64,000 bases of DNA, from contig MHJU01000036.1 in NCBI GenBank assembly GCA_001818155.1, positions 3,615-67,614 on the forward strand, written 5' to 3'. This stretch comes from Candidatus Jacksonbacteria bacterium RIFCSPLOWO2_02_FULL_44_20. GTDB lineage: Bacteria > Patescibacteriota > Patescibacteriia > UBA9629. Below are positions 1 through 64,000 of this stretch, one piece after another; position 1 is the first letter of the stretch; each line of letters starts with the position of its first letter. The translations under genes were made by a program, and so were the position numbers. The notes beneath the pieces were generated by a model. The model saw only the letters and a list, made by a program, of their open reading frames with translations. It had not been told where the DNA came from and made no database searches.

Positions 1-903
1 GTAAGGTTAATCTCCGAAAGCTGTTTTTTGATCCGTTCAATATCCGCCTCCGGCTTGTCAATTTTATTGATTGCGACAATAAGCGCTAGCTTTTCGGTTT
101 GGATGACATTTATTGATTCAAGCGTTTGCGGCTGAATTTTATCGTCAGCGGAAACAACAAGGATTGCTATGTCGGCAACTCTGCCGCCTCGCCCGCGCAT
201 TTCGCGAAATGCCTCGTGCCCGGGCGTATCAATGAATGTGATCGGGCGCATGTCTCCGGTGTCCGGATCTTTCACGCGCGCTTGATACGCGCTCATGTGC
301 TGTGTGATCGCGCCTGATTCAGTGTCTGCAACGTGCGTTTTTCTGATTGTATCCAAAAGCGTCGTTTTTCCATGATCAACGTGTCCCATAACAACAACAA
401 CAGGCGGACGTAATGAAAGCGTCTCTTCTTTTTTGAGTATATCTTTGATGTCTGTTTCTTTTGAAATAGTTGCGGCCTCCGGAGCTCCGGGAGCAGTTTT
501 AACTCCAAAATCTTCAGCTACTATGTGCGCGGTTGCATAGTCTATCCTTTGATTGAAGGCTGCCATCACGCCCTCTTGCATGAGTTTAATGATGACTTTT
601 GAAACGTCAATCTTGATGCGTTTTGCAAAATCAGCAACTGTTATTGTAGGCGGAATTTGGATTGGCTGATTTTCCGCATTTTCTTGTTCTGTCGCTGTTT
701 CCGATTGCGCTTGCATGGACGCGATTTTTTGCTTTAGCCGTTCGCGTTTTTGATATTGATTCCATGCGGAAACGATTGCGTCCACCTGCGAGCCGTCAAT
801 TTGAATTGCGTGTTCACCAACGGCAAATCCCATGAGCGGAAGTTTTTCAAGCAAAATGTTCGGCTCGGTTTTTAATTGTCGCGCAAGGTCGGAGACGTTC
901 ATA
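1..903 (-). CDS. infB: Translation initiation factor IF-2, partial. N-terminal start at 903; the C-terminus runs past the window start.
   Basis: The minus-strand translation contains the GTPase motifs GHVDHGKTTLLD and DTPGHEAF and the NKID motif. An ATG (cat on the plus strand) sits at 901-903, and the frame has no stop down to position 1. Confidence 0.85.
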
Positions 904-987
904 TTTATTAACCTACCAGTTTTTTATGGCTTGGTCAATCAGTTGAACTTGCAAAAAATCGTGAATCTTTCTACAATGCGGGCAGTT

Positions 988-1061
988 GCGGGTATCGTAT
1001 AATGGTAATACCACAGCTTTCCAAGCTGTTGCCGGGGGTTCGATTCCCCCTACCCGCTCCA
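988..1061 (+). tRNA. tRNA-Gly(TCC)
   Basis: Cloverleaf with acceptor gcgggta/tacccgc, anticodon stem acagc/gctgt, loop tttccaa (anticodon TCC), T-loop ttcgatt, and an encoded CCA. Confidence 0.85.
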
Positions 1062-1086
1062 AAACCATTATTGAAAAACGAAAACA

Positions 1087-1115
1087 TTGACACTAATAGC
1101 TCATCAAACTATACT
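1087..1115 (+). promoter_or_regulatory. Sigma70-like promoter: TTGACA, 17-nt spacer, TATACT. It ends about 9 nt before the hicB ATG, so the transcript is probably leaderless.
   Basis: ttgaca at 1087-1092 and tatact at 1110-1115 with an exact 17-nt spacer; the ATG is at 1125. Confidence 0.4.
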
Positions 1116-1124
1116 TCATTTATT

Positions 1125-1391
1125 ATGAACACATATACTTTCCGAGTCATTATTGAACCAGACGAAAATAATACATTTCACGGTTATGTGCCTCTGCTTC
1201 CAGGTTGTCACACGTGGGGGGAGACGATTGAGGAAACAAAAATAAACGCTCGCGAAGCGATTCTCTGCCATATACAAGGGCTGATAATGGATAATGAACC
1301 AGTCCCGCAGGAAACAGAAATAATTGAGTTAATCCAGACAATCTCTGATGCTGAATGGGTAAAAGAGCAACCCGTTCTCATCCCTGCATAG
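1125..1391 (+). CDS. hicB: HicB-family antitoxin (UPF0150-like)
   Basis: MNTYTFRVIIEPDENNTFHGYVPLLPGCHTWGETIEETKINAREAIL matches the HicB/UPF0150 pattern. I trimmed the track ORF 1002..1391 because its N-terminus overlaps tRNA-Gly. Confidence 0.7.
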   Translation: MNTYTFRVIIEPDENNTFHGYVPLLPGCHTWGETIEETKINAREAILCHIQGLIMDNEPVPQETEIIELIQTISDAEWVKEQPVLIPA

Positions 1392-1449
1392 TGCATAGAG
1401 TGAAAAGATATAAAAAATGGAAAGTAGTAAATATCTTTTTTAGTTTTTC

Positions 1450-1478
1450 TTGACATCTATTTTATTTTACTTTAGGAT
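1450..1478 (+). promoter_or_regulatory. Sigma70-like promoter: TTGACA, 17-nt spacer, TAGGAT, immediately upstream of ORF 1485, probably leaderless.
   Basis: ttgaca at 1450-1455 and taggat at 1473-1478; the ATG is at 1485. Confidence 0.3.
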
Positions 1479-1484
1479 AGATGC

Positions 1485-1883
1485 ATGATAAACTTTGATC
1501 CACAAAAACTTAATCAAAGACTCCAAGAGATAAAAGATTTGGAAAAGAAAAAAGCTGAAATAGAAGCAAGATTAGCTTTAATTACTGGGTTAATTCAAGA
1601 GACCGACCCTTTACCTAAAGGCTTTGACTATAGGGAAACTATTCTAAAAATTTTTGAAGACGCTTCTGATATGGACTTAAATATTGATGATGTTACAAAA
1701 CAAATCACAATAAAATATAACTTTCGTGTAGATAGAAAAGCTGTAGCAAATCGAATTAATTATCTTACGGATCGCGATAAAAAACTTCAACGTATTAAAG
1801 GTAAAAGAGGATTTTACAGACTTTTTGAGAAAGAAAGGGAGCAAGAAGAGATAAATGAATATCAAATCAAACAGGCTATGTAA
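1485..1883 (+). CDS. Hypothetical protein of 132 aa, AT-rich, probably coiled-coil.
   Basis: Complete ORF with GC near 32 percent, against roughly 45-50 percent in its neighbours. It has its own promoter and a downstream hairpin terminator. I recognise no family. Confidence 0.5.
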   Translation: MINFDPQKLNQRLQEIKDLEKKKAEIEARLALITGLIQETDPLPKGFDYRETILKIFEDASDMDLNIDDVTKQITIKYNFRVDRKAVANRINYLTDRDKKLQRIKGKRGFYRLFEKEREQEEINEYQIKQAM

Positions 1884-1910
1884 AACCGCTACTTAAGCGG
1901 TCTTTTTGTT
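1884..1910 (+). terminator. Rho-independent terminator
   Basis: aaaaccgctacttaagcggtcttttt: stem accgct/agcggt followed by a T-run. Confidence 0.55.
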
Positions 1911-1940
1911 GCTTGTTATAATCCGATATTAACTATCGTA

Positions 1941-2165
1941 ATGACAAAATTTCCAGCCGTGAAATCGCAAAAATTAGTCAAAGCCCTGCAAAAAATGGGC
2001 TTTTTTGGATACCATCGGGTTGGAAGTCATGTTCAATTCAAGCATCTTGACGGAAGAAGGACAACTGTCCCAGTACATTCGGGTAAAGATATCCCACGCG
2101 GCACTTTGCGCGCTGTTCTCAAACAAATTAACATCTCACCTGAAGAATTTCGCGATGTCTTATGA
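1941..2165 (+). CDS. hicA: HicA-family mRNA interferase toxin
   Basis: GSHVQFKHLDGRRTTVPVHSGKDIPRGTLRAVLKQ matches the HicA/YcfA signature (GSH..F.H..G...T.P.H...dl..gtl..IlkQ). An extended -10 (tgtTATAAT, 1914-1922) lies upstream. Confidence 0.75.
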   Translation: MTKFPAVKSQKLVKALQKMGFFGYHRVGSHVQFKHLDGRRTTVPVHSGKDIPRGTLRAVLKQINISPEEFRDVL

Positions 2166-3901
2166 CACGCGCCAGAGTGATCGTAAATGGAGGGACTATG
2201 AAAAAAAAATCTACATCAGGAACAGTGCCAAACGCGCGCAACATGCGCGTCGCGTATTTTTGCATGGAGATCGGCTTACGCGCCGAGATTCCGACGTATG
2301 CCGGGGGGTTGGGAATTCTTTCCGGGGACGTACTACGAAGTTCCGCGGACTTGGAACTTGGCGTTATCGGCATTACGCTTCTTTATAAAAAGGGGTATTT
2401 CCGACAACGAATTAACGAAGAAGGCAATCAAACAGAGGAGGAGGTTTCATGGAATCCGGAGGACTATCTTGAGTTATTGCCGCAAAAAATTACTGTAACT
2501 ATTGAAGGACGCGAAGTTTTGGTGCAGGCTTGGCTTTATCGCCTTCAAGGCGTAACCGGACACATTAACCCGGTTATTTTTCTTGATACGGATCTTTCTG
2601 AAAACAGATCGGATGATCGCGCGATCACGCATTGTCTCTACGGCGGCGACTATACTTACAGACTTGCCCAAGAAATTGTACTTGGGATAGGAGGAGTTAG
2701 GATGTTGGAGGCGCTTTCTTGCACGCATATTCATAAGTATCACATGAACGAGGGGCACTCCGCGCTCCTAACGCTTGAATTGTACAGGCGCTTTGAACTG
2801 TACACTAATCCGCTCGCGCGCGTGCGGCGCCGTTGCGTGTTTACAACTCATACACCAGTTGCATCGGGTCACGATCAGTTCTCCCGCGATTTTGTTCTAC
2901 GTATAGCAGGAAGCGCGATTCCAGAGGCAATTAAAAATGAAGTGTTTACAGATAATGCGCTCAATATGACGCGATTAGGCTTGCAGATGAGCGAATACTT
3001 TAACGGCGTTGCAAAAAAACACGGCGAAATTTCGCGGCAGATGTTTCCGGGCTATCAGATAGAGTCCATCACAAACGGCATGCACGCCGGATTTTGGGCA
3101 TCAGCGGCATTTTGCAAACTCTTTGACAAATATCTTCCGGGCTGGGCCGCTGATCCTTATAGTTTGCGCTATGTGTTAAGCATTCCTGGGCAGGAGTTAT
3201 GGAGAGCGCACATGGACTCAAAGACGAATTTGATCGGGCATGTTAATAAAGCTCATAATGCGCAAATGGACGCAGAGGTGTTTACAATCGGTTTTGCGCG
3301 CCGGGCAACCGCGTATAAAAGGGGCGTGATGCTTTTTTCCGATACCGAATGGTTGAAGCAGATCGCACGAAAATTCCGCGGCATACAAATTATTTACGCA
3401 GGAAGCGCTCATCCAAAAGATTACGAGGGTAAGGCCTTAATCAAACAGGTAATTCAAAAAATGCGCGAAGTTAAAGATGCGATTCGCGTCTGTTATATTG
3501 AAAATTACGACATTAATGTCGCAAAATTATTGGTCGGGGGCGTTGACCTGTGGTTAAACACCCCGATACGTCCGCAGGAGGCGTCGGGAACTTCCGGCAT
3601 GAAAGCCGCGCTAAACGGCATTCCGCATTTTTCTGTGCTTGACGGCTGGTGGCTTGAGGGGCACATTGAAAACGTTACCGGCTGGAGTATAGGCCCGCAC
3701 CCGGATCAACTACAGGGAGATGTTGATAAAGAAGATTTTGAGGACATGTATAATAAACTGGAGTACATTATTCTTCCGATTTTTTACAATCAGCGCGACG
3801 AATGGATTCGCATCATGCGCCACTCAATTGCAATTAATGGCTCGTTTTTCAACACGCATCGCATGGTTCAGCAATATGTATTGAATGCGTATTTTCAATA
3901 A
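2162..3901 (+). CDS. glgP: Alpha-glucan (glycogen/maltodextrin) phosphorylase, GT35-like.
   Basis: The N-terminus VAYFCMEIGLRAEIPTYAGGLGILSGDVLRSSADLELGVIGITLLYKKGYFRQ is typical of the archaeal/bacterial alpha-glucan phosphorylase family. The start could instead be at 2198 or 2243; the 2162 start overlaps the hicA stop. Confidence 0.8.
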   Translation: MTRARVIVNGGTMKKKSTSGTVPNARNMRVAYFCMEIGLRAEIPTYAGGLGILSGDVLRSSADLELGVIGITLLYKKGYFRQRINEEGNQTEEEVSWNPEDYLELLPQKITVTIEGREVLVQAWLYRLQGVTGHINPVIFLDTDLSENRSDDRAITHCLYGGDYTYRLAQEIVLGIGGVRMLEALSCTHIHKYHMNEGHSALLTLELYRRFELYTNPLARVRRRCVFTTHTPVASGHDQFSRDFVLRIAGSAIPEAIKNEVFTDNALNMTRLGLQMSEYFNGVAKKHGEISRQMFPGYQIESITNGMHAGFWASAAFCKLFDKYLPGWAADPYSLRYVLSIPGQELWRAHMDSKTNLIGHVNKAHNAQMDAEVFTIGFARRATAYKRGVMLFSDTEWLKQIARKFRGIQIIYAGSAHPKDYEGKALIKQVIQKMREVKDAIRVCYIENYDINVAKLLVGGVDLWLNTPIRPQEASGTSGMKAALNGIPHFSVLDGWWLEGHIENVTGWSIGPHPDQLQGDVDKEDFEDMYNKLEYIILPIFYNQRDEWIRIMRHSIAINGSFFNTHRMVQQYVLNAYFQ

Positions 3902-4824
3902 TTTTCCAAAAGTCCGCGCATAAATTGGTAGCTCCCGGCGCATGCTCGTTTTAAGCGTTTTTTGTTGATTGTTGAGATAGTAAGAGTCTGAAAGTGAGGG
4001 GCGACGACTGCGGTCCGTATGTTTTCAGTTTCTTCAATGCAATTCAGAGCCTTTTCGTATGCCTGATCGCGGTTGAAAAATGTCGCGGCAAATCGCTCTC
4101 CGTATTTTCTAAGTTCTACCGCCTCAATAAACGACGATACTCTTGATGCGCGACGCGGCCGTTCTCTTGGCCGAGTAAATAAAATCAGAATGTCTGTGCA
4201 CCCGTCATCAATAGCTTTACGGACGAGAAGATCGTTGATAGTGCCGCCGTCCAGATAGCGGTTGCCTTTTATTTCAATCGGTTTATCATAAAAAATCGGG
4301 AGCGCGCAACTTGCTTTAATTGCGGTTAAAATGGAGACATTATCGCGACTGCTTATATAATGCTGTTCGCCGGTTGTTATATCAGTTGAGGCGATTATAA
4401 GTTCAGTGGCGTTGCATTTCAACGCAGAGATGTCCAATTTTCGTTTATATTCTATAATATTTATAAGATAATCAATGTCAAATTTGGGCGGAATCCGAGC
4501 GAGATTTATGAACTTTTCTGTCGCGAGGTCTTCATAATAAATTGCTATTCCGTACGGGATTTGGCCTGACAAAAAAAAGGCGCCGCTAAGAGCGCCAGCA
4601 GAGGTTCCGTAAACAATGTCAAAAATTTCAGCGCCAAGGCTTTCGTGTAGCGCAACGAGCATGCCTCCCGCAATGATCCCGCGCATACCGCCTCCTTCAA
4701 TAATAAGCCCGAATTTTCGTCCGTCGTCCTTTGTTTCACGGCGCTTCCGCTCTTTTAATAACTCCAGCACGCCGTCCGGATTTCTGCCAAAAATCGTAAA
4801 ATTTGGGTCAGAAAATGAGCTCAT
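3895..4824 (-). CDS. Patatin-like phospholipase
   Basis: GGGMRGIIAGG (GGGxRG oxyanion motif) and GTSAGAL (GxSxG nucleophile) are present, with a DGG motif downstream. Confidence 0.75.
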   Translation of the reverse strand: MSSFSDPNFTIFGRNPDGVLELLKERKRRETKDDGRKFGLIIEGGGMRGIIAGGMLVALHESLGAEIFDIVYGTSAGALSGAFFLSGQIPYGIAIYYEDLATEKFINLARIPPKFDIDYLINIIEYKRKLDISALKCNATELIIASTDITTGEQHYISSRDNVSILTAIKASCALPIFYDKPIEIKGNRYLDGGTINDLLVRKAIDDGCTDILILFTRPRERPRRASRVSSFIEAVELRKYGERFAATFFNRDQAYEKALNCIEETENIRTAVVAPHFQTLTISTINKKRLKRACAGSYQFMRGLLENY

Positions 4825-4899
4825 ATGTGGGACAATAGCAAAACACTTGGGTTTTGTCTATCATTTACTTTTTACTATGCTTTGGTATGATATTCCGAT

Positions 4900-5478
4900 A
4901 TGAAAAATATCTGGCGCGCGATTACAATTCAGAATAAACGATTTGAAGAGGAAAGGATGAAAGCGCAGACATTGGCAGAAACGCTTCAGCGCGAAGCAAA
5001 GAAAAGCGTTCACCTTCTAGTGCATCGGCGTCTTCTAAACGTATCGGAGAAACTGCGTTTATTGAGAGAAGAGGTTGCGTGTTTGCTTGGAATGGTAAAA
5101 AAAAATCCGCTTCTCCATCATGCGCGCGCGATTGACGATGGGTTGGAAGAGTATGCGGAGTTTGTTGCGCTTGCGGTATTTTTAGAGAAAAATTCCAGTA
5201 TGGCGGCTTTCGTAAAGGGTATTTCATCCGAAGCTCTTATCGGCGGCATTGCGGACGCCACAGGAGAACTTGTGCGTATCGCGCGCGCAAAAATGGACGA
5301 GAAAGAAGGTGAAAATATCCGCGAGCATATCATTTCCGTGTACCATCATCTGCTTGATCTGCCGATTACAAGAAACGGAAAATTACGCAGTAAAACCGAG
5401 GATGTGCGTAGAAATTTATTGAGAACCGAGGAAATTTTGTTTGATATACGCATACGGGCACATAGCTCAGCTGGTTAG
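4900..5478 (+). CDS. Translin-family-like protein, tentative.
   Basis: IGGIADATGELVRIA and KLRSKTEDVRRNLLRTEEILFDI resemble translin signatures (GL.D..GEL.R and LR.K.d....l.k.E). The last 22 nt of the ORF overlap tRNA-Val, so the C-terminus is uncertain. Confidence 0.4.
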   Translation: MKNIWRAITIQNKRFEEERMKAQTLAETLQREAKKSVHLLVHRRLLNVSEKLRLLREEVACLLGMVKKNPLLHHARAIDDGLEEYAEFVALAVFLEKNSSMAAFVKGISSEALIGGIADATGELVRIARAKMDEKEGENIREHIISVYHHLLDLPITRNGKLRSKTEDVRRNLLRTEEILFDIRIRAHSSAG

Positions 5479-5532
5479 AGCGCTACGTTGACATCGTAGA
5501 GGTCCGTGGTTCGAGCCCACGTGTGCCCACCA
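5456..5532 (+). tRNA. tRNA-Val(GAC)
   Basis: Acceptor gggcaca/tgtgccc, anticodon stem ctacg/cgtag, loop ttgacat, T-loop ttcgagc, encoded CCA. Confidence 0.85.
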
Positions 5533-5547
5533 AAATTTTCCGCTTAC

Positions 5548-5623
5548 GGGCATATAGCTCAGCGGTTAGAGCACCACTCTTATAAAGTGGGGGTCGATGG
5601 TTCAAATCCATCTATGCCCACCA
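5548..5623 (+). tRNA. tRNA-Ile with a UAU anticodon (tRNA-Ile2-like body)
   Basis: Acceptor gggcata/tatgccc, anticodon stem ccact/agtgg, loop cttataa giving anticodon TAT. GTTAGAGCA in the D-arm and GGTTCAAATCC in the T-arm resemble ileX-type tRNAs. Confidence 0.7.
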
Positions 5624-5712
5624 GTGAAATAAAAATAGAAATAAAAAGAACCCGCAGAAAAACATCGGCTCGAACCATATTTTAATTTTGGGAGAAGAAA
5701 ATTTTTAATCCT

Positions 5713-6297
5713 ATGAAGAAAAGAATTTACATAGCACATGGCTGGGATGGCTATCCTGAAGAAGGTTGGTTTCCGTGGCTGAAAAAAGAGCTTGAAACAA
5801 AGGGGTTTGATATTTATGTACCACAACTTCCCGAAGCTGGAAGCCCGCGTATATACAATTGGGTTCCAAAACTTGCCGAAGTAGTCGGCACAGCTGATGA
5901 AAATACTTATTTTGTCGGACATAGTATGGGGTGCCAAACAATTGCTCGGTATCTTGAATCTTTGGCGGAGGGAGTAAAAATTGGCGGAGCAATTTTTGTC
6001 GCGGGCTTTTTCAAGCGACTTACTGGGCTTGAGGATGATCCAAACGTGCAGGAGACTGACAAACACTGGCTCGGCACTCCACTTGACCTTGCCAAGGTAA
6101 AATCTCATCTCCTAAAAAGTGTTGCCATATTTTCTGATAATGACCATTATGTACCGCTTGATAACCAAGATGATTTTCGAGATAAACTTGGCTCGAAAAT
6201 TATTATTGAGCATAAAAAAGGACATTTCAGTGGCGGAAGCGATGGCGTAACTGAATTGTCAATTGTTCTCAAATCTATACTTAAAATTGCTCAATGA
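5713..6297 (+). CDS. Alpha/beta hydrolase, RBBP9/YdeN-like serine hydrolase.
   Basis: Nucleophile elbow GHSMG, N-terminal IYIAHGWDG, and a conserved H near the C-terminus (KKGHF). Confidence 0.55.
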   Translation: MKKRIYIAHGWDGYPEEGWFPWLKKELETKGFDIYVPQLPEAGSPRIYNWVPKLAEVVGTADENTYFVGHSMGCQTIARYLESLAEGVKIGGAIFVAGFFKRLTGLEDDPNVQETDKHWLGTPLDLAKVKSHLLKSVAIFSDNDHYVPLDNQDDFRDKLGSKIIIEHKKGHFSGGSDGVTELSIVLKSILKIAQ

Positions 6298-6301
6298 AAA
6301 T

Positions 6302-6634
6302 ATGGCAACTTTTGATGATTTCCAAAAACTAGATATCCGCGTTGGCAAAATTGTTGATATTGAAGAATTGCCAAATGCGAAATATACCACGCACAAATTG
6401 ACTATTGATTTTGGTAATGAAATTGGTAAAAAAATTTCTGGCGCTCGCGTCATCCGATATACTAAAGACCAGTTGATCGGAAAACTTGTGCTTGGCGTTG
6501 TGAATTTGCCTCCGAGACAAATTGGGGAATTAAATTCTGAAAGTTTAACGCTCGGTGTACCCGACGCAAAAAAAGAATGTATCTTGATTTCGCCTGATAG
6601 TGTTGACGCTGTGATAGGTGGTAATCTTTATTAA
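6302..6634 (+). CDS. csaA: tRNA-binding protein (CsaA/Trbp111, EMAP/Myf-like domain).
   Basis: MATFDDFQKLDIRVGKIVDIEELPNAKY...KLTIDFG is the canonical tRNA-binding OB-fold N-terminus. I set the start at the ATG at 6302. Confidence 0.7.
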   Translation: MATFDDFQKLDIRVGKIVDIEELPNAKYTTHKLTIDFGNEIGKKISGARVIRYTKDQLIGKLVLGVVNLPPRQIGELNSESLTLGVPDAKKECILISPDSVDAVIGGNLY

Positions 6635-6795
6635 AGCCGCCAAAGAAAAACTTGTCCCCGTTTTGTCTGAGCGAAGCGAAGTTACAAAACGCAATCCCGC
6701 CTTCAAACAAAAACATAAAATAATGGCGGGGAAATTGTCAACTGCACCAATATCAAACTTTCCGATTTTTGCCCGACCGATTCGACAACTTGAAT

Positions 6796-7104
6796 ATGAA
6801 TAACTATAACGGCGTTATCATTGAGGAATCTCTGGAAAATACCGACGTTCTAAAAAAAGTAAAAATTCTCTCAACAAAAGTTGAAGAAATTACAGACGCA
6901 CATAAAACACCGTGGATTGCAATATGGACTTTACACACTGTAGAAATTCCGGAAAACGAAGCGCAAAATTTAGCTGAAGAAATAAGCAGATCAGAAGAAT
7001 ATAACAAGGCAAAACACTACGGAATTTCACTTGGAATACCAAAATTCCAGTTGGATTTCGCGCCGGGGGATAAAATTTGGGATTTGAAGAGCGAAAAAAA
7101 TTGA
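6796..7104 (+). CDS. Hypothetical protein
   Basis: ORF of about 100 aa in the same orientation as its neighbours; no recognisable motifs. Confidence 0.35.
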   Translation: MNNYNGVIIEESLENTDVLKKVKILSTKVEEITDAHKTPWIAIWTLHTVEIPENEAQNLAEEISRSEEYNKAKHYGISLGIPKFQLDFAPGDKIWDLKSEKN

Positions 7105-7113
7105 GAATAAACT

Positions 7114-7878
7114 TTGCTTAAACCTGTACTCCTACAATTAGGGCCGGTTGCGATCCGCTGGTACGGACTATTCCTTGCAGCGGGCGCAATCGCAGGATTT
7201 TTTTACGCGCAATGGATTGAGAAACGGCTTGGCGGAAAAATCGTAAAAGAATTGTTTCTCCCGCTCGTCCTTTTCGGACTCCTCGGCGCGCGGCTATATC
7301 ACGTAGTAAACGAACTTCCTTTTTATCTTGCGCATCCTGCGATGATTCCGGCGATCTGGCACGGAGGACTTGCGATTCACGGCAGTATAATCGCGGACGC
7401 GCTGTATCTTTGGCATTACTCCTCCCGAAAGCGCGTTTCGTTTTTACGTCTTGCAGATATTCTTATGCCGTCGCTTCTCCTAGGACAGGCAATCGGCAGA
7501 TGGGGTAATTTTTTTAACCAGGAATTGTTCGGCCGCCCCACATCGCTCCCGTGGGGAATTTTTATTGAGCCCGCAAATCGCCCGGAAACGTTTGGCGCGT
7601 TTACGCATTTTCATCCGACGTTTCTCTATGAATCGCTGTGGAATTTATTTATCGCGGCACTAATCGCTCTATGGATAAAAAAACGACCCACTAAAAAAAG
7701 TGGAATCGTTTTTACGTTCTCGCTAATCGGATCTGGAATCGGAAGAATATTCACTGAACTTCTGCGAATTGACGCGGTTCCGATTGTCTCTGGCATACGA
7801 CTGCCGTTAATTGTTTCTGCTGTAATTTTCTGCGGCGGAGTGATGATGCTTGGTATTATTATGCGCGCCAAGCAGTGA
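7114..7878 (+). CDS. lgt: Prolipoprotein diacylglyceryl transferase
   Basis: Lgt signature GRWGNFFNQELFGRPTSLPWG, multiple TM segments, TTG start. Confidence 0.8.
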   Translation: MLKPVLLQLGPVAIRWYGLFLAAGAIAGFFYAQWIEKRLGGKIVKELFLPLVLFGLLGARLYHVVNELPFYLAHPAMIPAIWHGGLAIHGSIIADALYLWHYSSRKRVSFLRLADILMPSLLLGQAIGRWGNFFNQELFGRPTSLPWGIFIEPANRPETFGAFTHFHPTFLYESLWNLFIAALIALWIKKRPTKKSGIVFTFSLIGSGIGRIFTELLRIDAVPIVSGIRLPLIVSAVIFCGGVMMLGIIMRAKQ

Positions 7879-8108
7879 ACTCTTATACCGCCCCTCTGAC
7901 TTGTTAAGGGTCGTTCTCGTCGCCAAGCGTGGCTTCGTCCACAAACGGAAGCGCGGCGATTCGCGCTAATCTCGTTCACAATAGTTGCATCGCGCAATGA
8001 CTCGCTCGCCTCCTCTAACCTATGAGTAGATTTTCTTTTTCTCGTCTTCGTGGTAATGCTCCAGCAACTGCCAGCCGCAATCTCCGGCTACGATGTGGCG
8101 CCTTCCAA

Positions 8109-8747
8109 TCAACTCACCTTTACATCAAGCCCATTCCGCCAGCCGATGTATTTTACCGCAACATGCAGTAGTCCGCCCATAACTAAAGACAATAAGATAA
8201 CGCTTTTATTTAGATGAATGAATGGAAGGAGAACAAAGTAAAGTCCTAAAATCCAGTCAATTTGATCGGCAACAAGAAATGGGCGGCCGGGCGCAATCGC
8301 AAGACGGCGTTTTATAAAACTTTTCGCAAGATCTCCAAAAAGCGCGCCAAACCCCATAACAAACCCCAAAAACCATGGGGCTTTTTTATAATCAAAAAGT
8401 TCAAGAGCGGAAAAAAACGGCGAGGACGAAAGAGACCGTTGCAGAAAAAAAACCGCTCCGCCGGCAATTATTCCTGTAATAAGCCCGCGCCAAGTTTTAT
8501 GATCGCCAAAGATGCGGACGTTGCGCCATGAGTTTCCGAAATCAACCGGTAGCCGCCACTTGGGGAAGAGACGCGCTGAAAGAGCCGCAGTTATATTTGC
8601 CGATCCTGACGGAAGAATAAACCACGCAATTTGCGCTAAAAACAACATAGAATTATTGGGAATGCGCGCGAACAGCGCCGATAAGATCATTAATATCGTT
8701 GACGCTATTTTCGCGCATATATTGTTCAATTCCTTCCAAAACGTCAA
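8109..8747 (-). CDS. CDP-archaeol synthase-like (CarS/DUF46) CTP-transferase membrane protein.
   Basis: GDHKTWRG and GDLAKSFIKRRLAIAPGRPFLVADQIDW resemble the CarS/CdsA catalytic region. The 5' 95 nt overlap the pyrD stop, so the true start is probably an internal Met near 8651 or 8690. Confidence 0.5.
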   Translation of the reverse strand: MTFWKELNNICAKIASTILMILSALFARIPNNSMLFLAQIAWFILPSGSANITAALSARLFPKWRLPVDFGNSWRNVRIFGDHKTWRGLITGIIAGGAVFFLQRSLSSSPFFSALELFDYKKAPWFLGFVMGFGALFGDLAKSFIKRRLAIAPGRPFLVADQIDWILGLYFVLLPFIHLNKSVILLSLVMGGLLHVAVKYIGWRNGLDVKVS

Positions 8748-9591
8748 GAGTCGCGCGCGGGTTTACGAAATTAGCGGTTCCGATTGCAACCGCCGAGGCG
8801 CCGGCAAGCAGAAATTCTATTGCGTCTTCTGCGGTTTGAATTCCGCCCATGCCGATAATAGGAATTTCAAGGCGCGCTTCTGAAACTAAAAATACTTTTG
8901 CCAGAGCCACAGGGCGAATCGCCGGACCAGAGAGCCCGCCGGTATTTTTTGCAAGATACGGTTCGCGCGTTTTTATATTTATTCGCATTCCGACAAGTGT
9001 GTTTATAAGCGACAGCGCGTCTGCTCCAGCGTCCCGCGCGGATTTTGCAATTGCGACGATGTCGGTAACGTTTGGAGAAAGTTTAGCGATAATCGGAAGA
9101 TCGGTTGCTTTTCGGATTGCGCCCACAACTTCTTTCACGAGCTCCGGATAATCGCAAAATGTTTTTCCGCCCTTCTCAAGATTAGGGCAGGAAAGGTTTA
9201 TCTCAAAGCCGCTGATTCCTTTTTCGCGATTCAATCGTTTCACAATACGCGCGTAGTTTTCAGGAGTTTTGTCAAAGACGCCGACAATAATTGGTACGCG
9301 GTGTTTGAGCAAGCGCGGAAGTTTTTCTCTGATAAATCCTTCCACGCCGTCGTTTTGAAGCCCGATGCTGTTTAACATGCCAGAAGGAGTTTCAACAAGG
9401 CGATGCGGCGGGTTGCCTTTCCATGGCTCCAAGCTCGCGCCTTTTGCGATTATGGCGCCAATGCGCGAAACGTCAATAAAATCGCCAAATTGAGAGCCGT
9501 CTCCAAATGTGCCTGCGGCGGTAGTTACAGGATTTTTCATTTTTATGTCTGCGATTGATACAGAAAGGTTCATAGATTTGATTCTTTCCAC
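8653..9591 (-). CDS. pyrD: Dihydroorotate dehydrogenase, catalytic subunit (class 1B).
   Basis: NPVTTAAGTFG, LSCPN and the GGI...AGAS motifs of class 1 DHODH. Confidence 0.85.
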   Translation of the reverse strand: MERIKSMNLSVSIADIKMKNPVTTAAGTFGDGSQFGDFIDVSRIGAIIAKGASLEPWKGNPPHRLVETPSGMLNSIGLQNDGVEGFIREKLPRLLKHRVPIIVGVFDKTPENYARIVKRLNREKGISGFEINLSCPNLEKGGKTFCDYPELVKEVVGAIRKATDLPIIAKLSPNVTDIVAIAKSARDAGADALSLINTLVGMRINIKTREPYLAKNTGGLSGPAIRPVALAKVFLVSEARLEIPIIGMGGIQTAEDAIEFLLAGASAVAIGTANFVNPRATLDVLEGIEQYMRENSVNDINDLIGAVRAHSQ

Positions 9592-10361
9592 ACGACCTCG
9601 CTCGCATCAAACACCGGGCCTTTTGCGCAGATCATGGAGTATCCCTGACCTTTGATTTCCGCAATGCATCCAATACACGCCCCAAAGCCGCATGCCATGT
9701 GCTCTTCAAGCGAAACTTGGCATTGTAGATTGCGCTCGCTTGCGATTTCTGCGGTTTTTTTCATCATCTGTGTCGGTCCGCAGGCTATGATTGATTCAAG
9801 CGAATTTTTTGATAAGAATTCAGTTAGCAAGTCAGTAACGAATCCTTTGTATCCAAAAGATCCGTCATTGGTTGCGCAATACACTTCTTTTGCAAAGCGC
9901 TTCATCTCTTTTTCGCCGCAGATCATTTTCGCGTTTTTAGCTCCTATAAATCCGATGATTTCGGTTTCAGGAGAATTTTTGAGAGCCCAATTTCCGAACA
10001 TAAGGAGCGGCCCTATTCCAGTTCCGCCTGCGACAAGCCCGATTGTCCGCGCGTTTTTTTCTTTCCAAAACGAATTTCCAAGCGGGCCGATAACTTCAAT
10101 AGTTTCTCCAATCAGTTGTGAGTGCAATGATCTCGTGCCTTTTCCTGTAACGTGATAAATAAAACTTATAACGCCTTTTTCAGGATCCGCGGACGAAAGC
10201 CCCATCGGGCGCTTTAGAAATGTTTCTCCCTTGCATTCAAGCATAATGAATTGCCCGGGAAGGGCTTCGCGCGCGATTTCTTGGCACTCAAGCTCCAATA
10301 AAAAATAACTCTCCGATAGCTCTGTACGGCGGGTGATTATTCCTTGCGCGAGGTGTTTCAT
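9570..10361 (-). CDS. pyrK: Dihydroorotate dehydrogenase electron-transfer subunit
   Basis: FAD/NAD-binding fold with a C-terminal CGFGACIGC 2Fe-2S motif; adjacent to and overlapping pyrD. Confidence 0.8.
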   Translation of the reverse strand: MKHLAQGIITRRTELSESYFLLELECQEIAREALPGQFIMLECKGETFLKRPMGLSSADPEKGVISFIYHVTGKGTRSLHSQLIGETIEVIGPLGNSFWKEKNARTIGLVAGGTGIGPLLMFGNWALKNSPETEIIGFIGAKNAKMICGEKEMKRFAKEVYCATNDGSFGYKGFVTDLLTEFLSKNSLESIIACGPTQMMKKTAEIASERNLQCQVSLEEHMACGFGACIGCIAEIKGQGYSMICAKGPVFDASEVVWKESNL

Positions 10362-10406
10362 TTAAGCGTCTTTACTAATAAAACCAAGTATAATACACTT
10401 GCCTTT

Positions 10407-11369
10407 ATGGAACAAGCAATCCACGATTTTGCAAAACAATTTGAGTTCAGCCCGGAAATTATAAACCGCGAAAACTTGAAAACAGCCGATATATTTGTAC
10501 TTGTCGGTATGGGCGGGTCCCATCTTGCGGGCGATATTCTTTTGGCGCGAAAGCCGGAGTTCCCCATTACTATCTGGAGTAATTACGGACTACCGAAGAT
10601 CGTATCCCCGGAGCGGACTCTTATTATAATAAGTTCATATTCCGGCGATACTGAAGAGACGCTTGACGCTTTTGAGACTGCGCGAAAAGCAGGACATAAT
10701 ACAATCGCAATTTCAAAAGGCGGAGAACTTCTGCGCGTTGCGCGGGAAAATAAAACGCCATTTATTGAACTTCCGAAGTCTGATATTCCACCACGCTCGG
10801 CTCTTGGTTTCTCGCTTCTCGCACTTATTCACGCGTTGGGAGAGAAAAAATTTGAAAAAGAACTCTCTTTGCTCCAAAGTTCTCTTTTTCCGGATGAGTT
10901 TGAAAAAGATGGGAAAAAAATTGCAGATCAGCTTTACGGCTTTGTTCCGGTTATATATTCCTATGCGAGAAACTCCGGAATTGCGTATAATTGGAAAATT
11001 AAATTTAACGAAACTGGCAAAATTCCGGCGTTCTCTAATATCGTTCCGGAGTTAAATCATAACGAAATGAACGGGTTTGACGCGACTTCCACGACGAGAT
11101 CTCTGTGCGACGCATTTTCATTTATTTTTATTGAGTCTGCGGATGACGATCAGAGAACGCAAAAACGTCTGCGCATTCTGAAAGAAATGTATACCGCGCG
11201 CGGGTTATCGGTTATCTCATCGCCTCTTGGCGGAAAGTCGTTTCATCATCTGTTTTCATCTCTTCTTACCGCAGACTGGGCCGCGTTTCATACAGCGCTT
11301 CTCTATAAGCGCGATCCTCTTACAGTGCCAATGATTCGCGAGTTTAAGGTGAGGATGAAAAGTTTATAA
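10407..11369 (+). CDS. Bifunctional phosphoglucose/phosphomannose isomerase (SIS domain, archaeal-type PGI/PMI).
   Basis: SIS motifs VGMGGSHLAGDIL and IIISSYSGDTEETL and the overall length fit. I set the start at MEQAIHDF (10407) to avoid overlap with pyrK. Confidence 0.6.
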   Translation: MEQAIHDFAKQFEFSPEIINRENLKTADIFVLVGMGGSHLAGDILLARKPEFPITIWSNYGLPKIVSPERTLIIISSYSGDTEETLDAFETARKAGHNTIAISKGGELLRVARENKTPFIELPKSDIPPRSALGFSLLALIHALGEKKFEKELSLLQSSLFPDEFEKDGKKIADQLYGFVPVIYSYARNSGIAYNWKIKFNETGKIPAFSNIVPELNHNEMNGFDATSTTRSLCDAFSFIFIESADDDQRTQKRLRILKEMYTARGLSVISSPLGGKSFHHLFSSLLTADWAAFHTALLYKRDPLTVPMIREFKVRMKSL

Positions 11370-11375
11370 TAAAAA

Positions 11376-12599
11376 TCACAGTACTCCATAAAGAAGCGTA
11401 AATACTCCGGCAAGAACAAAGATCGCCTGCCATTGAAATTCTTGAGGAACAATAAATAAAATAACGAGTGTTCCGGCCATTGCAAAGAGTTTCCCGACGA
11501 CCAGCGCCATTTCAAAAAAAATCACATTTTTCATCACGCCGCGTTCTCTTGCGTTATTATATGTAATCGCGCCAAGAGGGATAGAGAGCGAACTTTTCCC
11601 CAAACGCGAAAGAGTGTCTGTAACAAGCGTTCCTATCGGCGCGCGGACAAACAGCCGCACAAACCAAGAAAACGCATATATAATTGTCATAAATCGTAAG
11701 AGCGGACGGTTGCCGGATTTATCAGCGATTTTTCCCATATAGAGCACGATAATGGCTGTGATGAGAGTTGAGACCGCAACCATTGCGCCGGCATTAAGAG
11801 TATTGCCGAAAATCATAAAAATAAAGACAGGCCAAAGCGCCAGCGCGATAAACTCCTCGCCGAATCCTATATAGGCTATCAAACGCCTGCGATTTTCTTT
11901 CCGAAATAAACGGATATACGCCCTTTTATACGAAAATCCAGACGGCTTAAAGCGTTCCGGCGTGAGAAGAAGCGGGGCGTTTGAAAGCGCGATAAGAATG
12001 CTTACTATAATAAAAAGCGCTGTGAAATTAAAAAAATACATCACAGCGCCTCCTAATAAGGGCCCGATAATAAATACAAACGAATTCGCGGCGACAGCAT
12101 TGCCGATTTCCCTTCCTTGTTCAAAATCCTGTCCGTATTTTGCAAAATCAGCATGATATCCCGGCCAGTAAAATGTTTTCTGCGCGGCGTAGAACAGCAC
12201 TGCCGGAATAAGCGCGTAATGCGACTGCGAAACGAGCGCGAGAGACAAATAGTAAAATATGAGAAGCGGACTGCCAAGAAACATGCTGTGTTCAAAACCA
12301 AAACACTTTGCGAATTTTCCTCCAAGAGGCATAAGCGCGAAATACGCAAGATACACTCCAAGATAAAAAAATACGATTCCTTTAAGAGACAGCCCCTGGC
12401 TGTAAAGATAGATCGGTTCAAAAAAGAGAATCATTGAAACCGCCAGATCCAGAGTCGCGGCGCTTAAAAACAGTTCTTTAAGCTCTCCTCGGGCTTTGAC
12501 GGCGAAATACCCTGGTATTGTGCCGAGAAATGTATGACCTTGTATTGGCGCATTTTGCGAAGGCATGTGGATTAGTGTAGCATATTTTAGAGCGTTCAA
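11376..12599 (-). CDS. MFS-type membrane transporter
   Basis: About 12 predicted hydrophobic helices with a central cytoplasmic loop rich in R/K. Confidence 0.55.
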   Translation of the reverse strand: MNALKYATLIHMPSQNAPIQGHTFLGTIPGYFAVKARGELKELFLSAATLDLAVSMILFFEPIYLYSQGLSLKGIVFFYLGVYLAYFALMPLGGKFAKCFGFEHSMFLGSPLLIFYYLSLALVSQSHYALIPAVLFYAAQKTFYWPGYHADFAKYGQDFEQGREIGNAVAANSFVFIIGPLLGGAVMYFFNFTALFIIVSILIALSNAPLLLTPERFKPSGFSYKRAYIRLFRKENRRRLIAYIGFGEEFIALALWPVFIFMIFGNTLNAGAMVAVSTLITAIIVLYMGKIADKSGNRPLLRFMTIIYAFSWFVRLFVRAPIGTLVTDTLSRLGKSSLSIPLGAITYNNARERGVMKNVIFFEMALVVGKLFAMAGTLVILFIVPQEFQWQAIFVLAGVFTLLYGVL

Positions 12600-12722
12600 C
12601 TACTTGTTTTTTTATAAGAACATGTTATACTCGTCTAAAGTTTTATCTGTAAATAACATATCGCTATTTTGGCGACGCGAACCCGGATCCGCTCGCTCAA
12701 ATAGACGATTGCGCATATTTCA

Positions 12723-13091
12723 ATGCTACCTAAAAAAATCAAAGATAATGTTATCTCGCAGTTTAAGATGCACCAAAACGATACAGGATCCGCGTCTGTG
12801 CAAATTGCGCTTCTAACGAAAGAAATAGAACTTTTAACAGAACATCTTCGTTCACATAAAAAGGATTTTTCCTCGCGTAGAGGACTTATCAAAAAAGTAT
12901 CTCAACGACGTCGGTTGCTCAAATTTCTTGAAAAAGATGATTTTAAGCAGTTTGAAGAAATCATCAAAACATTAAAATTGCGGCGTCCGGCAAAGATAAC
13001 CGCAATTGATGAGGATATCGCTCGCGAAGAAAAACTACTAGCAGAGGAGCAGGCAAAAGAGGTTTTAGTAGAAGTTAAAAAAGATGAATAA
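12723..13091 (+). CDS. rpsO: 30S ribosomal protein S15
   Basis: QFKMHQNDTGSASVQIALLTKEIELLTEHLRSHKKDFSSRRGLIKKVSQRRRLLKFL, with a C-terminal K/E-rich extension. Confidence 0.85.
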   Translation: MLPKKIKDNVISQFKMHQNDTGSASVQIALLTKEIELLTEHLRSHKKDFSSRRGLIKKVSQRRRLLKFLEKDDFKQFEEIIKTLKLRRPAKITAIDEDIAREEKLLAEEQAKEVLVEVKKDE

Positions 13092-13103
13092 TTTTATTTT
13101 TTT

Positions 13104-15302
13104 ATGAATGATCCTAAAAAGTGGAGTATTGAATGGGGCGGCCGAACGCTCACAATAGAAGTCGGTAAATATGCCCCGCAAACAGACGCATCGTGCATTT
13201 GCAGATACGGCGACACCGAAGTTTTGGCAACAGTTGTTGAGGCGGCCCATCCTCGCGAAGGCATTGATTTTTTTCCGCTCATGGTTGATTACGAAGAGAA
13301 ATTTTACGCCGCCGGAAAAATAAAGGGCTCTAGGTTTATCAAACGCGAGGGTCGTCCGACAGACGAGGCGATTCTTATGGCACGCATGATTGACCGCGCG
13401 ATTCGTCCGCTCTTTGACAACAAAACCCGCAAAGACGTACAAGTAGTTTTGACAGTATTTTCTATTGATGAGGACAATGACCCGGACATTCCGGCGCTCA
13501 TTGCCGCATCTTTTGCGCTTTCTATTTCGCAGTTGAACTGGCATGGTCCGATTTCCGGCATGCGCATCGGGCTTATAAATGGAGAGTTTACGCTGAATCC
13601 ATCGTATTCCGCGCGCGAACTTGCAAGCGCGGATTGCGTGATCGCAACAACAGAGAATCAAAAACTAATCATGATGGAAGCAGAAGGATCAGAAATTCCT
13701 GAATCGGTTGTGCTTGAAATGATTGCGCTTGCTACAAAACATAATGATCACATGGTCAGATTTTTGAGCGGTATTCAGAAAGAAATCGGAAAGCCAAAAC
13801 TAATCGCGGCCTCCGAGGATCATGGATTGACCGGCGAAGAACTGGAGATCGTTCACAAGTATCTTGCTCGTGAAATTCCGCGCGCGCTTTTCAATCAGCC
13901 AAAAGCTACAAAGCGTGAACGCGGACAAACGGTTTCCGAGTTAAAACAATCACTTGACGAGCATTTGTGCGAAAAACAGATCGGCAAAGATAAACGAGAA
14001 AAGGCGCTTGCGTTAGTAAAAGAAGACGTAGAGCAAGCAGTGTCGCGCGGAATTTTAGATGACGGAAAGCGCGTAGACGGGCGCGGTCTTGAAGACGTTC
14101 GTCCGCTTTTAATGGACGTCTCAATATTTCCGCGCACGCATGGTTCTGCGCATTTCTCGCGCGGGGAAACGCAGGTTGTGTCAATTGTAACTTTAGGCGC
14201 GCCTGGAGACGTGCAGTTTTTGGACACAATGGAAACCGAGGACAAAAAGCACTTTATGCACCACTATAATTTCCCGCCGTTTTCAGTCGGAGAGGTCGCG
14301 CCTCTTCGCGGGCCAGGCAGGCGCGAGATCGGTCATGGAGCTCTTGCTGAAAAAGCTATCCGCGCTGTTCTTCCTCCAAAAACAGCATTTCCCTACACGA
14401 TTCGCGTAGTTTCTGAAGTATTAAGTTCCAACGGATCCTCTTCTATGGCCTCCGCGTGCGGTTCGTCGCTTGCGCTTATGGATACCGGAGTGCCGATTAC
14501 GCGCCATGTTGCCGGAATCGCGATGGGGCTTGCAACCGATGGGAAGCAGTATCGCGTGTTTACCGATCTTCAGGATTTAGAAGACGGGCCTGGCGGAATG
14601 GATTTTAAAATTTGCGGCACGTCAAAAGGCATAACTGCGATTCAGATGGATACGAAAAGCGATGGGCTTCCGTATGAGGTTGTGAAAGAGACGTTTGCAA
14701 AAGCGCGTAAGGCGATTGATGAGATTCTTTTGAAGATGTCAACCCTTATCGCTTCCCCGCGAGCTGAACTTTCTCCTTATTCTCCGCGCATATACACACT
14801 TCACATTGATCCGGAAAAAATCGGGCTTGTGATAGGCCCGCAAGGAAAGATGATAAACAAAATTATTGATGAAACTGGAGTTGAAATTGATATTGAAAAG
14901 GACGGCACTGTGCTCATTACATCGGTTTCTAAAGAGGGCGCCGAAAAAGCCGTCGCGGCTGTTAATGAACTTACGCGCGAGGTGAAAGTGGGCGACATAT
15001 TTGAAGGAAAAGTTACGCGCATTATGAATTTCGGGGCAATGGTTGGAATCACGCCGGCGCAAGACGGCATGGTGCATGTTTCCAATCTTGCGAACGGGTT
15101 TGTCCGTAATGTTGAGGACGTTGTAAAAATGGGCGATATTTTGAAAGTGCGAGTGATTGAAATCGATGAACAAGGACGAGTGAACCTGACGGTTGAAGGC
15201 GTGGAGCCCAAACCAACCCGTCCTATGGGAGCGCGAAACGGCCCACCGCGAGGAAACGGTTTTCGTGGAGGCCCGCCTCGGTCTGGAGGATCACGTTACT
15301 AA
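13104..15302 (+). CDS. pnp: Polynucleotide phosphorylase
   Basis: Two RNase PH domains, KH and S1 domains; canonical rpsO-pnp order; RGG-rich C-terminal tail. Confidence 0.9.
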   Translation: MNDPKKWSIEWGGRTLTIEVGKYAPQTDASCICRYGDTEVLATVVEAAHPREGIDFFPLMVDYEEKFYAAGKIKGSRFIKREGRPTDEAILMARMIDRAIRPLFDNKTRKDVQVVLTVFSIDEDNDPDIPALIAASFALSISQLNWHGPISGMRIGLINGEFTLNPSYSARELASADCVIATTENQKLIMMEAEGSEIPESVVLEMIALATKHNDHMVRFLSGIQKEIGKPKLIAASEDHGLTGEELEIVHKYLAREIPRALFNQPKATKRERGQTVSELKQSLDEHLCEKQIGKDKREKALALVKEDVEQAVSRGILDDGKRVDGRGLEDVRPLLMDVSIFPRTHGSAHFSRGETQVVSIVTLGAPGDVQFLDTMETEDKKHFMHHYNFPPFSVGEVAPLRGPGRREIGHGALAEKAIRAVLPPKTAFPYTIRVVSEVLSSNGSSSMASACGSSLALMDTGVPITRHVAGIAMGLATDGKQYRVFTDLQDLEDGPGGMDFKICGTSKGITAIQMDTKSDGLPYEVVKETFAKARKAIDEILLKMSTLIASPRAELSPYSPRIYTLHIDPEKIGLVIGPQGKMINKIIDETGVEIDIEKDGTVLITSVSKEGAEKAVAAVNELTREVKVGDIFEGKVTRIMNFGAMVGITPAQDGMVHVSNLANGFVRNVEDVVKMGDILKVRVIEIDEQGRVNLTVEGVEPKPTRPMGARNGPPRGNGFRGGPPRSGGSRY

Positions 15303-16606
15303 TTAAGATATTTCAAAACTGCAAGCTCCTCGCCCGCAAGCAATGACAAAGACGCTCCTCCGCCGGTTGAGACGTGTCCAAAACGACCGGCTAAATTGAA
15401 TTTAGCAATTACCCCCTCTGTATCCCCGCCGCCGATAACAGAAAAGCCGTTTGAATCGGCAACCGCGTTTGCGATAGAACGCGTACCATCTCTAAAATTA
15501 AAGTCTTCAAAGTAACCCATTGGACCATTCCAAAAAATAGTCCGGCCTCGTTTAATCACTTCATTATAAACAAACGAGGTCGTGTGTCCGATATCCAGTA
15601 TTGCTTCATCATTATTGCACAACTTTTGCTGGCCGTTTAACTTTTTAATAACGACTGTCTTATCAAAAAACCCTCCATCGGGTTTTTTCTTTGCAATAAT
15701 AACATCAAGAGGAAGTTGAATTTTTGAAAGCGCAACCCGCTCGCCGTTTGGCCACGTGAAAGGGATAAGTTCGTGAGGTACACTCTTGCGAGCAGTATTT
15801 GAAAGCAATGTTTTCGCAATTTCAACCGCATTATAAGTAACCCCTTTTGCCTCATCAACAAACACACTTTCTGTAAGAGATCCGCCAACGTCCATTCCCT
15901 TTGCCTGAAAAAACGGATTTGCAAGTGCGCCGCCTACAAGAACAATGCCGACTTTGTCTAAAAAATTTTGAACCATAGCAATTTTATCAGAAACTTTTGC
16001 GCCGCCCAAAACTACAACAAACGGCTCCATAGGGGATTTTAATATTTGCCCGAGCACAGTGAGCTCGCGCTCCATGAGCAAACCAACGCAAGAGGTGGAG
16101 CGATGATTTTCTAAAATACCTGTAGTTGAGGCGTGCACTCGCATGGCTTGGGCAAAAGCGTCAAACACGACAAAGTCTCCGAGCTTTGCCATTTCGCGCG
16201 CAAGAGACGGATCAGCTTCTGTCTCTCCTTTATTAAAGCGCGTATTTTCAAGCATGATGATCTCTCCGTGCTTAATCGTAAAAATCGCCTCTTCAACTGC
16301 TTTACCAACAGTTTCGTCAAATTTTTTAACCGGCTTACCCAAGAGTTCTGCAAGTCGACGCGCAACAGGATCCATTTTATACTTTTCCTCAACAACACCC
16401 GGTTTTGGCCGTCCAATCCAACCGCCCATAACTATAATAGCGCACCCTTGTTCTAATAGATATTGAATAGTTGGAAGCGTTGCCCTGATGCGCTCGTCAT
16501 CAGGCACGACCCATGTGTCGCCTTCTTTTTTTAATGTAATGTCGTACCCGACGCGCAATAAAATTTTTTTGCCTTTTATATCTGCTCTATCAAGAGTTTT
16601 TAACAT
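15299..16606 (-). CDS. pgk: Phosphoglycerate kinase
   Basis: The N-terminus LDRADIKGKKILLRVGYDITL and the C-terminal GGGASL motif. Confidence 0.9.
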   Translation of the reverse strand: MLKTLDRADIKGKKILLRVGYDITLKKEGDTWVVPDDERIRATLPTIQYLLEQGCAIIVMGGWIGRPKPGVVEEKYKMDPVARRLAELLGKPVKKFDETVGKAVEEAIFTIKHGEIIMLENTRFNKGETEADPSLAREMAKLGDFVVFDAFAQAMRVHASTTGILENHRSTSCVGLLMERELTVLGQILKSPMEPFVVVLGGAKVSDKIAMVQNFLDKVGIVLVGGALANPFFQAKGMDVGGSLTESVFVDEAKGVTYNAVEIAKTLLSNTARKSVPHELIPFTWPNGERVALSKIQLPLDVIIAKKKPDGGFFDKTVVIKKLNGQQKLCNNDEAILDIGHTTSFVYNEVIKRGRTIFWNGPMGYFEDFNFRDGTRSIANAVADSNGFSVIGGGDTEGVIAKFNLAGRFGHVSTGGGASLSLLAGEELAVLKYLN

Positions 16607-16615
16607 AATTTTGAA

Positions 16616-17173
16616 TTAAAATTCATAACACGGATATCCCAATCGCGCGGCGAGGCGAGGGTGATACACTTTGCCAAGCATGAGAACAAGCGTCTCGCGG
16701 AGCGCCTCGTCATCCACAAGCGCTTTTGTTCCTTTTGCGGCGAGTTTTAAGAGGAAAGGAAGAGTATAGTTTGAAAATTCAACAGGCGAGCCATCGCTTA
16801 CAGTTTTGTTAACAAACCCGGGCAAATCCTCATAACTCATGAACGAAATTTTTTGGGAAAGCATTTTTTCAATAATCTTCCGTTCAATACCGCTTACTTT
16901 TGCAAAAAATAGTTTAGTTTCTCCATAGGCGTATTCTATGTCGTCCAGTTCCGGTACTCCAAGTTTCACGATTAAATCCCCGCGATCAAGAAGTTCCTCG
17001 CGAGTGTTAATAATGTAGCCGCCGACATTCAAATACACGCGCGCCAATTCATCCTCGGCGCGCCCTTCAATAAGCACTGTATGATGATTTTGCGACAGCA
17101 CAGACACAAACTCCGGCGTTACGCCCAGCGGCGCAGATTTTTTTGTTTTGAAAATACTGATAATCATTTCCAC
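16616..17173 (-). CDS. Hypothetical protein, weakly AlaDH/PNT N-terminal-domain-like.
   Basis: GVTPEFVSVLSQNHHTVLIEGRA...GDLIVKLGVPELDDI loosely resembles AlaDH_PNT_N. There is no NAD-binding domain. Confidence 0.3.
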   Translation of the reverse strand: MEMIISIFKTKKSAPLGVTPEFVSVLSQNHHTVLIEGRAEDELARVYLNVGGYIINTREELLDRGDLIVKLGVPELDDIEYAYGETKLFFAKVSGIERKIIEKMLSQKISFMSYEDLPGFVNKTVSDGSPVEFSNYTLPFLLKLAAKGTKALVDDEALRETLVLMLGKVYHPRLAARLGYPCYEF

Positions 17174-18006
17174 TCTTTTAGAACTTTTTCATACACAGCT
17201 GGCGTTGAAATGTCGTACCACTGATTTTGAAGAACATAACCTGGCAGTGAATGTTTTTTTACAAGATCAGGAAGAACGTCCTTTTCCAAACTTACTTTTT
17301 TGTTTTTAGGAATGTAGGAGAATATTCGCGGAGTAAAAAGGAAAATACCGGCTGATATAAGATGCGAGCGCGCGCTGTTCTGGGCTGGTTTTTCAACAAA
17401 TTCTATAATTTTATCGCCTTGAAGTTTTACAACTCCCCAAAGTTCCGGAGTTGCGGTTGTTGTAAGCGCGAGCGCTCCGATATCGCTTTTGTGTTCGGAG
17501 GAGAAACGGGCAAAATCAGTGTAGTTTATGTCTGTAAGGACATCAGCGTAAATTAAAAAAAACGGCTCATCTTTGATGAGACGAAGCTGAAATTGTTTTA
17601 GCGCTCCTCCTGTGCCGACGTTTTTCTTTTCCTGCGCGACATAGTCAATGTGAACACCAAATTTGCTTCCATTTCCAAAATAAGATTCTATTTTTTCTTT
17701 GAGATAGCCGACGGAAATAGAAATATCTCGAATATCGTATTTGCGCAAACGCGCGATGATATGTTCCAAAAGAGGCCGCCCCTTTACAGGAAGCATGGCT
17801 TTCGGCATTTCATATGTGAACGGGCGAAATGTAATTCCTTGATCTGCCGCAAGAATGACGGCTTTATTGACTTTGCGAGAAAGCGTATCTGAAAGCAGAG
17901 CCTCAATCGCGTGAGAACGATTGCGGATATTAACGCCGTCGGCATGCCGATCTAAAGAGTCAACCAAATCTTTGCGCAGAGTTATAGTAAGACGAACACG
18001 TTTCAT
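17164..18006 (-). CDS. Sugar-phosphate nucleotidyltransferase with an N-terminal ribbon-helix-helix (CopG-like) domain.
   Basis: RHH-like VRLTITLRKDLVDSLDRHADG...RNRSHAIEALL is followed by KAVILAADQGITFRPFTYEMPKAMLPVKGRPLLE (G-x-G-T-R-L NTP-transferase loop) and a GTGGAL motif. Confidence 0.65.
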   Translation of the reverse strand: MKRVRLTITLRKDLVDSLDRHADGVNIRNRSHAIEALLSDTLSRKVNKAVILAADQGITFRPFTYEMPKAMLPVKGRPLLEHIIARLRKYDIRDISISVGYLKEKIESYFGNGSKFGVHIDYVAQEKKNVGTGGALKQFQLRLIKDEPFFLIYADVLTDINYTDFARFSSEHKSDIGALALTTTATPELWGVVKLQGDKIIEFVEKPAQNSARSHLISAGIFLFTPRIFSYIPKNKKVSLEKDVLPDLVKKHSLPGYVLQNQWYDISTPAVYEKVLKEWK

Positions 18007-18083
18007 AAAAGTATGATGGTATCATACCTCTGCGTAAAAACTCTGTCAAGAAATGGGTTCTGAACTGGATATGGCTTTGGTCA

Positions 18084-18644
18084 TTACACCCTCTCCACAT
18101 ATTCTCCGGTTTCCGTATTCACGCGGACAACGTCTCCGGTTTTTACAAAAAGCGGCACGTTTAGAGCAAAGCCGCTTTCAAGATTAGCTGGTTTGTAGGC
18201 AGTGCCGGAGGCGGTGTCGCCTTTTACACCGGGCTCTGTCTCTACTATTTTGAGATCCACTTTCGGCGGAAGTTCAATGTCAATTGCCGCCCCCTCAAAC
18301 ATTAAAACAGTAATCGGCTGGCCTTCTTTCAAAAATTTCAATTTTGATTCAATGCGCGCGCTGTCAATCGTAAGTTCTTCAAATGTATTGAGATCCATAA
18401 AATGCGCGGAGTTCGTATCTATGTAAAGAAAATCAGCTGATGCGCGGGCAGTATCTGCATCGTTTAACTTGTCCCCGGCTTTAAGCGTGAGGGTTTGCAC
18501 GGACTGGGTAATCATGTCGCGAATTTTCACTGTAACAACCGCAGAACCGCGCCCTTTGTGAGAATGCGAAAATTCCAAAACAACTGCCGGATTGTCGCGA
18601 TATTTGAAAATGACGCCTTTTTTAAGATCATTCGGCTCTAACAT
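18084..18644 (-). CDS. efp: Elongation factor P
   Basis: KOW-like N-terminus and an EF-P C-terminus (GDTASGTAYKPANLESGFALNVPLFVKTGDVVRVNTETGEYVERV). I set the start at MLEPNDLKKG instead of the longer track ORF. Confidence 0.8.
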   Translation of the reverse strand: MLEPNDLKKGVIFKYRDNPAVVLEFSHSHKGRGSAVVTVKIRDMITQSVQTLTLKAGDKLNDADTARASADFLYIDTNSAHFMDLNTFEELTIDSARIESKLKFLKEGQPITVLMFEGAAIDIELPPKVDLKIVETEPGVKGDTASGTAYKPANLESGFALNVPLFVKTGDVVRVNTETGEYVERV

Positions 18645-18837
18645 ATGGAAGCAACGCCATTTCCCGCGCTCGTTTAATCGCTGAAGTAATTTTGCGCTGA
18701 TGTTTTGAACACAGATGCGTGTACCGCCGCGGAAGAATTTTTTTATAGCCGGATGTGTAATAACGAAGCGCTTCCGACACCTTATAATCAATCGGGGTCT
18801 GCTTTTCTACACAATAATAACAATGATTTGGTTGCAT
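18628..18837 (-). CDS. rpsR: 30S ribosomal protein S18
   Basis: CYYCVEKQTPIDYKVSEALRYYTSGYKKILPRRYTHLCSKHQRKITSAIKRAREMALLPY. Confidence 0.8.
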   Translation of the reverse strand: MQPNHCYYCVEKQTPIDYKVSEALRYYTSGYKKILPRRYTHLCSKHQRKITSAIKRAREMALLPYVRAE

Positions 18838-18846
18838 AGTTTTTGA

Positions 18847-19371
18847 TTAAAAAGGTATTTCTTCAACCGACACCTCTTCCCCTGTTTCTTCAGTGATATC
18901 AATCGTCGGTAACTCTTCGTCAACTGGCCTAGAGGTCGGAGTAACTGGCGTTTGCGTTGCAGGTGGGATGGAAGATGTTAGAGCTGGAGAACCAAATTGA
19001 GAAGGAGTTTGCATTAAAGAAGGTGTTGGTCTCGCTCCTTGCGGCGCGCGGTCAAGCATGATGAGATTTTCCGCTACTATCTCGGTTCTATATCGCTTTG
19101 CGCCGCTTTGATCCTCCCAAGAACTCGTTTGCAATCGTCCCTCAATAAATACTTTCCCGCCTTTTTTAAGATACTGGTTCGCGATCTCCGCAAGCCTACT
19201 CCATGTGACAATTTTATGGAATTCAACTTTTTCCTGCTTTACGCCAGAGGCATCTGTATACACAAAATTTGTTGCAACGGCAAAATTTGCGACTGCAACT
19301 CCAGAAGGAATTGCGCGAAGTTCCGGATCTTGGGCAAGCCGCCCGATTAACATTACTTTGTTTAGGTCCAT
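18847..19371 (-). CDS. ssb: Single-stranded DNA-binding protein
   Basis: OB-fold [19 protein letters not shown] and an acidic C-terminal tail ending EEIPF. Confidence 0.85.
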
Positions 19372-19376
19372 ATGTT

Positions 19377-20030
19377 TTACAATTCTATATCTCCTTCAAG
19401 GAGTTTATCTAATTTTTGATCAAGTTCCGCAAGCGATCGTTTTTTCTTAGCTATTTCTACGACAGGTTGTTCTTTATGAGCCACTGCTTCAGCCTCCGGT
19501 TCCCGCTCTTTTTTCGGAGCCTCTACCTCTAGAGGTTCTAAAACTATTTCTGGTTTAATTTCAATCGGTTTTTCAATAGCGCTTTGCGTTTCTAAAAACG
19601 GCTGTTGAGTTATTTGCGTAGCCTGTTCCGGAAAACGAGTTTGTTCATATCTGCGCTCTTTTGGCCGTGAAACCGCGGAGCGTCGTTTCTCTTTAAGCGC
19701 CTCTTGATACGCGAAGAAGTTATCCATTGTTTCTTCAATTTTTTCATGCCGGATAATACAATGCCGCGCGATAGAGGTGAATAAACGCAATGATTGCCGG
19801 ATGCGAAAAATTGCATCCGAGGATACCTTAAAATAACAGAGAACGTATTTCCCAGTATCAGATTGTTTGATTGAATAAGCTAAACGGCGTTCGCTCCAAA
19901 GTTCGTGACGCAGAATATTCGCGTCTTCTTTTTTTAGTAGCTCTGCAACGTTTGCGATGACGAGTGCGACTTCGTCTCTAGAGGCAATGGCCGGGATTAT
20001 ATATAGGAGTTCATAACCAAATGATTGCAT
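19377..20030 (-). CDS. rpsF: 30S ribosomal protein S6 with a long charged C-terminal extension.
   Basis: S6-like N-terminus [51 protein letters not shown]...KYVLCYFKV; conserved rpsF-ssb-rpsR order. Confidence 0.75.
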
Positions 20031-20190
20031 TGATTTTAAACTGTCTGTAAACCATGCACTAACTTTACTTAAAAAGTAAGTGCGGGGTTACAGCTCATTT
20101 TTAGAAATGAGCGTCCCGACGTTGTCGGAACACGGATGTAAGGTTTGAATTGGGAGGACTTTACCATAGCGAAAATTTTTTTGCAAGAAT

Positions 20191-20265
20191 TGGTACCGCC
20201 ACGGGGAATTGAACCCCGGTTACTAGGATGAAAACCTAGTGTCCTGACCACTAGACGATGGCGGC
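20191..20265 (-). tRNA. tRNA-Glu(TTC)
   Basis: Reverse complement gccgccatcgtctagtggtcaggacactaggttttcatcctagtaaccggggttcaattccccgtggcggtacca: anticodon loop ttttcat, D-arm GTCTAG..GGAC, a G1-U72 wobble. Confidence 0.8.
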
Positions 20266-20306
20266 AAAGCGCGCGTATCATAACAGAAAATACGCCGTAA
20301 ATCAAA

Positions 20307-20720
20307 TTGACTCTGGAAGGCATGTATGCTAGGATTTCTCTCATGAAATGGCAGACAAAAGATAATCTAGAAAACGCGCTTTTAGAACTTACCGGGCGAA
20401 AAGAATTGCCGAGAAAATTAGTACTGCATTTAACAAAACATCCAACAGTTAAACTCGCTTGGTCAAATAATAGACCAATTACTGAAGATGTTCTAAATTG
20501 TGTCGCTGAACAATTGGCGGGCAATGTCTACTGCCGATTCCCGCATAAAACCTCTGAAGACATCGCGCGTCATCTCAAGATGCGCATGCAATGGAAAGGG
20601 ATTGAAAAAAATCTAAACAAACCGCAAACACCGCGCATAGAAAAACCAAGTCGCGCTCTAAACGCTAAATCAAGATCTTCTCCAATAGGGCGCCGACCAA
20701 TCATTCCGTTAGCGATATAA
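20307..20720 (+). CDS. Hypothetical protein
   Basis: 137-aa ORF in intergenic space; no recognisable motifs. Confidence 0.3.
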   Translation: MTLEGMYARISLMKWQTKDNLENALLELTGRKELPRKLVLHLTKHPTVKLAWSNNRPITEDVLNCVAEQLAGNVYCRFPHKTSEDIARHLKMRMQWKGIEKNLNKPQTPRIEKPSRALNAKSRSSPIGRRPIIPLAI

Positions 20721-20732
20721 TTTTGTATTTTT

Positions 20733-21011
20733 ATGGATATAATAACTCAAGAACGAGAGAAACTATTACTCAATCTTAAACCTGTTAAATTGTCGATAGA
20801 TGATCAGCTCAAAGTATCGGAAGAAAATTTTGCGTGGGAAATGTTTGGCAAGGCGCAAAACGATCTCAAAAAATTTGCAACCAAGTTAGGACTTAAATAT
20901 CGTCTATTGATAGGCGATGAAGTCAAACAAGTGGTTGAACCGAAAGAATGGGAAAGAATAATGTTTATTATAATTATTGCTTTTCTGTTTTTTCTTGCAA
21001 TTCTTCGATAA
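20733..21011 (+). CDS. Hypothetical small protein with a C-terminal hydrophobic anchor.
   Basis: 92-aa ORF ending in IMFIIIIAFLFFLAIL. Confidence 0.3.
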   Translation: MDIITQEREKLLLNLKPVKLSIDDQLKVSEENFAWEMFGKAQNDLKKFATKLGLKYRLLIGDEVKQVVEPKEWERIMFIIIIAFLFFLAILR

Positions 21012-21034
21012 AGTTCTTTAATAGTCATATTTTT

Positions 21035-21661
21035 ATGTACCTCTACTTCCTCGGCGAGAGCGGATTTAAGATAAAAACCGAACGAGCGACAATTGTTATT
21101 GACCCACCGCATAAAAACACCGGGCTCTCGCAATCTGCACTTTCTGCTGATATTATTGTTGTTTCTCACGCGTCACAGACAGACGTCGGACGCGTTACTG
21201 AAAGCGAAAAAGACGCGCGGCCGTTTATAATTAATGCCCCGGGCGAATACGAAACGCGCGGGGTATTTTTGTACGCGTTCCAGGGGAAAAACGACACTGT
21301 GCTTTCGCTTATCAAAGCCGACAACCTCTCAATTGCCCACTTGGCTGGCATCTCTGAAATTCTTGACGATAAAACGCTGGAACTCTTTGAAGGCGCGGAA
21401 ATTGCGCTCGTGCCGGTCGGAGGAAACGGCGTTCTCTCTCCAAAGCTCGCTGATCAGGTGATAAGCCAAATTGAACCTCATATCGTCATACCAATGAACT
21501 TTGCTATTCCAAAACTCACGATCGCTCGTGAATCGGTTGATACGTTCCTTTCTGAAATGGGCGCAAAAGGGCTTCAAGCGGAATCGTCGCTATATATAAC
21601 TAAAGAAAAACTGCCGCATGAAGAGACGAAAGTAGTGTTATTGCAGGTGAAAGTTTTATGA
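21035..21661 (+). CDS. MBL-fold metallo-hydrolase
   Basis: MYLYFLGESGFKIKTE...IVIDPP.....DIIVVSHASQTD pattern of metallo-beta-lactamase-like proteins. I trimmed the start to 21035. Confidence 0.55.
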   Translation: MYLYFLGESGFKIKTERATIVIDPPHKNTGLSQSALSADIIVVSHASQTDVGRVTESEKDARPFIINAPGEYETRGVFLYAFQGKNDTVLSLIKADNLSIAHLAGISEILDDKTLELFEGAEIALVPVGGNGVLSPKLADQVISQIEPHIVIPMNFAIPKLTIARESVDTFLSEMGAKGLQAESSLYITKEKLPHEETKVVLLQVKVL

Positions 21662-21978
21662 TCAACAAACTTCAAAACCAGCCACTGTCTTTGAAACGCA
21701 AACTGATTATAGGCGCGGTGATTGTTGTTTCTATTGTGATTGTCATTCCGCTCTGGGTGCTTGGGCTTGAAAAAACGCTCGTCAAACCGCGCGCGCTGTC
21801 AAATAATTCAAAAACTAATGAAGAAGCGCTTGAAATGCTCCGTCAAAATGTTTCAGAGACGATTCAACAGTTCAATGAACTGAAGTCGCAAATTGATTCT
21901 TTGAAAAAAAGCGACGCGAACGGAAACGCGCCGTCAGAACAGCTTCCGTCCGGTCCGACGTTACCGGTTTCAAACTAA
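21658..21978 (+). CDS. Hypothetical single-pass membrane protein
   Basis: N-terminal TM segment [22 protein letters not shown]; start overlaps the previous stop. Confidence 0.35.
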
Positions 21979-21982
21979 ACTC

Positions 21983-24445
21983 ATGGCTGATTCAGAAAAC
22001 AAACCAGCAGAAAAAATTCAACTCCAGCAAATTGTTGAAGAAATGAAGATATCGTACCTTGACTACGCAATGAGCGTCATTGTTTCGCGTGCTCTGCCTG
22101 ACGTGCGCGACGGATTAAAACCAGTGCACAGGCGCATTTTATATGCGATGTGGGACATTGGTTTGAAACCGGGCGCGAAATTCAGAAAATCAGCGACTGT
22201 TGTCGGAGAAGTTCTCGGTAAGTATCATCCGCACGGAGACTCGGCAGTATATGATTCTTTGGTGCGTCTTGCCCAAAACTTTTCAATGCGCTATCCGCTC
22301 GCGCACGGACAGGGAAATTTCGGATCTGTTGACGGAGATGCCGCGGCCGCCATGCGCTACACTGAAGTGAAGCTCGCGAAAATCACAGAAGAAATGCTAA
22401 CTGATATTGAAAAAAACACTGTTGACTTTCGCAACAACTACGACGGTGCGCACAAAGAACCGACTGTTCTCCCAAGCAAACTTCCAAATCTGCTTTTGAA
22501 CGGAACCTTAGGCATTGCCGTTGGCATGGCAACGAACATTCCGCCTCACAATGTTTGCGAGATATGCGACGCAATTCTCAATCTCATTAAAAATCCAGAA
22601 AGCACGGTTGAAGATCTGATGGAGTTTGTAAAGGGTCCTGATTTCCCTACCGGCGGCATCATTTTTGACGAACAGGCGATCAAACAGGCATACGCAACCG
22701 GACGCGGAAGTATCGTAATGCGCGCGAAATGCTCAATTGTTGAAGGGGACGGAGGATACAAAATCCTTGTTGACGAACTTCCATATCAGGTTAACAAAGC
22801 CGAACTTATAGAAAAAATCGCTGAACTCGTGAAAGAAGAGAAAATTAAAGGAATTAAGGGGTTGCGCGACGAGTCCGACAGAAACGGAATGCGCATCACA
22901 ATTGAACTAAAAAAAGACAGTTTCCCAAAAAAAGTTCTGAATCAGCTCTACAGTTTCACTCGGCTACAGGATTCGTTTCATGTAAATATGCTCGCGCTCA
23001 TTGATGGAATACAGCCGCGCGTGCTTTCTTTGAAAATGGTTCTGGAGGAATATATTAAACACAGGCAGATAGTGATCCGCCGCAGAACAGAATTTGATCT
23101 GCAAAACGCGCGTGATCGCGAACATATCCTTATAGGTCTTGTTCTCGCGCTTGAAGACATTGACGCGATAATTGAAACGATTAAAAAATCGCGCGACAAA
23201 AACGACGCGCGCGAAAATCTCATCAAGCGCTTCCGGCTTTCAGAGCGGCAAGCGGAAGCAATTCTTGAAATGCGCCTGCGCGCGCTTGCCGGGCTTGAAC
23301 GATTGCTTCTTGAAAAAGAACTTGAAGAAAAACGAAAACTTATTAAAGAACTTGAGGCAATCCTGAAAGATCAAAAAAGAATTCTCGGCATCATAAACGA
23401 CGAACTCGCGGAAATCAAAAAAACTTACGGAGACGAACGAAAAACGCAGGTGATGTCCGGACCTGTGAAATCTTTTTCGCAAGAGGATTTAATTCCAAAA
23501 GAAGCCGCAATAATCATGATTACGAAAGACGGCTATATTAAGCGGCTCGCGCCGCAGTCCTTCCGCGCGCAGGGAAGAGGCGGATCCGGAGTAACCGGCC
23601 TCACGAGAAAAGAGGAAGATATTGTTCTTCATCTTCTCTCCGCAGACACGCACGATGACATTCTTTTTTTCACAAATTCCGGCAAGGTGTTCCGGTTAAA
23701 GGCGTTTGAGGTGCCTGAAGCGTCGCGAACATCAAAAGGAAACGCTGTTGTAAACTTTCTGGAACTTGATCAAAGCGAATCTGTAACAGCGCTCCTTGCG
23801 CTTGATAAAAAATCACAGGAAAAATTTTTCATCATGGCAACTCAAAACGGAGTAATTAAAAAAGTGGAAGCGTCCGAATTCAAAAACGTCCGCCGCTCCG
23901 GGCTGATCGCGATAAATTTGCGCGAAGGGGATGTCTTGAAATGGGTGAAGCTCGCAAACGAAAAACAAGACATAATGCTTGGAACCTCGCGCGGGCTCGC
24001 CATACGATTTTCAGAAAAAGAACTTCGCCCGATCGGTAGGAACGCGCAAGGAGTAACTGGCATTCGGCTTTCAAAGGGAAACGCGGTTGTCGGCATGGAC
24101 ATTGTTGATAAAACGGAAAAAGACGCGTATCTCCTCTCAATTTCCGAAAACGGTTGCGGCAAAATGACGCGAGTGGACGAATATCGGTCGCAATCGCGCG
24201 GAGGCAAAGGCGTAAAGACAATGCAGATAACAAAAAAAACAGGAGAACTCACAACGTCATGGGTCGTGTATCCAAAAAATCTTCCTGAAGGCGCAAACGG
24301 CGATCTTATTTTAATTTCAAAATTAGGACAGGTGATACGAATCTCTCTGTCTTCTGTCCCGCATTTAGGCCGCGCGACACAGGGCGTGCGATTGATGCGA
24401 TTAAAACAGAAAGGCGATACTGTGGCGCAAGTGGCGCTAGTGTAA
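21983..24445 (+). CDS. gyrA: DNA gyrase subunit A
   Basis: [29 protein letters not shown], the active-site tyrosine region, and C-terminal beta-pinwheel repeats. Confidence 0.9.
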
Positions 24446-24459
24446 ATTCAAAGTTCAAA

Positions 24460-25164
24460 ATGAAAAATTTAAAATTTCGGAAAAAATCTCTTGTCACCCA
24501 AGAAACTCTTGGCGAACTGCTCGTCAAAGTTCGCTCTGGTAAAAATTGGAGCATCAAAAAAGCGGCGACAGAAACGCGCATAGCTCTGCATTACCTTAAA
24601 GCTCTTGAAGAAGCCCGATACGATGACATCCCCGGAGAGGTTTACATCAAAAATTTTATCATTGCCTACAGCAAACGGCTCGGGCTTAATCAAGAGGAAT
24701 CGCTAAAGATGTACCTTAGAGAACGGCATATTATGCGCGGCAAAAATTTCCACCGCTCGCTAAATGAAATCGGCTCGCAGTCGTTTCTCCAATTGCTCTT
24801 AAATCCGGCGTTGCTTAAAACAGCGGCTATTTGCTTTGTAATTTCTGTTATGCTAAGTTACATAGCCGTCAATGTGTACAGCACAGTTGCTCCGCCGTCG
24901 CTTATAATTCTCCATCCGAAAGAAAATATGGAGACAAAAATGCTTTCGCTTACAGTCGCAGGAAAGAGCGATCCGGAGGCCGAGGTTATCATTAACAGCG
25001 AGCTCACAATCATGGATAAAGACGGAATGTTTGAAGAAACTGTGCGCCTTCGCGACGGATTAAACCTTATTGTCATCTTAGCAAAGCGTAAGCACGGAAT
25101 GGAGAAAAAAATTATACGTCATATCCTTGTTGAACAAAATAATTTAAGTTTAATGTATGACTAA
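24460..25164 (+). CDS. RodZ-like HTH-domain membrane protein
   Basis: N-terminal HTH ([35 protein letters not shown]), a TM segment, and a C-terminal beta-rich domain. Confidence 0.5.
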
Positions 25165-26206
25165 AAAAGACGCGACAGCTACAAGCGAGAAAATGCGGGC
25201 TGTGGAGGAGGCAATCTCGCATATCAAAGAACAATTTGGCGAAGGATCTATTATGCGCCTGACAGAGGCAAAGATGATGCAAGTTGAGGCTGTTTCAACC
25301 GGATGTTTATCTCTTGACCTTGCGCTTGGAGTAGGTGGGCTTCCGCGCGGACGCATTATTGAGGTTTATGGGCCAGAATCGTCCGGCAAAACAACAGTCG
25401 CGCAACATGTAATTGCCGAATCCCAAAGATTAGGCGGCATAACAGCGTTTATTGACGCAGAGCACGCGCTGGATCCGGAATACGCGGAAAAAATCGGCAT
25501 CAACATCAACGATCTTATTATTTCACAACCTGACACAGGCGAGCAGGCGCTTGAAATCGTTGAAAATCTTGTGCGTTCAAACGCGATTGACGTGATTGTT
25601 ATTGACTCTGTTGCCGCGCTCACTCCTAAAGCCGAGATTGAAGGCGCGATGGGAGATACGCACATGGGGCTTCAGGCGCGGCTAATGAGCCAGGCGCTAC
25701 GAAAACTCGCCGGGATTGTGGGAAAATCTCGCACGATCGTTGTGTTTATAAACCAGACAAGACAAAAAATCGGCGTATACTTTGGAGATCCGACAACTAC
25801 GCCGGGAGGAACCGCGCTCAAATTTTATTCCTCTGTGCGAATTGAAATTCATCGCGCCGCGAAAATCAAGCAAGGGGAGGCGATTGTCGGAAATCGCGTG
25901 AAAGTTAAAATCGTGAAAAATAAAGTGGCGCCGCCGTTTAAGACATGCGAGTTTGACATTATGTATAATGAAGGCATTTCGCTTGCTGGCGACGTAATTG
26001 ACATTGGAGTTGAATGCGGCGTTATTTCCAAAAGCGGAACGTCGTACTCATATAAAGACTTAAAATTAGGTATTGGCCGGGAAAAAGCAAAACAAGCGCT
26101 CCGCGACGACAAAAAACTAATAAGCGAAATTAAAAAGAAAATTTGGGAGGAGATAAAAGGGCGACAACAAGAAGTTGCGCCAGAAGCGCCTGAAAGTACG
26201 GAATGA
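25157..26206 (+). CDS. recA: Recombinase A
   Basis: Walker [10 protein letters not shown]; [21 protein letters not shown]; L2 loop region. Confidence 0.9.
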
Positions 26207-26235
26207 CATTTATTATTTGACATAAACATTGCTTC

Positions 26236-27180
26236 ATGTTCAGAGCAACGCTTCAAAAAATTACGCAATCAAAAAATATCTTCCTCACCTCCCACAAAAA
26301 TTGCCCGGACGCGACTGGGAGCGTGTGCGCGCTTATAGATTTCTTAAATGCGCAAAGGAAAAACGTGTACCCATATCTTGCCTCGCCTATCCTAAAAAAC
26401 TTGCGGTACATTCCTGGAAGCGGCGCAATAAAAACAGAAATACCAGCGCTTTCAAATTTTGATCTCTTTCTTATCGTTGACGCTGGAGACTTAAAACAAA
26501 CAGGTATAAAAGAACAATTAGAAGAAGTGCGGCAACTCGGTTTTGATCAGTGCTTTATTAACATTGATCACCATAAGACTAACGACCATTTTGGAGACAT
26601 CAATATAGTTGATACGGAGGCTTCGTCCACTTGCGAAATGTTGTATGGCTTTTTTGAAGAAACTAGCGCGTTTATCGGCCCTTCGGCGGCGGAGTGCCTT
26701 TTAACCGGCATTATAGGAGACACAGGAAATTTCACAAATGCCGCGACAACAAAAAAATCTCTCAAAATCGCCGCAAGCTTGATTTCACAAGGAGCAAACA
26801 TCTTTCAGATTATTCAAAATATCGTAAGCGCAGAGGCGTCAATCAATACTTTACGGCTTTGGGGCGCAATTTTTGAACGTTTGACATACAATAAAAAATA
26901 TGATATTGCTGTTTCGTATGTTTTACAAAAAGATCTTATTGAATGCAAAGCGAGCGAAGAAGCGGTGGAAATCGTATCTAATCTTTTGAATTACATTAAT
27001 GGAATTAAGGCTGGAATTCTTATAAAAGAAACACGCGACGGCGCATACAAAGTGAGTATGCGTTCAACAAACGATTCGGTTGATCTGGCTATTCTCGCGC
27101 GCGCGGCAGGCGGAGGAGGACATAAAAAAGCCGCGGGGTTTACAGTGAATAATTTTAACCAAAAATCGTTTCAACTATAA
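26236..27180 (+). CDS. DHH-family phosphoesterase (NrnA-like bifunctional oligoribonuclease/pAp phosphatase).
   Basis: DHH motif (NIDHHKTN) and DHHA1 motif ([11 protein letters not shown]). Confidence 0.7.
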
Positions 27181-27184
27181 AAAT

Positions 27185-27760
27185 ATGAACCTCATTCCAA
27201 CTGTCATAGAAAAAAGCGCTTATGGCGAACGTGCATATGATATTTACTCCCGATTGCTTGAAGAACGCATTGTTTTTCTTGGAACACCGATTACGGACAT
27301 GGTTGCAAATTCAGTAATCGCGCAACTGTTATTTTTGGATTCAAAAAGCAACGAAAAAGATATTAAACTCTACATCAACTCGCCCGGGGGATCGGTTTCT
27401 GCCGGGCTTGCCGTTTACGACACAATGCAGTATGTGAAGAGCGATATCATGACAATATGCGTGGGAATTGCGGCGTCCATGGGAGCAACTCTTCTTGCCT
27501 CTGGCGCAAAAGGTAAACGGCTCGCGCTTCCAAACGCAGAAATTTTAATCCACCAGGTAATGGGCGGCGCAGAGGGACAAGCCGAGGACATTAAAATCTC
27601 CGCCGAGCACATTCTGTCCATTCGCGACCGATTAAATAAAATTCTTGCTCATCACACCGGCCAGCCGATGAAAAAAATTTCCAAAGACACTGACCGCGAC
27701 TATTATATGAACGTGGAAGAAGCAAAAACGTACGGAATTATTGATAAAATAGTGAAATAA
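27185..27760 (+). CDS. clpP: ATP-dependent Clp protease proteolytic subunit
   Basis: [21 protein letters not shown], and active-site GIAASMGA. Confidence 0.9.
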
Positions 27761-27761
27761 T

Positions 27762-27899
27762 ATGCCCAAACGCACATTCCAACCGTCAAACATACGACGC
27801 AAACGCACGCACGGTTTTCGCAAGCGCTCCAGTTCAAAAACTGGGAGACAGGTATTGAAACGAAGAAAATTAAAGGGGAGAAAAAGGTTGACTGTTTAA
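27762..27899 (+). CDS. rpmH: 50S ribosomal protein L34. It falls below the ORF-track length cutoff.
   Basis: Translation is [45 protein letters not shown], and rnpA follows immediately. Confidence 0.85.
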
Positions 27900-27916
27900 C
27901 GAACGAGCGTCCTCCA

Positions 27917-28267
27917 ATGCTCCCAAAACCTAATCGTCTGTCTGAAGAATATGATTTCCGCCGCGTCATTGCAAAAGGACGCGCTTTTTTTATTCGCGAA
28001 TGCGGAATTAAGATATTGCGAAACTATAAGAACCAACCAACACGCATCGGCATTGTTGTGCCAAAAAAAATTACAAAAACTATTGTTAAACGCAACAAAA
28101 TCAAACGCCAAGCCAGGCACATTTTCCTGAAATTTCTTCCCTTTCTTGCTCAAGGGTACGACATTGTGCTTTTAGTAAGGGAAAGTTTTATTGATTTAGA
28201 ATTTGAGGAAAAAGAGAAAAAAATTGGATACCTGCTTACAAAAACAAAAATTCTCGCGCGCCAATGA
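27917..28267 (+). CDS. rnpA: RNase P protein component
   Basis: LPKPNRLSEEYDFRRV, RIGIVVPKK, and NKIKRQARHIF (RNR motif region). Confidence 0.8.
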   Translation: MLPKPNRLSEEYDFRRVIAKGRAFFIRECGIKILRNYKNQPTRIGIVVPKKITKTIVKRNKIKRQARHIFLKFLPFLAQGYDIVLLVRESFIDLEFEEKEKKIGYLLTKTKILARQ

Positions 28268-28644
28268 TAAACTATAATAAAAAATTCGGCGCATACGGAG
28301 AAGAGCTCGCGAGTAAATTCCTCTTAAAGCGCGGCTACACTATTATTCAAAAAAATTTCTCTTCAAAATACGGAGAAGTTGATCTCATCGCTATCCACCC
28401 GGGCGAACCGGATACCATCTGTTGTATTGAAGTGAAAACGCGGACAACAGACGAGTTTGGCGCTCCGGAGGAAGCGATCACGCGGGATAAAATCAAAAAA
28501 CTGCATGACACCGCGTGCAGTTATTTTTTTCAAAATAGAATTGAAAAGAAAATTTTTCGGCTTGATGTTATCGCAATTACAATTAATACATACGCAAAAC
28601 GCGCGCGCATCAAACACTTAAAAGCCATCGGGGAGGAGTGGTAG
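28264..28644 (+). CDS. yraN: YraN-family (UPF0102) endonuclease-like protein
   Basis: AYGEELASKFLLKRGYTIIQKNF...GEVDLIA...IEVKTR. Confidence 0.7.
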   Translation: MINYNKKFGAYGEELASKFLLKRGYTIIQKNFSSKYGEVDLIAIHPGEPDTICCIEVKTRTTDEFGAPEEAITRDKIKKLHDTACSYFFQNRIEKKIFRLDVIAITINTYAKRARIKHLKAIGEEW

Positions 28645-28670
28645 AAAATCCGCGCTGTTCAAAAAATTTT

Positions 28671-28695
28671 GGGATGTTCCACTAAATTCTGTTGA
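28671..28695. repeat. Left terminal inverted repeat of the IS
   Basis: Exact 25-bp inverted match to 29732-29756. Confidence 0.8.
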
Positions 28696-29665
28696 TATTT
28701 CCGTTGCAAATCACGTATCTCTTTAAGCGAAGAAAAGCAGTGGCTCGAAGCAATACCGATTGTGGTGTGCGTGCCGTTCTTGTCGCCCGACGCACCATTC
28801 GACCGGTCGATTCAATGGCGCTCGTGGTCGTCGGCAAATGCAGGCTTGGATAACGCAGATATGTTTGAAAGTCCTGCTCGCGTTCCAGAAATTCCAGAAC
28901 TTGTTTGCGGATATATGGCGGACAGACAAGGCGGTTAATGAGCACTCGAAGAATTTTTCTAGCCTGCTTGAGAACGCGCTCATTTCGAGAACCCAGGATC
29001 ACTCTCGTTGCTTCCAGTATCTTGTCGCGAAGATTACTGCTTCGTATCCGGTATCGCCGCTTGCCTTTGCCGCGCACAAGAGTTGCGAGAAGGTGAAAAT
29101 GACATCGCTGGTGTTGCCAACGGTTCTGTTCCGAAAGAAGCTGTGAACCCCTGAATCCATCGGAAACAAAGGCAGAAACACGATTTTTCACGTTCAGTGG
29201 AATAGTGGCAACCGCCCTCACCCACCGCTCATAGCATTCCCGCCCCTCGAACAACACTGGATCGAAAAAATATGCTTTGTGGCCGCAAGCGGGCTTTACG
29301 GCCATGAGATACATAACCCATTCTCTGCGCTTGAATTTGAAGTACAGACCGTCGCCCAAGAGCGCATATGGCCCGCGGGGAAGGCGTTTGAGCGGATGTC
29401 CGGCGGCAATTGCCCGCATGGCTTTGACATAGCGTGAGGCAATGCCGCTTTTGGAAAGACGAATATACCTTTGTTCTTGGACAATCGTGTATTGTTCAAC
29501 AAGTATCCGCTGAAGCAGCGAGATGGCATGACGTTTGCGCTTTCGCCCCCGCCGTTTCTTCCGAACGCTCCATGTATGTTTGCAGACGTTGCACTGCCTG
29601 CGACGTTTGCCGAAACGATTTATGCTCCCTCGGCAACAAGGAGATTTCGCGTGTTGTGTGGCCAT
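28682..29665 (-). CDS. Transposase, probably a single-ORF IS1-family enzyme (fused InsA-like zinc finger and InsB-like catalytic domain).
   Basis: N-terminal zinc finger CCRGS...RRQCNVCKHTWSV (compare IS1 InsA C.HCRKTW). Later VSDGFRGSQ resembles TDGW..Y, and TSAIESTGRMVRRATRTARTPQSVLL..ATAFLRLKRYV resembles T..IER.N..LRQH.AR..RK..FSK. Its stop codon lies inside the left IR. Confidence 0.6.
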   Translation of the reverse strand: MATQHAKSPCCRGSINRFGKRRRQCNVCKHTWSVRKKRRGRKRKRHAISLLQRILVEQYTIVQEQRYIRLSKSGIASRYVKAMRAIAAGHPLKRLPRGPYALLGDGLYFKFKRREWVMYLMAVKPACGHKAYFFDPVLFEGRECYERWVRAVATIPLNVKNRVSAFVSDGFRGSQLLSEQNRWQHQRCHFHLLATLVRGKGKRRYRIRSSNLRDKILEATRVILGSRNERVLKQARKILRVLINRLVCPPYIRKQVLEFLEREQDFQTYLRYPSLHLPTTTSAIESTGRMVRRATRTARTPQSVLLRATAFLRLKRYVICNGNINRI

Positions 29666-29731
29666 ACACGCGAACTATGGCACGAAAATACCGATTTGAT
29701 TTGAAAAAGAGCCGCTTTTCTTTACTTGGCG

Positions 29732-29756
29732 TCAACAGAATTTAGTGGAACATCCC
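29732..29756. repeat. Right terminal inverted repeat of the IS
   Basis: Exact 25-bp inverted match to 28671-28695. Confidence 0.8.
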
Positions 29757-29896
29757 AAAAGTTTTCTTTCATACTTGGTGGCCGATAATTGATAATGCGC
29801 GAACCAATTTTGAGCGAAACGCCGCAGGTGTTTCGCAAAGTCCCAAACTGCTCGGGCGGGGCGGGAATTCCCTTCCCCTTCAACCCATTTCCTGTT

Positions 29897-29972
29897 TGGT
29901 GGACCCGAGCGGGATCGAACCGCTGACCTCCGCATTGCAAATGCGATGTTCTACCAACTGAACTACGGGCCC
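29897..29972 (-). tRNA. tRNA-Ala(TGC)
   Basis: Reverse complement gggcccgtagttcagttggtagaacatcgcatttgcaatgcggaggtcagcggttcgatcccgctcgggtccacca: the G3:U70 alanine identity pair and anticodon loop tttgcaa. Confidence 0.85.
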
Positions 29973-30070
29973 ATTTTGCTCTTTCTACAACCCGATTATA
30001 TATATCATAGGTATTTATATTTTGGTAGATGAACTTGTTATTCAATGGATTTCAACGCGATTTTTTGTGA

Positions 30071-30107
30071 AAATAAAAATCCCCCGTAAACCGGGGGATT
30101 TTTTTGG
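30071..30107. terminator. Bidirectional rho-independent terminator
   Basis: aaaaaaaat-ATCCCCCG-taaac-CGGGGGAT-ttttttt: an 8-bp GC-rich stem flanked by an A-run and a T-run. Confidence 0.6.
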
Positions 30108-30112
30108 CCTAA

Positions 30113-30328
30113 CTAGAATCGTCTTCGTGGGCCACTCGGGCGGTTGCCTCTGCGGTCACGATGACAATTGCGGCAATAGACCGGGCGGGTTCCATCTGGT
30201 TCAAACGGGAGTTCGGTGATTGCCTCACCGCACTGTGCGCATGTCCAATTTCCTTGGAACATCTGACGTGGAGCAAAACCCTGTTGGCCATAACTTTGTT
30301 GCTGGCCGAAATCTTTTTGATCGTCCAT
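30113..30328 (-). CDS. Small zinc-ribbon protein (CxxC...CxxC) with a Q-rich N-terminus and an R-rich C-terminus.
   Basis: WTCAQCGEAITELPFEPDGTRPVYCRNCH. The terminator immediately downstream supports a real gene. GC-rich. Confidence 0.45.
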   Translation of the reverse strand: MDDQKDFGQQQSYGQQGFAPRQMFQGNWTCAQCGEAITELPFEPDGTRPVYCRNCHRDRRGNRPSGPRRRF

Positions 30329-30488
30329 TGTGATGACCTTTTGATGTACTTTGCTTGAGATAAGATGTAAAAGGTCTCCATGTTTTGCTTATAAAGCAAA
30401 CGTACGGCAGATGATTTACGAAACTACAACTCAAAACAAAATACTTACATTATGTCGTATAGAATAGCATAACAGCAAGACTGTGTCA

Positions 30489-30514
30489 ATTATGTTCATG
30501 GACTTGAACATAAT
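30489..30514. promoter_or_regulatory. Perfect 10-bp inverted repeat (ATTATGTTCA-tggact-TGAACATAAT), a candidate operator upstream of the ECF sigma promoter.
   Basis: Exact palindrome 17 bp upstream of the -35 element. Confidence 0.35.
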
Positions 30515-30530
30515 GTGTATATTATAACTA

Positions 30531-30558
30531 TTGACTTATTTTTATTTTATGGTATAGT
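30531..30558 (+). promoter_or_regulatory. Sigma70-like promoter (TTGACT, 16-nt spacer, TATAGT) upstream of the ECF sigma gene.
   Basis: ttgact at 30531-30536 and tatagt at 30553-30558; the CDS starts at 30605. Confidence 0.4.
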
Positions 30559-30604
30559 GTAAGCCACTTTAAGTAAGGAATGCCCATAAAAAACGTCATC
30601 TTTT

Positions 30605-31111
30605 ATGAAATTATCTTCAGTACGGGAGAAAAAATTCACTGATGCGTATAATTCGTATAGTGACGCTCTATTTCGGTTTTGTTTTTTCCGCATATTTGAC
30701 CGCGAACGAGCCAAAGAACTGATGCAGGAGGCTTTCACCAGAAGCTGGGATTATGTAAGGCGCGGAAATGACATCAAAAATATCCGCGCGTTTCTTTATA
30801 AAACAGCCAGACATCTTATTATTGATGAGGCGCGAAAGAAGAGCAATGCTTATAAAGAAGATATTGATACATGCGAAGAACGCCTTGCTGTACCGGCTAA
30901 ACAAGAATTAGATATAGATATCGGACTCGCTTATGACGCGCTTAAAAAACTAGATGAACCCTGCCGCGAAGCCGTTACGTTGCGCTTTGTAGAAGGTTTT
31001 TCACCTAAAGAAATCGCGGCGATGGTTGGGGAATCGGAAAACGTAGTTTCGGTTCGCATCCATCGCGGAATTCTAAAACTTCGCGCGCTTTTGCTTCACA
31101 ATGACCCATAA
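30605..31111 (+). CDS. RNA polymerase sigma-70 factor, ECF subfamily
   Basis: Region 2 (AFTRSWDYVRRGNDIKNIRAFLYKTARHLIIDEARKK) and region 4 HTH (FSPKEIAAMVGESENVVSVRIHRGILKLR). Confidence 0.8.
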   Translation: MKLSSVREKKFTDAYNSYSDALFRFCFFRIFDRERAKELMQEAFTRSWDYVRRGNDIKNIRAFLYKTARHLIIDEARKKSNAYKEDIDTCEERLAVPAKQELDIDIGLAYDALKKLDEPCREAVTLRFVEGFSPKEIAAMVGESENVVSVRIHRGILKLRALLLHNDP

Positions 31112-32597
31112 ATTTGCACAATTTTTTTTCAAATTACTTCAGGGAACTTGCCTTACCGACGCCGAACGCGCCGCTATTCGCGCTGATTTTATCGCGCACA
31201 TGCGCGCGCGCCCATATACGCAAACGCGCGCGGAAAATCCTTTACAAACAATCGCATTCTTTCTTTTCAAAAAACCCGCGGCGATTACGCTATGTCTTTC
31301 GCTTGTCGTATTTGGCGCAGGAAGCGTTGCCTACGCGTCAAACAACTCGCTTCCTGGTGAGGCGCTTTACACGATTAAAGTAAACGTTGTAGAAGAGGTC
31401 AAAAGCGCGTTTCTTTCAAAAGAAAAAAAAGCGAGGTTTGAAGTTGAACGCACAGCGCGGCGCATCCAAGAAGCAACCAAACTTGCTTCAGAGAATCGTT
31501 TAACTCCGGAAACTCTCAAATTGATGGAAACTCATTTAGAAGAACACGCGCAAACAATTTCTAAACTTACTGAAACGATCAATGCGGAGGGAAACGCAGA
31601 AATCAGCGCCGATATTCATACAGAACTCCAAGCGACGCTTGCGGCAAACAAGGAGATATTTACGGCTGTCATTCCTGAAGAAAGCATAGAGGAAACGCAA
31701 ACTCTTATTGCGGCAATTGAGACGATAGAAGATGCGGCAAAACTGGAAACAACCGAGGCGGTTATCGCGCTTGTGCAAAACGAAGATATACCAAAATACG
31801 ATCTTCAAAAAATTTCAGAAGAGACGCGAGTTTTGATAGAAGAAGAGACCGCGGCAGTGCGGCAAATGGTTGAAACCGCGCCGGAAACAAGTTCAATCGC
31901 GCGGAAATTCGCCGCGGTGCAAAAAATCACGGAAGAAGGTGAACGACGCTTGAAAGAAGGAGCTGTTCGGGAATCAGTGGCGCTTTTCCAAGAAGCGAAA
32001 ATACGCGCTAAAGAGGTAAGCGTGCTTGTTGAAACCTCCAAAGAACCGCAAATCAAAATCCAGGCAGACGAAAACGAGCCCCAAACTGCACCACCCCAAA
32101 TTACAAATGCGCCGCGTGAAACGATTGCCAAAATCCCCATTGGACAACCGGCAAGCGCTGAAATGCCGTCGCCAACCCAGGCCAAGATAGAACAGCCGCT
32201 CCCAAATACTCCGCCAAAAATAATCAGTTATCCGTCCGTACCGGTTGGCGCGCCTCAAAGCGAAATACCCTTTACATGGGAAGCTTTTGATCCGGAAAAT
32301 GACACGTTGCGATGGGAAATATGGTGGGGAGACGGGGAAAGACGAGAAAACCAAGAGGTATGCGAATCCTCGTCTTGTCCTCGTGTCAGCGCTTCGCACA
32401 CCTTTACAGATCCCGGATTATACACGGCGCGCGTGCGCGTTTATGACGGCAAAGGCGAATCTGACGGATATAGTTTTATTATAGATATCCGCGCAACCGC
32501 AGAAGAACAAACAAGCGCCCAGGAACCAGTCGCGCCCTCTGAACGCAGAGAAGGAGAGAGTATAACCCCGATACGAGAGCGAGAGCGCAGACGGTAA
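31101..32597 (+). CDS. Putative membrane-anchored anti-sigma-like protein with a long helical region and a C-terminal PKD-like domain.
   Basis: Start overlaps the sigma stop by 11 nt. One TM segment (AAITLCLSLVVFGAGSVAYA), then a long E/A/K-rich helical segment, then IPFTWEAFDPENDTLRWEIWWGDGE...SHTFTDPGLYTARVRVYDGKGESD (PKD fold signature). Confidence 0.5.
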   Translation: MTHKFAQFFFKLLQGTCLTDAERAAIRADFIAHMRARPYTQTRAENPLQTIAFFLFKKPAAITLCLSLVVFGAGSVAYASNNSLPGEALYTIKVNVVEEVKSAFLSKEKKARFEVERTARRIQEATKLASENRLTPETLKLMETHLEEHAQTISKLTETINAEGNAEISADIHTELQATLAANKEIFTAVIPEESIEETQTLIAAIETIEDAAKLETTEAVIALVQNEDIPKYDLQKISEETRVLIEEETAAVRQMVETAPETSSIARKFAAVQKITEEGERRLKEGAVRESVALFQEAKIRAKEVSVLVETSKEPQIKIQADENEPQTAPPQITNAPRETIAKIPIGQPASAEMPSPTQAKIEQPLPNTPPKIISYPSVPVGAPQSEIPFTWEAFDPENDTLRWEIWWGDGERRENQEVCESSSCPRVSASHTFTDPGLYTARVRVYDGKGESDGYSFIIDIRATAEEQTSAQEPVAPSERREGESITPIRERERRR

Positions 32598-32684
32598 GAA
32601 AACGCCGTCCGCTCCGTCATCTTTATCATCAACTAATCGTCCCTTCTTAAAGAGTTCGCTTTTTGAGCGGGGAAACAACAGTAT

Positions 32685-34295
32685 ATGCGCGCAATTAAAA
32701 AACAGGCAATCGCTTTTTTTATTGCCCTCACAGTTCTCACCATGAGCGGATACCCGCAAATCGGAAGCGCAATCATAAAGCCATCGCACGATAGTATATG
32801 GCGCTATCCAAACATCGCATCGGTATACAACAAGACATTGCAGAAAAATAATGTGCTTCGTCCGGGCGACGAGATAGAGATAACAGGAACGCGATTATAC
32901 GGCATCAACGGAAAAACGCTCGTGCATTTCGCTCGCAAAATTGACGACGCAAAACCGTGGAAGCCGGGCAATGTCCGCACACTTTCCGCAACCGCAAAAA
33001 TCGTAAACACGCAAATAATTACTCTTATCGTTCCAAAAGTTGAAGGCGCATCCCAGGGATCGCTTCGTATCACAAATTATCGCGTTATCGGACGGCTTGA
33101 ATCAAGCCCTGTTTATCCTGTACAGTGGGAGCCAATATCCCCGCCAACTCCGATTTCGCCGACATTGTCAATCACTCTTGCGGAAGATAATGCCGTAAAA
33201 GCGCCTTCCGTTCAAATTACCGGCGGAACACAAGGAGTGCAAACAATGTACCTCACGTTTAATCCAAAAGGAGAAGACGTACAGCTTCGTTTCTTAAAAT
33301 TAAATCTTGCGAACCTTTCTGCGGCTGACTCTGTGTCTTCAGTGCAACTCTATAACGCTTCCTCAACAAAAATTGCAGACGGCACTTATATTGAAAGTAC
33401 CGGCGAGGCGACATTTGGGAATGGTCAAACAACATTCTACACTTTTCCAAAAGATATATTTACTACACTCACTGTAGTAACTGATGCGCGCGGAGTTGGA
33501 AATGGCACCGCCACCGCGGACTCCGGAGACGAAATCAAGTGGACTGTTGACGCAGAAATCGCAAACGATTTTACAAACTCAATTATCGTGTTTGGCGCGG
33601 CAAGCAACATGCAGTTGCGCTATGATTCAAACAAAACAGAAAGCCAGATTCTTTTTGGAGAAGGATCATCGCAACAGGATATTATCGGCAACATCTTCCA
33701 CATCCGCCGCGCAAGAATGAAAGACCTGATCGCTCTGAAACTCGGCACAACAACGCCGGCTGACGGATCAACAACGACTTTAACAAACGGAAACGGCATA
33801 GAAATTTTCCGCTTTCAAATTTTTGCGGCGCCAAATTCAGACAACGCAAATAGCAATGGGGCGATTGATCTTACAGCGCTTGATCTCTCTTTGTACGCCT
33901 CTGGAGTTACAATCACAAACGCGAAATTTTATAGGACAGATGATGCTTCTGTTGTTATTAACGCAAACGCATCAACTACCACTGCATCGCGCATCGTATT
34001 TGATTCCACCGGAGCGTCTAAACTTACATCCCTTTCACTTATCGCTCCCGGACAAAACGCAATTTTTGCCATAACCGCAGACGTGAGCGACGCCGGTCAG
34101 GGAGATATGTTGCAGGTTTCAATTGGGAACCTCGGCGCGCAAACGACAGAAGGAATAACTGACTTATCAACTGGAGACATTGCGTGGTCTGACAATGATG
34201 ATATAATCACAGACGATCTTACTTCTTGGGTCTCATGGCAAGGCATTGCGATTACGAATGTGGCGGGGCAGACGAGGGTGTTTCCATCAACATAA
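32685..34295 (+). CDS. Secreted protein with a signal peptide and IPT/Ig-like domains.
   Basis: Signal peptide MRAIKKQAIAFFIALTVLTMSGYPQIGSA; EIEITGTRLYGINGKTLVHFA is IPT-like; T/S/N-rich beta-strand repeats. Confidence 0.5.
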   Translation: MRAIKKQAIAFFIALTVLTMSGYPQIGSAIIKPSHDSIWRYPNIASVYNKTLQKNNVLRPGDEIEITGTRLYGINGKTLVHFARKIDDAKPWKPGNVRTLSATAKIVNTQIITLIVPKVEGASQGSLRITNYRVIGRLESSPVYPVQWEPISPPTPISPTLSITLAEDNAVKAPSVQITGGTQGVQTMYLTFNPKGEDVQLRFLKLNLANLSAADSVSSVQLYNASSTKIADGTYIESTGEATFGNGQTTFYTFPKDIFTTLTVVTDARGVGNGTATADSGDEIKWTVDAEIANDFTNSIIVFGAASNMQLRYDSNKTESQILFGEGSSQQDIIGNIFHIRRARMKDLIALKLGTTTPADGSTTTLTNGNGIEIFRFQIFAAPNSDNANSNGAIDLTALDLSLYASGVTITNAKFYRTDDASVVINANASTTTASRIVFDSTGASKLTSLSLIAPGQNAIFAITADVSDAGQGDMLQVSIGNLGAQTTEGITDLSTGDIAWSDNDDIITDDLTSWVSWQGIAITNVAGQTRVFPST

Positions 34296-34325
34296 TTTTA
34301 ACAAACTAACTTTAACAGAAGCGCC

Positions 34326-37300
34326 GTGACAGCGCTCTCAAAAAAACCTATGTTATCTCACATCAAAAAATATTCCGCGGCGGCGCTTATGGCGGTTGCC
34401 GCGGTAGCGCTGTTTGCCTATACTTCTGTATACGCGCAAACAATCACCGATACTCCTACGCTTAATGTTTCCATTTCTCCCGATACGCCTCCTTCCCAAA
34501 CCTTTCTTCCATCAACAAAAAATGTTACCTTTGCTACATTCTCTTTTGCGGCTTTGAATGCTGATATACGCATAGCGAAAATCACCTTTACCTTTACCGG
34601 GACAGCTCTCACAAACACGAGCGTGAGTAATATACGCCTATGGGACGAGACCGGTTCCACACTAACTACTCCAGTTTCGTCACCTATAGATAGTAACAAC
34701 CAAGTCATCTTTTATGACTTACGCGGAGTGATTTCTAAAGACACTGTCAAAAAAATACGTCTTGTAGGAGACATCACAGAAAATCCAGGTGAGGGCACCG
34801 TTATGTTTAGTATCAACCAGCAATCTCATATTATTGCGTATAAAGGTGATACAGTAGAAAATCCCATTACACCATCTGGCACATTCCCGATTAAAGGGAA
34901 CGTGATGACGATTGTGAGCGATCCAACAACAAACAAACCCCCGGTCATCACCGGCGTCTCGGGACCGACTTCGCTTAAAGTAAACGAAACCGGCACGTGG
35001 ACGATAACAGCGAATGACCCTGAAGGCGGCGCTTTAACCTATACGATTGATTGGGGAGATTCAACTTCATTCCCAACACCCATCTCTCCACCCGCAATAC
35101 TTAATAGCGGACAAAAAGCAACCTTTACCCATTCATACGCGCAAGCTGGAACCTATACTGTTAGCTTTACCGTCACCGACGACAAAGGCGCGAGCGCGAA
35201 GTCAACCATAACAACAGCCGTTACAGACGAATTGCTACCTGACTTAAAACCAGTAAAATTAGAGATTACTAACCCTTCAAGAACTGGCAATGAAATCTGG
35301 AAAGCTGGGGATCGTTTATCAGTTGCTATTGGAATAAAAAATATCGGCTCTGCACAAACACCAACAAAAGTAAGTTATACCGTTAATTTAGGCTTTGTCC
35401 AATTAGAAAGTGAAACGCCTACTACTTTAAAACCACAAGAGGTATATGAATCTCTTCATACAGTAACCTTGCAATCTGATATCACAAAAACATTCAATGC
35501 TACTCTTACCGCAGATCAGAGCTATGCATCAACAGGATGGACACCTATTAAAGAAACAGACGAAACAAATAACGCGTTAGCCATAGTACTTATTATCGGC
35601 AAAGAAAATACCCCTCCCGTCATCACCGGCGTCTCGGGACCAACTTCGCTAAAAGTAAACGAAGAAGGAAAGTGGATTATAAATGCCAATGATCCTGAAG
35701 GAGGATTATTTACTGTCACTGCTGACTGGCAAGACGGTTCTACTCCTGAATTTCCAACAGGAACAAGCACGATTGCATTCCATCATCGTTATACCTCAAC
35801 AGGCAATTACAGCATCACCTTTACCGTAACCGACGACAAGGGCGCGAGCGCGAAGTCAACGGTAAGTGTGAATGTAATAAATATTGATGCTTCAAACGTT
35901 ATTGTCATTTCTCCCACATGGACAGATGCATGGCAAATAGGATATGAATATAATATTTTGTGGACATATCCAAAAGAACTTGCAAATAAAAAAGTTAATG
36001 TGTTTGTACTTGCCTTGCCATACCCATCTTATGAGTCTCAAGGAACAATTATTTTTCAAAAAGATGGGGTGACAGCACCCTCTCCAGATTTAGCGGGAGA
36101 AGTGATTGGAAATACGATGTGGAAGATCCCAGCAAGTATCAAAACAGGACAATATAACGTTCAAGTCCAGGTAACAGCAGTTGATACCGGCAAATTCTAT
36201 GATGATTTAAGTGATCTTTTTTCTATAGTTCAGTCACCTACTATAAACCAACCCGCCATCACCCGCATCACGCCTACCTCCGGCGCGCCCGGCACCGTGC
36301 TCACCATCTACGGCAAGAATCTCCAAGACGACTGCGGCAAGCGCGAGGAGCGCGTATGCCAGTTGACGATCTCTCTCGGCGGCTACGAAATCAAGCGCGA
36401 TCGGTTTGTGGAATTTAAGGTAACGTGGGCTCAGGATCGTATTACACTCGTGGTTCCGCCAAAGGCGCAAACAGGGGCAGTGAGGATTATGCGTGTTGAT
36501 AGCGAATACAAGGATAAGTCGTATGATATTATGGGACCGGTGTTTACGGTAGCAAATAAAATTTTTCCCGGAATAGTATGTGAAGTAAAAATTCCGGAAA
36601 ACGTAATTATCATTGACTCTTATGTAGACGTTGGACAGGGAAACAGCGCTTATTGGATTAAAAATGGCGGAACATTAAAAACAGGCGCTGGAAGTAATAA
36701 ATTTTTCATTGAAAACGGAGGTAAAAAATTTGGTGGCGGGGGCAGCCATACTGCATATGTTAAAAAAGGCGGTTCCTTTGATGGAGAAGGTGGGAGCAGT
36801 AATCTAATTTATTATGAAGAAGGGGCAAATATTACTAACCCTGGCGGCAGTTCTGAGATGAAAAAATGTGGTCAGATTACTTTTACCTCATCTTCAACAA
36901 TAACAACTCCACCCACAACCACCCAAATCCGCGACACAGCCCGAACGCTCCACGCCGATAACATAGACGCTCTCCTTGCAGAAATCAAACTACTGCGTTC
37001 TCAAGTGCGCGAACAGGAGACAAAGATTAAATACCTTGAAAAATTAACGAGCGGCGCACAGGAAATCTCTCAAAAAACAGAAGAGCAATTAAACACCTTC
37101 ATCGCCTACGGCGTTGACGAGAATACCAAACGATTAGGCACTGGAGAACGAGCGGCGGTCTTGCATTCGTTCAAGTCAGCGTTCAACAAACTTCCGGAAT
37201 CAGAAGATGAATTAAACGACGCGATCTTAATCGCAAACGGCAAATGGCCAAAAGCGCGGAGCGAAGAGGCGGAAGCGCGCGCGGAAAAAGAGTTTAAGAG

Positions 37301-37520
37301 AATCTACAAACGAGAGGCAGTTATGGACAATCAAAACGACAACGCCGCAATAACCGTGATGGCGTACGGACTGCGCCAACGAGCGGAAAACAGAAATCTG
37401 ATAAGCGAGGCGCAAGGCATCAAAACCTTCAAACACATCTACGGACACGTGCCACAAACAACTGAAGAGTGGAACCTAATGCAAGGGATTACTTATTCAG
37501 GAGCAACGGCAAAGCAGTAA
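34326..37520 (+). CDS. Large secreted surface protein of 1064 aa with two PKD domains, an IPT domain and a C-terminal coiled-coil region.
   Basis: Signal peptide, then two copies of PPVITGVSGPTSLKVNE.G.W.I.ANDPEGG...HSY...G.Y...FTVTDDKGASAKST, then IPT-like PAITRITPTSGAPGTVLTIYGKNL. A terminator follows. Confidence 0.6.
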   Translation: MTALSKKPMLSHIKKYSAAALMAVAAVALFAYTSVYAQTITDTPTLNVSISPDTPPSQTFLPSTKNVTFATFSFAALNADIRIAKITFTFTGTALTNTSVSNIRLWDETGSTLTTPVSSPIDSNNQVIFYDLRGVISKDTVKKIRLVGDITENPGEGTVMFSINQQSHIIAYKGDTVENPITPSGTFPIKGNVMTIVSDPTTNKPPVITGVSGPTSLKVNETGTWTITANDPEGGALTYTIDWGDSTSFPTPISPPAILNSGQKATFTHSYAQAGTYTVSFTVTDDKGASAKSTITTAVTDELLPDLKPVKLEITNPSRTGNEIWKAGDRLSVAIGIKNIGSAQTPTKVSYTVNLGFVQLESETPTTLKPQEVYESLHTVTLQSDITKTFNATLTADQSYASTGWTPIKETDETNNALAIVLIIGKENTPPVITGVSGPTSLKVNEEGKWIINANDPEGGLFTVTADWQDGSTPEFPTGTSTIAFHHRYTSTGNYSITFTVTDDKGASAKSTVSVNVINIDASNVIVISPTWTDAWQIGYEYNILWTYPKELANKKVNVFVLALPYPSYESQGTIIFQKDGVTAPSPDLAGEVIGNTMWKIPASIKTGQYNVQVQVTAVDTGKFYDDLSDLFSIVQSPTINQPAITRITPTSGAPGTVLTIYGKNLQDDCGKREERVCQLTISLGGYEIKRDRFVEFKVTWAQDRITLVVPPKAQTGAVRIMRVDSEYKDKSYDIMGPVFTVANKIFPGIVCEVKIPENVIIIDSYVDVGQGNSAYWIKNGGTLKTGAGSNKFFIENGGKKFGGGGSHTAYVKKGGSFDGEGGSSNLIYYEEGANITNPGGSSEMKKCGQITFTSSSTITTPPTTTQIRDTARTLHADNIDALLAEIKLLRSQVREQETKIKYLEKLTSGAQEISQKTEEQLNTFIAYGVDENTKRLGTGERAAVLHSFKSAFNKLPESEDELNDAILIANGKWPKARSEEAEARAEKEFKRIYKREAVMDNQNDNAAITVMAYGLRQRAENRNLISEAQGIKTFKHIYGHVPQTTEEWNLMQGITYSGATAKQ
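34930..35890 (+). repeat. Intragenic tandem duplication of a PKD-domain unit: two copies about 670 bp apart.
   Basis: Near-identical stretches at about 34948 and 35615 (cccggtcatcaccggcgtctcgggacc.acttcgct.aaagtaaacgaa) and at about 35165 and 35820 (tttaccgt.accgacgacaa.ggcgcgagcgcgaagtcaac). Confidence 0.6.
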
Positions 37521-37549
37521 AAATATACGTTAGTTTCTAGAGATAAATA

Positions 37550-37577
37550 AAGCCCCGACGTTTTAGCCGGGGTTTTT
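37550..37577. terminator. Rho-independent terminator between the convergent large surface gene and relE
   Basis: aaagCCCCGacgttttagcCGGGGttttt. Confidence 0.5.
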
Positions 37578-37821
37578 ATGTACTGATTTTATATGTTGCT
37601 TCACTGCGTTTTTCTAGCACTAAAATTTTAGTTAAGGTATCAGTTTTGCTAAAAATTATGCGCATATCGCCTTTTCTGATGCGAAAAATATCATCTCTGC
37701 CTTTAAGTTTTTTAATGTCATACTTTTGTGTGCGTTCTGCGCGAATATCAGCAAGAATTTGTTTAAACGTTTCCTTTTCTTTGGGACGAAGTTTTTGAAG
37801 CGCTTTTTCTATTTTATCCAT
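37576..37821 (-). CDS. RelE/ParE-family toxin
   Basis: DIKKLKGRDDIFRIRKGDMRIIFSKTDTLTKILVLEKRSEATY matches the RelE/ParE core (lkg.....yrlRvGdyRiiy......i.il.i.hR...Y). Confidence 0.65.
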   Translation of the reverse strand: MDKIEKALQKLRPKEKETFKQILADIRAERTQKYDIKKLKGRDDIFRIRKGDMRIIFSKTDTLTKILVLEKRSEATYKIST

Positions 37822-37825
37822 AACT

Positions 37826-38041
37826 CTATAAACGCGCTAACAATTCATCAATGTCCACGCCGCCTTTTTTAATTTTAGTAAAGTCAATCACCTCTTCCCA
37901 CCGATCTTCTTCAACAGGAGCTATCTTAAAAATCGGTTGAGAACGTTTAAAGACAATAAATACCTTGCCTTCCTTCACATGATTAGCGTAATAATCAATG
38001 TTCAGACGAAAATCTTTTAATTTTACAATGTCTTTGTACAT
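37826..38041 (-). CDS. Phd/YefM-like antitoxin
   Basis: 71-aa ORF 4 nt upstream of the toxin; KEGKVFIVFKRSQPIFKIAPVEE resembles the Phd/YefM core (ge.v.It.rgkpvavl.sveey). Confidence 0.45.
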   Translation of the reverse strand: MYKDIVKLKDFRLNIDYYANHVKEGKVFIVFKRSQPIFKIAPVEEDRWEEVIDFTKIKKGGVDIDELLARL

Positions 38042-38099
38042 ATAGTTAAACTTTAGTTAACTTTAAGTTAACATTGATTGTAAACACGTGTCAAGCTCC

Positions 38100-39623
38100 T
38101 CACTCCCCAACACGAAACCTATACTGCAGAGCTTCCGAGATGTGTTCGGTTTGAATATCCTGAACGCCTGCGAGATCAGCAATCGTGCGGGCGACTTTGA
38201 GAATCTTAAAATATGACCGCGGCGAAAGCGAAAAACGCGACATCGCCGCCTCAAGCAATCGTTCGCCATCCGCCGGAACGCGGCAAAACTCTCCGACCTC
38301 GCGGCTTCCCATACTGGAGTTCACAGCCGAGATTCGCGAAGGAAATCGTTCGCGCTGAATATCGCGCGCGCTTTCAATCCGCTCCAGTATAATTGCCGAC
38401 CTCTCGCCGTCATCAGTGGACGATATGTGCTTAAAAGCTACGCGAGGAACGTCAACTTGAAGATCAATGCGGTCAAGAAGCGGCCCGGAAACGCGAGATT
38501 GATATGAGCGAATAGCATTTTGCGAGCATGTACAATCTTTTTCCGGATCTCTGTAAAATCCGCAAGGGCATGGATTTTGCGCGGCAAGCAGTGTAAACCG
38601 AGCCGGGAACACGGCACGCGCCTCTGCCCGCGAAATCGTTATGAATCCATCCTCAAGCGGCTGGCGCAGATTTTCCAAAACCGCGCGCGGGAACTCTGGA
38701 AACTCATCCAAAAACAACACGCCATGATGGGCAAGTGAAATTTCTCCCGGACGCGGTATTGCTCCGCCCCCGACAAGAGAGACTCCCGAGGACGTGTGGT
38801 GCGGCGCGCGAAATGGGCGCGTGGAAATAATCGCGCGATCTTTTGGAATCATACCCGCAATTGAATAAATTTTGGTAACCTCCACAATCTCCTCATGGGT
38901 CATGCGCGGAAGAATAGTTGTGAATGTCCGCGCAAGAAGAGTTTTTCCGGCGCCCGGGGGGCCTGACATCAACACATTATGCCCTCCGGCGGACGCAATC
39001 TCAAGCGCGCGCTTTGCATGGTTTTGCCCTTTGATGAAAGCAAAATCACACTCCTGATCTCCATGTTCTCCCTTGTATTCAATCGGCACGCATGGAATAG
39101 CAACTATCTTTTCTCCGCCTGAAAGATGAAAAAACAGCTGTTTCAAATTTTTTACAGGATAAATTTCAAGCCCGGAAACCAACGCGGCTTCCTTTTTGTC
39201 TGTGTCCGGAACATAAATTCGTTTGATGCCGTGTTCGCGGGCAAAGAGCGCGGAAGGAAGCACGCCGGACGTGTGGCGGACAGTTCCGTCAAGCGCAAGT
39301 TCGCCGATAAACAGAGATTCAGAAACTTCAAGCGGATGATCCAAAGCCTGTAAAAGCCCGACCGCCATTGGAAGATCAAATGATGCGCCTTCTTTCTTAA
39401 TATCTGCCGGCGCCAAATTTACAACAATCACTCTTTGCCAAGGAAAATCAATGTCGGAATTTTTAATCGCCGAACGAATCCGCTCCTTTGATTCTCGCAC
39501 AGAGGCGTCCGGAAGCCCCACAATACTAAAACGAGGTAGATTCCCTCGCGAGATATCTACCTCAACATCAACAAGATGCGCATCCATCCCCAGAGTAAGC
39601 GCGGAGTGAATTTTTGAGAGCAT
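38100..39623 (-). CDS. comM: YifB/ComM-family Mg-chelatase-like AAA+ ATPase
   Basis: N-terminal Lon-like domain (ALTLGMDAHLVDVEVDISRGNLPRFSIVGLPDASVRESKERIRSAIKNS), Walker A GPPGAGKT, and a C-terminal Mg_chelatase domain. Confidence 0.85.
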   Translation of the reverse strand: MLSKIHSALTLGMDAHLVDVEVDISRGNLPRFSIVGLPDASVRESKERIRSAIKNSDIDFPWQRVIVVNLAPADIKKEGASFDLPMAVGLLQALDHPLEVSESLFIGELALDGTVRHTSGVLPSALFAREHGIKRIYVPDTDKKEAALVSGLEIYPVKNLKQLFFHLSGGEKIVAIPCVPIEYKGEHGDQECDFAFIKGQNHAKRALEIASAGGHNVLMSGPPGAGKTLLARTFTTILPRMTHEEIVEVTKIYSIAGMIPKDRAIISTRPFRAPHHTSSGVSLVGGGAIPRPGEISLAHHGVLFLDEFPEFPRAVLENLRQPLEDGFITISRAEARAVFPARFTLLAAQNPCPCGFYRDPEKDCTCSQNAIRSYQSRVSGPLLDRIDLQVDVPRVAFKHISSTDDGERSAIILERIESARDIQRERFPSRISAVNSSMGSREVGEFCRVPADGERLLEAAMSRFSLSPRSYFKILKVARTIADLAGVQDIQTEHISEALQYRFRVGE

Positions 39624-39668
39624 ATTGGAAAAAATTTCTAATTCTTAATCGCTGATACCTTCCAGGTT

Positions 39669-39974
39669 TTAAGTATCTGCAACCACTCCTCCGGCAAACG
39701 CCATGCTCTCCTTTTTATATTTCACGACGTTATCCAGCACAATCATTTTTTCCTCGCTTATAGATACCACCTGTTTGTGGTGAATAATAAACCCATCGGA
39801 AAATATGCCGCCTTCCTGCCTACCGAGCAGGCTGGCAAGAAGAGTTGGTTTGATGTTATATGATCGAACTTCCTGTATATCTATATCTATATTAAACGAC
39901 TGCACGCGTCCAAGATAGGTTCCGTTTTGGGTTTCAACTTTAAGACCAATCAATTTTTCAGAGTTGATAAGCAT
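39669..39974 (-). CDS. PRC-barrel domain protein
   Basis: KLIGLKVETQNGTYLGRVQSFNID..., a PRC-barrel-like beta-rich small protein. Confidence 0.4.
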   Translation of the reverse strand: MLINSEKLIGLKVETQNGTYLGRVQSFNIDIDIQEVRSYNIKPTLLASLLGRQEGGIFSDGFIIHHKQVVSISEEKMIVLDNVVKYKKESMAFAGGVVADT

Positions 39975-41083
39975 TATTGTCTGATTGGCATTACTATGTA
40001 GATAAACTCCTCTCCCTCGTTTTCTTCCAAAGGTTTCAAAAGAACCGGCGCAGATGGGGATGACGCGAGTAGCGCTATTTCCGGCGCGTCAATTGCTGTC
40101 AACCCATCAAGGAGATACCGATAGTCAAAAGCGATTGTGAGCTCTCCCTCTCCTTCAATATGCGGATAAAGTTCCGTTTGTTCTTCGCCAATTATTGTTC
40201 TTGAAGCAATTTTCATACCCTTTCCTGATACGATTGTCAGCGTGACGTTATTTGATCCGACTGACGCAAAAAGTCCGGAGATCCGCACTGCATTGATGAA
40301 TTCTTCACGGTTTATAATGCATTTTATTGTGTGAGACGTGGGGATAATCTGTTGATAATTCGGATAATTTCCGTCAACAAGCCTGGAGACAATCTCATTT
40401 GATCCATAAACAATGAGCGCTTGGTTTTCAGAATGGTAAAGAATAACTTTTTCTTCCGTAGCTTCAAGAGATCGTAGAAATTCTTTTGCGGTTTTCAAAG
40501 GAAGAATGAACTGGGCTGTGAACAAAGCCGGGTCTACGAGAGGAGCTTTTTTTTCAGCAAGCCTGTAACTGTCAGTTCCTACAAGCGTGATTGTTTTATC
40601 ATTGATTGAAACATATACGCCGTGAAGTTCAGGCCTTGTGTCATCAAAAGAAACTGCCGGCAGAATTTGTGAAAGAGCTTTTTTGAAAATCGGAAGAGAA
40701 ATTACGCATTCTTTATCTTTTTGGATCCCTGGAATTACCGGAAAATCATCGCTTGATAAACCGTTTATCTTGGTTTTATGAGCTCCGCCTAAAACAGTGA
40801 CGTTCTTTCCGTCGCTTTGGACTTCAACTTTATCGCGAGGGAGAAGGCTCACAAAACTTGAAAGAAGTTTTGCCTCAACTGTAATAGATCCTTCTTTATC
40901 AACCTTTCCTCTGACAATTGATGTAATTCCAACCTCAAGATCAGTCGCTTTTAGATTGATCGCCCCGTCTTTTGCTTCAATAAGAATATTTTTAAGAATC
41001 GGAAGCGCTGTTGTGTTGCCGCTTATTCCCTGAACGGCCGCTAAACCCTTATGAAGATTTTCTTGTGTGCATGTGAATTTCAT
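39974..41083 (-). CDS. dnaN: DNA polymerase III subunit beta (sliding clamp)
   Basis: MKFTCTQENLHKGLAAVQGISGNTTALPILKNILIEAKDGAINLKATDLEVGI, three-domain length. Confidence 0.85.
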   Translation of the reverse strand: MKFTCTQENLHKGLAAVQGISGNTTALPILKNILIEAKDGAINLKATDLEVGITSIVRGKVDKEGSITVEAKLLSSFVSLLPRDKVEVQSDGKNVTVLGGAHKTKINGLSSDDFPVIPGIQKDKECVISLPIFKKALSQILPAVSFDDTRPELHGVYVSINDKTITLVGTDSYRLAEKKAPLVDPALFTAQFILPLKTAKEFLRSLEATEEKVILYHSENQALIVYGSNEIVSRLVDGNYPNYQQIIPTSHTIKCIINREEFINAVRISGLFASVGSNNVTLTIVSGKGMKIASRTIIGEEQTELYPHIEGEGELTIAFDYRYLLDGLTAIDAPEIALLASSPSAPVLLKPLEENEGEEFIYIVMPIRQ

Positions 41084-41251
41084 ATTACGTATATATTTAA
41101 TTAAATATATTATATTCTTCCTCTTATGGCTCGCGTTTTTGTTGAAAAGTCGTTATTTCCTTAAAATAACACTGTTATTTCTTTGAAAACATGTTGATAT
41201 TTGTGTTAGGTTTAAGTGAATATCTCGTGGAAAATTTATTCTCACAACATA

Positions 41252-41638
41252 TCAACATTTAATTCTATGTTTTTCTGTTAATAACTCCACGTCATTTTGT
41301 ATTATTTTTGAAAGTTCGTTTAACGTGCTTATTTTTTTTGGTTTTCGTATAAATTTGTCTATTGTAACGTTTATTTCCTCCTCGTCGTGTATTGTCGGTA
41401 GAACGTTGCGCATTCCGAAAAGTAAAAGATGAACCTCAAGCGTTAGTCCCATCTTTTCCACAATTGTTTTTGGCCCATAATACAGAGCTCCTTGAAATTT
41501 CTGTTTTTGTATCACTACCGTACACTTATGCACTCCTTGACGCAAATTAAAGGTTTTAGGAATTAAAAGATTGATTGTCGGAAATCCAATTATACTCCCT
41601 AATCCAGATCCTTTTATAGATGTAGAGGAAAAACGCAT
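41252..41638 (-). CDS. Riboflavin kinase domain protein (RibF C-terminal-domain-like, stand-alone).
   Basis: GFPTINLL, GVH...YYG, and LEVHLLLFGMR, compared with the RibF flavokinase motifs GFPTANL, GVY..NIG and LEVHLLDF. Confidence 0.55.
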   Translation of the reverse strand: MRFSSTSIKGSGLGSIIGFPTINLLIPKTFNLRQGVHKCTVVIQKQKFQGALYYGPKTIVEKMGLTLEVHLLLFGMRNVLPTIHDEEEINVTIDKFIRKPKKISTLNELSKIIQNDVELLTEKHRIKC

Positions 41639-41639
41639 A

Positions 41640-42023
41640 TCAGCTCGCGTACCGTTTGAGTTTCAACTCCTTTTGCCACTTTTCTTTTCTGTCCGGGATT
41701 TTCCTGAACTCTTTATAGAGAACAATAAAAAAGATCGTCCAAAAATTAAAAAACCATATCCATAGCCATAGACGCATAGAAAGATATGGCACCTTCTCTT
41801 TGCGGAAAAAGTAAAGCAGGAGTGAAATGCCGCCGTATAAAAAAAACATTTTTCTGGCTTTGCGAGCCAATTTCCTGAAAAACATCGGAATTTTTGAGCT
41901 GTGCATGAGTAGCGCCGCGCCGATTATGAGAGAGAGCATCGCGGTTACTAAAAAGAAAGCCCCCAATCCTGTAAAGGATTCTGGCTGTATATTGAGAAAA
42001 TAATCTTTCGTCGGCTTAAACAT
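41640..42023 (-). CDS. Hypothetical membrane protein
   Basis: Three hydrophobic segments; no motifs. Confidence 0.35.
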   Translation of the reverse strand: MFKPTKDYFLNIQPESFTGLGAFFLVTAMLSLIIGAALLMHSSKIPMFFRKLARKARKMFFLYGGISLLLYFFRKEKVPYLSMRLWLWIWFFNFWTIFFIVLYKEFRKIPDRKEKWQKELKLKRYAS

Positions 42024-42025
42024 AG

Positions 42026-42583
42026 CTATTTTTTGAATACCATTCCAAAGTGATACTTTCCGGCTGAAAATTCCTTGATTTTATTGAGTTCCATATCGTA
42101 ACTGATCTGCTTTATTTTTTCAATACTTACGCGCTCGTCAACAGGAGGACCAAAAGGAGCGCTTTCTTTCTTCCAATCAACAATCGCAATGAGTCCGCCC
42201 GGTTTTGCAACTCGCTTTGCCTCCATTAACATTTGTTTATGTTTGCGTGATTGAAAGAGCGTGTTGACTATAAGAACAACATCAACGGAATTGTCCTGAA
42301 TCGGATTTGCGCCAAAAATTTCAAGATTCGTCCATATCAGCTTGATATTTGAGATTGATCGCGCTTTGATTTCAGCTCTGATATGAGAAATCACGGATTT
42401 TTTCACGTCCAAAGCGTATACCGTGCCCTTGCTTCCGACAAGCAGAACCGCGCTAAATGTCATGTAACCGTTCCCGGCGCCAAAGTCAGCAATGATCATT
42501 CCTTCTTCAATGCCGATATCTTTTAAGATTTGATCCGGATTAAAAAATTTTGAAACTTCTATTGTTTGTTCTTGAGAAGTCAT
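42026..42583 (-). CDS. Class I SAM-dependent methyltransferase
   Basis: Motif I IADFGAGNGYMT, a post-I acidic residue (YALDV), and motif IV-like VVLIVNTL. Confidence 0.65.
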   Translation of the reverse strand: MTSQEQTIEVSKFFNPDQILKDIGIEEGMIIADFGAGNGYMTFSAVLLVGSKGTVYALDVKKSVISHIRAEIKARSISNIKLIWTNLEIFGANPIQDNSVDVVLIVNTLFQSRKHKQMLMEAKRVAKPGGLIAIVDWKKESAPFGPPVDERVSIEKIKQISYDMELNKIKEFSAGKYHFGMVFKK

Positions 42584-42668
42584 ATACGAGTATTATAACA
42601 GAGTTTTTTCATATGGGGCAAGTATTTGATAAAGTACGCGACTTTAGGGTATACTATAAACGTTTTGT

Positions 42669-44864
42669 ATGTCCAAACGAAAAAAACATCTGAAAGAGGA
42701 AGGAAACGAAAACAGCCGATTTATTCATAAAGACGTGGAGCGCGCTATTTGGATTGTTGTGTTTACAGCGCTCTCTTTTATTATGCTTTTCTCAATCATT
42801 GAAAAAGGCGGAAGAGTCGGCGAATATATTAACAAAGCCTCATTTCTTGTTTTAGGAGTTGGCGCGTGGGTATTTCCGATTGTTCTCTTATTTATTGCCC
42901 TGTTTATTGTTGGAAGCTTTGATCCTAAAGTTCGCGCCGCAAAAATCGTTGCGACAGTTGTGTTTGTTTTGGTTTATTCGGCAATGTTGAATTTGAAACT
43001 TCCCGCTGAAGACATATTTAGTTATCTAAACGACGGACACGGCGGAGGATACATCGGGCTCATTTTTGTCTATCCGCTCCTTAAACTCACAGGATACTGG
43101 GTAACAGTGATTACTCTTGTCGCCTTGGGCACTATTTCTATCCTCCTTATGTTTGGAACAAAGGTGTTCACAATCGGGCGCGCGATTATATGGCTGATTG
43201 TTAAACTTCCTTTTGGCGGCATATTTTCCGGGGTTAAAACAACACTTAAAGACAAACTAAAACGAGAGCCTGAATTTGTTCCGGAGATTGAAACTTCTGC
43301 GCCAGTTATAAAAGTTTCATTGGCAAAGAAAGAAGAGGAAATCACTCCAAAAATAGAGAAACAGCCTTTTTCACGATTTTCTATACAGGAAGAGCCAAAA
43401 GACGCTGGGTTTGAAGAGACGCTTAAGGCTCGTTTCAGGCGAAAGATTGATATTCCGCTTACTTTGCTTGAAAAGCGTGATGGCGTTCCGTCTTCCGGAG
43501 ACATTGCCGCAAACAAAGAGAAAATCAGAAAAGCCCTGGAGAACTTTGGTATTGATGTTGAGATGGGAGGAACCTCAACCGGCCCGACTGTTACGCAGTA
43601 CACTCTGAAACCTAGCGACGGGGTAAAACTTGCGCAAATCACAGCGTTGCATAATGATCTTGCGCTTGCGCTTGCCGCTCATCCGATTCGCATTGAAGCG
43701 CCTATTCCTGGAAAATCAGTTGTTGGAATTGAAGTGCCAAACAGCGTGATTGCAACTGTCGGACTCCGTGAAATTTTGCAAAGCGAGCTCTTTCGTTCCA
43801 GAGCGTCAAATTTAACGCTCTCGCTTGGGAAAGATGTTTCCGGCGCTCCGTATATCGCAGATCTGGAGAGGATGCCGCATCTTTTAATCGCCGGAGCAAC
43901 CGGTTCAGGAAAGTCTGTTGCAATTAACTCGCTTGTTATAAGTTTGCTTTATCAAAATTCGCCGGACGATCTGAAGTTTATTCTTGTTGATCCGAAACGC
44001 GTGGAACTTACTGTGTACAACAACATACCGCATCTTCTTACACCGGTTATTACTGACGCGAAAAAGACTATCAATTCGCTCCGATGGGCTGTATCGGAAA
44101 TGGATCGGCGATTTGATATTCTTGCCGCGGCAACTGCGCGAAACATAGAGGCGTACAATCGCGCTTCCGAGGACAGAATTCCATATATTGTTATTGTTAT
44201 TGATGAACTTGCGGACTTAATGAGCGTTGCGGCAAAAGAGGTTGAGGCTTTAATTGTGCGGCTCGCGCAAATGTCGCGGGCTGTGGGGATTCATCTTGTG
44301 CTTGCGACACAAAGGCCGTCTGTGAATGTCATTACCGGGCTCATTAAGGCAAACATCACAGCTCGTATTGCCTTTACTGTTGCAAGCCAAACCGACTCGC
44401 GCACTATTTTGGACTGCTCGGGCGCGGAGAAACTGCTCGGGCGCGGCGACATGCTTTTTATCACCACTGATCTTTCAAAACCAAAACGTCTGCAGGGCGC
44501 TTTTATTGATGATAAAGAAATTAAATCAGTGGCTAATTTTTTGAAGGATCAGGCAGAGCCGGATTATCTTGCCGAAGTTACGGAAAAAAAGGATGGAGTT
44601 TCTTTTGGTGGCGGAGGTGGATTACTTGGCGATGCAGAGGGCGATGAATTTTTAGATGAGGCGCGCGAACTCGTGATACGCGCCGGCAAGGCGTCTGCTT
44701 CATATCTTCAGCGTCATCTGCGGATCGGCTACGCCCGCGCCGCGCGCATTCTTGATTTATTGGAAGCCGAAGGCGTGATCGGGCCCGGAGACGGCGCAAA
44801 GCCGCGCGAGGTGATGGGGAGAGGCGAAGGAGATGAAGAGGGTGGCGGAGAGGCGGAAATATAG
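42669..44864 (+). CDS. ftsK: DNA translocase FtsK/SpoIIIE
   Basis: N-terminal TM helices, Walker A LIAGATGSGKSV, Walker B VIVIDELADL, and a C-terminal gamma-domain wHTH (ASYLQRHLRIGYARAARILDLLEAEGV). Confidence 0.85.
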   Translation: MSKRKKHLKEEGNENSRFIHKDVERAIWIVVFTALSFIMLFSIIEKGGRVGEYINKASFLVLGVGAWVFPIVLLFIALFIVGSFDPKVRAAKIVATVVFVLVYSAMLNLKLPAEDIFSYLNDGHGGGYIGLIFVYPLLKLTGYWVTVITLVALGTISILLMFGTKVFTIGRAIIWLIVKLPFGGIFSGVKTTLKDKLKREPEFVPEIETSAPVIKVSLAKKEEEITPKIEKQPFSRFSIQEEPKDAGFEETLKARFRRKIDIPLTLLEKRDGVPSSGDIAANKEKIRKALENFGIDVEMGGTSTGPTVTQYTLKPSDGVKLAQITALHNDLALALAAHPIRIEAPIPGKSVVGIEVPNSVIATVGLREILQSELFRSRASNLTLSLGKDVSGAPYIADLERMPHLLIAGATGSGKSVAINSLVISLLYQNSPDDLKFILVDPKRVELTVYNNIPHLLTPVITDAKKTINSLRWAVSEMDRRFDILAAATARNIEAYNRASEDRIPYIVIVIDELADLMSVAAKEVEALIVRLAQMSRAVGIHLVLATQRPSVNVITGLIKANITARIAFTVASQTDSRTILDCSGAEKLLGRGDMLFITTDLSKPKRLQGAFIDDKEIKSVANFLKDQAEPDYLAEVTEKKDGVSFGGGGGLLGDAEGDEFLDEARELVIRAGKASASYLQRHLRIGYARAARILDLLEAEGVIGPGDGAKPREVMGRGEGDEEGGGEAEI

Positions 44865-44879
44865 AATTTCATTTTTGGT

Positions 44880-45575
44880 TTACTTACTATTTTCCATTCC
44901 CCATGTTTTTATTCCTTCCAAGCGACATTTTTTCTCTATGCGCACATTGTCTTGTTGTTTCTCGTTTAGAATATGTGTAAAGCGATCTGCGTCCGCTTGG
45001 TTTTGAAATGTAAGAGTTATGCCGTAGATGATGCCGTTTTCATGCCGCCTTCTCTTAAGTGTTATGGTTGCTTCTATTCCGCATAAGATCGCATGGACTG
45101 TTGTGTTTTTTTCTCCATATGGTTTGTCGTAGTGGACAGAGGAAACTTTTGGTTTCCCCAGTAGTGTATAATGAAGTAGCCATGAGGGAAACGCGCGATG
45201 TGTGGAGTCGTACGCCCATCGGCCGATTTCCGATGTGCGCCACGTTGTTTCGTTCAATCGTTCAAAATCAATCTGTCCGATAACGCCTTCTTTTTCGTAT
45301 AAAAGCGAAAATTGATTTTTCTGCGCGGCTTTCATTTCAGTTTCTCTTTGGAAAGGGCCATAATAAATTTCATTGACTAATTTTTCCAGTTGATGTAAGC
45401 GGTTGTAATTGAACTTACCGTCTGCATCAAACGAGTCCGACATATATTGTTTCAAAGGTATCGTAAAAAAGCCGCAGGAGTTTGCATCCATTTCAAAGAT
45501 GCGTTTGGAAATTTCGCACAGGGTGTCTTCGGTTTTTTTTGCGTATAGGTGTTCAAAAGCGTATATTTCTTGCAT
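44880..45575 (-). CDS. Hypothetical protein
   Basis: 231-aa ORF with no recognisable motifs. It is only 9 bp from the divergent ATG at 45585, so the true start may be an internal Met (for example 45491). Confidence 0.35.
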   Translation of the reverse strand: MQEIYAFEHLYAKKTEDTLCEISKRIFEMDANSCGFFTIPLKQYMSDSFDADGKFNYNRLHQLEKLVNEIYYGPFQRETEMKAAQKNQFSLLYEKEGVIGQIDFERLNETTWRTSEIGRWAYDSTHRAFPSWLLHYTLLGKPKVSSVHYDKPYGEKNTTVHAILCGIEATITLKRRRHENGIIYGITLTFQNQADADRFTHILNEKQQDNVRIEKKCRLEGIKTWGMENSK

Positions 45576-45584
45576 AGATCAACA

Positions 45585-46646
45585 ATGAACAATACCATAA
45601 TTTTTTCTCGTGTCAAATTTTTTATCACCACCAAACGCCTCATCGCAATCACACTTTTTTTGCTATGCGCAGTAATTATTTTATTTGCCGCACTGCTCCT
45701 CACTCGCAAAAAATCTTTGCTCATTGATTATCTTCCAAAAGACGCCTCCTTTTGGTTTTGGCAGAAAGGCGGCGGGTATGACGCGCGGGCCACGGAATTT
45801 TTAGAACTTCTAGGATTTGATTCAAAGGCAAGTTCAATTTTGGAAGGTCGGAAACATGATATTGTTATTTATCTTAAAGACGACGAGTGGTATCGGCTGA
45901 CAGCAGATGGTTTGGAAGGTGAGTCAAGCGGAGAGAGCGCTGAATTGTTTCGCGTTCTCACATCTTCTCGCTCCGCAACTATAGTTGGTTCTGTTTCTGC
46001 CGATTATATTGAAAAACATTTCCCGCCAATTTTCTCTCAATCTTTAAATAATTCTCCTTATTATTTTACTCTCTCGCCTGCCTCAAAAACTTTTTCATTT
46101 CAGATAACATCACGCGATAAAATTTTGCAAAATAAAATTGAAACATCCATCAATCTTCCAGATTTTCCATCATCAGTGATTCTCGCATTCCAAACAACGG
46201 AAACAGAATTTCAAAAACAAGGAGCAGAGTACATAAAAAAGCGTCTCACGGAGACTGTGGCGTTTCAGCATCCGGTTATTATTGTCAAAACTTTGCCAGA
46301 CGGTACGGTCAGCAAAGAGCGCGTTGTTGATCCGACACTTTTTTCATGGGTTTCTCGCGAGCCGAATTTTTTTGATCTTGTCGTTGATGACAAGGTTGTT
46401 TTTGCGATGTATGAGGACGAGAAGAGAGTCGTTGTTGCATCTTCAAAACAGGATATTATAGAAGATAATTTGAAAGATACCCGAATCACCAGTTTTTTCT
46501 ATTTGAATTTAGAATCCGTCCCCGGTATAGAATTTGTGGATATTCTGGGGAAAAGTTCTGCATTATCGTGGTTGCAGAAGAATGCTGTAAAGCGTATTAT
46601 TGTGGGAGAACTTGAAACTCATATTAAGGGGGAGTTCGTATTTTAA
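45585..46646 (+). CDS. Hypothetical membrane-anchored protein
   Basis: N-terminal TM segment (LIAITLFLLCAVIILFAALLL); no recognisable domain. The track ORF starts at a GTG at 45549. Confidence 0.4.
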   Translation: MNNTIIFSRVKFFITTKRLIAITLFLLCAVIILFAALLLTRKKSLLIDYLPKDASFWFWQKGGGYDARATEFLELLGFDSKASSILEGRKHDIVIYLKDDEWYRLTADGLEGESSGESAELFRVLTSSRSATIVGSVSADYIEKHFPPIFSQSLNNSPYYFTLSPASKTFSFQITSRDKILQNKIETSINLPDFPSSVILAFQTTETEFQKQGAEYIKKRLTETVAFQHPVIIVKTLPDGTVSKERVVDPTLFSWVSREPNFFDLVVDDKVVFAMYEDEKRVVVASSKQDIIEDNLKDTRITSFFYLNLESVPGIEFVDILGKSSALSWLQKNAVKRIIVGELETHIKGEFVF

Positions 46647-46697
46647 TAAGCAGTGAGCAGGAGCATGTACGCTTCTGCATAATCTGCAGTAGAATTT

Positions 46698-47675
46698 ATG
46701 CCGCAGAAAAATCAAACGCGAATCAACGAAATTTTAAGCTGGTATCCGGCGCTTACCGGAGAGCAGAGCGAAAATCTTCTGAAATTTTTGACTTACGGCA
46801 GAATCGGCGGGAGCGGAAAGTTTGTTATTTTGCCTGTTGACCAAGGGTTTGAGCATGGGCCCGGAAGATCATTTGAGTCTAACCCCGCGATGTATGATCC
46901 TGTAAACCAAGCAGAACTTGCGATCGCGGCCGGATGCAACGCTTATGCGGCTCCTCTTGGCGCTCTTGAGGCCGCGTTTGACGCGACTAAACGCGCCGGC
47001 ATCCCGACTATTCTTAAAATCAACAGCCATGATCTTATGATGCCAGATGATTATGATCCGTATCCGGCGATCACATCATGGGCAGAGGATGCTGTGCGTC
47101 TTGGCTCATCGGCAGTAGGATTTACGATTTATCCAGGGTCAGTTTATGCGCGTCGGATGTATAATGAGCTTCGCGAACTTGTGCGAGACGCGCGAGCGGC
47201 AGGACTAGTTGTTGTTGTTTGGGCTTACGCGCGCGGGAGCGGGCTTATCCCCGCAAGTTCTGAAACAGCATCCAAAGATATAGAAACAGCGGTGGATGTT
47301 ATCGCTTATGGGGTGCAGATTGCGTGTCTTTTGGGCGCGCATATCGTCAAATGTAAAACACCAAAGCCGATTGTAGGAATGAAAGACAGTATTAAGCGTG
47401 GGGTGTATAAAAATGTTTCAACAGGAACAGTTGAGGACTGCATCCGGATTATTATGAAAGCCGGGTTTAATGGACACAGGATCGTTATCAATTCCGGCGG
47501 CGAAGCGCGCGAAACCGGGGCAATTTTGGAAGAGGTGCGCCAGTTGAGTTCCGGCGGGAGCTTTGGGTCAATCGTTGGCAGAAATGCCTTCCAGCGTTCG
47601 CATAATGAAGCGGTTGAATTGTTGCATAAAATTCAGGATGTGTATGCCGGGACTGTGTATAATATACATCCTTGA
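46698..47675 (+). CDS. fbaB: Class I fructose-bisphosphate aldolase (DhnA/FbaB-type)
   Basis: Collinear with E. coli FbaB motifs: LPVDQGFEHGP, ELAIAAGCNA, VGFTIY.GS, VVWAY.RG, IVKCK, INSGG, GRNAFQ, IQDVY. Confidence 0.75.
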   Translation: MPQKNQTRINEILSWYPALTGEQSENLLKFLTYGRIGGSGKFVILPVDQGFEHGPGRSFESNPAMYDPVNQAELAIAAGCNAYAAPLGALEAAFDATKRAGIPTILKINSHDLMMPDDYDPYPAITSWAEDAVRLGSSAVGFTIYPGSVYARRMYNELRELVRDARAAGLVVVVWAYARGSGLIPASSETASKDIETAVDVIAYGVQIACLLGAHIVKCKTPKPIVGMKDSIKRGVYKNVSTGTVEDCIRIIMKAGFNGHRIVINSGGEARETGAILEEVRQLSSGGSFGSIVGRNAFQRSHNEAVELLHKIQDVYAGTVYNIHP

Positions 47676-47823
47676 CAATGTCGCTTAATACAGTATACTG
47701 GATTCCAGTCGTCTACAAAGACGGCTATCTTATTTACTAGTAGAAATAGGTTCTTTGAAAATTGCATATAATCAATACAGCTATCTAAAAGTGATAGTCC
47801 TCAATTTGAAAGTTTTAGTATTT

Positions 47824-49365
<1,542 letters not shown>

Positions 49366-49529
49366 TAAGGAGAAATTCTGTCGACTGTGTTGCTTTGCGA
49401 CACAGGAGGACTATCACTATTAGATGGCTATATTATCAAAATAAAATTCCGTTATGGCGGGATTTTTTGTTTTCACGCAGGGGTTGCGGGGTTCAAGTTT
49501 TTTTGATATTGTCTGTATGCTATTTCGTT

Positions 49530-49605
49530 GCCGACTTAGCTCAGCGGCTAGAGCAACTGTTTTGTAAACAGTAGGTCCGGGGTTCAAATCCCCGAGTCGG
49601 CTCCA
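49530..49605 (+). tRNA. tRNA-Thr(TGT)
   Basis: gccgacttagctcag..., anticodon stem actgt/acagt, loop tttgtaa, encoded CCA. Very similar to E. coli thrU. Confidence 0.8.
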
Positions 49606-49617
49606 GAGGCATAAGAG

Positions 49618-49694
49618 GGGCGCGTAGCTCAGCTGGTTAGAGCACGTCACTGATAATGACGGGGTCGGAAGTTCAAATCTTCCCGCGCCCACCA
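49618..49694 (+). tRNA. tRNA-Ile(GAT)
   Basis: gggcgcgtagctcagctggttagagca, anticodon stem cgtca/tgacg, loop ctgataa, encoded CCA. Confidence 0.85.
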
Positions 49695-49705
49695 TAAAAC
49701 CGTTT

Positions 49706-50449
49706 ATGTTCAAAAATAAAGTAGCCCTCATCACCGGCGCATCGCGCGGCATCGGGCGAGCGTGCGCGCTGAAGTTTGGAAGCGAGGGAGCAAAGGTTGT
49801 GGTGAATTATCATGACTCGCTGACGCAAGCACAGGAGGTGGTGCGGGAGATAGAACATGGTGGAGGAGAGGCAGTTGCTGTCCAAGGAGATGTTTCAAAG
49901 CGACAGGACTGTGAACAACTTGTGGAAAAAACAGTAAAAAAGTTTGGCAGAATTGATATTCTTGTTAATAATGCAGGTATTCACCGCGAATCGCCGATTG
50001 ATATGATCAACGAAGAAGCATGGGATGACGTGATGGCGTGCAATGTGAAGGGAATCTATATGCTGTCGGTATTAGCTGGAAATCAGATGAAAAAACAGGG
50101 CAAAGGGGTAATTGTAAACATTGGCTCGGTTGCGGGAATTTTTCCACGCGATGTTAATACAGCTTATGCGGTATCAAAAGGCGCTGTATGGTCGCTGACC
50201 CGCGCGTTAGCTATATCGCTTGCGCCGGAAATCCGTGTAAACGCGGTTGCGCCTGGTGTTATAGAAACAGATATGTCGCCACTCTGCGATCCTGCAAAAC
50301 GCGAGAAAGTAGCACGATCAAATTTGCGTCGCCGTATTGGACAGCCGGAAGACATTGCGCGCATCGTCGCCTTTCTCGCCTCCGACGAAGCTGATTGGAT
50401 TACCGGGCAGACTGTTGTGGCAGATGGCGGTTCGTCGCTTGTTGTATAA
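49706..50449 (+). CDS. SDR-family oxidoreductase, FabG-like 3-oxoacyl-ACP reductase.
   Basis: TGASRGIGRA, NNAG, and an S...Y...K catalytic triad (YAVSKGA); ends PGVIETDM. Confidence 0.75.
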   Translation: MFKNKVALITGASRGIGRACALKFGSEGAKVVVNYHDSLTQAQEVVREIEHGGGEAVAVQGDVSKRQDCEQLVEKTVKKFGRIDILVNNAGIHRESPIDMINEEAWDDVMACNVKGIYMLSVLAGNQMKKQGKGVIVNIGSVAGIFPRDVNTAYAVSKGAVWSLTRALAISLAPEIRVNAVAPGVIETDMSPLCDPAKREKVARSNLRRRIGQPEDIARIVAFLASDEADWITGQTVVADGGSSLVV

Positions 50450-50480
50450 ATGATCAAGAATAGAGACAAAATAAAACCAC

Positions 50481-50555
50481 GCCGAGGTAGCTCAGTGGTA
50501 GAGCACATGACTGAAAATCATGGTGTCGGCAGTTCGATCCTGCCCCTCGGCACCA
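50481..50555 (+). tRNA. tRNA-Phe(GAA)
   Basis: gccgaggtagctcagtggtagagca, anticodon stem catga/tcatg, loop ctgaaaa, encoded CCA. Confidence 0.85.
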
Positions 50556-50633
50556 TTATGTTGTCAGTGCGAATTATTGATGGTAGAATCAGGAGAGAAA
50601 ATAGAAGTAAAAGTTAAGAAGTAATTTGTTTTT

Positions 50634-52817
50634 ATGTCAATGCCAAAAACATTATCATCGCAATCTGTCAAACGTTATATTGTGCACGCCGTGTTTATTA
50701 TCGGCGTTTTATTTTTTCTTGGCGCCGGATGCGGCGAAATAATTTCTGAATTGCCGCCGAAGCCAGTTTCTCCAAGATCTGTTGAACCAGTGAATGCGCG
50801 AGAGACGATTCTAAAAGAACTCCGCGCGCAATCGGAAATCAAGAGATTCGCAAACACTAAAGAACTCCGCGCGTTTCTGGAAGAGCGCGTAGAAGAGCGC
50901 GGCTATGGATATAGACAAATGATGACAGGAGACATTTCTGTCATGAAATCGGATTTTACAGAATCAGCGCCGAGCGCAACGCCATCGCAGGCGGCTACCG
51001 ATTACTCCCGCACGAACATTCAGGTTGAAGGCGTTGACGAGGGCGACATCGTAAAAACAGACGGCGAATATATTTATACAATTAGCGAGAACTCGGTTGT
51101 GATTATGAAAGCATATCCAGCAGATAGCGCCGAAGTTTCATCGCGAATTACATTTGACTCACCTCCGCAAGGGTTTTATATCACCGGCGATCGGCTTATC
51201 GTATACGGCTACGACAATCGCGTGTACGCGGCAGAACAAAAAGTAGGAGCAGGAATTGCGGTTATGCCTGGCCCGATTATTCGCCCCGGTTCAGCATTCG
51301 CCTTTGTCCGTATTTTTGACATCAGCGATCGGCGGAATCCGAAAGAGGCGCGCAATTTCTCATTTGAAGGCAATTATACCAATTCTCGCATGATCGGCGA
51401 TTATCTGTATTTTGTTACAACATCGTATAATAATATATATGGCATTTCTGACGACGAGTCGCCTTTGCCGCTTCTCTTGGAAAGAGGAACTCCGATTTCT
51501 ATGGAAGATGAAAACGCGCCAAACGCGTATTATTTTGATTTTCCATATCAATCGTATCAGTTTACAGCTGTTTCTGCTATTAATGTTATGGATAACTCTG
51601 TATCTATAACGCGCGAGGTATATCTGCTTGACTCCGCGCAGACAATGTATGTGTCGCCGCAAAATTTGTATCTTACTTACACTAAATACTTGAATGAATA
51701 CGATGTGCGCATGGATATCGCGCGGGAATTAGTCGCTCCTCGTTTGAACGACAGAGACAAAGAGAGAATTCAAAAAATTGAAGCCGCGGATTCCGCGGTG
51801 CTCTCCAAAGAGGAAAAACTGCAAAAGATTGACGCGATTATTCAACGATACATCGCGCGGCTTCCTGAGACAGAGCAAAATGCGTTGAACCATGAGATTA
51901 CGAGAGTCGTAAAAGAGACGTATCAAAACATAGCCCGTGAGCTTGAAAAAACAGTTATTCATAAAATCGGGCTCAACGGAAGCGAATTGAAATATCAGAC
52001 ATTCGGCGAAGTTCCGGGCGCGGTGCTCAATCAATTTTCAATGGACGAGAACGGCGGATATTTTAGAATCGCCACAACGAAAAATCGTTCATGGTCTATA
52101 TTTTTGGATGAAAATTCTTTGGAGCGGGACTCTTACAGCAATCTTTATATTCTGGATTCCGGTCTCAAAACAGTCGGCTCAATTGAGGGTTTAGCGAGAG
52201 GAGAGCGAATTTACTCGGCTCGCTTTATGCAGGGGCGCGCGTATCTCGTTACGTTTAAGCAAACCGACCCGCTTTTTGTGATTGACGTCAGTGAACCAAC
52301 AGCCCCGCGCGTATTGGGAGAGTTGAAAATTCCAGGTTTTTCGCAGTACCTTCATCCGTATGACGATACTACGCTCATCGGTTTTGGGCGCGATACAGAA
52401 GCGCGTCCGGATGGCGGTGTTGTTCAGAAAGGATTGAAATTGTCGCTTTTTGATGTGTCCGACGTTTCAGCGCCGAGGGAGATTGATTCGTATCTGTGGC
52501 AGAGTTCGAGAACGTACTCCATTGCGCTTAATGATCATCACGCCTTTCTTTTTTCTCGCGACAAAAATTTGCTAGTTATTCCTTTTGAGGATTATGAAAC
52601 GATTGCCAGACCTGAATTTTCGCGCGGCGCCTTGGTTTTTTCTCTGACAAAAGACGGTTTTTCTTTCAAAGCAAACATTTCTCACGGCAGTGATTACAAT
52701 TCGGCAATCGTTCGCGCGCTTTATATCGGAGACAACCTGTATGCTCTTTCTGGCGCGTATGCTACAATACACGCGCTTGTGGATATACGCGAATTGGAAC
52801 GTATCGGGCTTCAATAA
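50634..52817 (+). CDS. Lipoprotein of 727 aa, probably a secreted beta-propeller-domain protein.
   Basis: Signal peptide with lipobox LFFLGAGC. The C-terminal half (YSARFMQGRAYLVTFKQTDPLFVIDVSEPTAPRVLGELKIPGFSQYLHPYDDTTLIGFGRD) resembles the archaeal/Firmicutes beta-propeller domain family (PF09826-like). Confidence 0.45.
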   Translation: MSMPKTLSSQSVKRYIVHAVFIIGVLFFLGAGCGEIISELPPKPVSPRSVEPVNARETILKELRAQSEIKRFANTKELRAFLEERVEERGYGYRQMMTGDISVMKSDFTESAPSATPSQAATDYSRTNIQVEGVDEGDIVKTDGEYIYTISENSVVIMKAYPADSAEVSSRITFDSPPQGFYITGDRLIVYGYDNRVYAAEQKVGAGIAVMPGPIIRPGSAFAFVRIFDISDRRNPKEARNFSFEGNYTNSRMIGDYLYFVTTSYNNIYGISDDESPLPLLLERGTPISMEDENAPNAYYFDFPYQSYQFTAVSAINVMDNSVSITREVYLLDSAQTMYVSPQNLYLTYTKYLNEYDVRMDIARELVAPRLNDRDKERIQKIEAADSAVLSKEEKLQKIDAIIQRYIARLPETEQNALNHEITRVVKETYQNIARELEKTVIHKIGLNGSELKYQTFGEVPGAVLNQFSMDENGGYFRIATTKNRSWSIFLDENSLERDSYSNLYILDSGLKTVGSIEGLARGERIYSARFMQGRAYLVTFKQTDPLFVIDVSEPTAPRVLGELKIPGFSQYLHPYDDTTLIGFGRDTEARPDGGVVQKGLKLSLFDVSDVSAPREIDSYLWQSSRTYSIALNDHHAFLFSRDKNLLVIPFEDYETIARPEFSRGALVFSLTKDGFSFKANISHGSDYNSAIVRALYIGDNLYALSGAYATIHALVDIRELERIGLQ

Positions 52818-52820
52818 ATT

Positions 52821-53210
52821 TTGAAAATTTTTATGGGAGGGAACACGATAAAAATTCTTCTTGTTGATGATGAAAAGTTTATTTTAAAGATGTATCAGAT
52901 GAAATTGGAGCGAGACGGATATATTGTTTTTACCGCTCAAAACGGGAAAGACGCTGTTTCGCGGGCAAAAGAGGAGCGCCCGGACATTATTTTTCTTGAT
53001 ATCGTGATGGGAAACATGGATGGGTTCGGGGCGTTGAAAGAACTCAAAAAAGATGCGGCCACAAAGGAAGTGCCGGTTTTTATGCTCACAAATATAGTTT
53101 CAGACAGAGATAAAAAAGAGGCGTTGAGCCTTGGCGCGGCTGGATATTATATTAAAACAGACACCGAGCCTTCTGATCTTGCGCGTATAGTGGAAAAATT
53201 CTTAAAATAA
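52821..53210 (+). CDS. Single-domain response regulator (CheY-like receiver)
   Basis: KILLVDDEKFILKMY, a phospho-acceptor D in IIFLDIVMGNMDG, T in FMLT, and K in YYIKT. Confidence 0.75.
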   Translation: MKIFMGGNTIKILLVDDEKFILKMYQMKLERDGYIVFTAQNGKDAVSRAKEERPDIIFLDIVMGNMDGFGALKELKKDAATKEVPVFMLTNIVSDRDKKEALSLGAAGYYIKTDTEPSDLARIVEKFLK

Positions 53211-53231
53211 TTTCTTCGTACTGCCCACAGT

Positions 53232-56200
53232 ATGAAACAGTTTCGCAAAGCCATAGTACTTACTCTTTTGATTGGATTAATTTTCCAACAGTTTTTTTTA
53301 TTGCCTCAAGCGCTTTTAGCGCAAGAATCCCCGGCGCCGGAAATTTCATCTGAACCGGATCAGACGCAACTCACTCCAGCTGAAGCGCAGGAATCGGAGC
53401 AACCAGAGGCTCCTCCTGTAGAAACCGAGCCACAGGTGGAACCAGCGCCGGAATCCGAGCCGACTGTGGAAGTAGCGGAGCCATCGGAACAAAGAGAATC
53501 AACGGAGCAGACAGAGCCGCAAACTGTTCCGGAAGAACAAACAGTTGAGGAGCCTGTTCTACCAGTCGCAGAGGAAGATCAAGTATCTACTGAACCAATC
53601 CCGACAGAACCGGAGCCTCAAATTATTGAGGATCTCTCATCAATCGGAGCAAAAGAAGGACTTGCGGGAGAAAGCGAGCCACAGACAATCACTGTTTTGC
53701 AGGAGGACGAAAATATAACAGTTGTAGGAAAAATAGCCGGGGAAACGGTTGCGCAATCAAACCGCGAAGGTCTTGGTATTTTGAAAGGCGATATTGCCGG
53801 CCGCCCTGAAGAGGTGTTTTTCTTTGAGGAACAGGGTGTAAAAAAACAGGTGGTTGATCTTTCAGAACTTATTAAAAAAGAACAAGCGCCTGCTCCTGAA
53901 ACGCCAAGCGCGGGAGAGATAAGCGACAGCGCCGTTACAAAGGGCGGCGAGGGAATTGTTTTGGAAGAGGTTGTAAAACGCGAAGAGAGCGGGAACGCGG
54001 TTTCCGTGAACGTTGAAGATATTACAGTCGTAAAAAAAGAGGAAGGATTTTTTCAAAAATTGTCTGATACTATTTTTGGCGGTAAAAAAGATAACCCAAA
54101 AGAAGAGCGCGTACAGCTTGAGGTTACAAGCAATGGAGAAGTTAAGCTCATTTCAGCTGAAAATGTTGAGGGCGATGAAAAACTGGAAATTGAGTATTCG
54201 TACGGATCGTACACAAAATCATTTGAAGTTTCGTTTGTTCCGATGACTCTTGACGCGCCCTTTACAGTGTCCGAGTTCAGCGAAGGCGAGCTTGAGAAAG
54301 CCGTCAATCGCGTTTTAGATGTGGAGGCGGAAGCTCCCGAGCCGTTGCAATCGGAAGCGATAGAGCCGCAAACATCCGAACCGCCGGTTGAAACGATTCC
54401 AGTCATAGAACCGATAGAACCGACAGTGTCTGAAATTATTCCAGAGCAATCTCCTGAAACTGTTCCTCTTATTACAGAACCTGTAGAGCCGCCTGTTTCA
54501 GAGCCAACTCCGCCTATAGAAGATGTGATTGAATCACAACCAGCGGTTGCTCCGTCCGAGGAGCCGCATGTAACTTCTGAAACTGTACAGTCCGCGCCTC
54601 CGGAAGATGAGGTGATTGTGCCGGTAGAGCTTCCGGAAGAAGGCGCAGTTCAAGGAGCGCGAGTTCAAAATTTTGATACCGGTGAAGGCACGGGAATCGT
54701 CAACCGCATTAAGCGATTTTTCCAGAGTTTTCTCTTTGGAGCCGCACCGGCACGCGCTCAAAACGGCATGCAAACAGTGCAGACATTTCAGGTAAAACTG
54801 AAAACCGCGACTGTTAAAGGCGAACAAACGTTTCAAATTTTACCAAACGGACTCGTGTATCTCTATCACGGTTCATCTATTGAAGCGATCTCGCGTCCCC
54901 GATTTCAGTATCAGGGAACTAGCGGCTGGAATGATTTTGCAATCACCAACGCCTCGCAAGGAACGCAGACAACTGGCGCTACCGCAACGCATCTTATCCA
55001 ATATACAACGTCCGAAGGAGATATTATCACCTTGAAGTATGATTTCGGACTTCAAAATAATCAGATTTTCAAAAAACAAACATGGACGATTTCCGGCGAC
55101 AAAACCGTGCGCGTTTTATGGGAGACGTTGTTTCGCGCCGGTTCTTTTGCCCAGAAAGAGCTCGCGGTTTCTACCCTAAATGAGAGCGGATCCCGCACAC
55201 GGCTCTACGGCGACATTGTGATTGACACGTCTGACTATAAAGGAAACGTCGCGATTGAAGAGGACAAACCGGCAAATATTGTCCGCGTGTATTTTGAAAA
55301 AGACGGGGCGCAAGCGCCGCTTACGATTGATCCCAGTTTTTCGGTTGTAACAGGAGATCAGTTTATTGAAGTTGTGACGCCGGATTTCCAGTCGCCGGGT
55401 TCAGCGACGGGTTGGAAAATTCGCTTTAATCGCTTAAAAGGCGGCGGCATAGATCAGTATTTTAGCAATTCCCTGAACAATGGGGGAACAAATATCTCTT
55501 CATCAACAAAGCCTATTTTCAACATCGTATATACGAGCAACATTTTCAAAGATCTTTCACAAACGCAAGCGTACAGTATGCAGGTGATTGAGCGTGGCGC
55601 AACTCGTTTGCGGGTGCGGGCGCTCGCAAATCTCGGAAACGATGCGCTCACTATAACATATACAGTTTATTTAGCCGGGCAGATTTTTATAGACATTCAG
55701 AACGTTCTTGAAGACGGCTCTATTGCCGGGCAAAACGGCGTGTTTCAACTCAATCAATCTTATGCGGGGTACCAGCAAGGATACGACATAACCGACGCCG
55801 CGCATAATGCGGTTGCGATAGACTCCATAGAAGCCGACACCGCGCTTGTTCCGTTTGTCGCAAGCGATGTCGCCGGAGTTGCGACCAATGTAAGTGAAGA
55901 AGAAGAGGATTATATTCAGGTTGCGCTCGGCACCGCGATAAACGCGATGTACGCAAACGGAAACACCGCGACGAACCAGTTTCTCTTGTCGCTCACCCCT
56001 CCTTACGAAGGAGGGGCTGGGGGAGGTTTAGCTTTAGCCGCCCTCGCCGCCGACTACCAATCCCCGGACTCCCTTACACCATTCACCATCGGCGCGTATC
56101 AAGGGTATAACAATAAAGAAGGCGCGTATGAGATGACGGCAATAGAAGATAAAATTAAGTTTCAGATGAATGGGGCTGATACGCCGCGTTTTTACCCGAT

Positions 56201-59200
56201 TTTTAAGATTGCCAATTGGCAGAACGCGAACCTCGCCGCTGTGTACGCGGAACTTGACAACGGAGAAATTAAGCAGGATTTGGATTATATTCTCACTTTT
56301 GTAAACGGAGACCCAAACACGCACACGTTAATTTTCCAATATCTTGAGCCCTTAACCGACGCGCGGACGTTTTACATAGACCCGACATGCACGTCAAACG
56401 CGACCGGAAACTGGTCAGCGGCCGGCACATGGCAGAGCTGTGATCCGAATACCACTGACAGTGTAACGATAGCAAGCGGGCATGTTGTAACGATGAATCA
56501 GGACGTAACCGTTGACACTATTTATATCCAGCAGGGAACATTGAAGTTTGATACTACTGCGCGGACGCTTACAGTTAATGAGGACGGGGTAAGCAATACC
56601 GGGTTAATTCAGGTGGGCAATGCGGCCGGAAGTAACGATGCTACTTTTGAGTGCACTGGGCCAACAAGCGGCGTGCATACCATTAAGCTCGTTACTAACG
56701 CCGGCACCAACCCAAGCGTCGGCATAGAAGTTGAAACCGACGGACTTTTGAATATCCAAGGCACATCGTCTGCAAACCAAAACTGCGTTGTTAAAAACGA
56801 CGGCGTAACCACCGACGGCACCAAAAACGGCTACATCTACCTCAAAGACGGCTCCGAGACGCTTATTAAAAACGCGGAGATTTCTTATTTAGGGACAAAC
56901 GCAACTACAAAATACGGAATATCCGCGGTGGACGTTGACGGCAACACGAGCGGAGAAGGTTTGATTATTGAGGGTTCGAACGTTCACAATAACTACATCG
57001 GGCTTGCATTTGAAAGCGGGAGCACATATCTTGCCGCCAACCGCAATGTGTTTCGTTTAAGTTCCGACGACGCTATTAAAAGCCTTGCCACAACAGATGA
57101 TTTTAATATAATCACAAATAACGATATTTACTCAAACACAGGAGATGGAATAGACGTAGCCGGGGATGCTTGGACAATGTATGGAAATGCCGTTAATGGA
57201 AACGTGATCGGGATTGCTGTGTCAGGCGGCCCGAACTATATTTATAATAATACACTTAATGGCAACTCAAACGACGGCATAGCAGTAACTGGCGGAACCG
57301 GCACAGTGATTAAGAATAATCTTATTACGATTAACAGCGCTGAAGGAATTGATAACGACGGCACTTCAACAACAATCTCCACAAATTACTATTACAATAA
57401 TACAACCGCTACCTGCACAACCGCAGGCGCCGCGTGCGGAGACACAACCGCAACAGGCTCCGGCACAATTCCAAACTACGTCTCCACAACTGGCGGGAAT
57501 GCAGATTTTCTCTACGTCTCCTCGGACTCCGCCGCGCTTGGGCCCGGGCTAAACATTTTTGCAGACACAGCGCCAGGCACAGTAAACGTGGGCGGACGGC
57601 TTGATTACGTTAAAAACACAACCGACAACGAAGAGTTTAACTGGCTCCAGCAGGCGCACGACGATTCCTCGCTTGGCGCAGGGGATACGGTTACCGCGTA
57701 TGCGGTGAATGTCGCCTCGGACACCGTCGCGGGAAATATAACAGAAGTCAGCTCCATCGCCTCCACATATTACACAGTAAGATTTGACGTCGCCGAGGCC
57801 ACGGTTGTCGCAGACAACGACCACGAAGGATTTTACGCCTACTTCACTTCCGGCGCAAATCGCGGCAGGTATTACCTCATAACCGACTCCGATGAAAACA
57901 CCACCGACACCCTCACTGTTTTAAGCGAACAAGCCGCAACCACCTTCACCGCCGGCGACGGGTTTACGGTGGTGGATCGGGTGTATGCGAGGGCGGGAGG
58001 GGGCGCAAACTGTACCGGGAATACCGCAAATCTGTGTCTTCTCGCAGACGGCGGAGCGTCTACGCTAATTACCTGGAATACAAATGGCACAGTTATTGTT
58101 GACGCTCAAAATACACGCACATACGGGATATACTTAAACCGTTCTAACCATGTGCGGCTTGATGGATTTATTGTTCAAAATGCTGTTACTCATGGTATTA
58201 GCGGAAATACAGCCACAACCCCTGTACACCTTGCGAATATTGTGGCCGCTTATAACACGAGGGACGGTGTTAGTGTTAGTTGGAATGGGTGGGTGATGAG
58301 CGATACGATAACTTTCAGCAATGGATGGGCGGGCATAGGAAGCGCGGCGGGCGACTTTGACAGTTCGTATGTTATCAACCCAGTGAGTTTTCGTAATTCA
58401 CAAAATGGAATTTCCAACGGACAGGGACCGAATAACACAGTGGTCGGAGCAAAGTTGTTCGGCAATACTTCAAATGGGTGGATTGTTGATAAAAATTCAG
58501 GCGGAACCAGTATAAAGAACTCATTCGTATTCTCAAACCCCAATAACATTAAATTTTCTGATTGGGCGAGCAACACAAACAATAAAGTTGTCAATAATAC
58601 GGTTGTTGGCGGGGCGACTGACGGTATTTTCATTGTCGCCTCAATGCCCGCGGCAGTAATACGGAATAATGTCATTGCGTATAATGCCCAAGATGGGTTG
58701 GATGATGATAGCGGAGCTACTTCGGAGACATACAATTATTTCTATGGCAATGGGGAGAACATAGATGGAGGCGGCGCCATAGGCACTGGGTCTCTTTCCG
58801 TCACCGACCCCGGGTTTTACAGCGAGGTGTCTGCTGTTGTGCTTGCCGCCGGGGCAACCACGACTACGGTTGATGTAACCGGCACGCAGGCGTGGACGGA
58901 AAACCAGTGGGTTGGAGCGGGGCTGACATTCACCGGCGGGAGTTGCAACATCGCGGCAAACACCTGGTTTGGGATTACATCAAATTCCAAAGAGATGCTG
59001 TTTTTCGCTCCAGCCGCATCAGCCGTGCCAAACACAAGTTGTACAGGAGTAATTACAAACTTCTACATCGCAAACACCACCTCCGCGACCACGCCCTTAG
59101 GCCAAGGCGCACGCCACGACGGCGCAACCGAGCCCGGCACCGTAAACATGGGCGCGCGGCTGGGGTATGTATTAAATGACGACCAAGCAAGCGCCGACAT

Positions 59201-62200
59201 CAAGCACAATTGGTTACAAGACGCCCACGACCACGCGAATGTAAACGCCGGAGATACGATCACAACTTACACGGTAAACGAGGTTTCAGACACGCTCGGC
59301 TCAACCCTTACCGACAACGGGCCCTATCTTACTCTTGACGCCGCAACCTCAACAACCATTGCCGCGGCAGACGATTACATCGGCTTTTATATGTACATGA
59401 CCTCTGGAACAAACAGAGGAAAGTATTATCTGATAATTGATTCCACGACAGGTACCCCCGACACAATCTCCATCGCCGCGACCGACGGCACCTCGCTTAA
59501 CACGACCGGCTTCAACCCCGGCGATGGGTTTACGATTGTGGATCGGGTGTATGCGAGGGATTCTGGCGAGTCAACAAACTGTACCGGAACCGAGAATTTA
59601 TGTCTTTCAAAAGCAGGCAACTCAAACGGCACTGCGCCTATTACATGGACTACTTCTGGCGCTGTGGTTATTGATTCTGCCGGAGTGCGAAGTTACAGCA
59701 TAGATATTGCCGGCGCGGACTACAATATAGTAAACGGTTTTACGGTTATCGGCGGACTTTTAGACGGCATTCGGCTTACGAATGTAAACAACAGCAGGTA
59801 TGCTAATTTAACCGTTGCGAGAAATACTGGAATGGGCATTAACGACGGCGCGGGCAATCAAGATAATTTATTTGAAACAAACACGGTATTTTCAAACACA
59901 AGCCATGGAATAGGCGGTATCAATCAATCTTTTGTAAACGGCAATACGGTGTACGGAAACTCTGGACGGGGGATTGATGTAAGTGGGACGAGCGCGGTGT
60001 ATAATAATAATCTTTACGCAAACGCGGATAGCGTATTTATGGCCGGCGCGGACAACACGATTCGCGGAAATAAGATTTTGCGAGACACGCAAAGCGGAAT
60101 AGTTTTTTCAGGGAGCGCAACATCAAGCGCTATTACGAATAACCTTTTGCTTGCTAATACCACAAACGGAATTGCCGCAAGTTCGTATTCCGGAAGCAAT
60201 AATGCTATTCGCAATAATATCATCACCAATACCGGTACGGGCATCAATCTATCCCTTCACGCGACCGATGTTTCTAATTTTAATTATTTTTACAGTAATA
60301 CAACGAATGTTGTCGGCGGTGAAGGGGCGCAATCACTTCCCGCAAGCGGCGGGGCTGGAGGAACTGATCCGAATTATAGTTTTGATGTTTCCGCGACAAA
60401 TGTTACCGCGGGGTCAACCGGTGAGATAGATTTAACAGGCACTCAAAACTGGACTGCCAATCAATGGGCAGGGTATGGTTTAACTTTTATTGACGGCACG
60501 AGCGTGTGCGATTCAGATGTCAAAAATAAATGGTTTGGCATTACCGCAAACGGAGCCGAATGGATTGCGTACTCGCCAACGCCTGCTGATGCTTCCACCA
60601 TTACTAATTGCGCGGCAAAGATTACTAATTTTGCGCTTCCTTCCGTCTCTACCACCACGCCTTTGGGGGGCGGGGCAAACCATGCGGGCACAGCGGCGAA
60701 AGTGAATATGGGGACGCGGCTTGAGTATGTTGAGAACAGCGACGGCACGCGAAATAACGGAATTCAAAACGCCAATGACGCGGGCGCGACAGGCGCGGGA
60801 GACACCTTAACCGTGTACGCGGTTGACGAAGTAACAAGCGGCACGGTTTTTTCCGCCGCGGACAGCGGGCCTTATGTTACCCTTACGCTCTCAACAGACA
60901 GCATCGCCGCAAACGATGACTATATCGGCATGTATATGTATATGACGAGCGGCACAAATGCGAGCAAGTACTATCTGATCATTGATTCGGCAACAGTTGC
61001 AGGACCAGCCGACACAATCGCAATTAACACTTCTGCAACTACCGGCTTTGCCGCAAGCGATACGTTTAATATAATAGACCGCGTGTACAGCACAACCGGC
61101 TATACGTCTGGCGCCACAACAGCAAACGCGCGTTTCACCAAAGACGGCTCATCTGGAAGCCCAATCACATGGAATGCGGTTGCAAGTAACACAGTTTTGA
61201 TAGACGCATCAGGGAAGACATACGGTTTTTACGGCGATACAGACGGTACAAACGGGCTAAAATATAACAATTTTCAGACCGCCGGCACATTCACTTTCTT
61301 AAACGTCTCAAACGGCGCGAACCTGTATCAAGGCGGATTTGGGTTTAATACCACGAGCGTTGTTCACGATCACATTAACTGGGGAGGCGCAACTGACGCA
61401 AGCACTATTTTTACAGGCCAGTATATTTCAAAAATAATTGATATGACGCAGGCGGATCCGGTGTATGGAAATTTGGTGTGGACGCAGAACGCAACAGCCG
61501 GCACGAGCGACGTTGTTATGCATACAAGAAGTACGGACACCGCAAACGGAAGCGACATCGGCACAAAAACGTTTGTAGGTCCTGACGGAACCGCAAACAC
61601 TTCGTATTCCACCGAAACCGGCGAGGCCATCGCGGATGCGCATAACACGCATCAATATTTCCAGTATCGCGCCACACTCACCACAACCTCAAGCAATACG
61701 CTTCCGGAACTCACCTCGACAAGCGTGAGCCAGGAAGCAGAATTAACATCCTCTCCTTTTAACACGCAGGCCGCGGAAACATTGTTTAACGATGTTGTCT
61801 GGACAGAATCCGACGGCGCAAGCGGCACCATTCCATCCGGCACAGACGTTCGCATTCAGGTTCGTAGCGCGCCGGATTCAAGCGGGGCCCCTGGCACATG
61901 GACATCGTGGTGCGGGCCAAACGACGGAGTCTCGGGAAGCTGTACTTCAACAACTTACTTTACGGACTCAACCGGCGCGACCGAGGCACTTGACGATATT
62001 TTGATTGACGCGACAAGCGATCAGTGGATTCAGTATAAAATTTTATTTATCCAGCCCTCAACAAATAAGCCATATTTGAATGATATTACCTTGCAATACG
62101 TTGTAAACACCGCTCCAACGGTCAGTGTTACGTCCGCCTCGCAAGGATCGGACGGCGTCGTAACGGTTGCGTATTCGCTTTCTGACTCGGAAGAGCAGGG

Positions 62201-64000
62201 AGAGGACGGAGCCGTTGTTGCGGGGCTGTACTATGAACGCGCTGTTACAATCGCAGAGGATTTGGATATTTCGGAAACCGATATTGATGTATCAAGCGCA
62301 TCAACGCTTCCCGCAAGCGGGACGATTTTGGTTGACAATGAAATTATTTCTTACACCGGAAAGAGCGGAAATACGCTCACAGGCGGCACACGCGCCGCAG
62401 AGTCGTCAAAGGCGGCTGTCCACTCAAACGGAGCGAACGTGTGGGTGAAGGCGGTAACGGTTTCTGGAAACGTTGGCACAATTACCGGCGTTAACGGAAC
62501 TCCTTCAGCGAAAAGTGTGACATGGACCGCGAATACCGATATAGACGGCGTGTACGATGCGACGTTTTCAATCCGCGTTGCCGGAAACGACGGAAACGCG
62601 GCAAATCAAGTTGGATACGCAACGTCCTCTGATTTCGTGCTGGATACAAAGGATCCGATTGTTGATACGTTCACGGTTGACGCAAGCGCAAATTCCGGCT
62701 CAACTGATGTTACCGCAACGCTTACCATTACAAAAACCGATGATTCAACCGCGACTATGAGCATTGCAAATGATTCAGGGTCAGTCGGGACAACGTACAG
62801 CGCCTTTGCGTCTCCGACCACCTGGTCGCTTGACACAATAACAAGTACGCAAAAAACAGTGTATCTTAAACTCAAAGACGCGAAAGGCAATACATCTACG
62901 ACCGCAAGCGCGAAAACTCCGGTAACGCCCACTAGTTTGAGTGTTGTTGATACCTCAAACGTCGGCACCGGCGACTATCGTCTGTTCCTCTCGTGGAAAA
63001 AAGCCGAAGCGACTGACGTTCCGGCGTTTTCTTCATACAAAGTGTACCGCAAAACCGGAAGCGGCGGCGCTTATTCCGGCTCCGGCGTTTTTACGCTTGT
63101 GTCAACAATCAGCGCTATTAACACAAACTACTTTATCAATACAAACATTGACGGGACCAATCCGATTACGCAAGATACGCAATACGATTATTTTGTGATA
63201 ACGCAATCCACTGACGGAAACATTTCATACAGGTCAGGCGGCATCTGCGGTATACCAAACGGAGCGGCCGATTGCGCTGAAGGAGGCGGAGGCGACGACA
63301 CAACAGCTCCGACTATCATATTTACAGAAACGAGCGGAGAAGGAACGCCATCTAATTCGCGCGTTACAATTACCTTCCAGACTTATGATTTGCCCGCGGC
63401 GCCAGGCACAATTCGCGACGCGAAAATTGATTACGGCACATCAAGCGGCGTGTTTACGCTTTCGCAGGGCATCCCGACAGCAACCAGCGGCACAAGCGCG
63501 TCCGCCCCGGCAACGCGCGCCGTTACTCTTGAAGGGCTCTCCGGAAGCACGACGTATTATTACCGTATCAACGCGCGAGACGCCGCGGGAAATATCGGAA
63601 CAGACGACAACAGCGGAGCCGGCTATACGTTTACAACAACAAACGAGCCCGGATCAATCATTTCAAATGTGCAGTCAATTCTTATTAATTCCACAACGAT
63701 TAAAATTACATGGACAACAGACAAAGTCGCAAGTTCGCAGGTTGTATACGCGACAAACTCCGGGCTTACCGGATCAACTAGTTTTCCGGTTTCCCCGAGC
63801 GATTCAGACACCAATCATGAAGTGCAGATTACTGGCTTGACGGCCGGGACAACGTATTATTATAAAGCGAGGTCGGTTGACGCAAACAACAACACCAGCG
63901 ACAGCGCGGTGTACAGTTTCACAACAGCGGACACGGCGGCGCCTGCAATATCTCAAGTTGCCGCAACAAACGTTACCCACAGTTCCGCGACCATTACCTT
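53232..64000 (+). CDS. Giant secreted/surface protein, partial: at least 3,589 aa with no stop before the window end. Signal peptide, then an E/P-rich disordered spacer, then a parallel beta-helix (PbH1/NosD-like) repeat region, then Ig/FN3-like C-terminal domains.
   Basis: I read frame 0 (codon starts divisible by 3) continuously from the ATG at 53232 to 64000 with no stop, which agrees with the ORF track showing no frame-0 breaks. N-terminus MKQFRKAIVLTLLIGLIFQQFFLLPQALLAQ. EPxPE-rich low-complexity to about 54700. Repeated NxxIxxNxxxGI beta-helix turns, for example NNDIYSNTGDGIDVAGDAWTMYGNAVNGNVIGIAVSGG. FN3-like C-terminal units (GLSGSTTYYYRINARDAAGN; ITGLTAGTTYYYKARSVDANNN). Confidence 0.7.
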   Translation, partial: MKQFRKAIVLTLLIGLIFQQFFLLPQALLAQESPAPEISSEPDQTQLTPAEAQESEQPEAPPVETEPQVEPAPESEPTVEVAEPSEQRESTEQTEPQTVPEEQTVEEPVLPVAEEDQVSTEPIPTEPEPQIIEDLSSIGAKEGLAGESEPQTITVLQEDENITVVGKIAGETVAQSNREGLGILKGDIAGRPEEVFFFEEQGVKKQVVDLSELIKKEQAPAPETPSAGEISDSAVTKGGEGIVLEEVVKREESGNAVSVNVEDITVVKKEEGFFQKLSDTIFGGKKDNPKEERVQLEVTSNGEVKLISAENVEGDEKLEIEYSYGSYTKSFEVSFVPMTLDAPFTVSEFSEGELEKAVNRVLDVEAEAPEPLQSEAIEPQTSEPPVETIPVIEPIEPTVSEIIPEQSPETVPLITEPVEPPVSEPTPPIEDVIESQPAVAPSEEPHVTSETVQSAPPEDEVIVPVELPEEGAVQGARVQNFDTGEGTGIVNRIKRFFQSFLFGAAPARAQNGMQTVQTFQVKLKTATVKGEQTFQILPNGLVYLYHGSSIEAISRPRFQYQGTSGWNDFAITNASQGTQTTGATATHLIQYTTSEGDIITLKYDFGLQNNQIFKKQTWTISGDKTVRVLWETLFRAGSFAQKELAVSTLNESGSRTRLYGDIVIDTSDYKGNVAIEEDKPANIVRVYFEKDGAQAPLTIDPSFSVVTGDQFIEVVTPDFQSPGSATGWKIRFNRLKGGGIDQYFSNSLNNGGTNISSSTKPIFNIVYTSNIFKDLSQTQAYSMQVIERGATRLRVRALANLGNDALTITYTVYLAGQIFIDIQNVLEDGSIAGQNGVFQLNQSYAGYQQGYDITDAAHNAVAIDSIEADTALVPFVASDVAGVATNVSEEEEDYIQVALGTAINAMYANGNTATNQFLLSLTPPYEGGAGGGLALAALAADYQSPDSLTPFTIGAYQGYNNKEGAYEMTAIEDKIKFQMNGADTPRFYPIFKIANWQNANLAAVYAELDNGEIKQDLDYILTFVNGDPNTHTLIFQYLEPLTDARTFYIDPTCTSNATGNWSAAGTWQSCDPNTTDSVTIASGHVVTMNQDVTVDTIYIQQGTLKFDTTARTLTVNEDGVSNTGLIQVGNAAGSNDATFECTGPTSGVHTIKLVTNAGTNPSVGIEVETDGLLNIQGTSSANQNCVVKNDGVTTDGTKNGYIYLKDGSETLIKNAEISYLGTNATTKYGISAVDVDGNTSGEGLIIEGSNVHNNYIGLAFESGSTYLAANRNVFRLSSDDAIKSLATTDDFNIITNNDIYSNTGDGIDVAGDAWTMYGNAVNGNVIGIAVSGGPNYIYNNTLNGNSNDGIAVTGGTGTVIKNNLITINSAEGIDNDGTSTTISTNYYYNNTTATCTTAGAACGDTTATGSGTIPNYVSTTGGNADFLYVSSDSAALGPGLNIFADTAPGTVNVGGRLDYVKNTTDNEEFNWLQQAHDDSSLGAGDTVTAYAVNVASDTVAGNITEVSSIASTYYTVRFDVAEATVVADNDHEGFYAYFTSGANRGRYYLITDSDENTTDTLTVLSEQAATTFTAGDGFTVVDRVYARAGGGANCTGNTANLCLLADGGASTLITWNTNGTVIVDAQNTRTYGIYLNRSNHVRLDGFIVQNAVTHGISGNTATTPVHLANIVAAYNTRDGVSVSWNGWVMSDTITFSNGWAGIGSAAGDFDSSYVINPVSFRNSQNGISNGQGPNNTVVGAKLFGNTSNGWIVDKNSGGTSIKNSFVFSNPNNIKFSDWASNTNNKVVNNTVVGGATDGIFIVASMPAAVIRNNVIAYNAQDGLDDDSGATSETYNYFYGNGENIDGGGAIGTGSLSVTDPGFYSEVSAVVLAAGATTTTVDVTGTQAWTENQWVGAGLTFTGGSCNIAANTWFGITSNSKEMLFFAPAASAVPNTSCTGVITNFYIANTTSATTPLGQGARHDGATEPGTVNMGARLGYVLNDDQASADIKHNWLQDAHDHANVNAGDTITTYTVNEVSDTLGSTLTDNGPYLTLDAATSTTIAAADDYIGFYMYMTSGTNRGKYYLIIDSTTGTPDTISIAATDGTSLNTTGFNPGDGFTIVDRVYARDSGESTNCTGTENLCLSKAGNSNGTAPITWTTSGAVVIDSAGVRSYSIDIAGADYNIVNGFTVIGGLLDGIRLTNVNNSRYANLTVARNTGMGINDGAGNQDNLFETNTVFSNTSHGIGGINQSFVNGNTVYGNSGRGIDVSGTSAVYNNNLYANADSVFMAGADNTIRGNKILRDTQSGIVFSGSATSSAITNNLLLANTTNGIAASSYSGSNNAIRNNIITNTGTGINLSLHATDVSNFNYFYSNTTNVVGGEGAQSLPASGGAGGTDPNYSFDVSATNVTAGSTGEIDLTGTQNWTANQWAGYGLTFIDGTSVCDSDVKNKWFGITANGAEWIAYSPTPADASTITNCAAKITNFALPSVSTTTPLGGGANHAGTAAKVNMGTRLEYVENSDGTRNNGIQNANDAGATGAGDTLTVYAVDEVTSGTVFSAADSGPYVTLTLSTDSIAANDDYIGMYMYMTSGTNASKYYLIIDSATVAGPADTIAINTSATTGFAASDTFNIIDRVYSTTGYTSGATTANARFTKDGSSGSPITWNAVASNTVLIDASGKTYGFYGDTDGTNGLKYNNFQTAGTFTFLNVSNGANLYQGGFGFNTTSVVHDHINWGGATDASTIFTGQYISKIIDMTQADPVYGNLVWTQNATAGTSDVVMHTRSTDTANGSDIGTKTFVGPDGTANTSYSTETGEAIADAHNTHQYFQYRATLTTTSSNTLPELTSTSVSQEAELTSSPFNTQAAETLFNDVVWTESDGASGTIPSGTDVRIQVRSAPDSSGAPGTWTSWCGPNDGVSGSCTSTTYFTDSTGATEALDDILIDATSDQWIQYKILFIQPSTNKPYLNDITLQYVVNTAPTVSVTSASQGSDGVVTVAYSLSDSEEQGEDGAVVAGLYYERAVTIAEDLDISETDIDVSSASTLPASGTILVDNEIISYTGKSGNTLTGGTRAAESSKAAVHSNGANVWVKAVTVSGNVGTITGVNGTPSAKSVTWTANTDIDGVYDATFSIRVAGNDGNAANQVGYATSSDFVLDTKDPIVDTFTVDASANSGSTDVTATLTITKTDDSTATMSIANDSGSVGTTYSAFASPTTWSLDTITSTQKTVYLKLKDAKGNTSTTASAKTPVTPTSLSVVDTSNVGTGDYRLFLSWKKAEATDVPAFSSYKVYRKTGSGGAYSGSGVFTLVSTISAINTNYFINTNIDGTNPITQDTQYDYFVITQSTDGNISYRSGGICGIPNGAADCAEGGGGDDTTAPTIIFTETSGEGTPSNSRVTITFQTYDLPAAPGTIRDAKIDYGTSSGVFTLSQGIPTATSGTSASAPATRAVTLEGLSGSTTYYYRINARDAAGNIGTDDNSGAGYTFTTTNEPGSIISNVQSILINSTTIKITWTTDKVASSQVVYATNSGLTGSTSFPVSPSDSDTNHEVQITGLTAGTTYYYKARSVDANNNTSDSAVYSFTTADTAAPAISQVAATNVTHSSATIT
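57560..61250 (+). repeat. Three in-frame tandem copies of a module of about 1.55 kb (about 520 aa) inside the giant ORF.
   Basis: Recurring blocks at about 57570, 59130 and 60700 (TAPGTVNVGGRLDYV, TEPGTVNMGARLGYV, AAKVNMGTRLEYV) and at about 57820, 59380 and 60930 (GFYAYFTSGANRGRYYLITDS, GFYMYMTSGTNRGKYYLIIDS, GMYMYMTSGTNASKYYLIIDS, each followed by DGFT.VDRVYAR). Confidence 0.55.

Follow-up and report, generated by a model that had tools for sequence, protein, structure and literature searches.

A 4,428-residue predicted surface protein with a G8/beta-helix cassette, encoded at the front of a putative surface-protein gene cluster of Candidatus Jacksonbacteria

The DNA analysed here, a stretch of 64,000 nt from the ultra-small groundwater bacterium Candidatus Jacksonbacteria (Parcubacteria, CPR) that is called the window in what follows and from whose start all positions are counted, ends inside a very large gene. 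Three co-oriented genes occupy its last part, all on the forward (+) strand, as is every other feature of this region given below: a gene for a predicted lipoprotein of 727 aa (50634..52817), a gene for a single-domain CheY-like receiver (52833..53210), and the first 10,769 nt (3,589 codons) of the giant gene (53232..64000). The genes are tightly spaced, with 3 nt between the lipoprotein and receiver ORFs and 21 nt between the receiver and the giant gene. Between a tRNA-Phe gene and the lipoprotein gene, a TG-extended promoter-like sequence, TTGTCA-17-TAGAAT (50561..50589), is a candidate operon promoter on the basis of its match to the consensus at 10 of 12 positions. The region is best explained as the beginning of a cluster of co-directional surface-protein genes.

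The product of the first gene is plausibly a lipoprotein with a beta-propeller, as had been proposed from the sequence. Residues 124-714 match the Pfam family PF09826 (Beta_propel) over profile positions 1-491 of 495 (503.2 bits vs a cut-off of 22.4, E 1e-150), and the signal sequence ends in the lipobox-like FFLGAG/C33 (here and below, the slash marks the predicted cleavage point), judged against the PROSITE PS51257 rule. The enzyme Lgt is encoded within the window (7114-7878, 227 bits). No sequence match to this protein was found in PDB or NCBIfam, and an identical lipoprotein is encoded on 14 contigs.

The receiver could start either at TTG 52821 (129 aa) or at ATG 52833 (125 aa). The latter is the more likely start, and the 125-aa form is the one called in seven other assemblies. 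The protein matches Response_reg (PF00072, 84.3 bits vs a cut-off of 30.2) and has all five canonical receiver residues (D12, D13, D56, T86 and K108), but it has no output domain, and 125 aa leave no room for one. Histidine-kinase domains (HisKA/HATPase_c) were found neither in the lipoprotein, the giant protein and the 40 other window ORFs scanned, a set that takes in every long ORF of the window not likely to be the mere shadow of an annotated gene, nor in the 12 kb downstream. The description of this gene as a single-domain CheY-like receiver, with no kinase domain in the window ORFs scanned, is supported.

The frame of the giant gene is uninterrupted from ATG 53232 to the window edge, as the sequence-only reading had stated: translation revealed no stop in 3,589 codons, while the longest ORF in the other frames of the same stretch is 161 aa. 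At 47-50% G+C, a stop-free run of this length would arise by chance with a probability of approximately (61/64)^3589, or about e^-172. The gene ends beyond the window, as expected, and its end was located in sister assemblies of the same population, reached together with the downstream genes by way of the ABC ATPase gene downstream of an orthologue (contig L002). The stop codon lies 2,518 nt past the window edge, so that the complete gene measures 13,287 nt (about 13.3 kb) and encodes an acidic protein of 4,428 aa (467 kDa, pI 4.3) with a high content of T, S, N and G. The product is of 4,429 aa in those sister assemblies that have one extra GAG codon, an in-frame indel at position 53570 that is the only length variant among the gap-free assemblies.

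It should be noted that the same gene is split in one public record, DOWP01000028.1 (GCA_003519505.1), where it is called as two proteins of 848 and 3,551 aa, and that the contig of the orthologue in L002 shows an apparent frameshift close to its start. These two observations are what could be said for regarding the long frame as an assembly artefact, as several genes or as a pseudogene. However, the public split, which is the only one, falls at an 'NN' scaffold gap, with gap junctions at aa ~471 and ~829-833, and the window sequence fills this gap in frame. The gene is free of stops and frameshifts in at least seven gap-free assemblies, which come from different samples: its first 9,585 nt are intact in two of them (L021 and L022), its last 9,339 nt in five (L009, L010, L012, L013 and L017), and a single 4,429-aa product is called in L009, L010, L013, L021 and L022. 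Collapse of repeats during assembly is equally contradicted by the data, in that no near-identical DNA repeats able to collapse are present in the gene (the longest is 55 nt at 87% identity), and protein-level identity among the internal super-repeats is just 38-49%. Comparison with a 79%-identical orthologue over 2,152 codons gave a dN/dS of 0.175, a value that marks purifying selection. On account of the open frame, the intact independent assemblies, the position of the split at a gap, the dN/dS value and the lack of long DNA repeats, the giant gene is one real, intact ORF, and an artefact is effectively refuted. The public record also illustrates how draft genomes can lose giant genes. Gene conversion among the super-repeats was tested as the source of a variant patch seen in L017, and was rejected.

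The giant protein begins with an export signal (aa 1-30, 53232..53321), composed of MKQFRK, a 24-residue hydrophobic core and LLA/QE. In a Kyte-Doolittle scan of the full-length protein this is the sole hydrophobic segment (aa 6-30). The orthologue P0002 has an analogous SFA/QSE, in which the A-x-A-like site is conserved. The signal peptide previously read from the sequence is supported as an N-terminal export signal, which might be cleaved off as a signal peptide or retained as a signal anchor. What follows had been taken for a single E/P-rich, low-complexity spacer of about 450 aa, which proved to be correct in part. Two E/P-rich tracts are indeed present, tract 1 at aa 31-135 (53322..53636, 46% E+P), which contains the GAG indel and is a probable extended spacer, and tract 2 at aa 366-480 (54327..54671, 42% E+P). 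The 230 residues between them (aa 136-365, 53637..54326), instead, contain 20% E+P, are not of low complexity, and share 56% and 39% identity with their two homologues, P0001 and P0002, respectively; they gave no match in Pfam or to any known family.

The next region, aa 481-1060 (54672..56411), is a lineage-specific domain predicted to be mostly beta. A search of 5.8 billion clusters returned only two homologues, a metagenome scan added nothing beyond a contig already known, and no match was found in Pfam, NCBIfam or PDB. The AlphaFold2 (AF2) model of this domain has a mean pLDDT of 45, and its weak fold matches to galactose-mutarotase-like supersandwiches are, given the low confidence of the model, a hint at most.

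The central part of the protein is a cassette of 1,640 aa (aa 1061-2700, 56412..61331). It consists, in this order, of a G8 domain (aa 1066-1145, 56427-56666; PF10162, 31.4 bits vs a cut-off of 22.9), a first beta-helix, and three super-repeats of about 517 aa with 38-49% pairwise identity. Beta-helix families score above their cut-offs, both over the whole protein and segment by segment: Beta_helix (PF13229) with 57.3 bits vs 25.9 in four stretches, and NosD (PF05048) with 26.7 bits vs 23.6. A PbH1-type regular expression, which served only to bound the helix region, gave 28 matches, mostly in aa 1100-2500. The earlier figure of about 2,400 aa of beta-helix repeats was thus an overestimate, considering that beta-helix sequence is limited to aa ~1061-2700 and that only about 200-330 aa of each module are helix. 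The domains that Pfam found in the giant protein are Beta_helix, NosD, G8 and, further on, Pur_ac_phosph_N/fn3, which bears out the beta-helix and FN3 types read from the sequence.

The best-conserved part of each super-repeat is a cap/insert domain of about 170 aa, present as copy A (aa 1463-1640, 57618..58151), copy B (aa 1986-2164, 59187..59723) and copy C (aa 2502-2681, 60735..61274), the last of which is followed only by a truncated helix. This domain falls outside every Pfam family, and its 30 copies are distributed over a small group of very large proteins; it is an undescribed domain. A resemblance to the Yersinia pH 6 antigen (E about 0.02 over 42 aa), with 4 of 24 copies scoring below the Pfam cut-off, is retained as a lead only.

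Structure prediction, suggested earlier for one module, was informative for super-repeat C, whose right-handed parallel beta-helix core (aa 2154-2364, 59691..60323) is modelled as a three-strand solenoid with regular E-E-E coils and a pLDDT of 70-88. This is the only confidently modelled part of the protein: the AF2 models were built on alignments of 3-5 sequences and have mean pLDDT values of 51 and 45, and only the beta-helix core was used; the other helices of the cassette are deduced from repeat homology only. The top Foldseek matches of the core, all with marginal E-values (1e-3 to 1e-1), are right-handed beta-helix proteins active on carbohydrates, namely the epimerases AlgG and AlgE, the Klebsiella K1 capsule lyase, GH28 polygalacturonases, GH87 enzymes and phage tailspike depolymerases; the list also includes NosD and, as match number 39, the SRRP adhesin of L. 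reuteri (PDB 5nxk). In the repeat alignment (A2), the only invariant positions of the helix core are N224, G228 and N284, the other invariant residues being clustered in the cap/insert domain, and no conserved acidic or His-containing motif is present in the core. Pfam and NCBIfam revealed no CAZyme, lyase or catalytic family in the giant protein. The beta-helix fold class is compatible with binding and catalysis alike.

Relatives of the cassette are rare. An exhaustive HMMER scan of libraries of billions yielded 56 representatives, and in four of them (P0125, P0127, P0131 and P0137) the cassette is collinear at 29-35% identity. The carriers are other very large proteins of 2,000-6,355 aa, several of which are named Omnitrophota or Jacksonbacteria by NCBI; P0129, P0132 and P0134, relatives of the cassette of about 1,700 aa, are among those named Omnitrophota. 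In P0127, a Pfam Polysacc_lyase domain (aa 2466-2628) directly precedes the shared cassette, and P0125 adjoins an F-type ATPase/type IV pilus locus resembling those that have been put forward for Omnitrophota as signatures of symbiosis. The presence of the cassette in Omnitrophota proteins hints at a joint toolkit of ultra-small, host-dependent bacteria.

The C-terminal part opens with an unnamed T/S/G-rich region (aa 2701-3367, 61332..63332), which shares 38-43% identity with two other proteins of Parcubacteria and gave no match in Pfam or PDB; a 49-aa motif within it (aa 3007-3055) is shared with a phage baseplate-wedge family (PHROG 708, E 7e-6). From position 63333 to the window edge the gene encodes the start of an array of FN3-like units of the Pur_ac_phosph_N type (aa 3368-3470, aa 3478-3566 and part of aa 3574-3662). 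Pfam scores were 57.9 vs 30 for PF16656 (Pur_ac_phosph_N) and 26.2 vs 25 for PF00041 (fn3), and an iterated local profile detected ten units of about 90 aa with E-values from 1e-24 to 1e-32, in agreement with the FN3/Ig-like C-terminal domains originally described. About 2.3 of the units are encoded inside the window and seven further ones beyond it, the array being divided into seven and three by an E/K-rich linker (aa 4067-4127). The C-terminus of the completed protein reads ...SEFQDAFGFLKR; it shows no sorting signal of the kind to be looked for by extending the contig, as the full-length protein contains no LPXTG-like motif, no C-terminal transmembrane segment and no hydrophobic window outside aa 6-30. 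PDB sequence and profile searches with every segment of the protein gave nothing significant, and about 60% of it (aa 31-1060, the cap/insert domains and aa 2701-3367) has no family match and no reliable AF2 model.

Beyond the window, the giant gene is followed by genes for a membrane protein of 212 aa, a MacB-type ABC transporter, another membrane protein (151 aa) and one more single-domain receiver, paralogous to the upstream one (39% identical). All are co-directional and are separated by 3-19 nt or overlap; scans for terminators and promoters downstream found no sites above chance expectation. A MacB-type pair is also found 3' of a 39%-identical homologue in L003. Upstream conservation could be evaluated in L006, the only other orthologue with upstream sequence, beside which neither the lipoprotein nor the receiver is present.

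This difference in gene neighbourhood, together with the lack of a DNA-binding output, weakens the earlier suggestion that the receiver hints at regulated expression. Control of giant-gene expression by the upstream receiver would be in keeping with the 21 nt that separate the two genes, with the paralogous receiver that closes the cluster, and with the OmpR-type regulator and the GGDEF protein that flank the relative P0125. It is nevertheless an unlikely arrangement, considering that this receiver has no output domain of any kind, that none of the 40 other window ORFs encodes a kinase domain, and that single-domain receivers (CheY, DivK, PilH-type) normally act on proteins and not on promoters. 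If linked to the fibre at all, the receiver would act through protein-protein contacts, being unable to bind DNA alone.

Among CPR bacteria, the recognition and holding of partner cells is known mainly from Saccharibacteria and Absconditabacteria. The domain order of the giant protein suggests how it might work. The protein would be exported by the Sec pathway through its N-terminal signal and would remain associated with the cell through this signal, if uncleaved, or through its N-terminal domains, with the two E/P-rich tracts acting as extended spacers through the wall or an S-layer. The working end would be the 1,640-aa cassette, with the G8 domain as a cap and three super-repeats, each pairing a cap/insert domain of about 170 aa with a CASH/PbH1-type right-handed parallel beta-helix. 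This fold class is used by proteins that bind or process carbohydrates, and the cassette is proposed to recognize a polysaccharide, which could belong to a surface or to the envelope of a partner cell. Roughly 1,700 residues at the C-terminus would make up an elongated rod of Ig/FN3-like domains, the ten FN3-like units among them. The combination of export signal, spacers, glycan-type cassette and Ig/FN3 rod therefore makes it most likely, although by no means certain, that the giant protein is a glycan-targeting surface fibre or adhesin, with a length of the order of 100 nm, which attaches an ultra-small, metabolically dependent cell to its host or partner. As no cell-wall anchor is recognizable, cleavage of the signal could set the protein free instead of leaving it displayed.

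Alternatively, the protein might be chiefly an enzyme, in which one or more of the beta-helix modules are depolymerases, lyases or epimerases acting on the capsule or wall of the host, or on the cell's own envelope, and the Ig/FN3 domains are only a tether. That the best fold matches of the core are enzymes is in favour of this idea, as are the lyase domain preceding the cassette in P0127 and the resemblance, weak as it is, of the N-terminal domain to the supersandwich domains that are accessory to glycoside hydrolases; moreover, giant proteins of Omnitrophota have been proposed to degrade the surface polysaccharide of prey (bioRxiv 10.1101/2023.11.21.568195; PMC10066038). However, the E-values of those matches are marginal, no CAZyme or lyase family scores in the protein, the helix core has just three invariant positions and lacks a conserved acidic or His motif, and an hhalign comparison of the N-terminal domain with the P0127 lyase domain showed no similarity save a shared G8-start motif. 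We regard a mainly enzymatic role as possible, but rather unlikely. A purely structural role, as a coat or an S-layer-associated part of the cell's own envelope with no partner recognition, appears improbable. Secretion, acidity, a T/S/N/G-rich composition and repeated beta modules are features that it has in common with many envelope proteins, and the adjoining lipoprotein and MacB-type transporter genes point to envelope functions. On the other hand, relatives should have retained a core component of the envelope, and the extreme rarity of both the N-terminal domain and the cassette argues against such a role; in addition, lattice-forming S-layer proteins are typically not as large as 467 kDa.

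Attachment to a partner cell, which the sequence-only reading had also put forward, is thus the function that we favour for the giant protein, and by analogy it agrees with what has been proposed for large surface proteins of CPR bacteria and Omnitrophota (PMC8080830; PMC10066038). Giant surface proteins are already known from such bacteria, and the present one adds a further member. As a gene that is complete, intact in many assemblies and under purifying selection, it is a well-supported full-length candidate for partner-cell attachment, and it offers three parts that can be expressed and tested, i.e. the rare N-terminal domain, the repeated beta-helix module and the undescribed domain of about 170 aa. 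A more far-reaching scenario, which we consider speculative and quite unlikely, is that the eight co-directional genes, spanning about 20 kb, form one regulated fibre system in which host contact leads the MacB-type mechanotransmission pump, together with both phospho-receivers, to deploy the fibre or to switch it, and that the G8/beta-helix cassette (about 1,700 aa) with its cap/insert domain is a mobile host-targeting module exchanged between unrelated CPR Jacksonbacteria and Omnitrophota, ultra-small episymbionts or predators.

Among known systems, the closest in general terms are the giant proteins of Vampirococcus lugosii, whose ten longest proteins (1,392-4,163 aa) carry PKD, fibronectin and similar domains and were proposed to mediate host attachment (PMC8080830). 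The two cases have in common a CPR bacterium with a reduced genome, an exported protein of several thousand residues, adhesion-type domains (fibronectin-type, with PKD in Vampirococcus) and a proposed role in host recognition or attachment. However, V. lugosii belongs to Absconditabacteria, and the G8/beta-helix cassette is absent from its set of WD40, PKD, saposin, DUF11 and integrin domains, compared here by description. Adhesins have likewise been proposed as the products of giant ORFs in Omnitrophota and of comparable, smaller ORFs in Patescibacteria (PMC10066038). The likeness to the Omnitrophota giants lies in the ultra-small, host-dependent bacteria that produce them, in the largely unannotated sequence, in the attachment- and carbohydrate-related domains, and in the occurrence of the cassette in smaller Omnitrophota proteins. 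The Omnitrophota giants are defined by a size of more than 20 kb or 30,000 aa, and have many transmembrane helices and often a divergent SecA-like DEAD helicase domain (PMC10066038; bioRxiv 10.1101/2023.11.21.568195), whereas the present protein, with 4,428 aa, a single hydrophobic segment and no Pfam helicase match, falls outside that definition.

As for the cassette, its above-cut-off Beta_helix and NosD scores and its modelled three-strand coils relate it best to CASH/PbH1 proteins (AlgG, AlgE4/AlgE6, capsule lyases, GH28 enzymes, tailspikes and NosD). It differs from the enzymes of this group in its low identity to them (9-16%), in that no catalytic motif was identified, and in its tandem helices, each preceded by the conserved domain of about 170 aa that is absent there. 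The SRRP of L. reuteri (PDB 5nxk) and adhesin-like proteins of gut methanogens (PMC11532034) provide examples of a pectate-lyase-like beta-helix used for binding and combined with Ig-like repeats on the cell surface. Unlike the giant protein, which has neither an LPXTG motif nor serine-rich repeats, SRRPs are LPXTG-anchored, glycosylated, serine-rich and exported by aSec. Finally, CEMIP/TMEM2-type proteins with G8 and PbH1 repeats are eukaryotic hyaluronan-processing proteins, and the giant protein resembles them, in a comparison of domain order alone, in having G8 directly before the PbH1-type repeats.

Translation of the window gave 3,589 codons without a single stop from the ATG at 53232 to the right edge at 64000, as the sequence-only reading had described, and no ORF in the remaining frames of this stretch exceeded 161 aa. 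The end of the gene was reached through the ABC ATPase encoded downstream of a 79%-identical orthologue (contig L002, CAYYGX010000027.1), whose near-identical homologue P0003 led to ten more assemblies of the same population; a look-up of the lipoprotein added eight further places. In these assemblies, which derive from groundwater metagenomes, the stop codon lies 2,518 nt beyond the window edge, giving a full length of 4,428 aa for the window allele. One product of 4,429 aa is called in L009, L010, L013, L021 and L022; the final 9,339 nt contain neither stops nor Ns in L009, L010, L012, L013 and L017, and both L021 and L022 carry the initial 9,585 nt without interruption. The assemblies differ from the window across the gene by a few SNPs and by a single in-frame GAG (Glu) codon of the first E/P-rich tract, missing at window 53570 and present in all six other assemblies compared there; no other genuine variant in length was seen. 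The dN/dS ratio against the L002 orthologue is 0.175 (2,152 codons). Neither an in-frame stop nor the frameshifts or collapsed repeats that might have undermined the frame were found; the longest DNA repeat within the gene measures only 55 nt at 87% identity, so that repeat collapse is of no concern. The giant gene is therefore intact and under selection.

An exact look-up of the upstream receiver retrieved the NCBI contig DOWP01000028.1 (GCA_003519505.1), about 99.8% identical to the window by alignment, where the giant frame is called as two products of 848 and 3,551 aa. This contig contains 'NN' scaffold gaps, three of them inside the giant gene: at 11826 (window 54643-54647), 12897 (window 55717-55731) and 19096 (window 61929-62005), where NN stands for 5, 15 and 77 nt, respectively. 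Once filled from the window, all three leave the frame open. Because the break between the two products coincides exactly with the second gap, which the window fills in frame, the existence of two separate genes was rejected and the split is an artefact of the draft record. Draft scaffolds can thus hide giant genes.

Homologues and identical neighbours carry the names 'Parcubacteria group bacterium GW2011_GWC2_44_17' and 'Candidatus Jacksonbacteria bacterium', a lineage within the Patescibacteria/Parcubacteria group. Positions 1-14210 of L002, labelled 'uncultured Gammaproteobacteria', hold an orthologue that shares 73-79% identity with the giant gene and is followed by the same order of genes, and this is probably a mis-binned Jacksonbacteria-like contig; an apparent frameshift was noted near its position 211. 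Assembly L017 shows a divergent haplotype patch against window 60633-60739 (about 20 SNPs in 107 nt, mostly synonymous), where nine other assemblies carry the window's version. The patch was not copied from elsewhere in the giant gene, and recombination with a related strain may be its origin.

The domain annotation of the whole protein, with aa 3590-4428 read from L009 outside the window, places it in the Beta_helix/NosD, G8 and FN3-like domain families (Pfam matches to Beta_helix, 57.3 bits, NosD, G8 and Pur_ac_phosph_N/fn3). The N-terminal export signal (aa 1-30: MKQFRK, a 24-residue hydrophobic core and LLA/QE) is the only hydrophobic segment of the protein, and the orthologue P0002 has an analogous SFA/QSE at its signal end. 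The spacer previously put at 450 aa holds up only as two E/P-rich tracts, aa 31-135 (46% E+P) and aa 366-480 (42%), as between them lies a conserved segment (aa 136-365, 20% E+P) that shares 56% and 39% identity with its two homologues. The conserved domain that follows (aa 481-1060) has no family assignment, with no match in Pfam, NCBIfam or PDB. Only two homologues were found in 5.8 billion clusters, both from Parcubacteria/Jacksonbacteria, and a metagenome scan gave no further one; these N-terminal parts are rare. The AF2 model of this domain (mean pLDDT 45) gave weak fold matches to galactose-mutarotase-like supersandwich domains of glycosidases, a possible likeness to be taken as a hint only.

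The beta-helix cassette spans aa 1061-2700 and consists of a G8 domain (1066-1145), a first helix and three super-repeats of about 517 aa with 38-49% mutual identity. Each comprises a cap/insert domain of about 170 aa, a right-handed beta-helix core and a small C-terminal segment; with the core only one of these three parts, the earlier figure of 2,400 aa of beta-helix was an overestimate. Modelling by AF2 was confident only for the helix core (aa 2154-2364, pLDDT 70-88). The cap/insert domain, the most conserved part of the super-repeat, occurs in 30 copies across the small set of proteins related through the cassette and has no Pfam family match; some likeness to the Yersinia pH 6 antigen stays below threshold and may serve only as a lead. 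The T/S/G-rich region at aa 2701-3367 matches no family and has counterparts of 38-43% identity in two other proteins from Parcubacteria. Within it, a 49-residue motif (aa 3007-3055, window 62250-62396; …GTILVDNEIISYTGKSGNTLTGGTRAAESSKAAVHSNGANVW…) matches the phage baseplate wedge subunit PHROG 708 (E 7e-6) and is kept in the homologues of L002, L003 and L004. The FN3 domains expected at the C-terminal end were confirmed as ten FN3-like units (aa 3368-4405), seven and three on either side of an E/K-rich linker. The full-length protein ends in ...FGFLKR, with neither an LPXTG signal nor a C-terminal transmembrane segment.

When one super-repeat was used for an exhaustive HMMER scan of 1.84 billion representatives, 56 matches were obtained at E <= 1e-3, ten of them at E <= 1e-30; several of the 56 are very large (6,355, 5,627, 4,813 and 3,343 aa). 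Those held by NCBI are named 'right-handed parallel beta-helix repeat-containing protein' or 'hypothetical protein' and belong to Jacksonbacteria and Candidatus Omnitrophota. The whole cassette (aa ~1050-2700) is collinear with four of these relatives (P0125, P0127, P0131 and P0137) at 29-35% identity. In the 6,355-aa P0125 it is present twice. Within the surroundings of this gene (L028 849-33808), an OmpR-type regulator and a DUF2341 protein are encoded to one side; to the other lie genes for a GGDEF protein, an F-type ATPase operon, and the ATPase and platform genes of a type IV pilus. This setting resembles the Omnitrophota 'symbiosis' loci (PMC10066038).

The protein thus combines an export signal, a glycan-type beta-helix cassette and a long Ig/FN3 array with no C-terminal anchor. 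We consider it somewhat probable that it is a glycan-targeting surface fibre or adhesin. It would be exported by Sec and retained at the cell surface through its N-terminus, the E/P tracts would act as spacers and the FN3 array as a rod, and the helix modules would bind, or act on, the polysaccharide of a partner cell. The main alternative, that the helices are depolymerases, draws on the Foldseek matches of the modelled helix core to PDB, the top ones all being beta-helix carbohydrate-active proteins (AlgG, AlgE4/6, K1 capsule lyase, GH28, GH87, tailspikes; E-values 1e-3 to 1e-1) and largely enzymes, with the SRRP adhesin and NosD ranking 39 and 44, and on the Polysacc_lyase domain (Pfam) directly ahead of the cassette in P0127. 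However, the giant protein itself has no catalytic family match and no conserved groove motif, and we regard this alternative as rather unlikely. A role as an envelope coat seems more improbable still.

Overall, the sequence-only observation is borne out, and its interpretation in part. Read as a surface fibre or adhesin, the giant gene is a testable candidate for CPR-host attachment. Large exported proteins have been proposed as host-attachment structures in CPR, the ten longest of Vampirococcus measuring 1,392-4,163 aa (PMC8080830); Omnitrophota are documented to have giant ORFs, and smaller ones of like character have been noted in Patescibacteria and Nanohaloarchaeota (PMC10066038; bioRxiv 10.1101/2023.11.21.568195). 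Large proteins of this kind are therefore already known in CPR, and the finding, while solid, would not surprise a specialist. The protein lacks the defining features of the Omnitrophota class of >30,000 aa, is not an LPXTG adhesin and is not recognisable as a CAZyme. Several details are locally new: the N-terminal domain, which is rare; the cap/insert domain, so far undescribed; a cassette that Omnitrophota share; and a MacB transporter and receivers encoded on the flanks.

Both ORFs described upstream were recovered in the same places. The predicted lipoprotein with a beta-propeller has a lipobox-like LGAG/C33 and a full-length PF09826 Beta_propel match (503 bits), and Lgt is encoded in the window (7114-7878). 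The CheY-like receiver (Response_reg, 84 bits; D12, D13, D56, T86 and K108 present) has no output domain, and no histidine-kinase domain was found in the 40 other window ORFs scanned, in agreement with its description as an orphan. Lacking a DNA-binding domain, the receiver is unlikely to exert transcriptional control in the way that its presence had been taken to hint at. A candidate promoter-like site rated good (50561-50589) follows tRNA-Phe, and the lipoprotein, receiver and giant genes are separated by 3 and 21 nt. Downstream of the giant gene, right past the window edge (L009 9343-13413), genes separated by 3-19 nt or overlapping encode a membrane protein of 212 aa, a MacB-type pair of ABC ATPase (465 aa, of which about 230 form a C-terminal extension) and permease, a membrane protein of 151 aa and another single-domain receiver that shares 39% identity with the first. 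A pair of the MacB type is likewise found after the L003 homologue, which is 39% identical, but not after that in L004; in L006, the only other N-terminal orthologue with context, neither lipoprotein nor receiver lies upstream. An operon of the giant gene and its neighbours is plausible.

After a complete 16S rRNA gene (47823-49364, 1,415 bits) come tRNA-Thr(UGU) and tRNA-Ile(GAU), and then a protein-coding SDR gene and tRNA-Phe in place of a 23S gene, so that the rRNA genes appear unlinked; of the N gaps in the public UBA record, the majority lie in the stretch 47823-49694. At 5548-5623, adjoining tRNA-Val(GAC), ARAGORN called a tRNA-Ile with anticodon UAU. In bacteria AUA is usually decoded by a lysidine-modified CAU tRNA, and the call, if true, would imply a different decoding route. 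A second surface-protein cluster (30605-37520) opens with an ECF-type sigma factor (30605-31111). Immediately behind it, three ORFs run in one direction (498, 536 and 1,064 aa), and PKD/Big_9 domains occur in two of these. Finally, a 212-aa ORF on the reverse strand (8109-8747) matches PF01864, the family of CarS-like CDP-archaeol synthases (101.6 bits), an archaeal-lipid-type family, here inside a bacterial genome.
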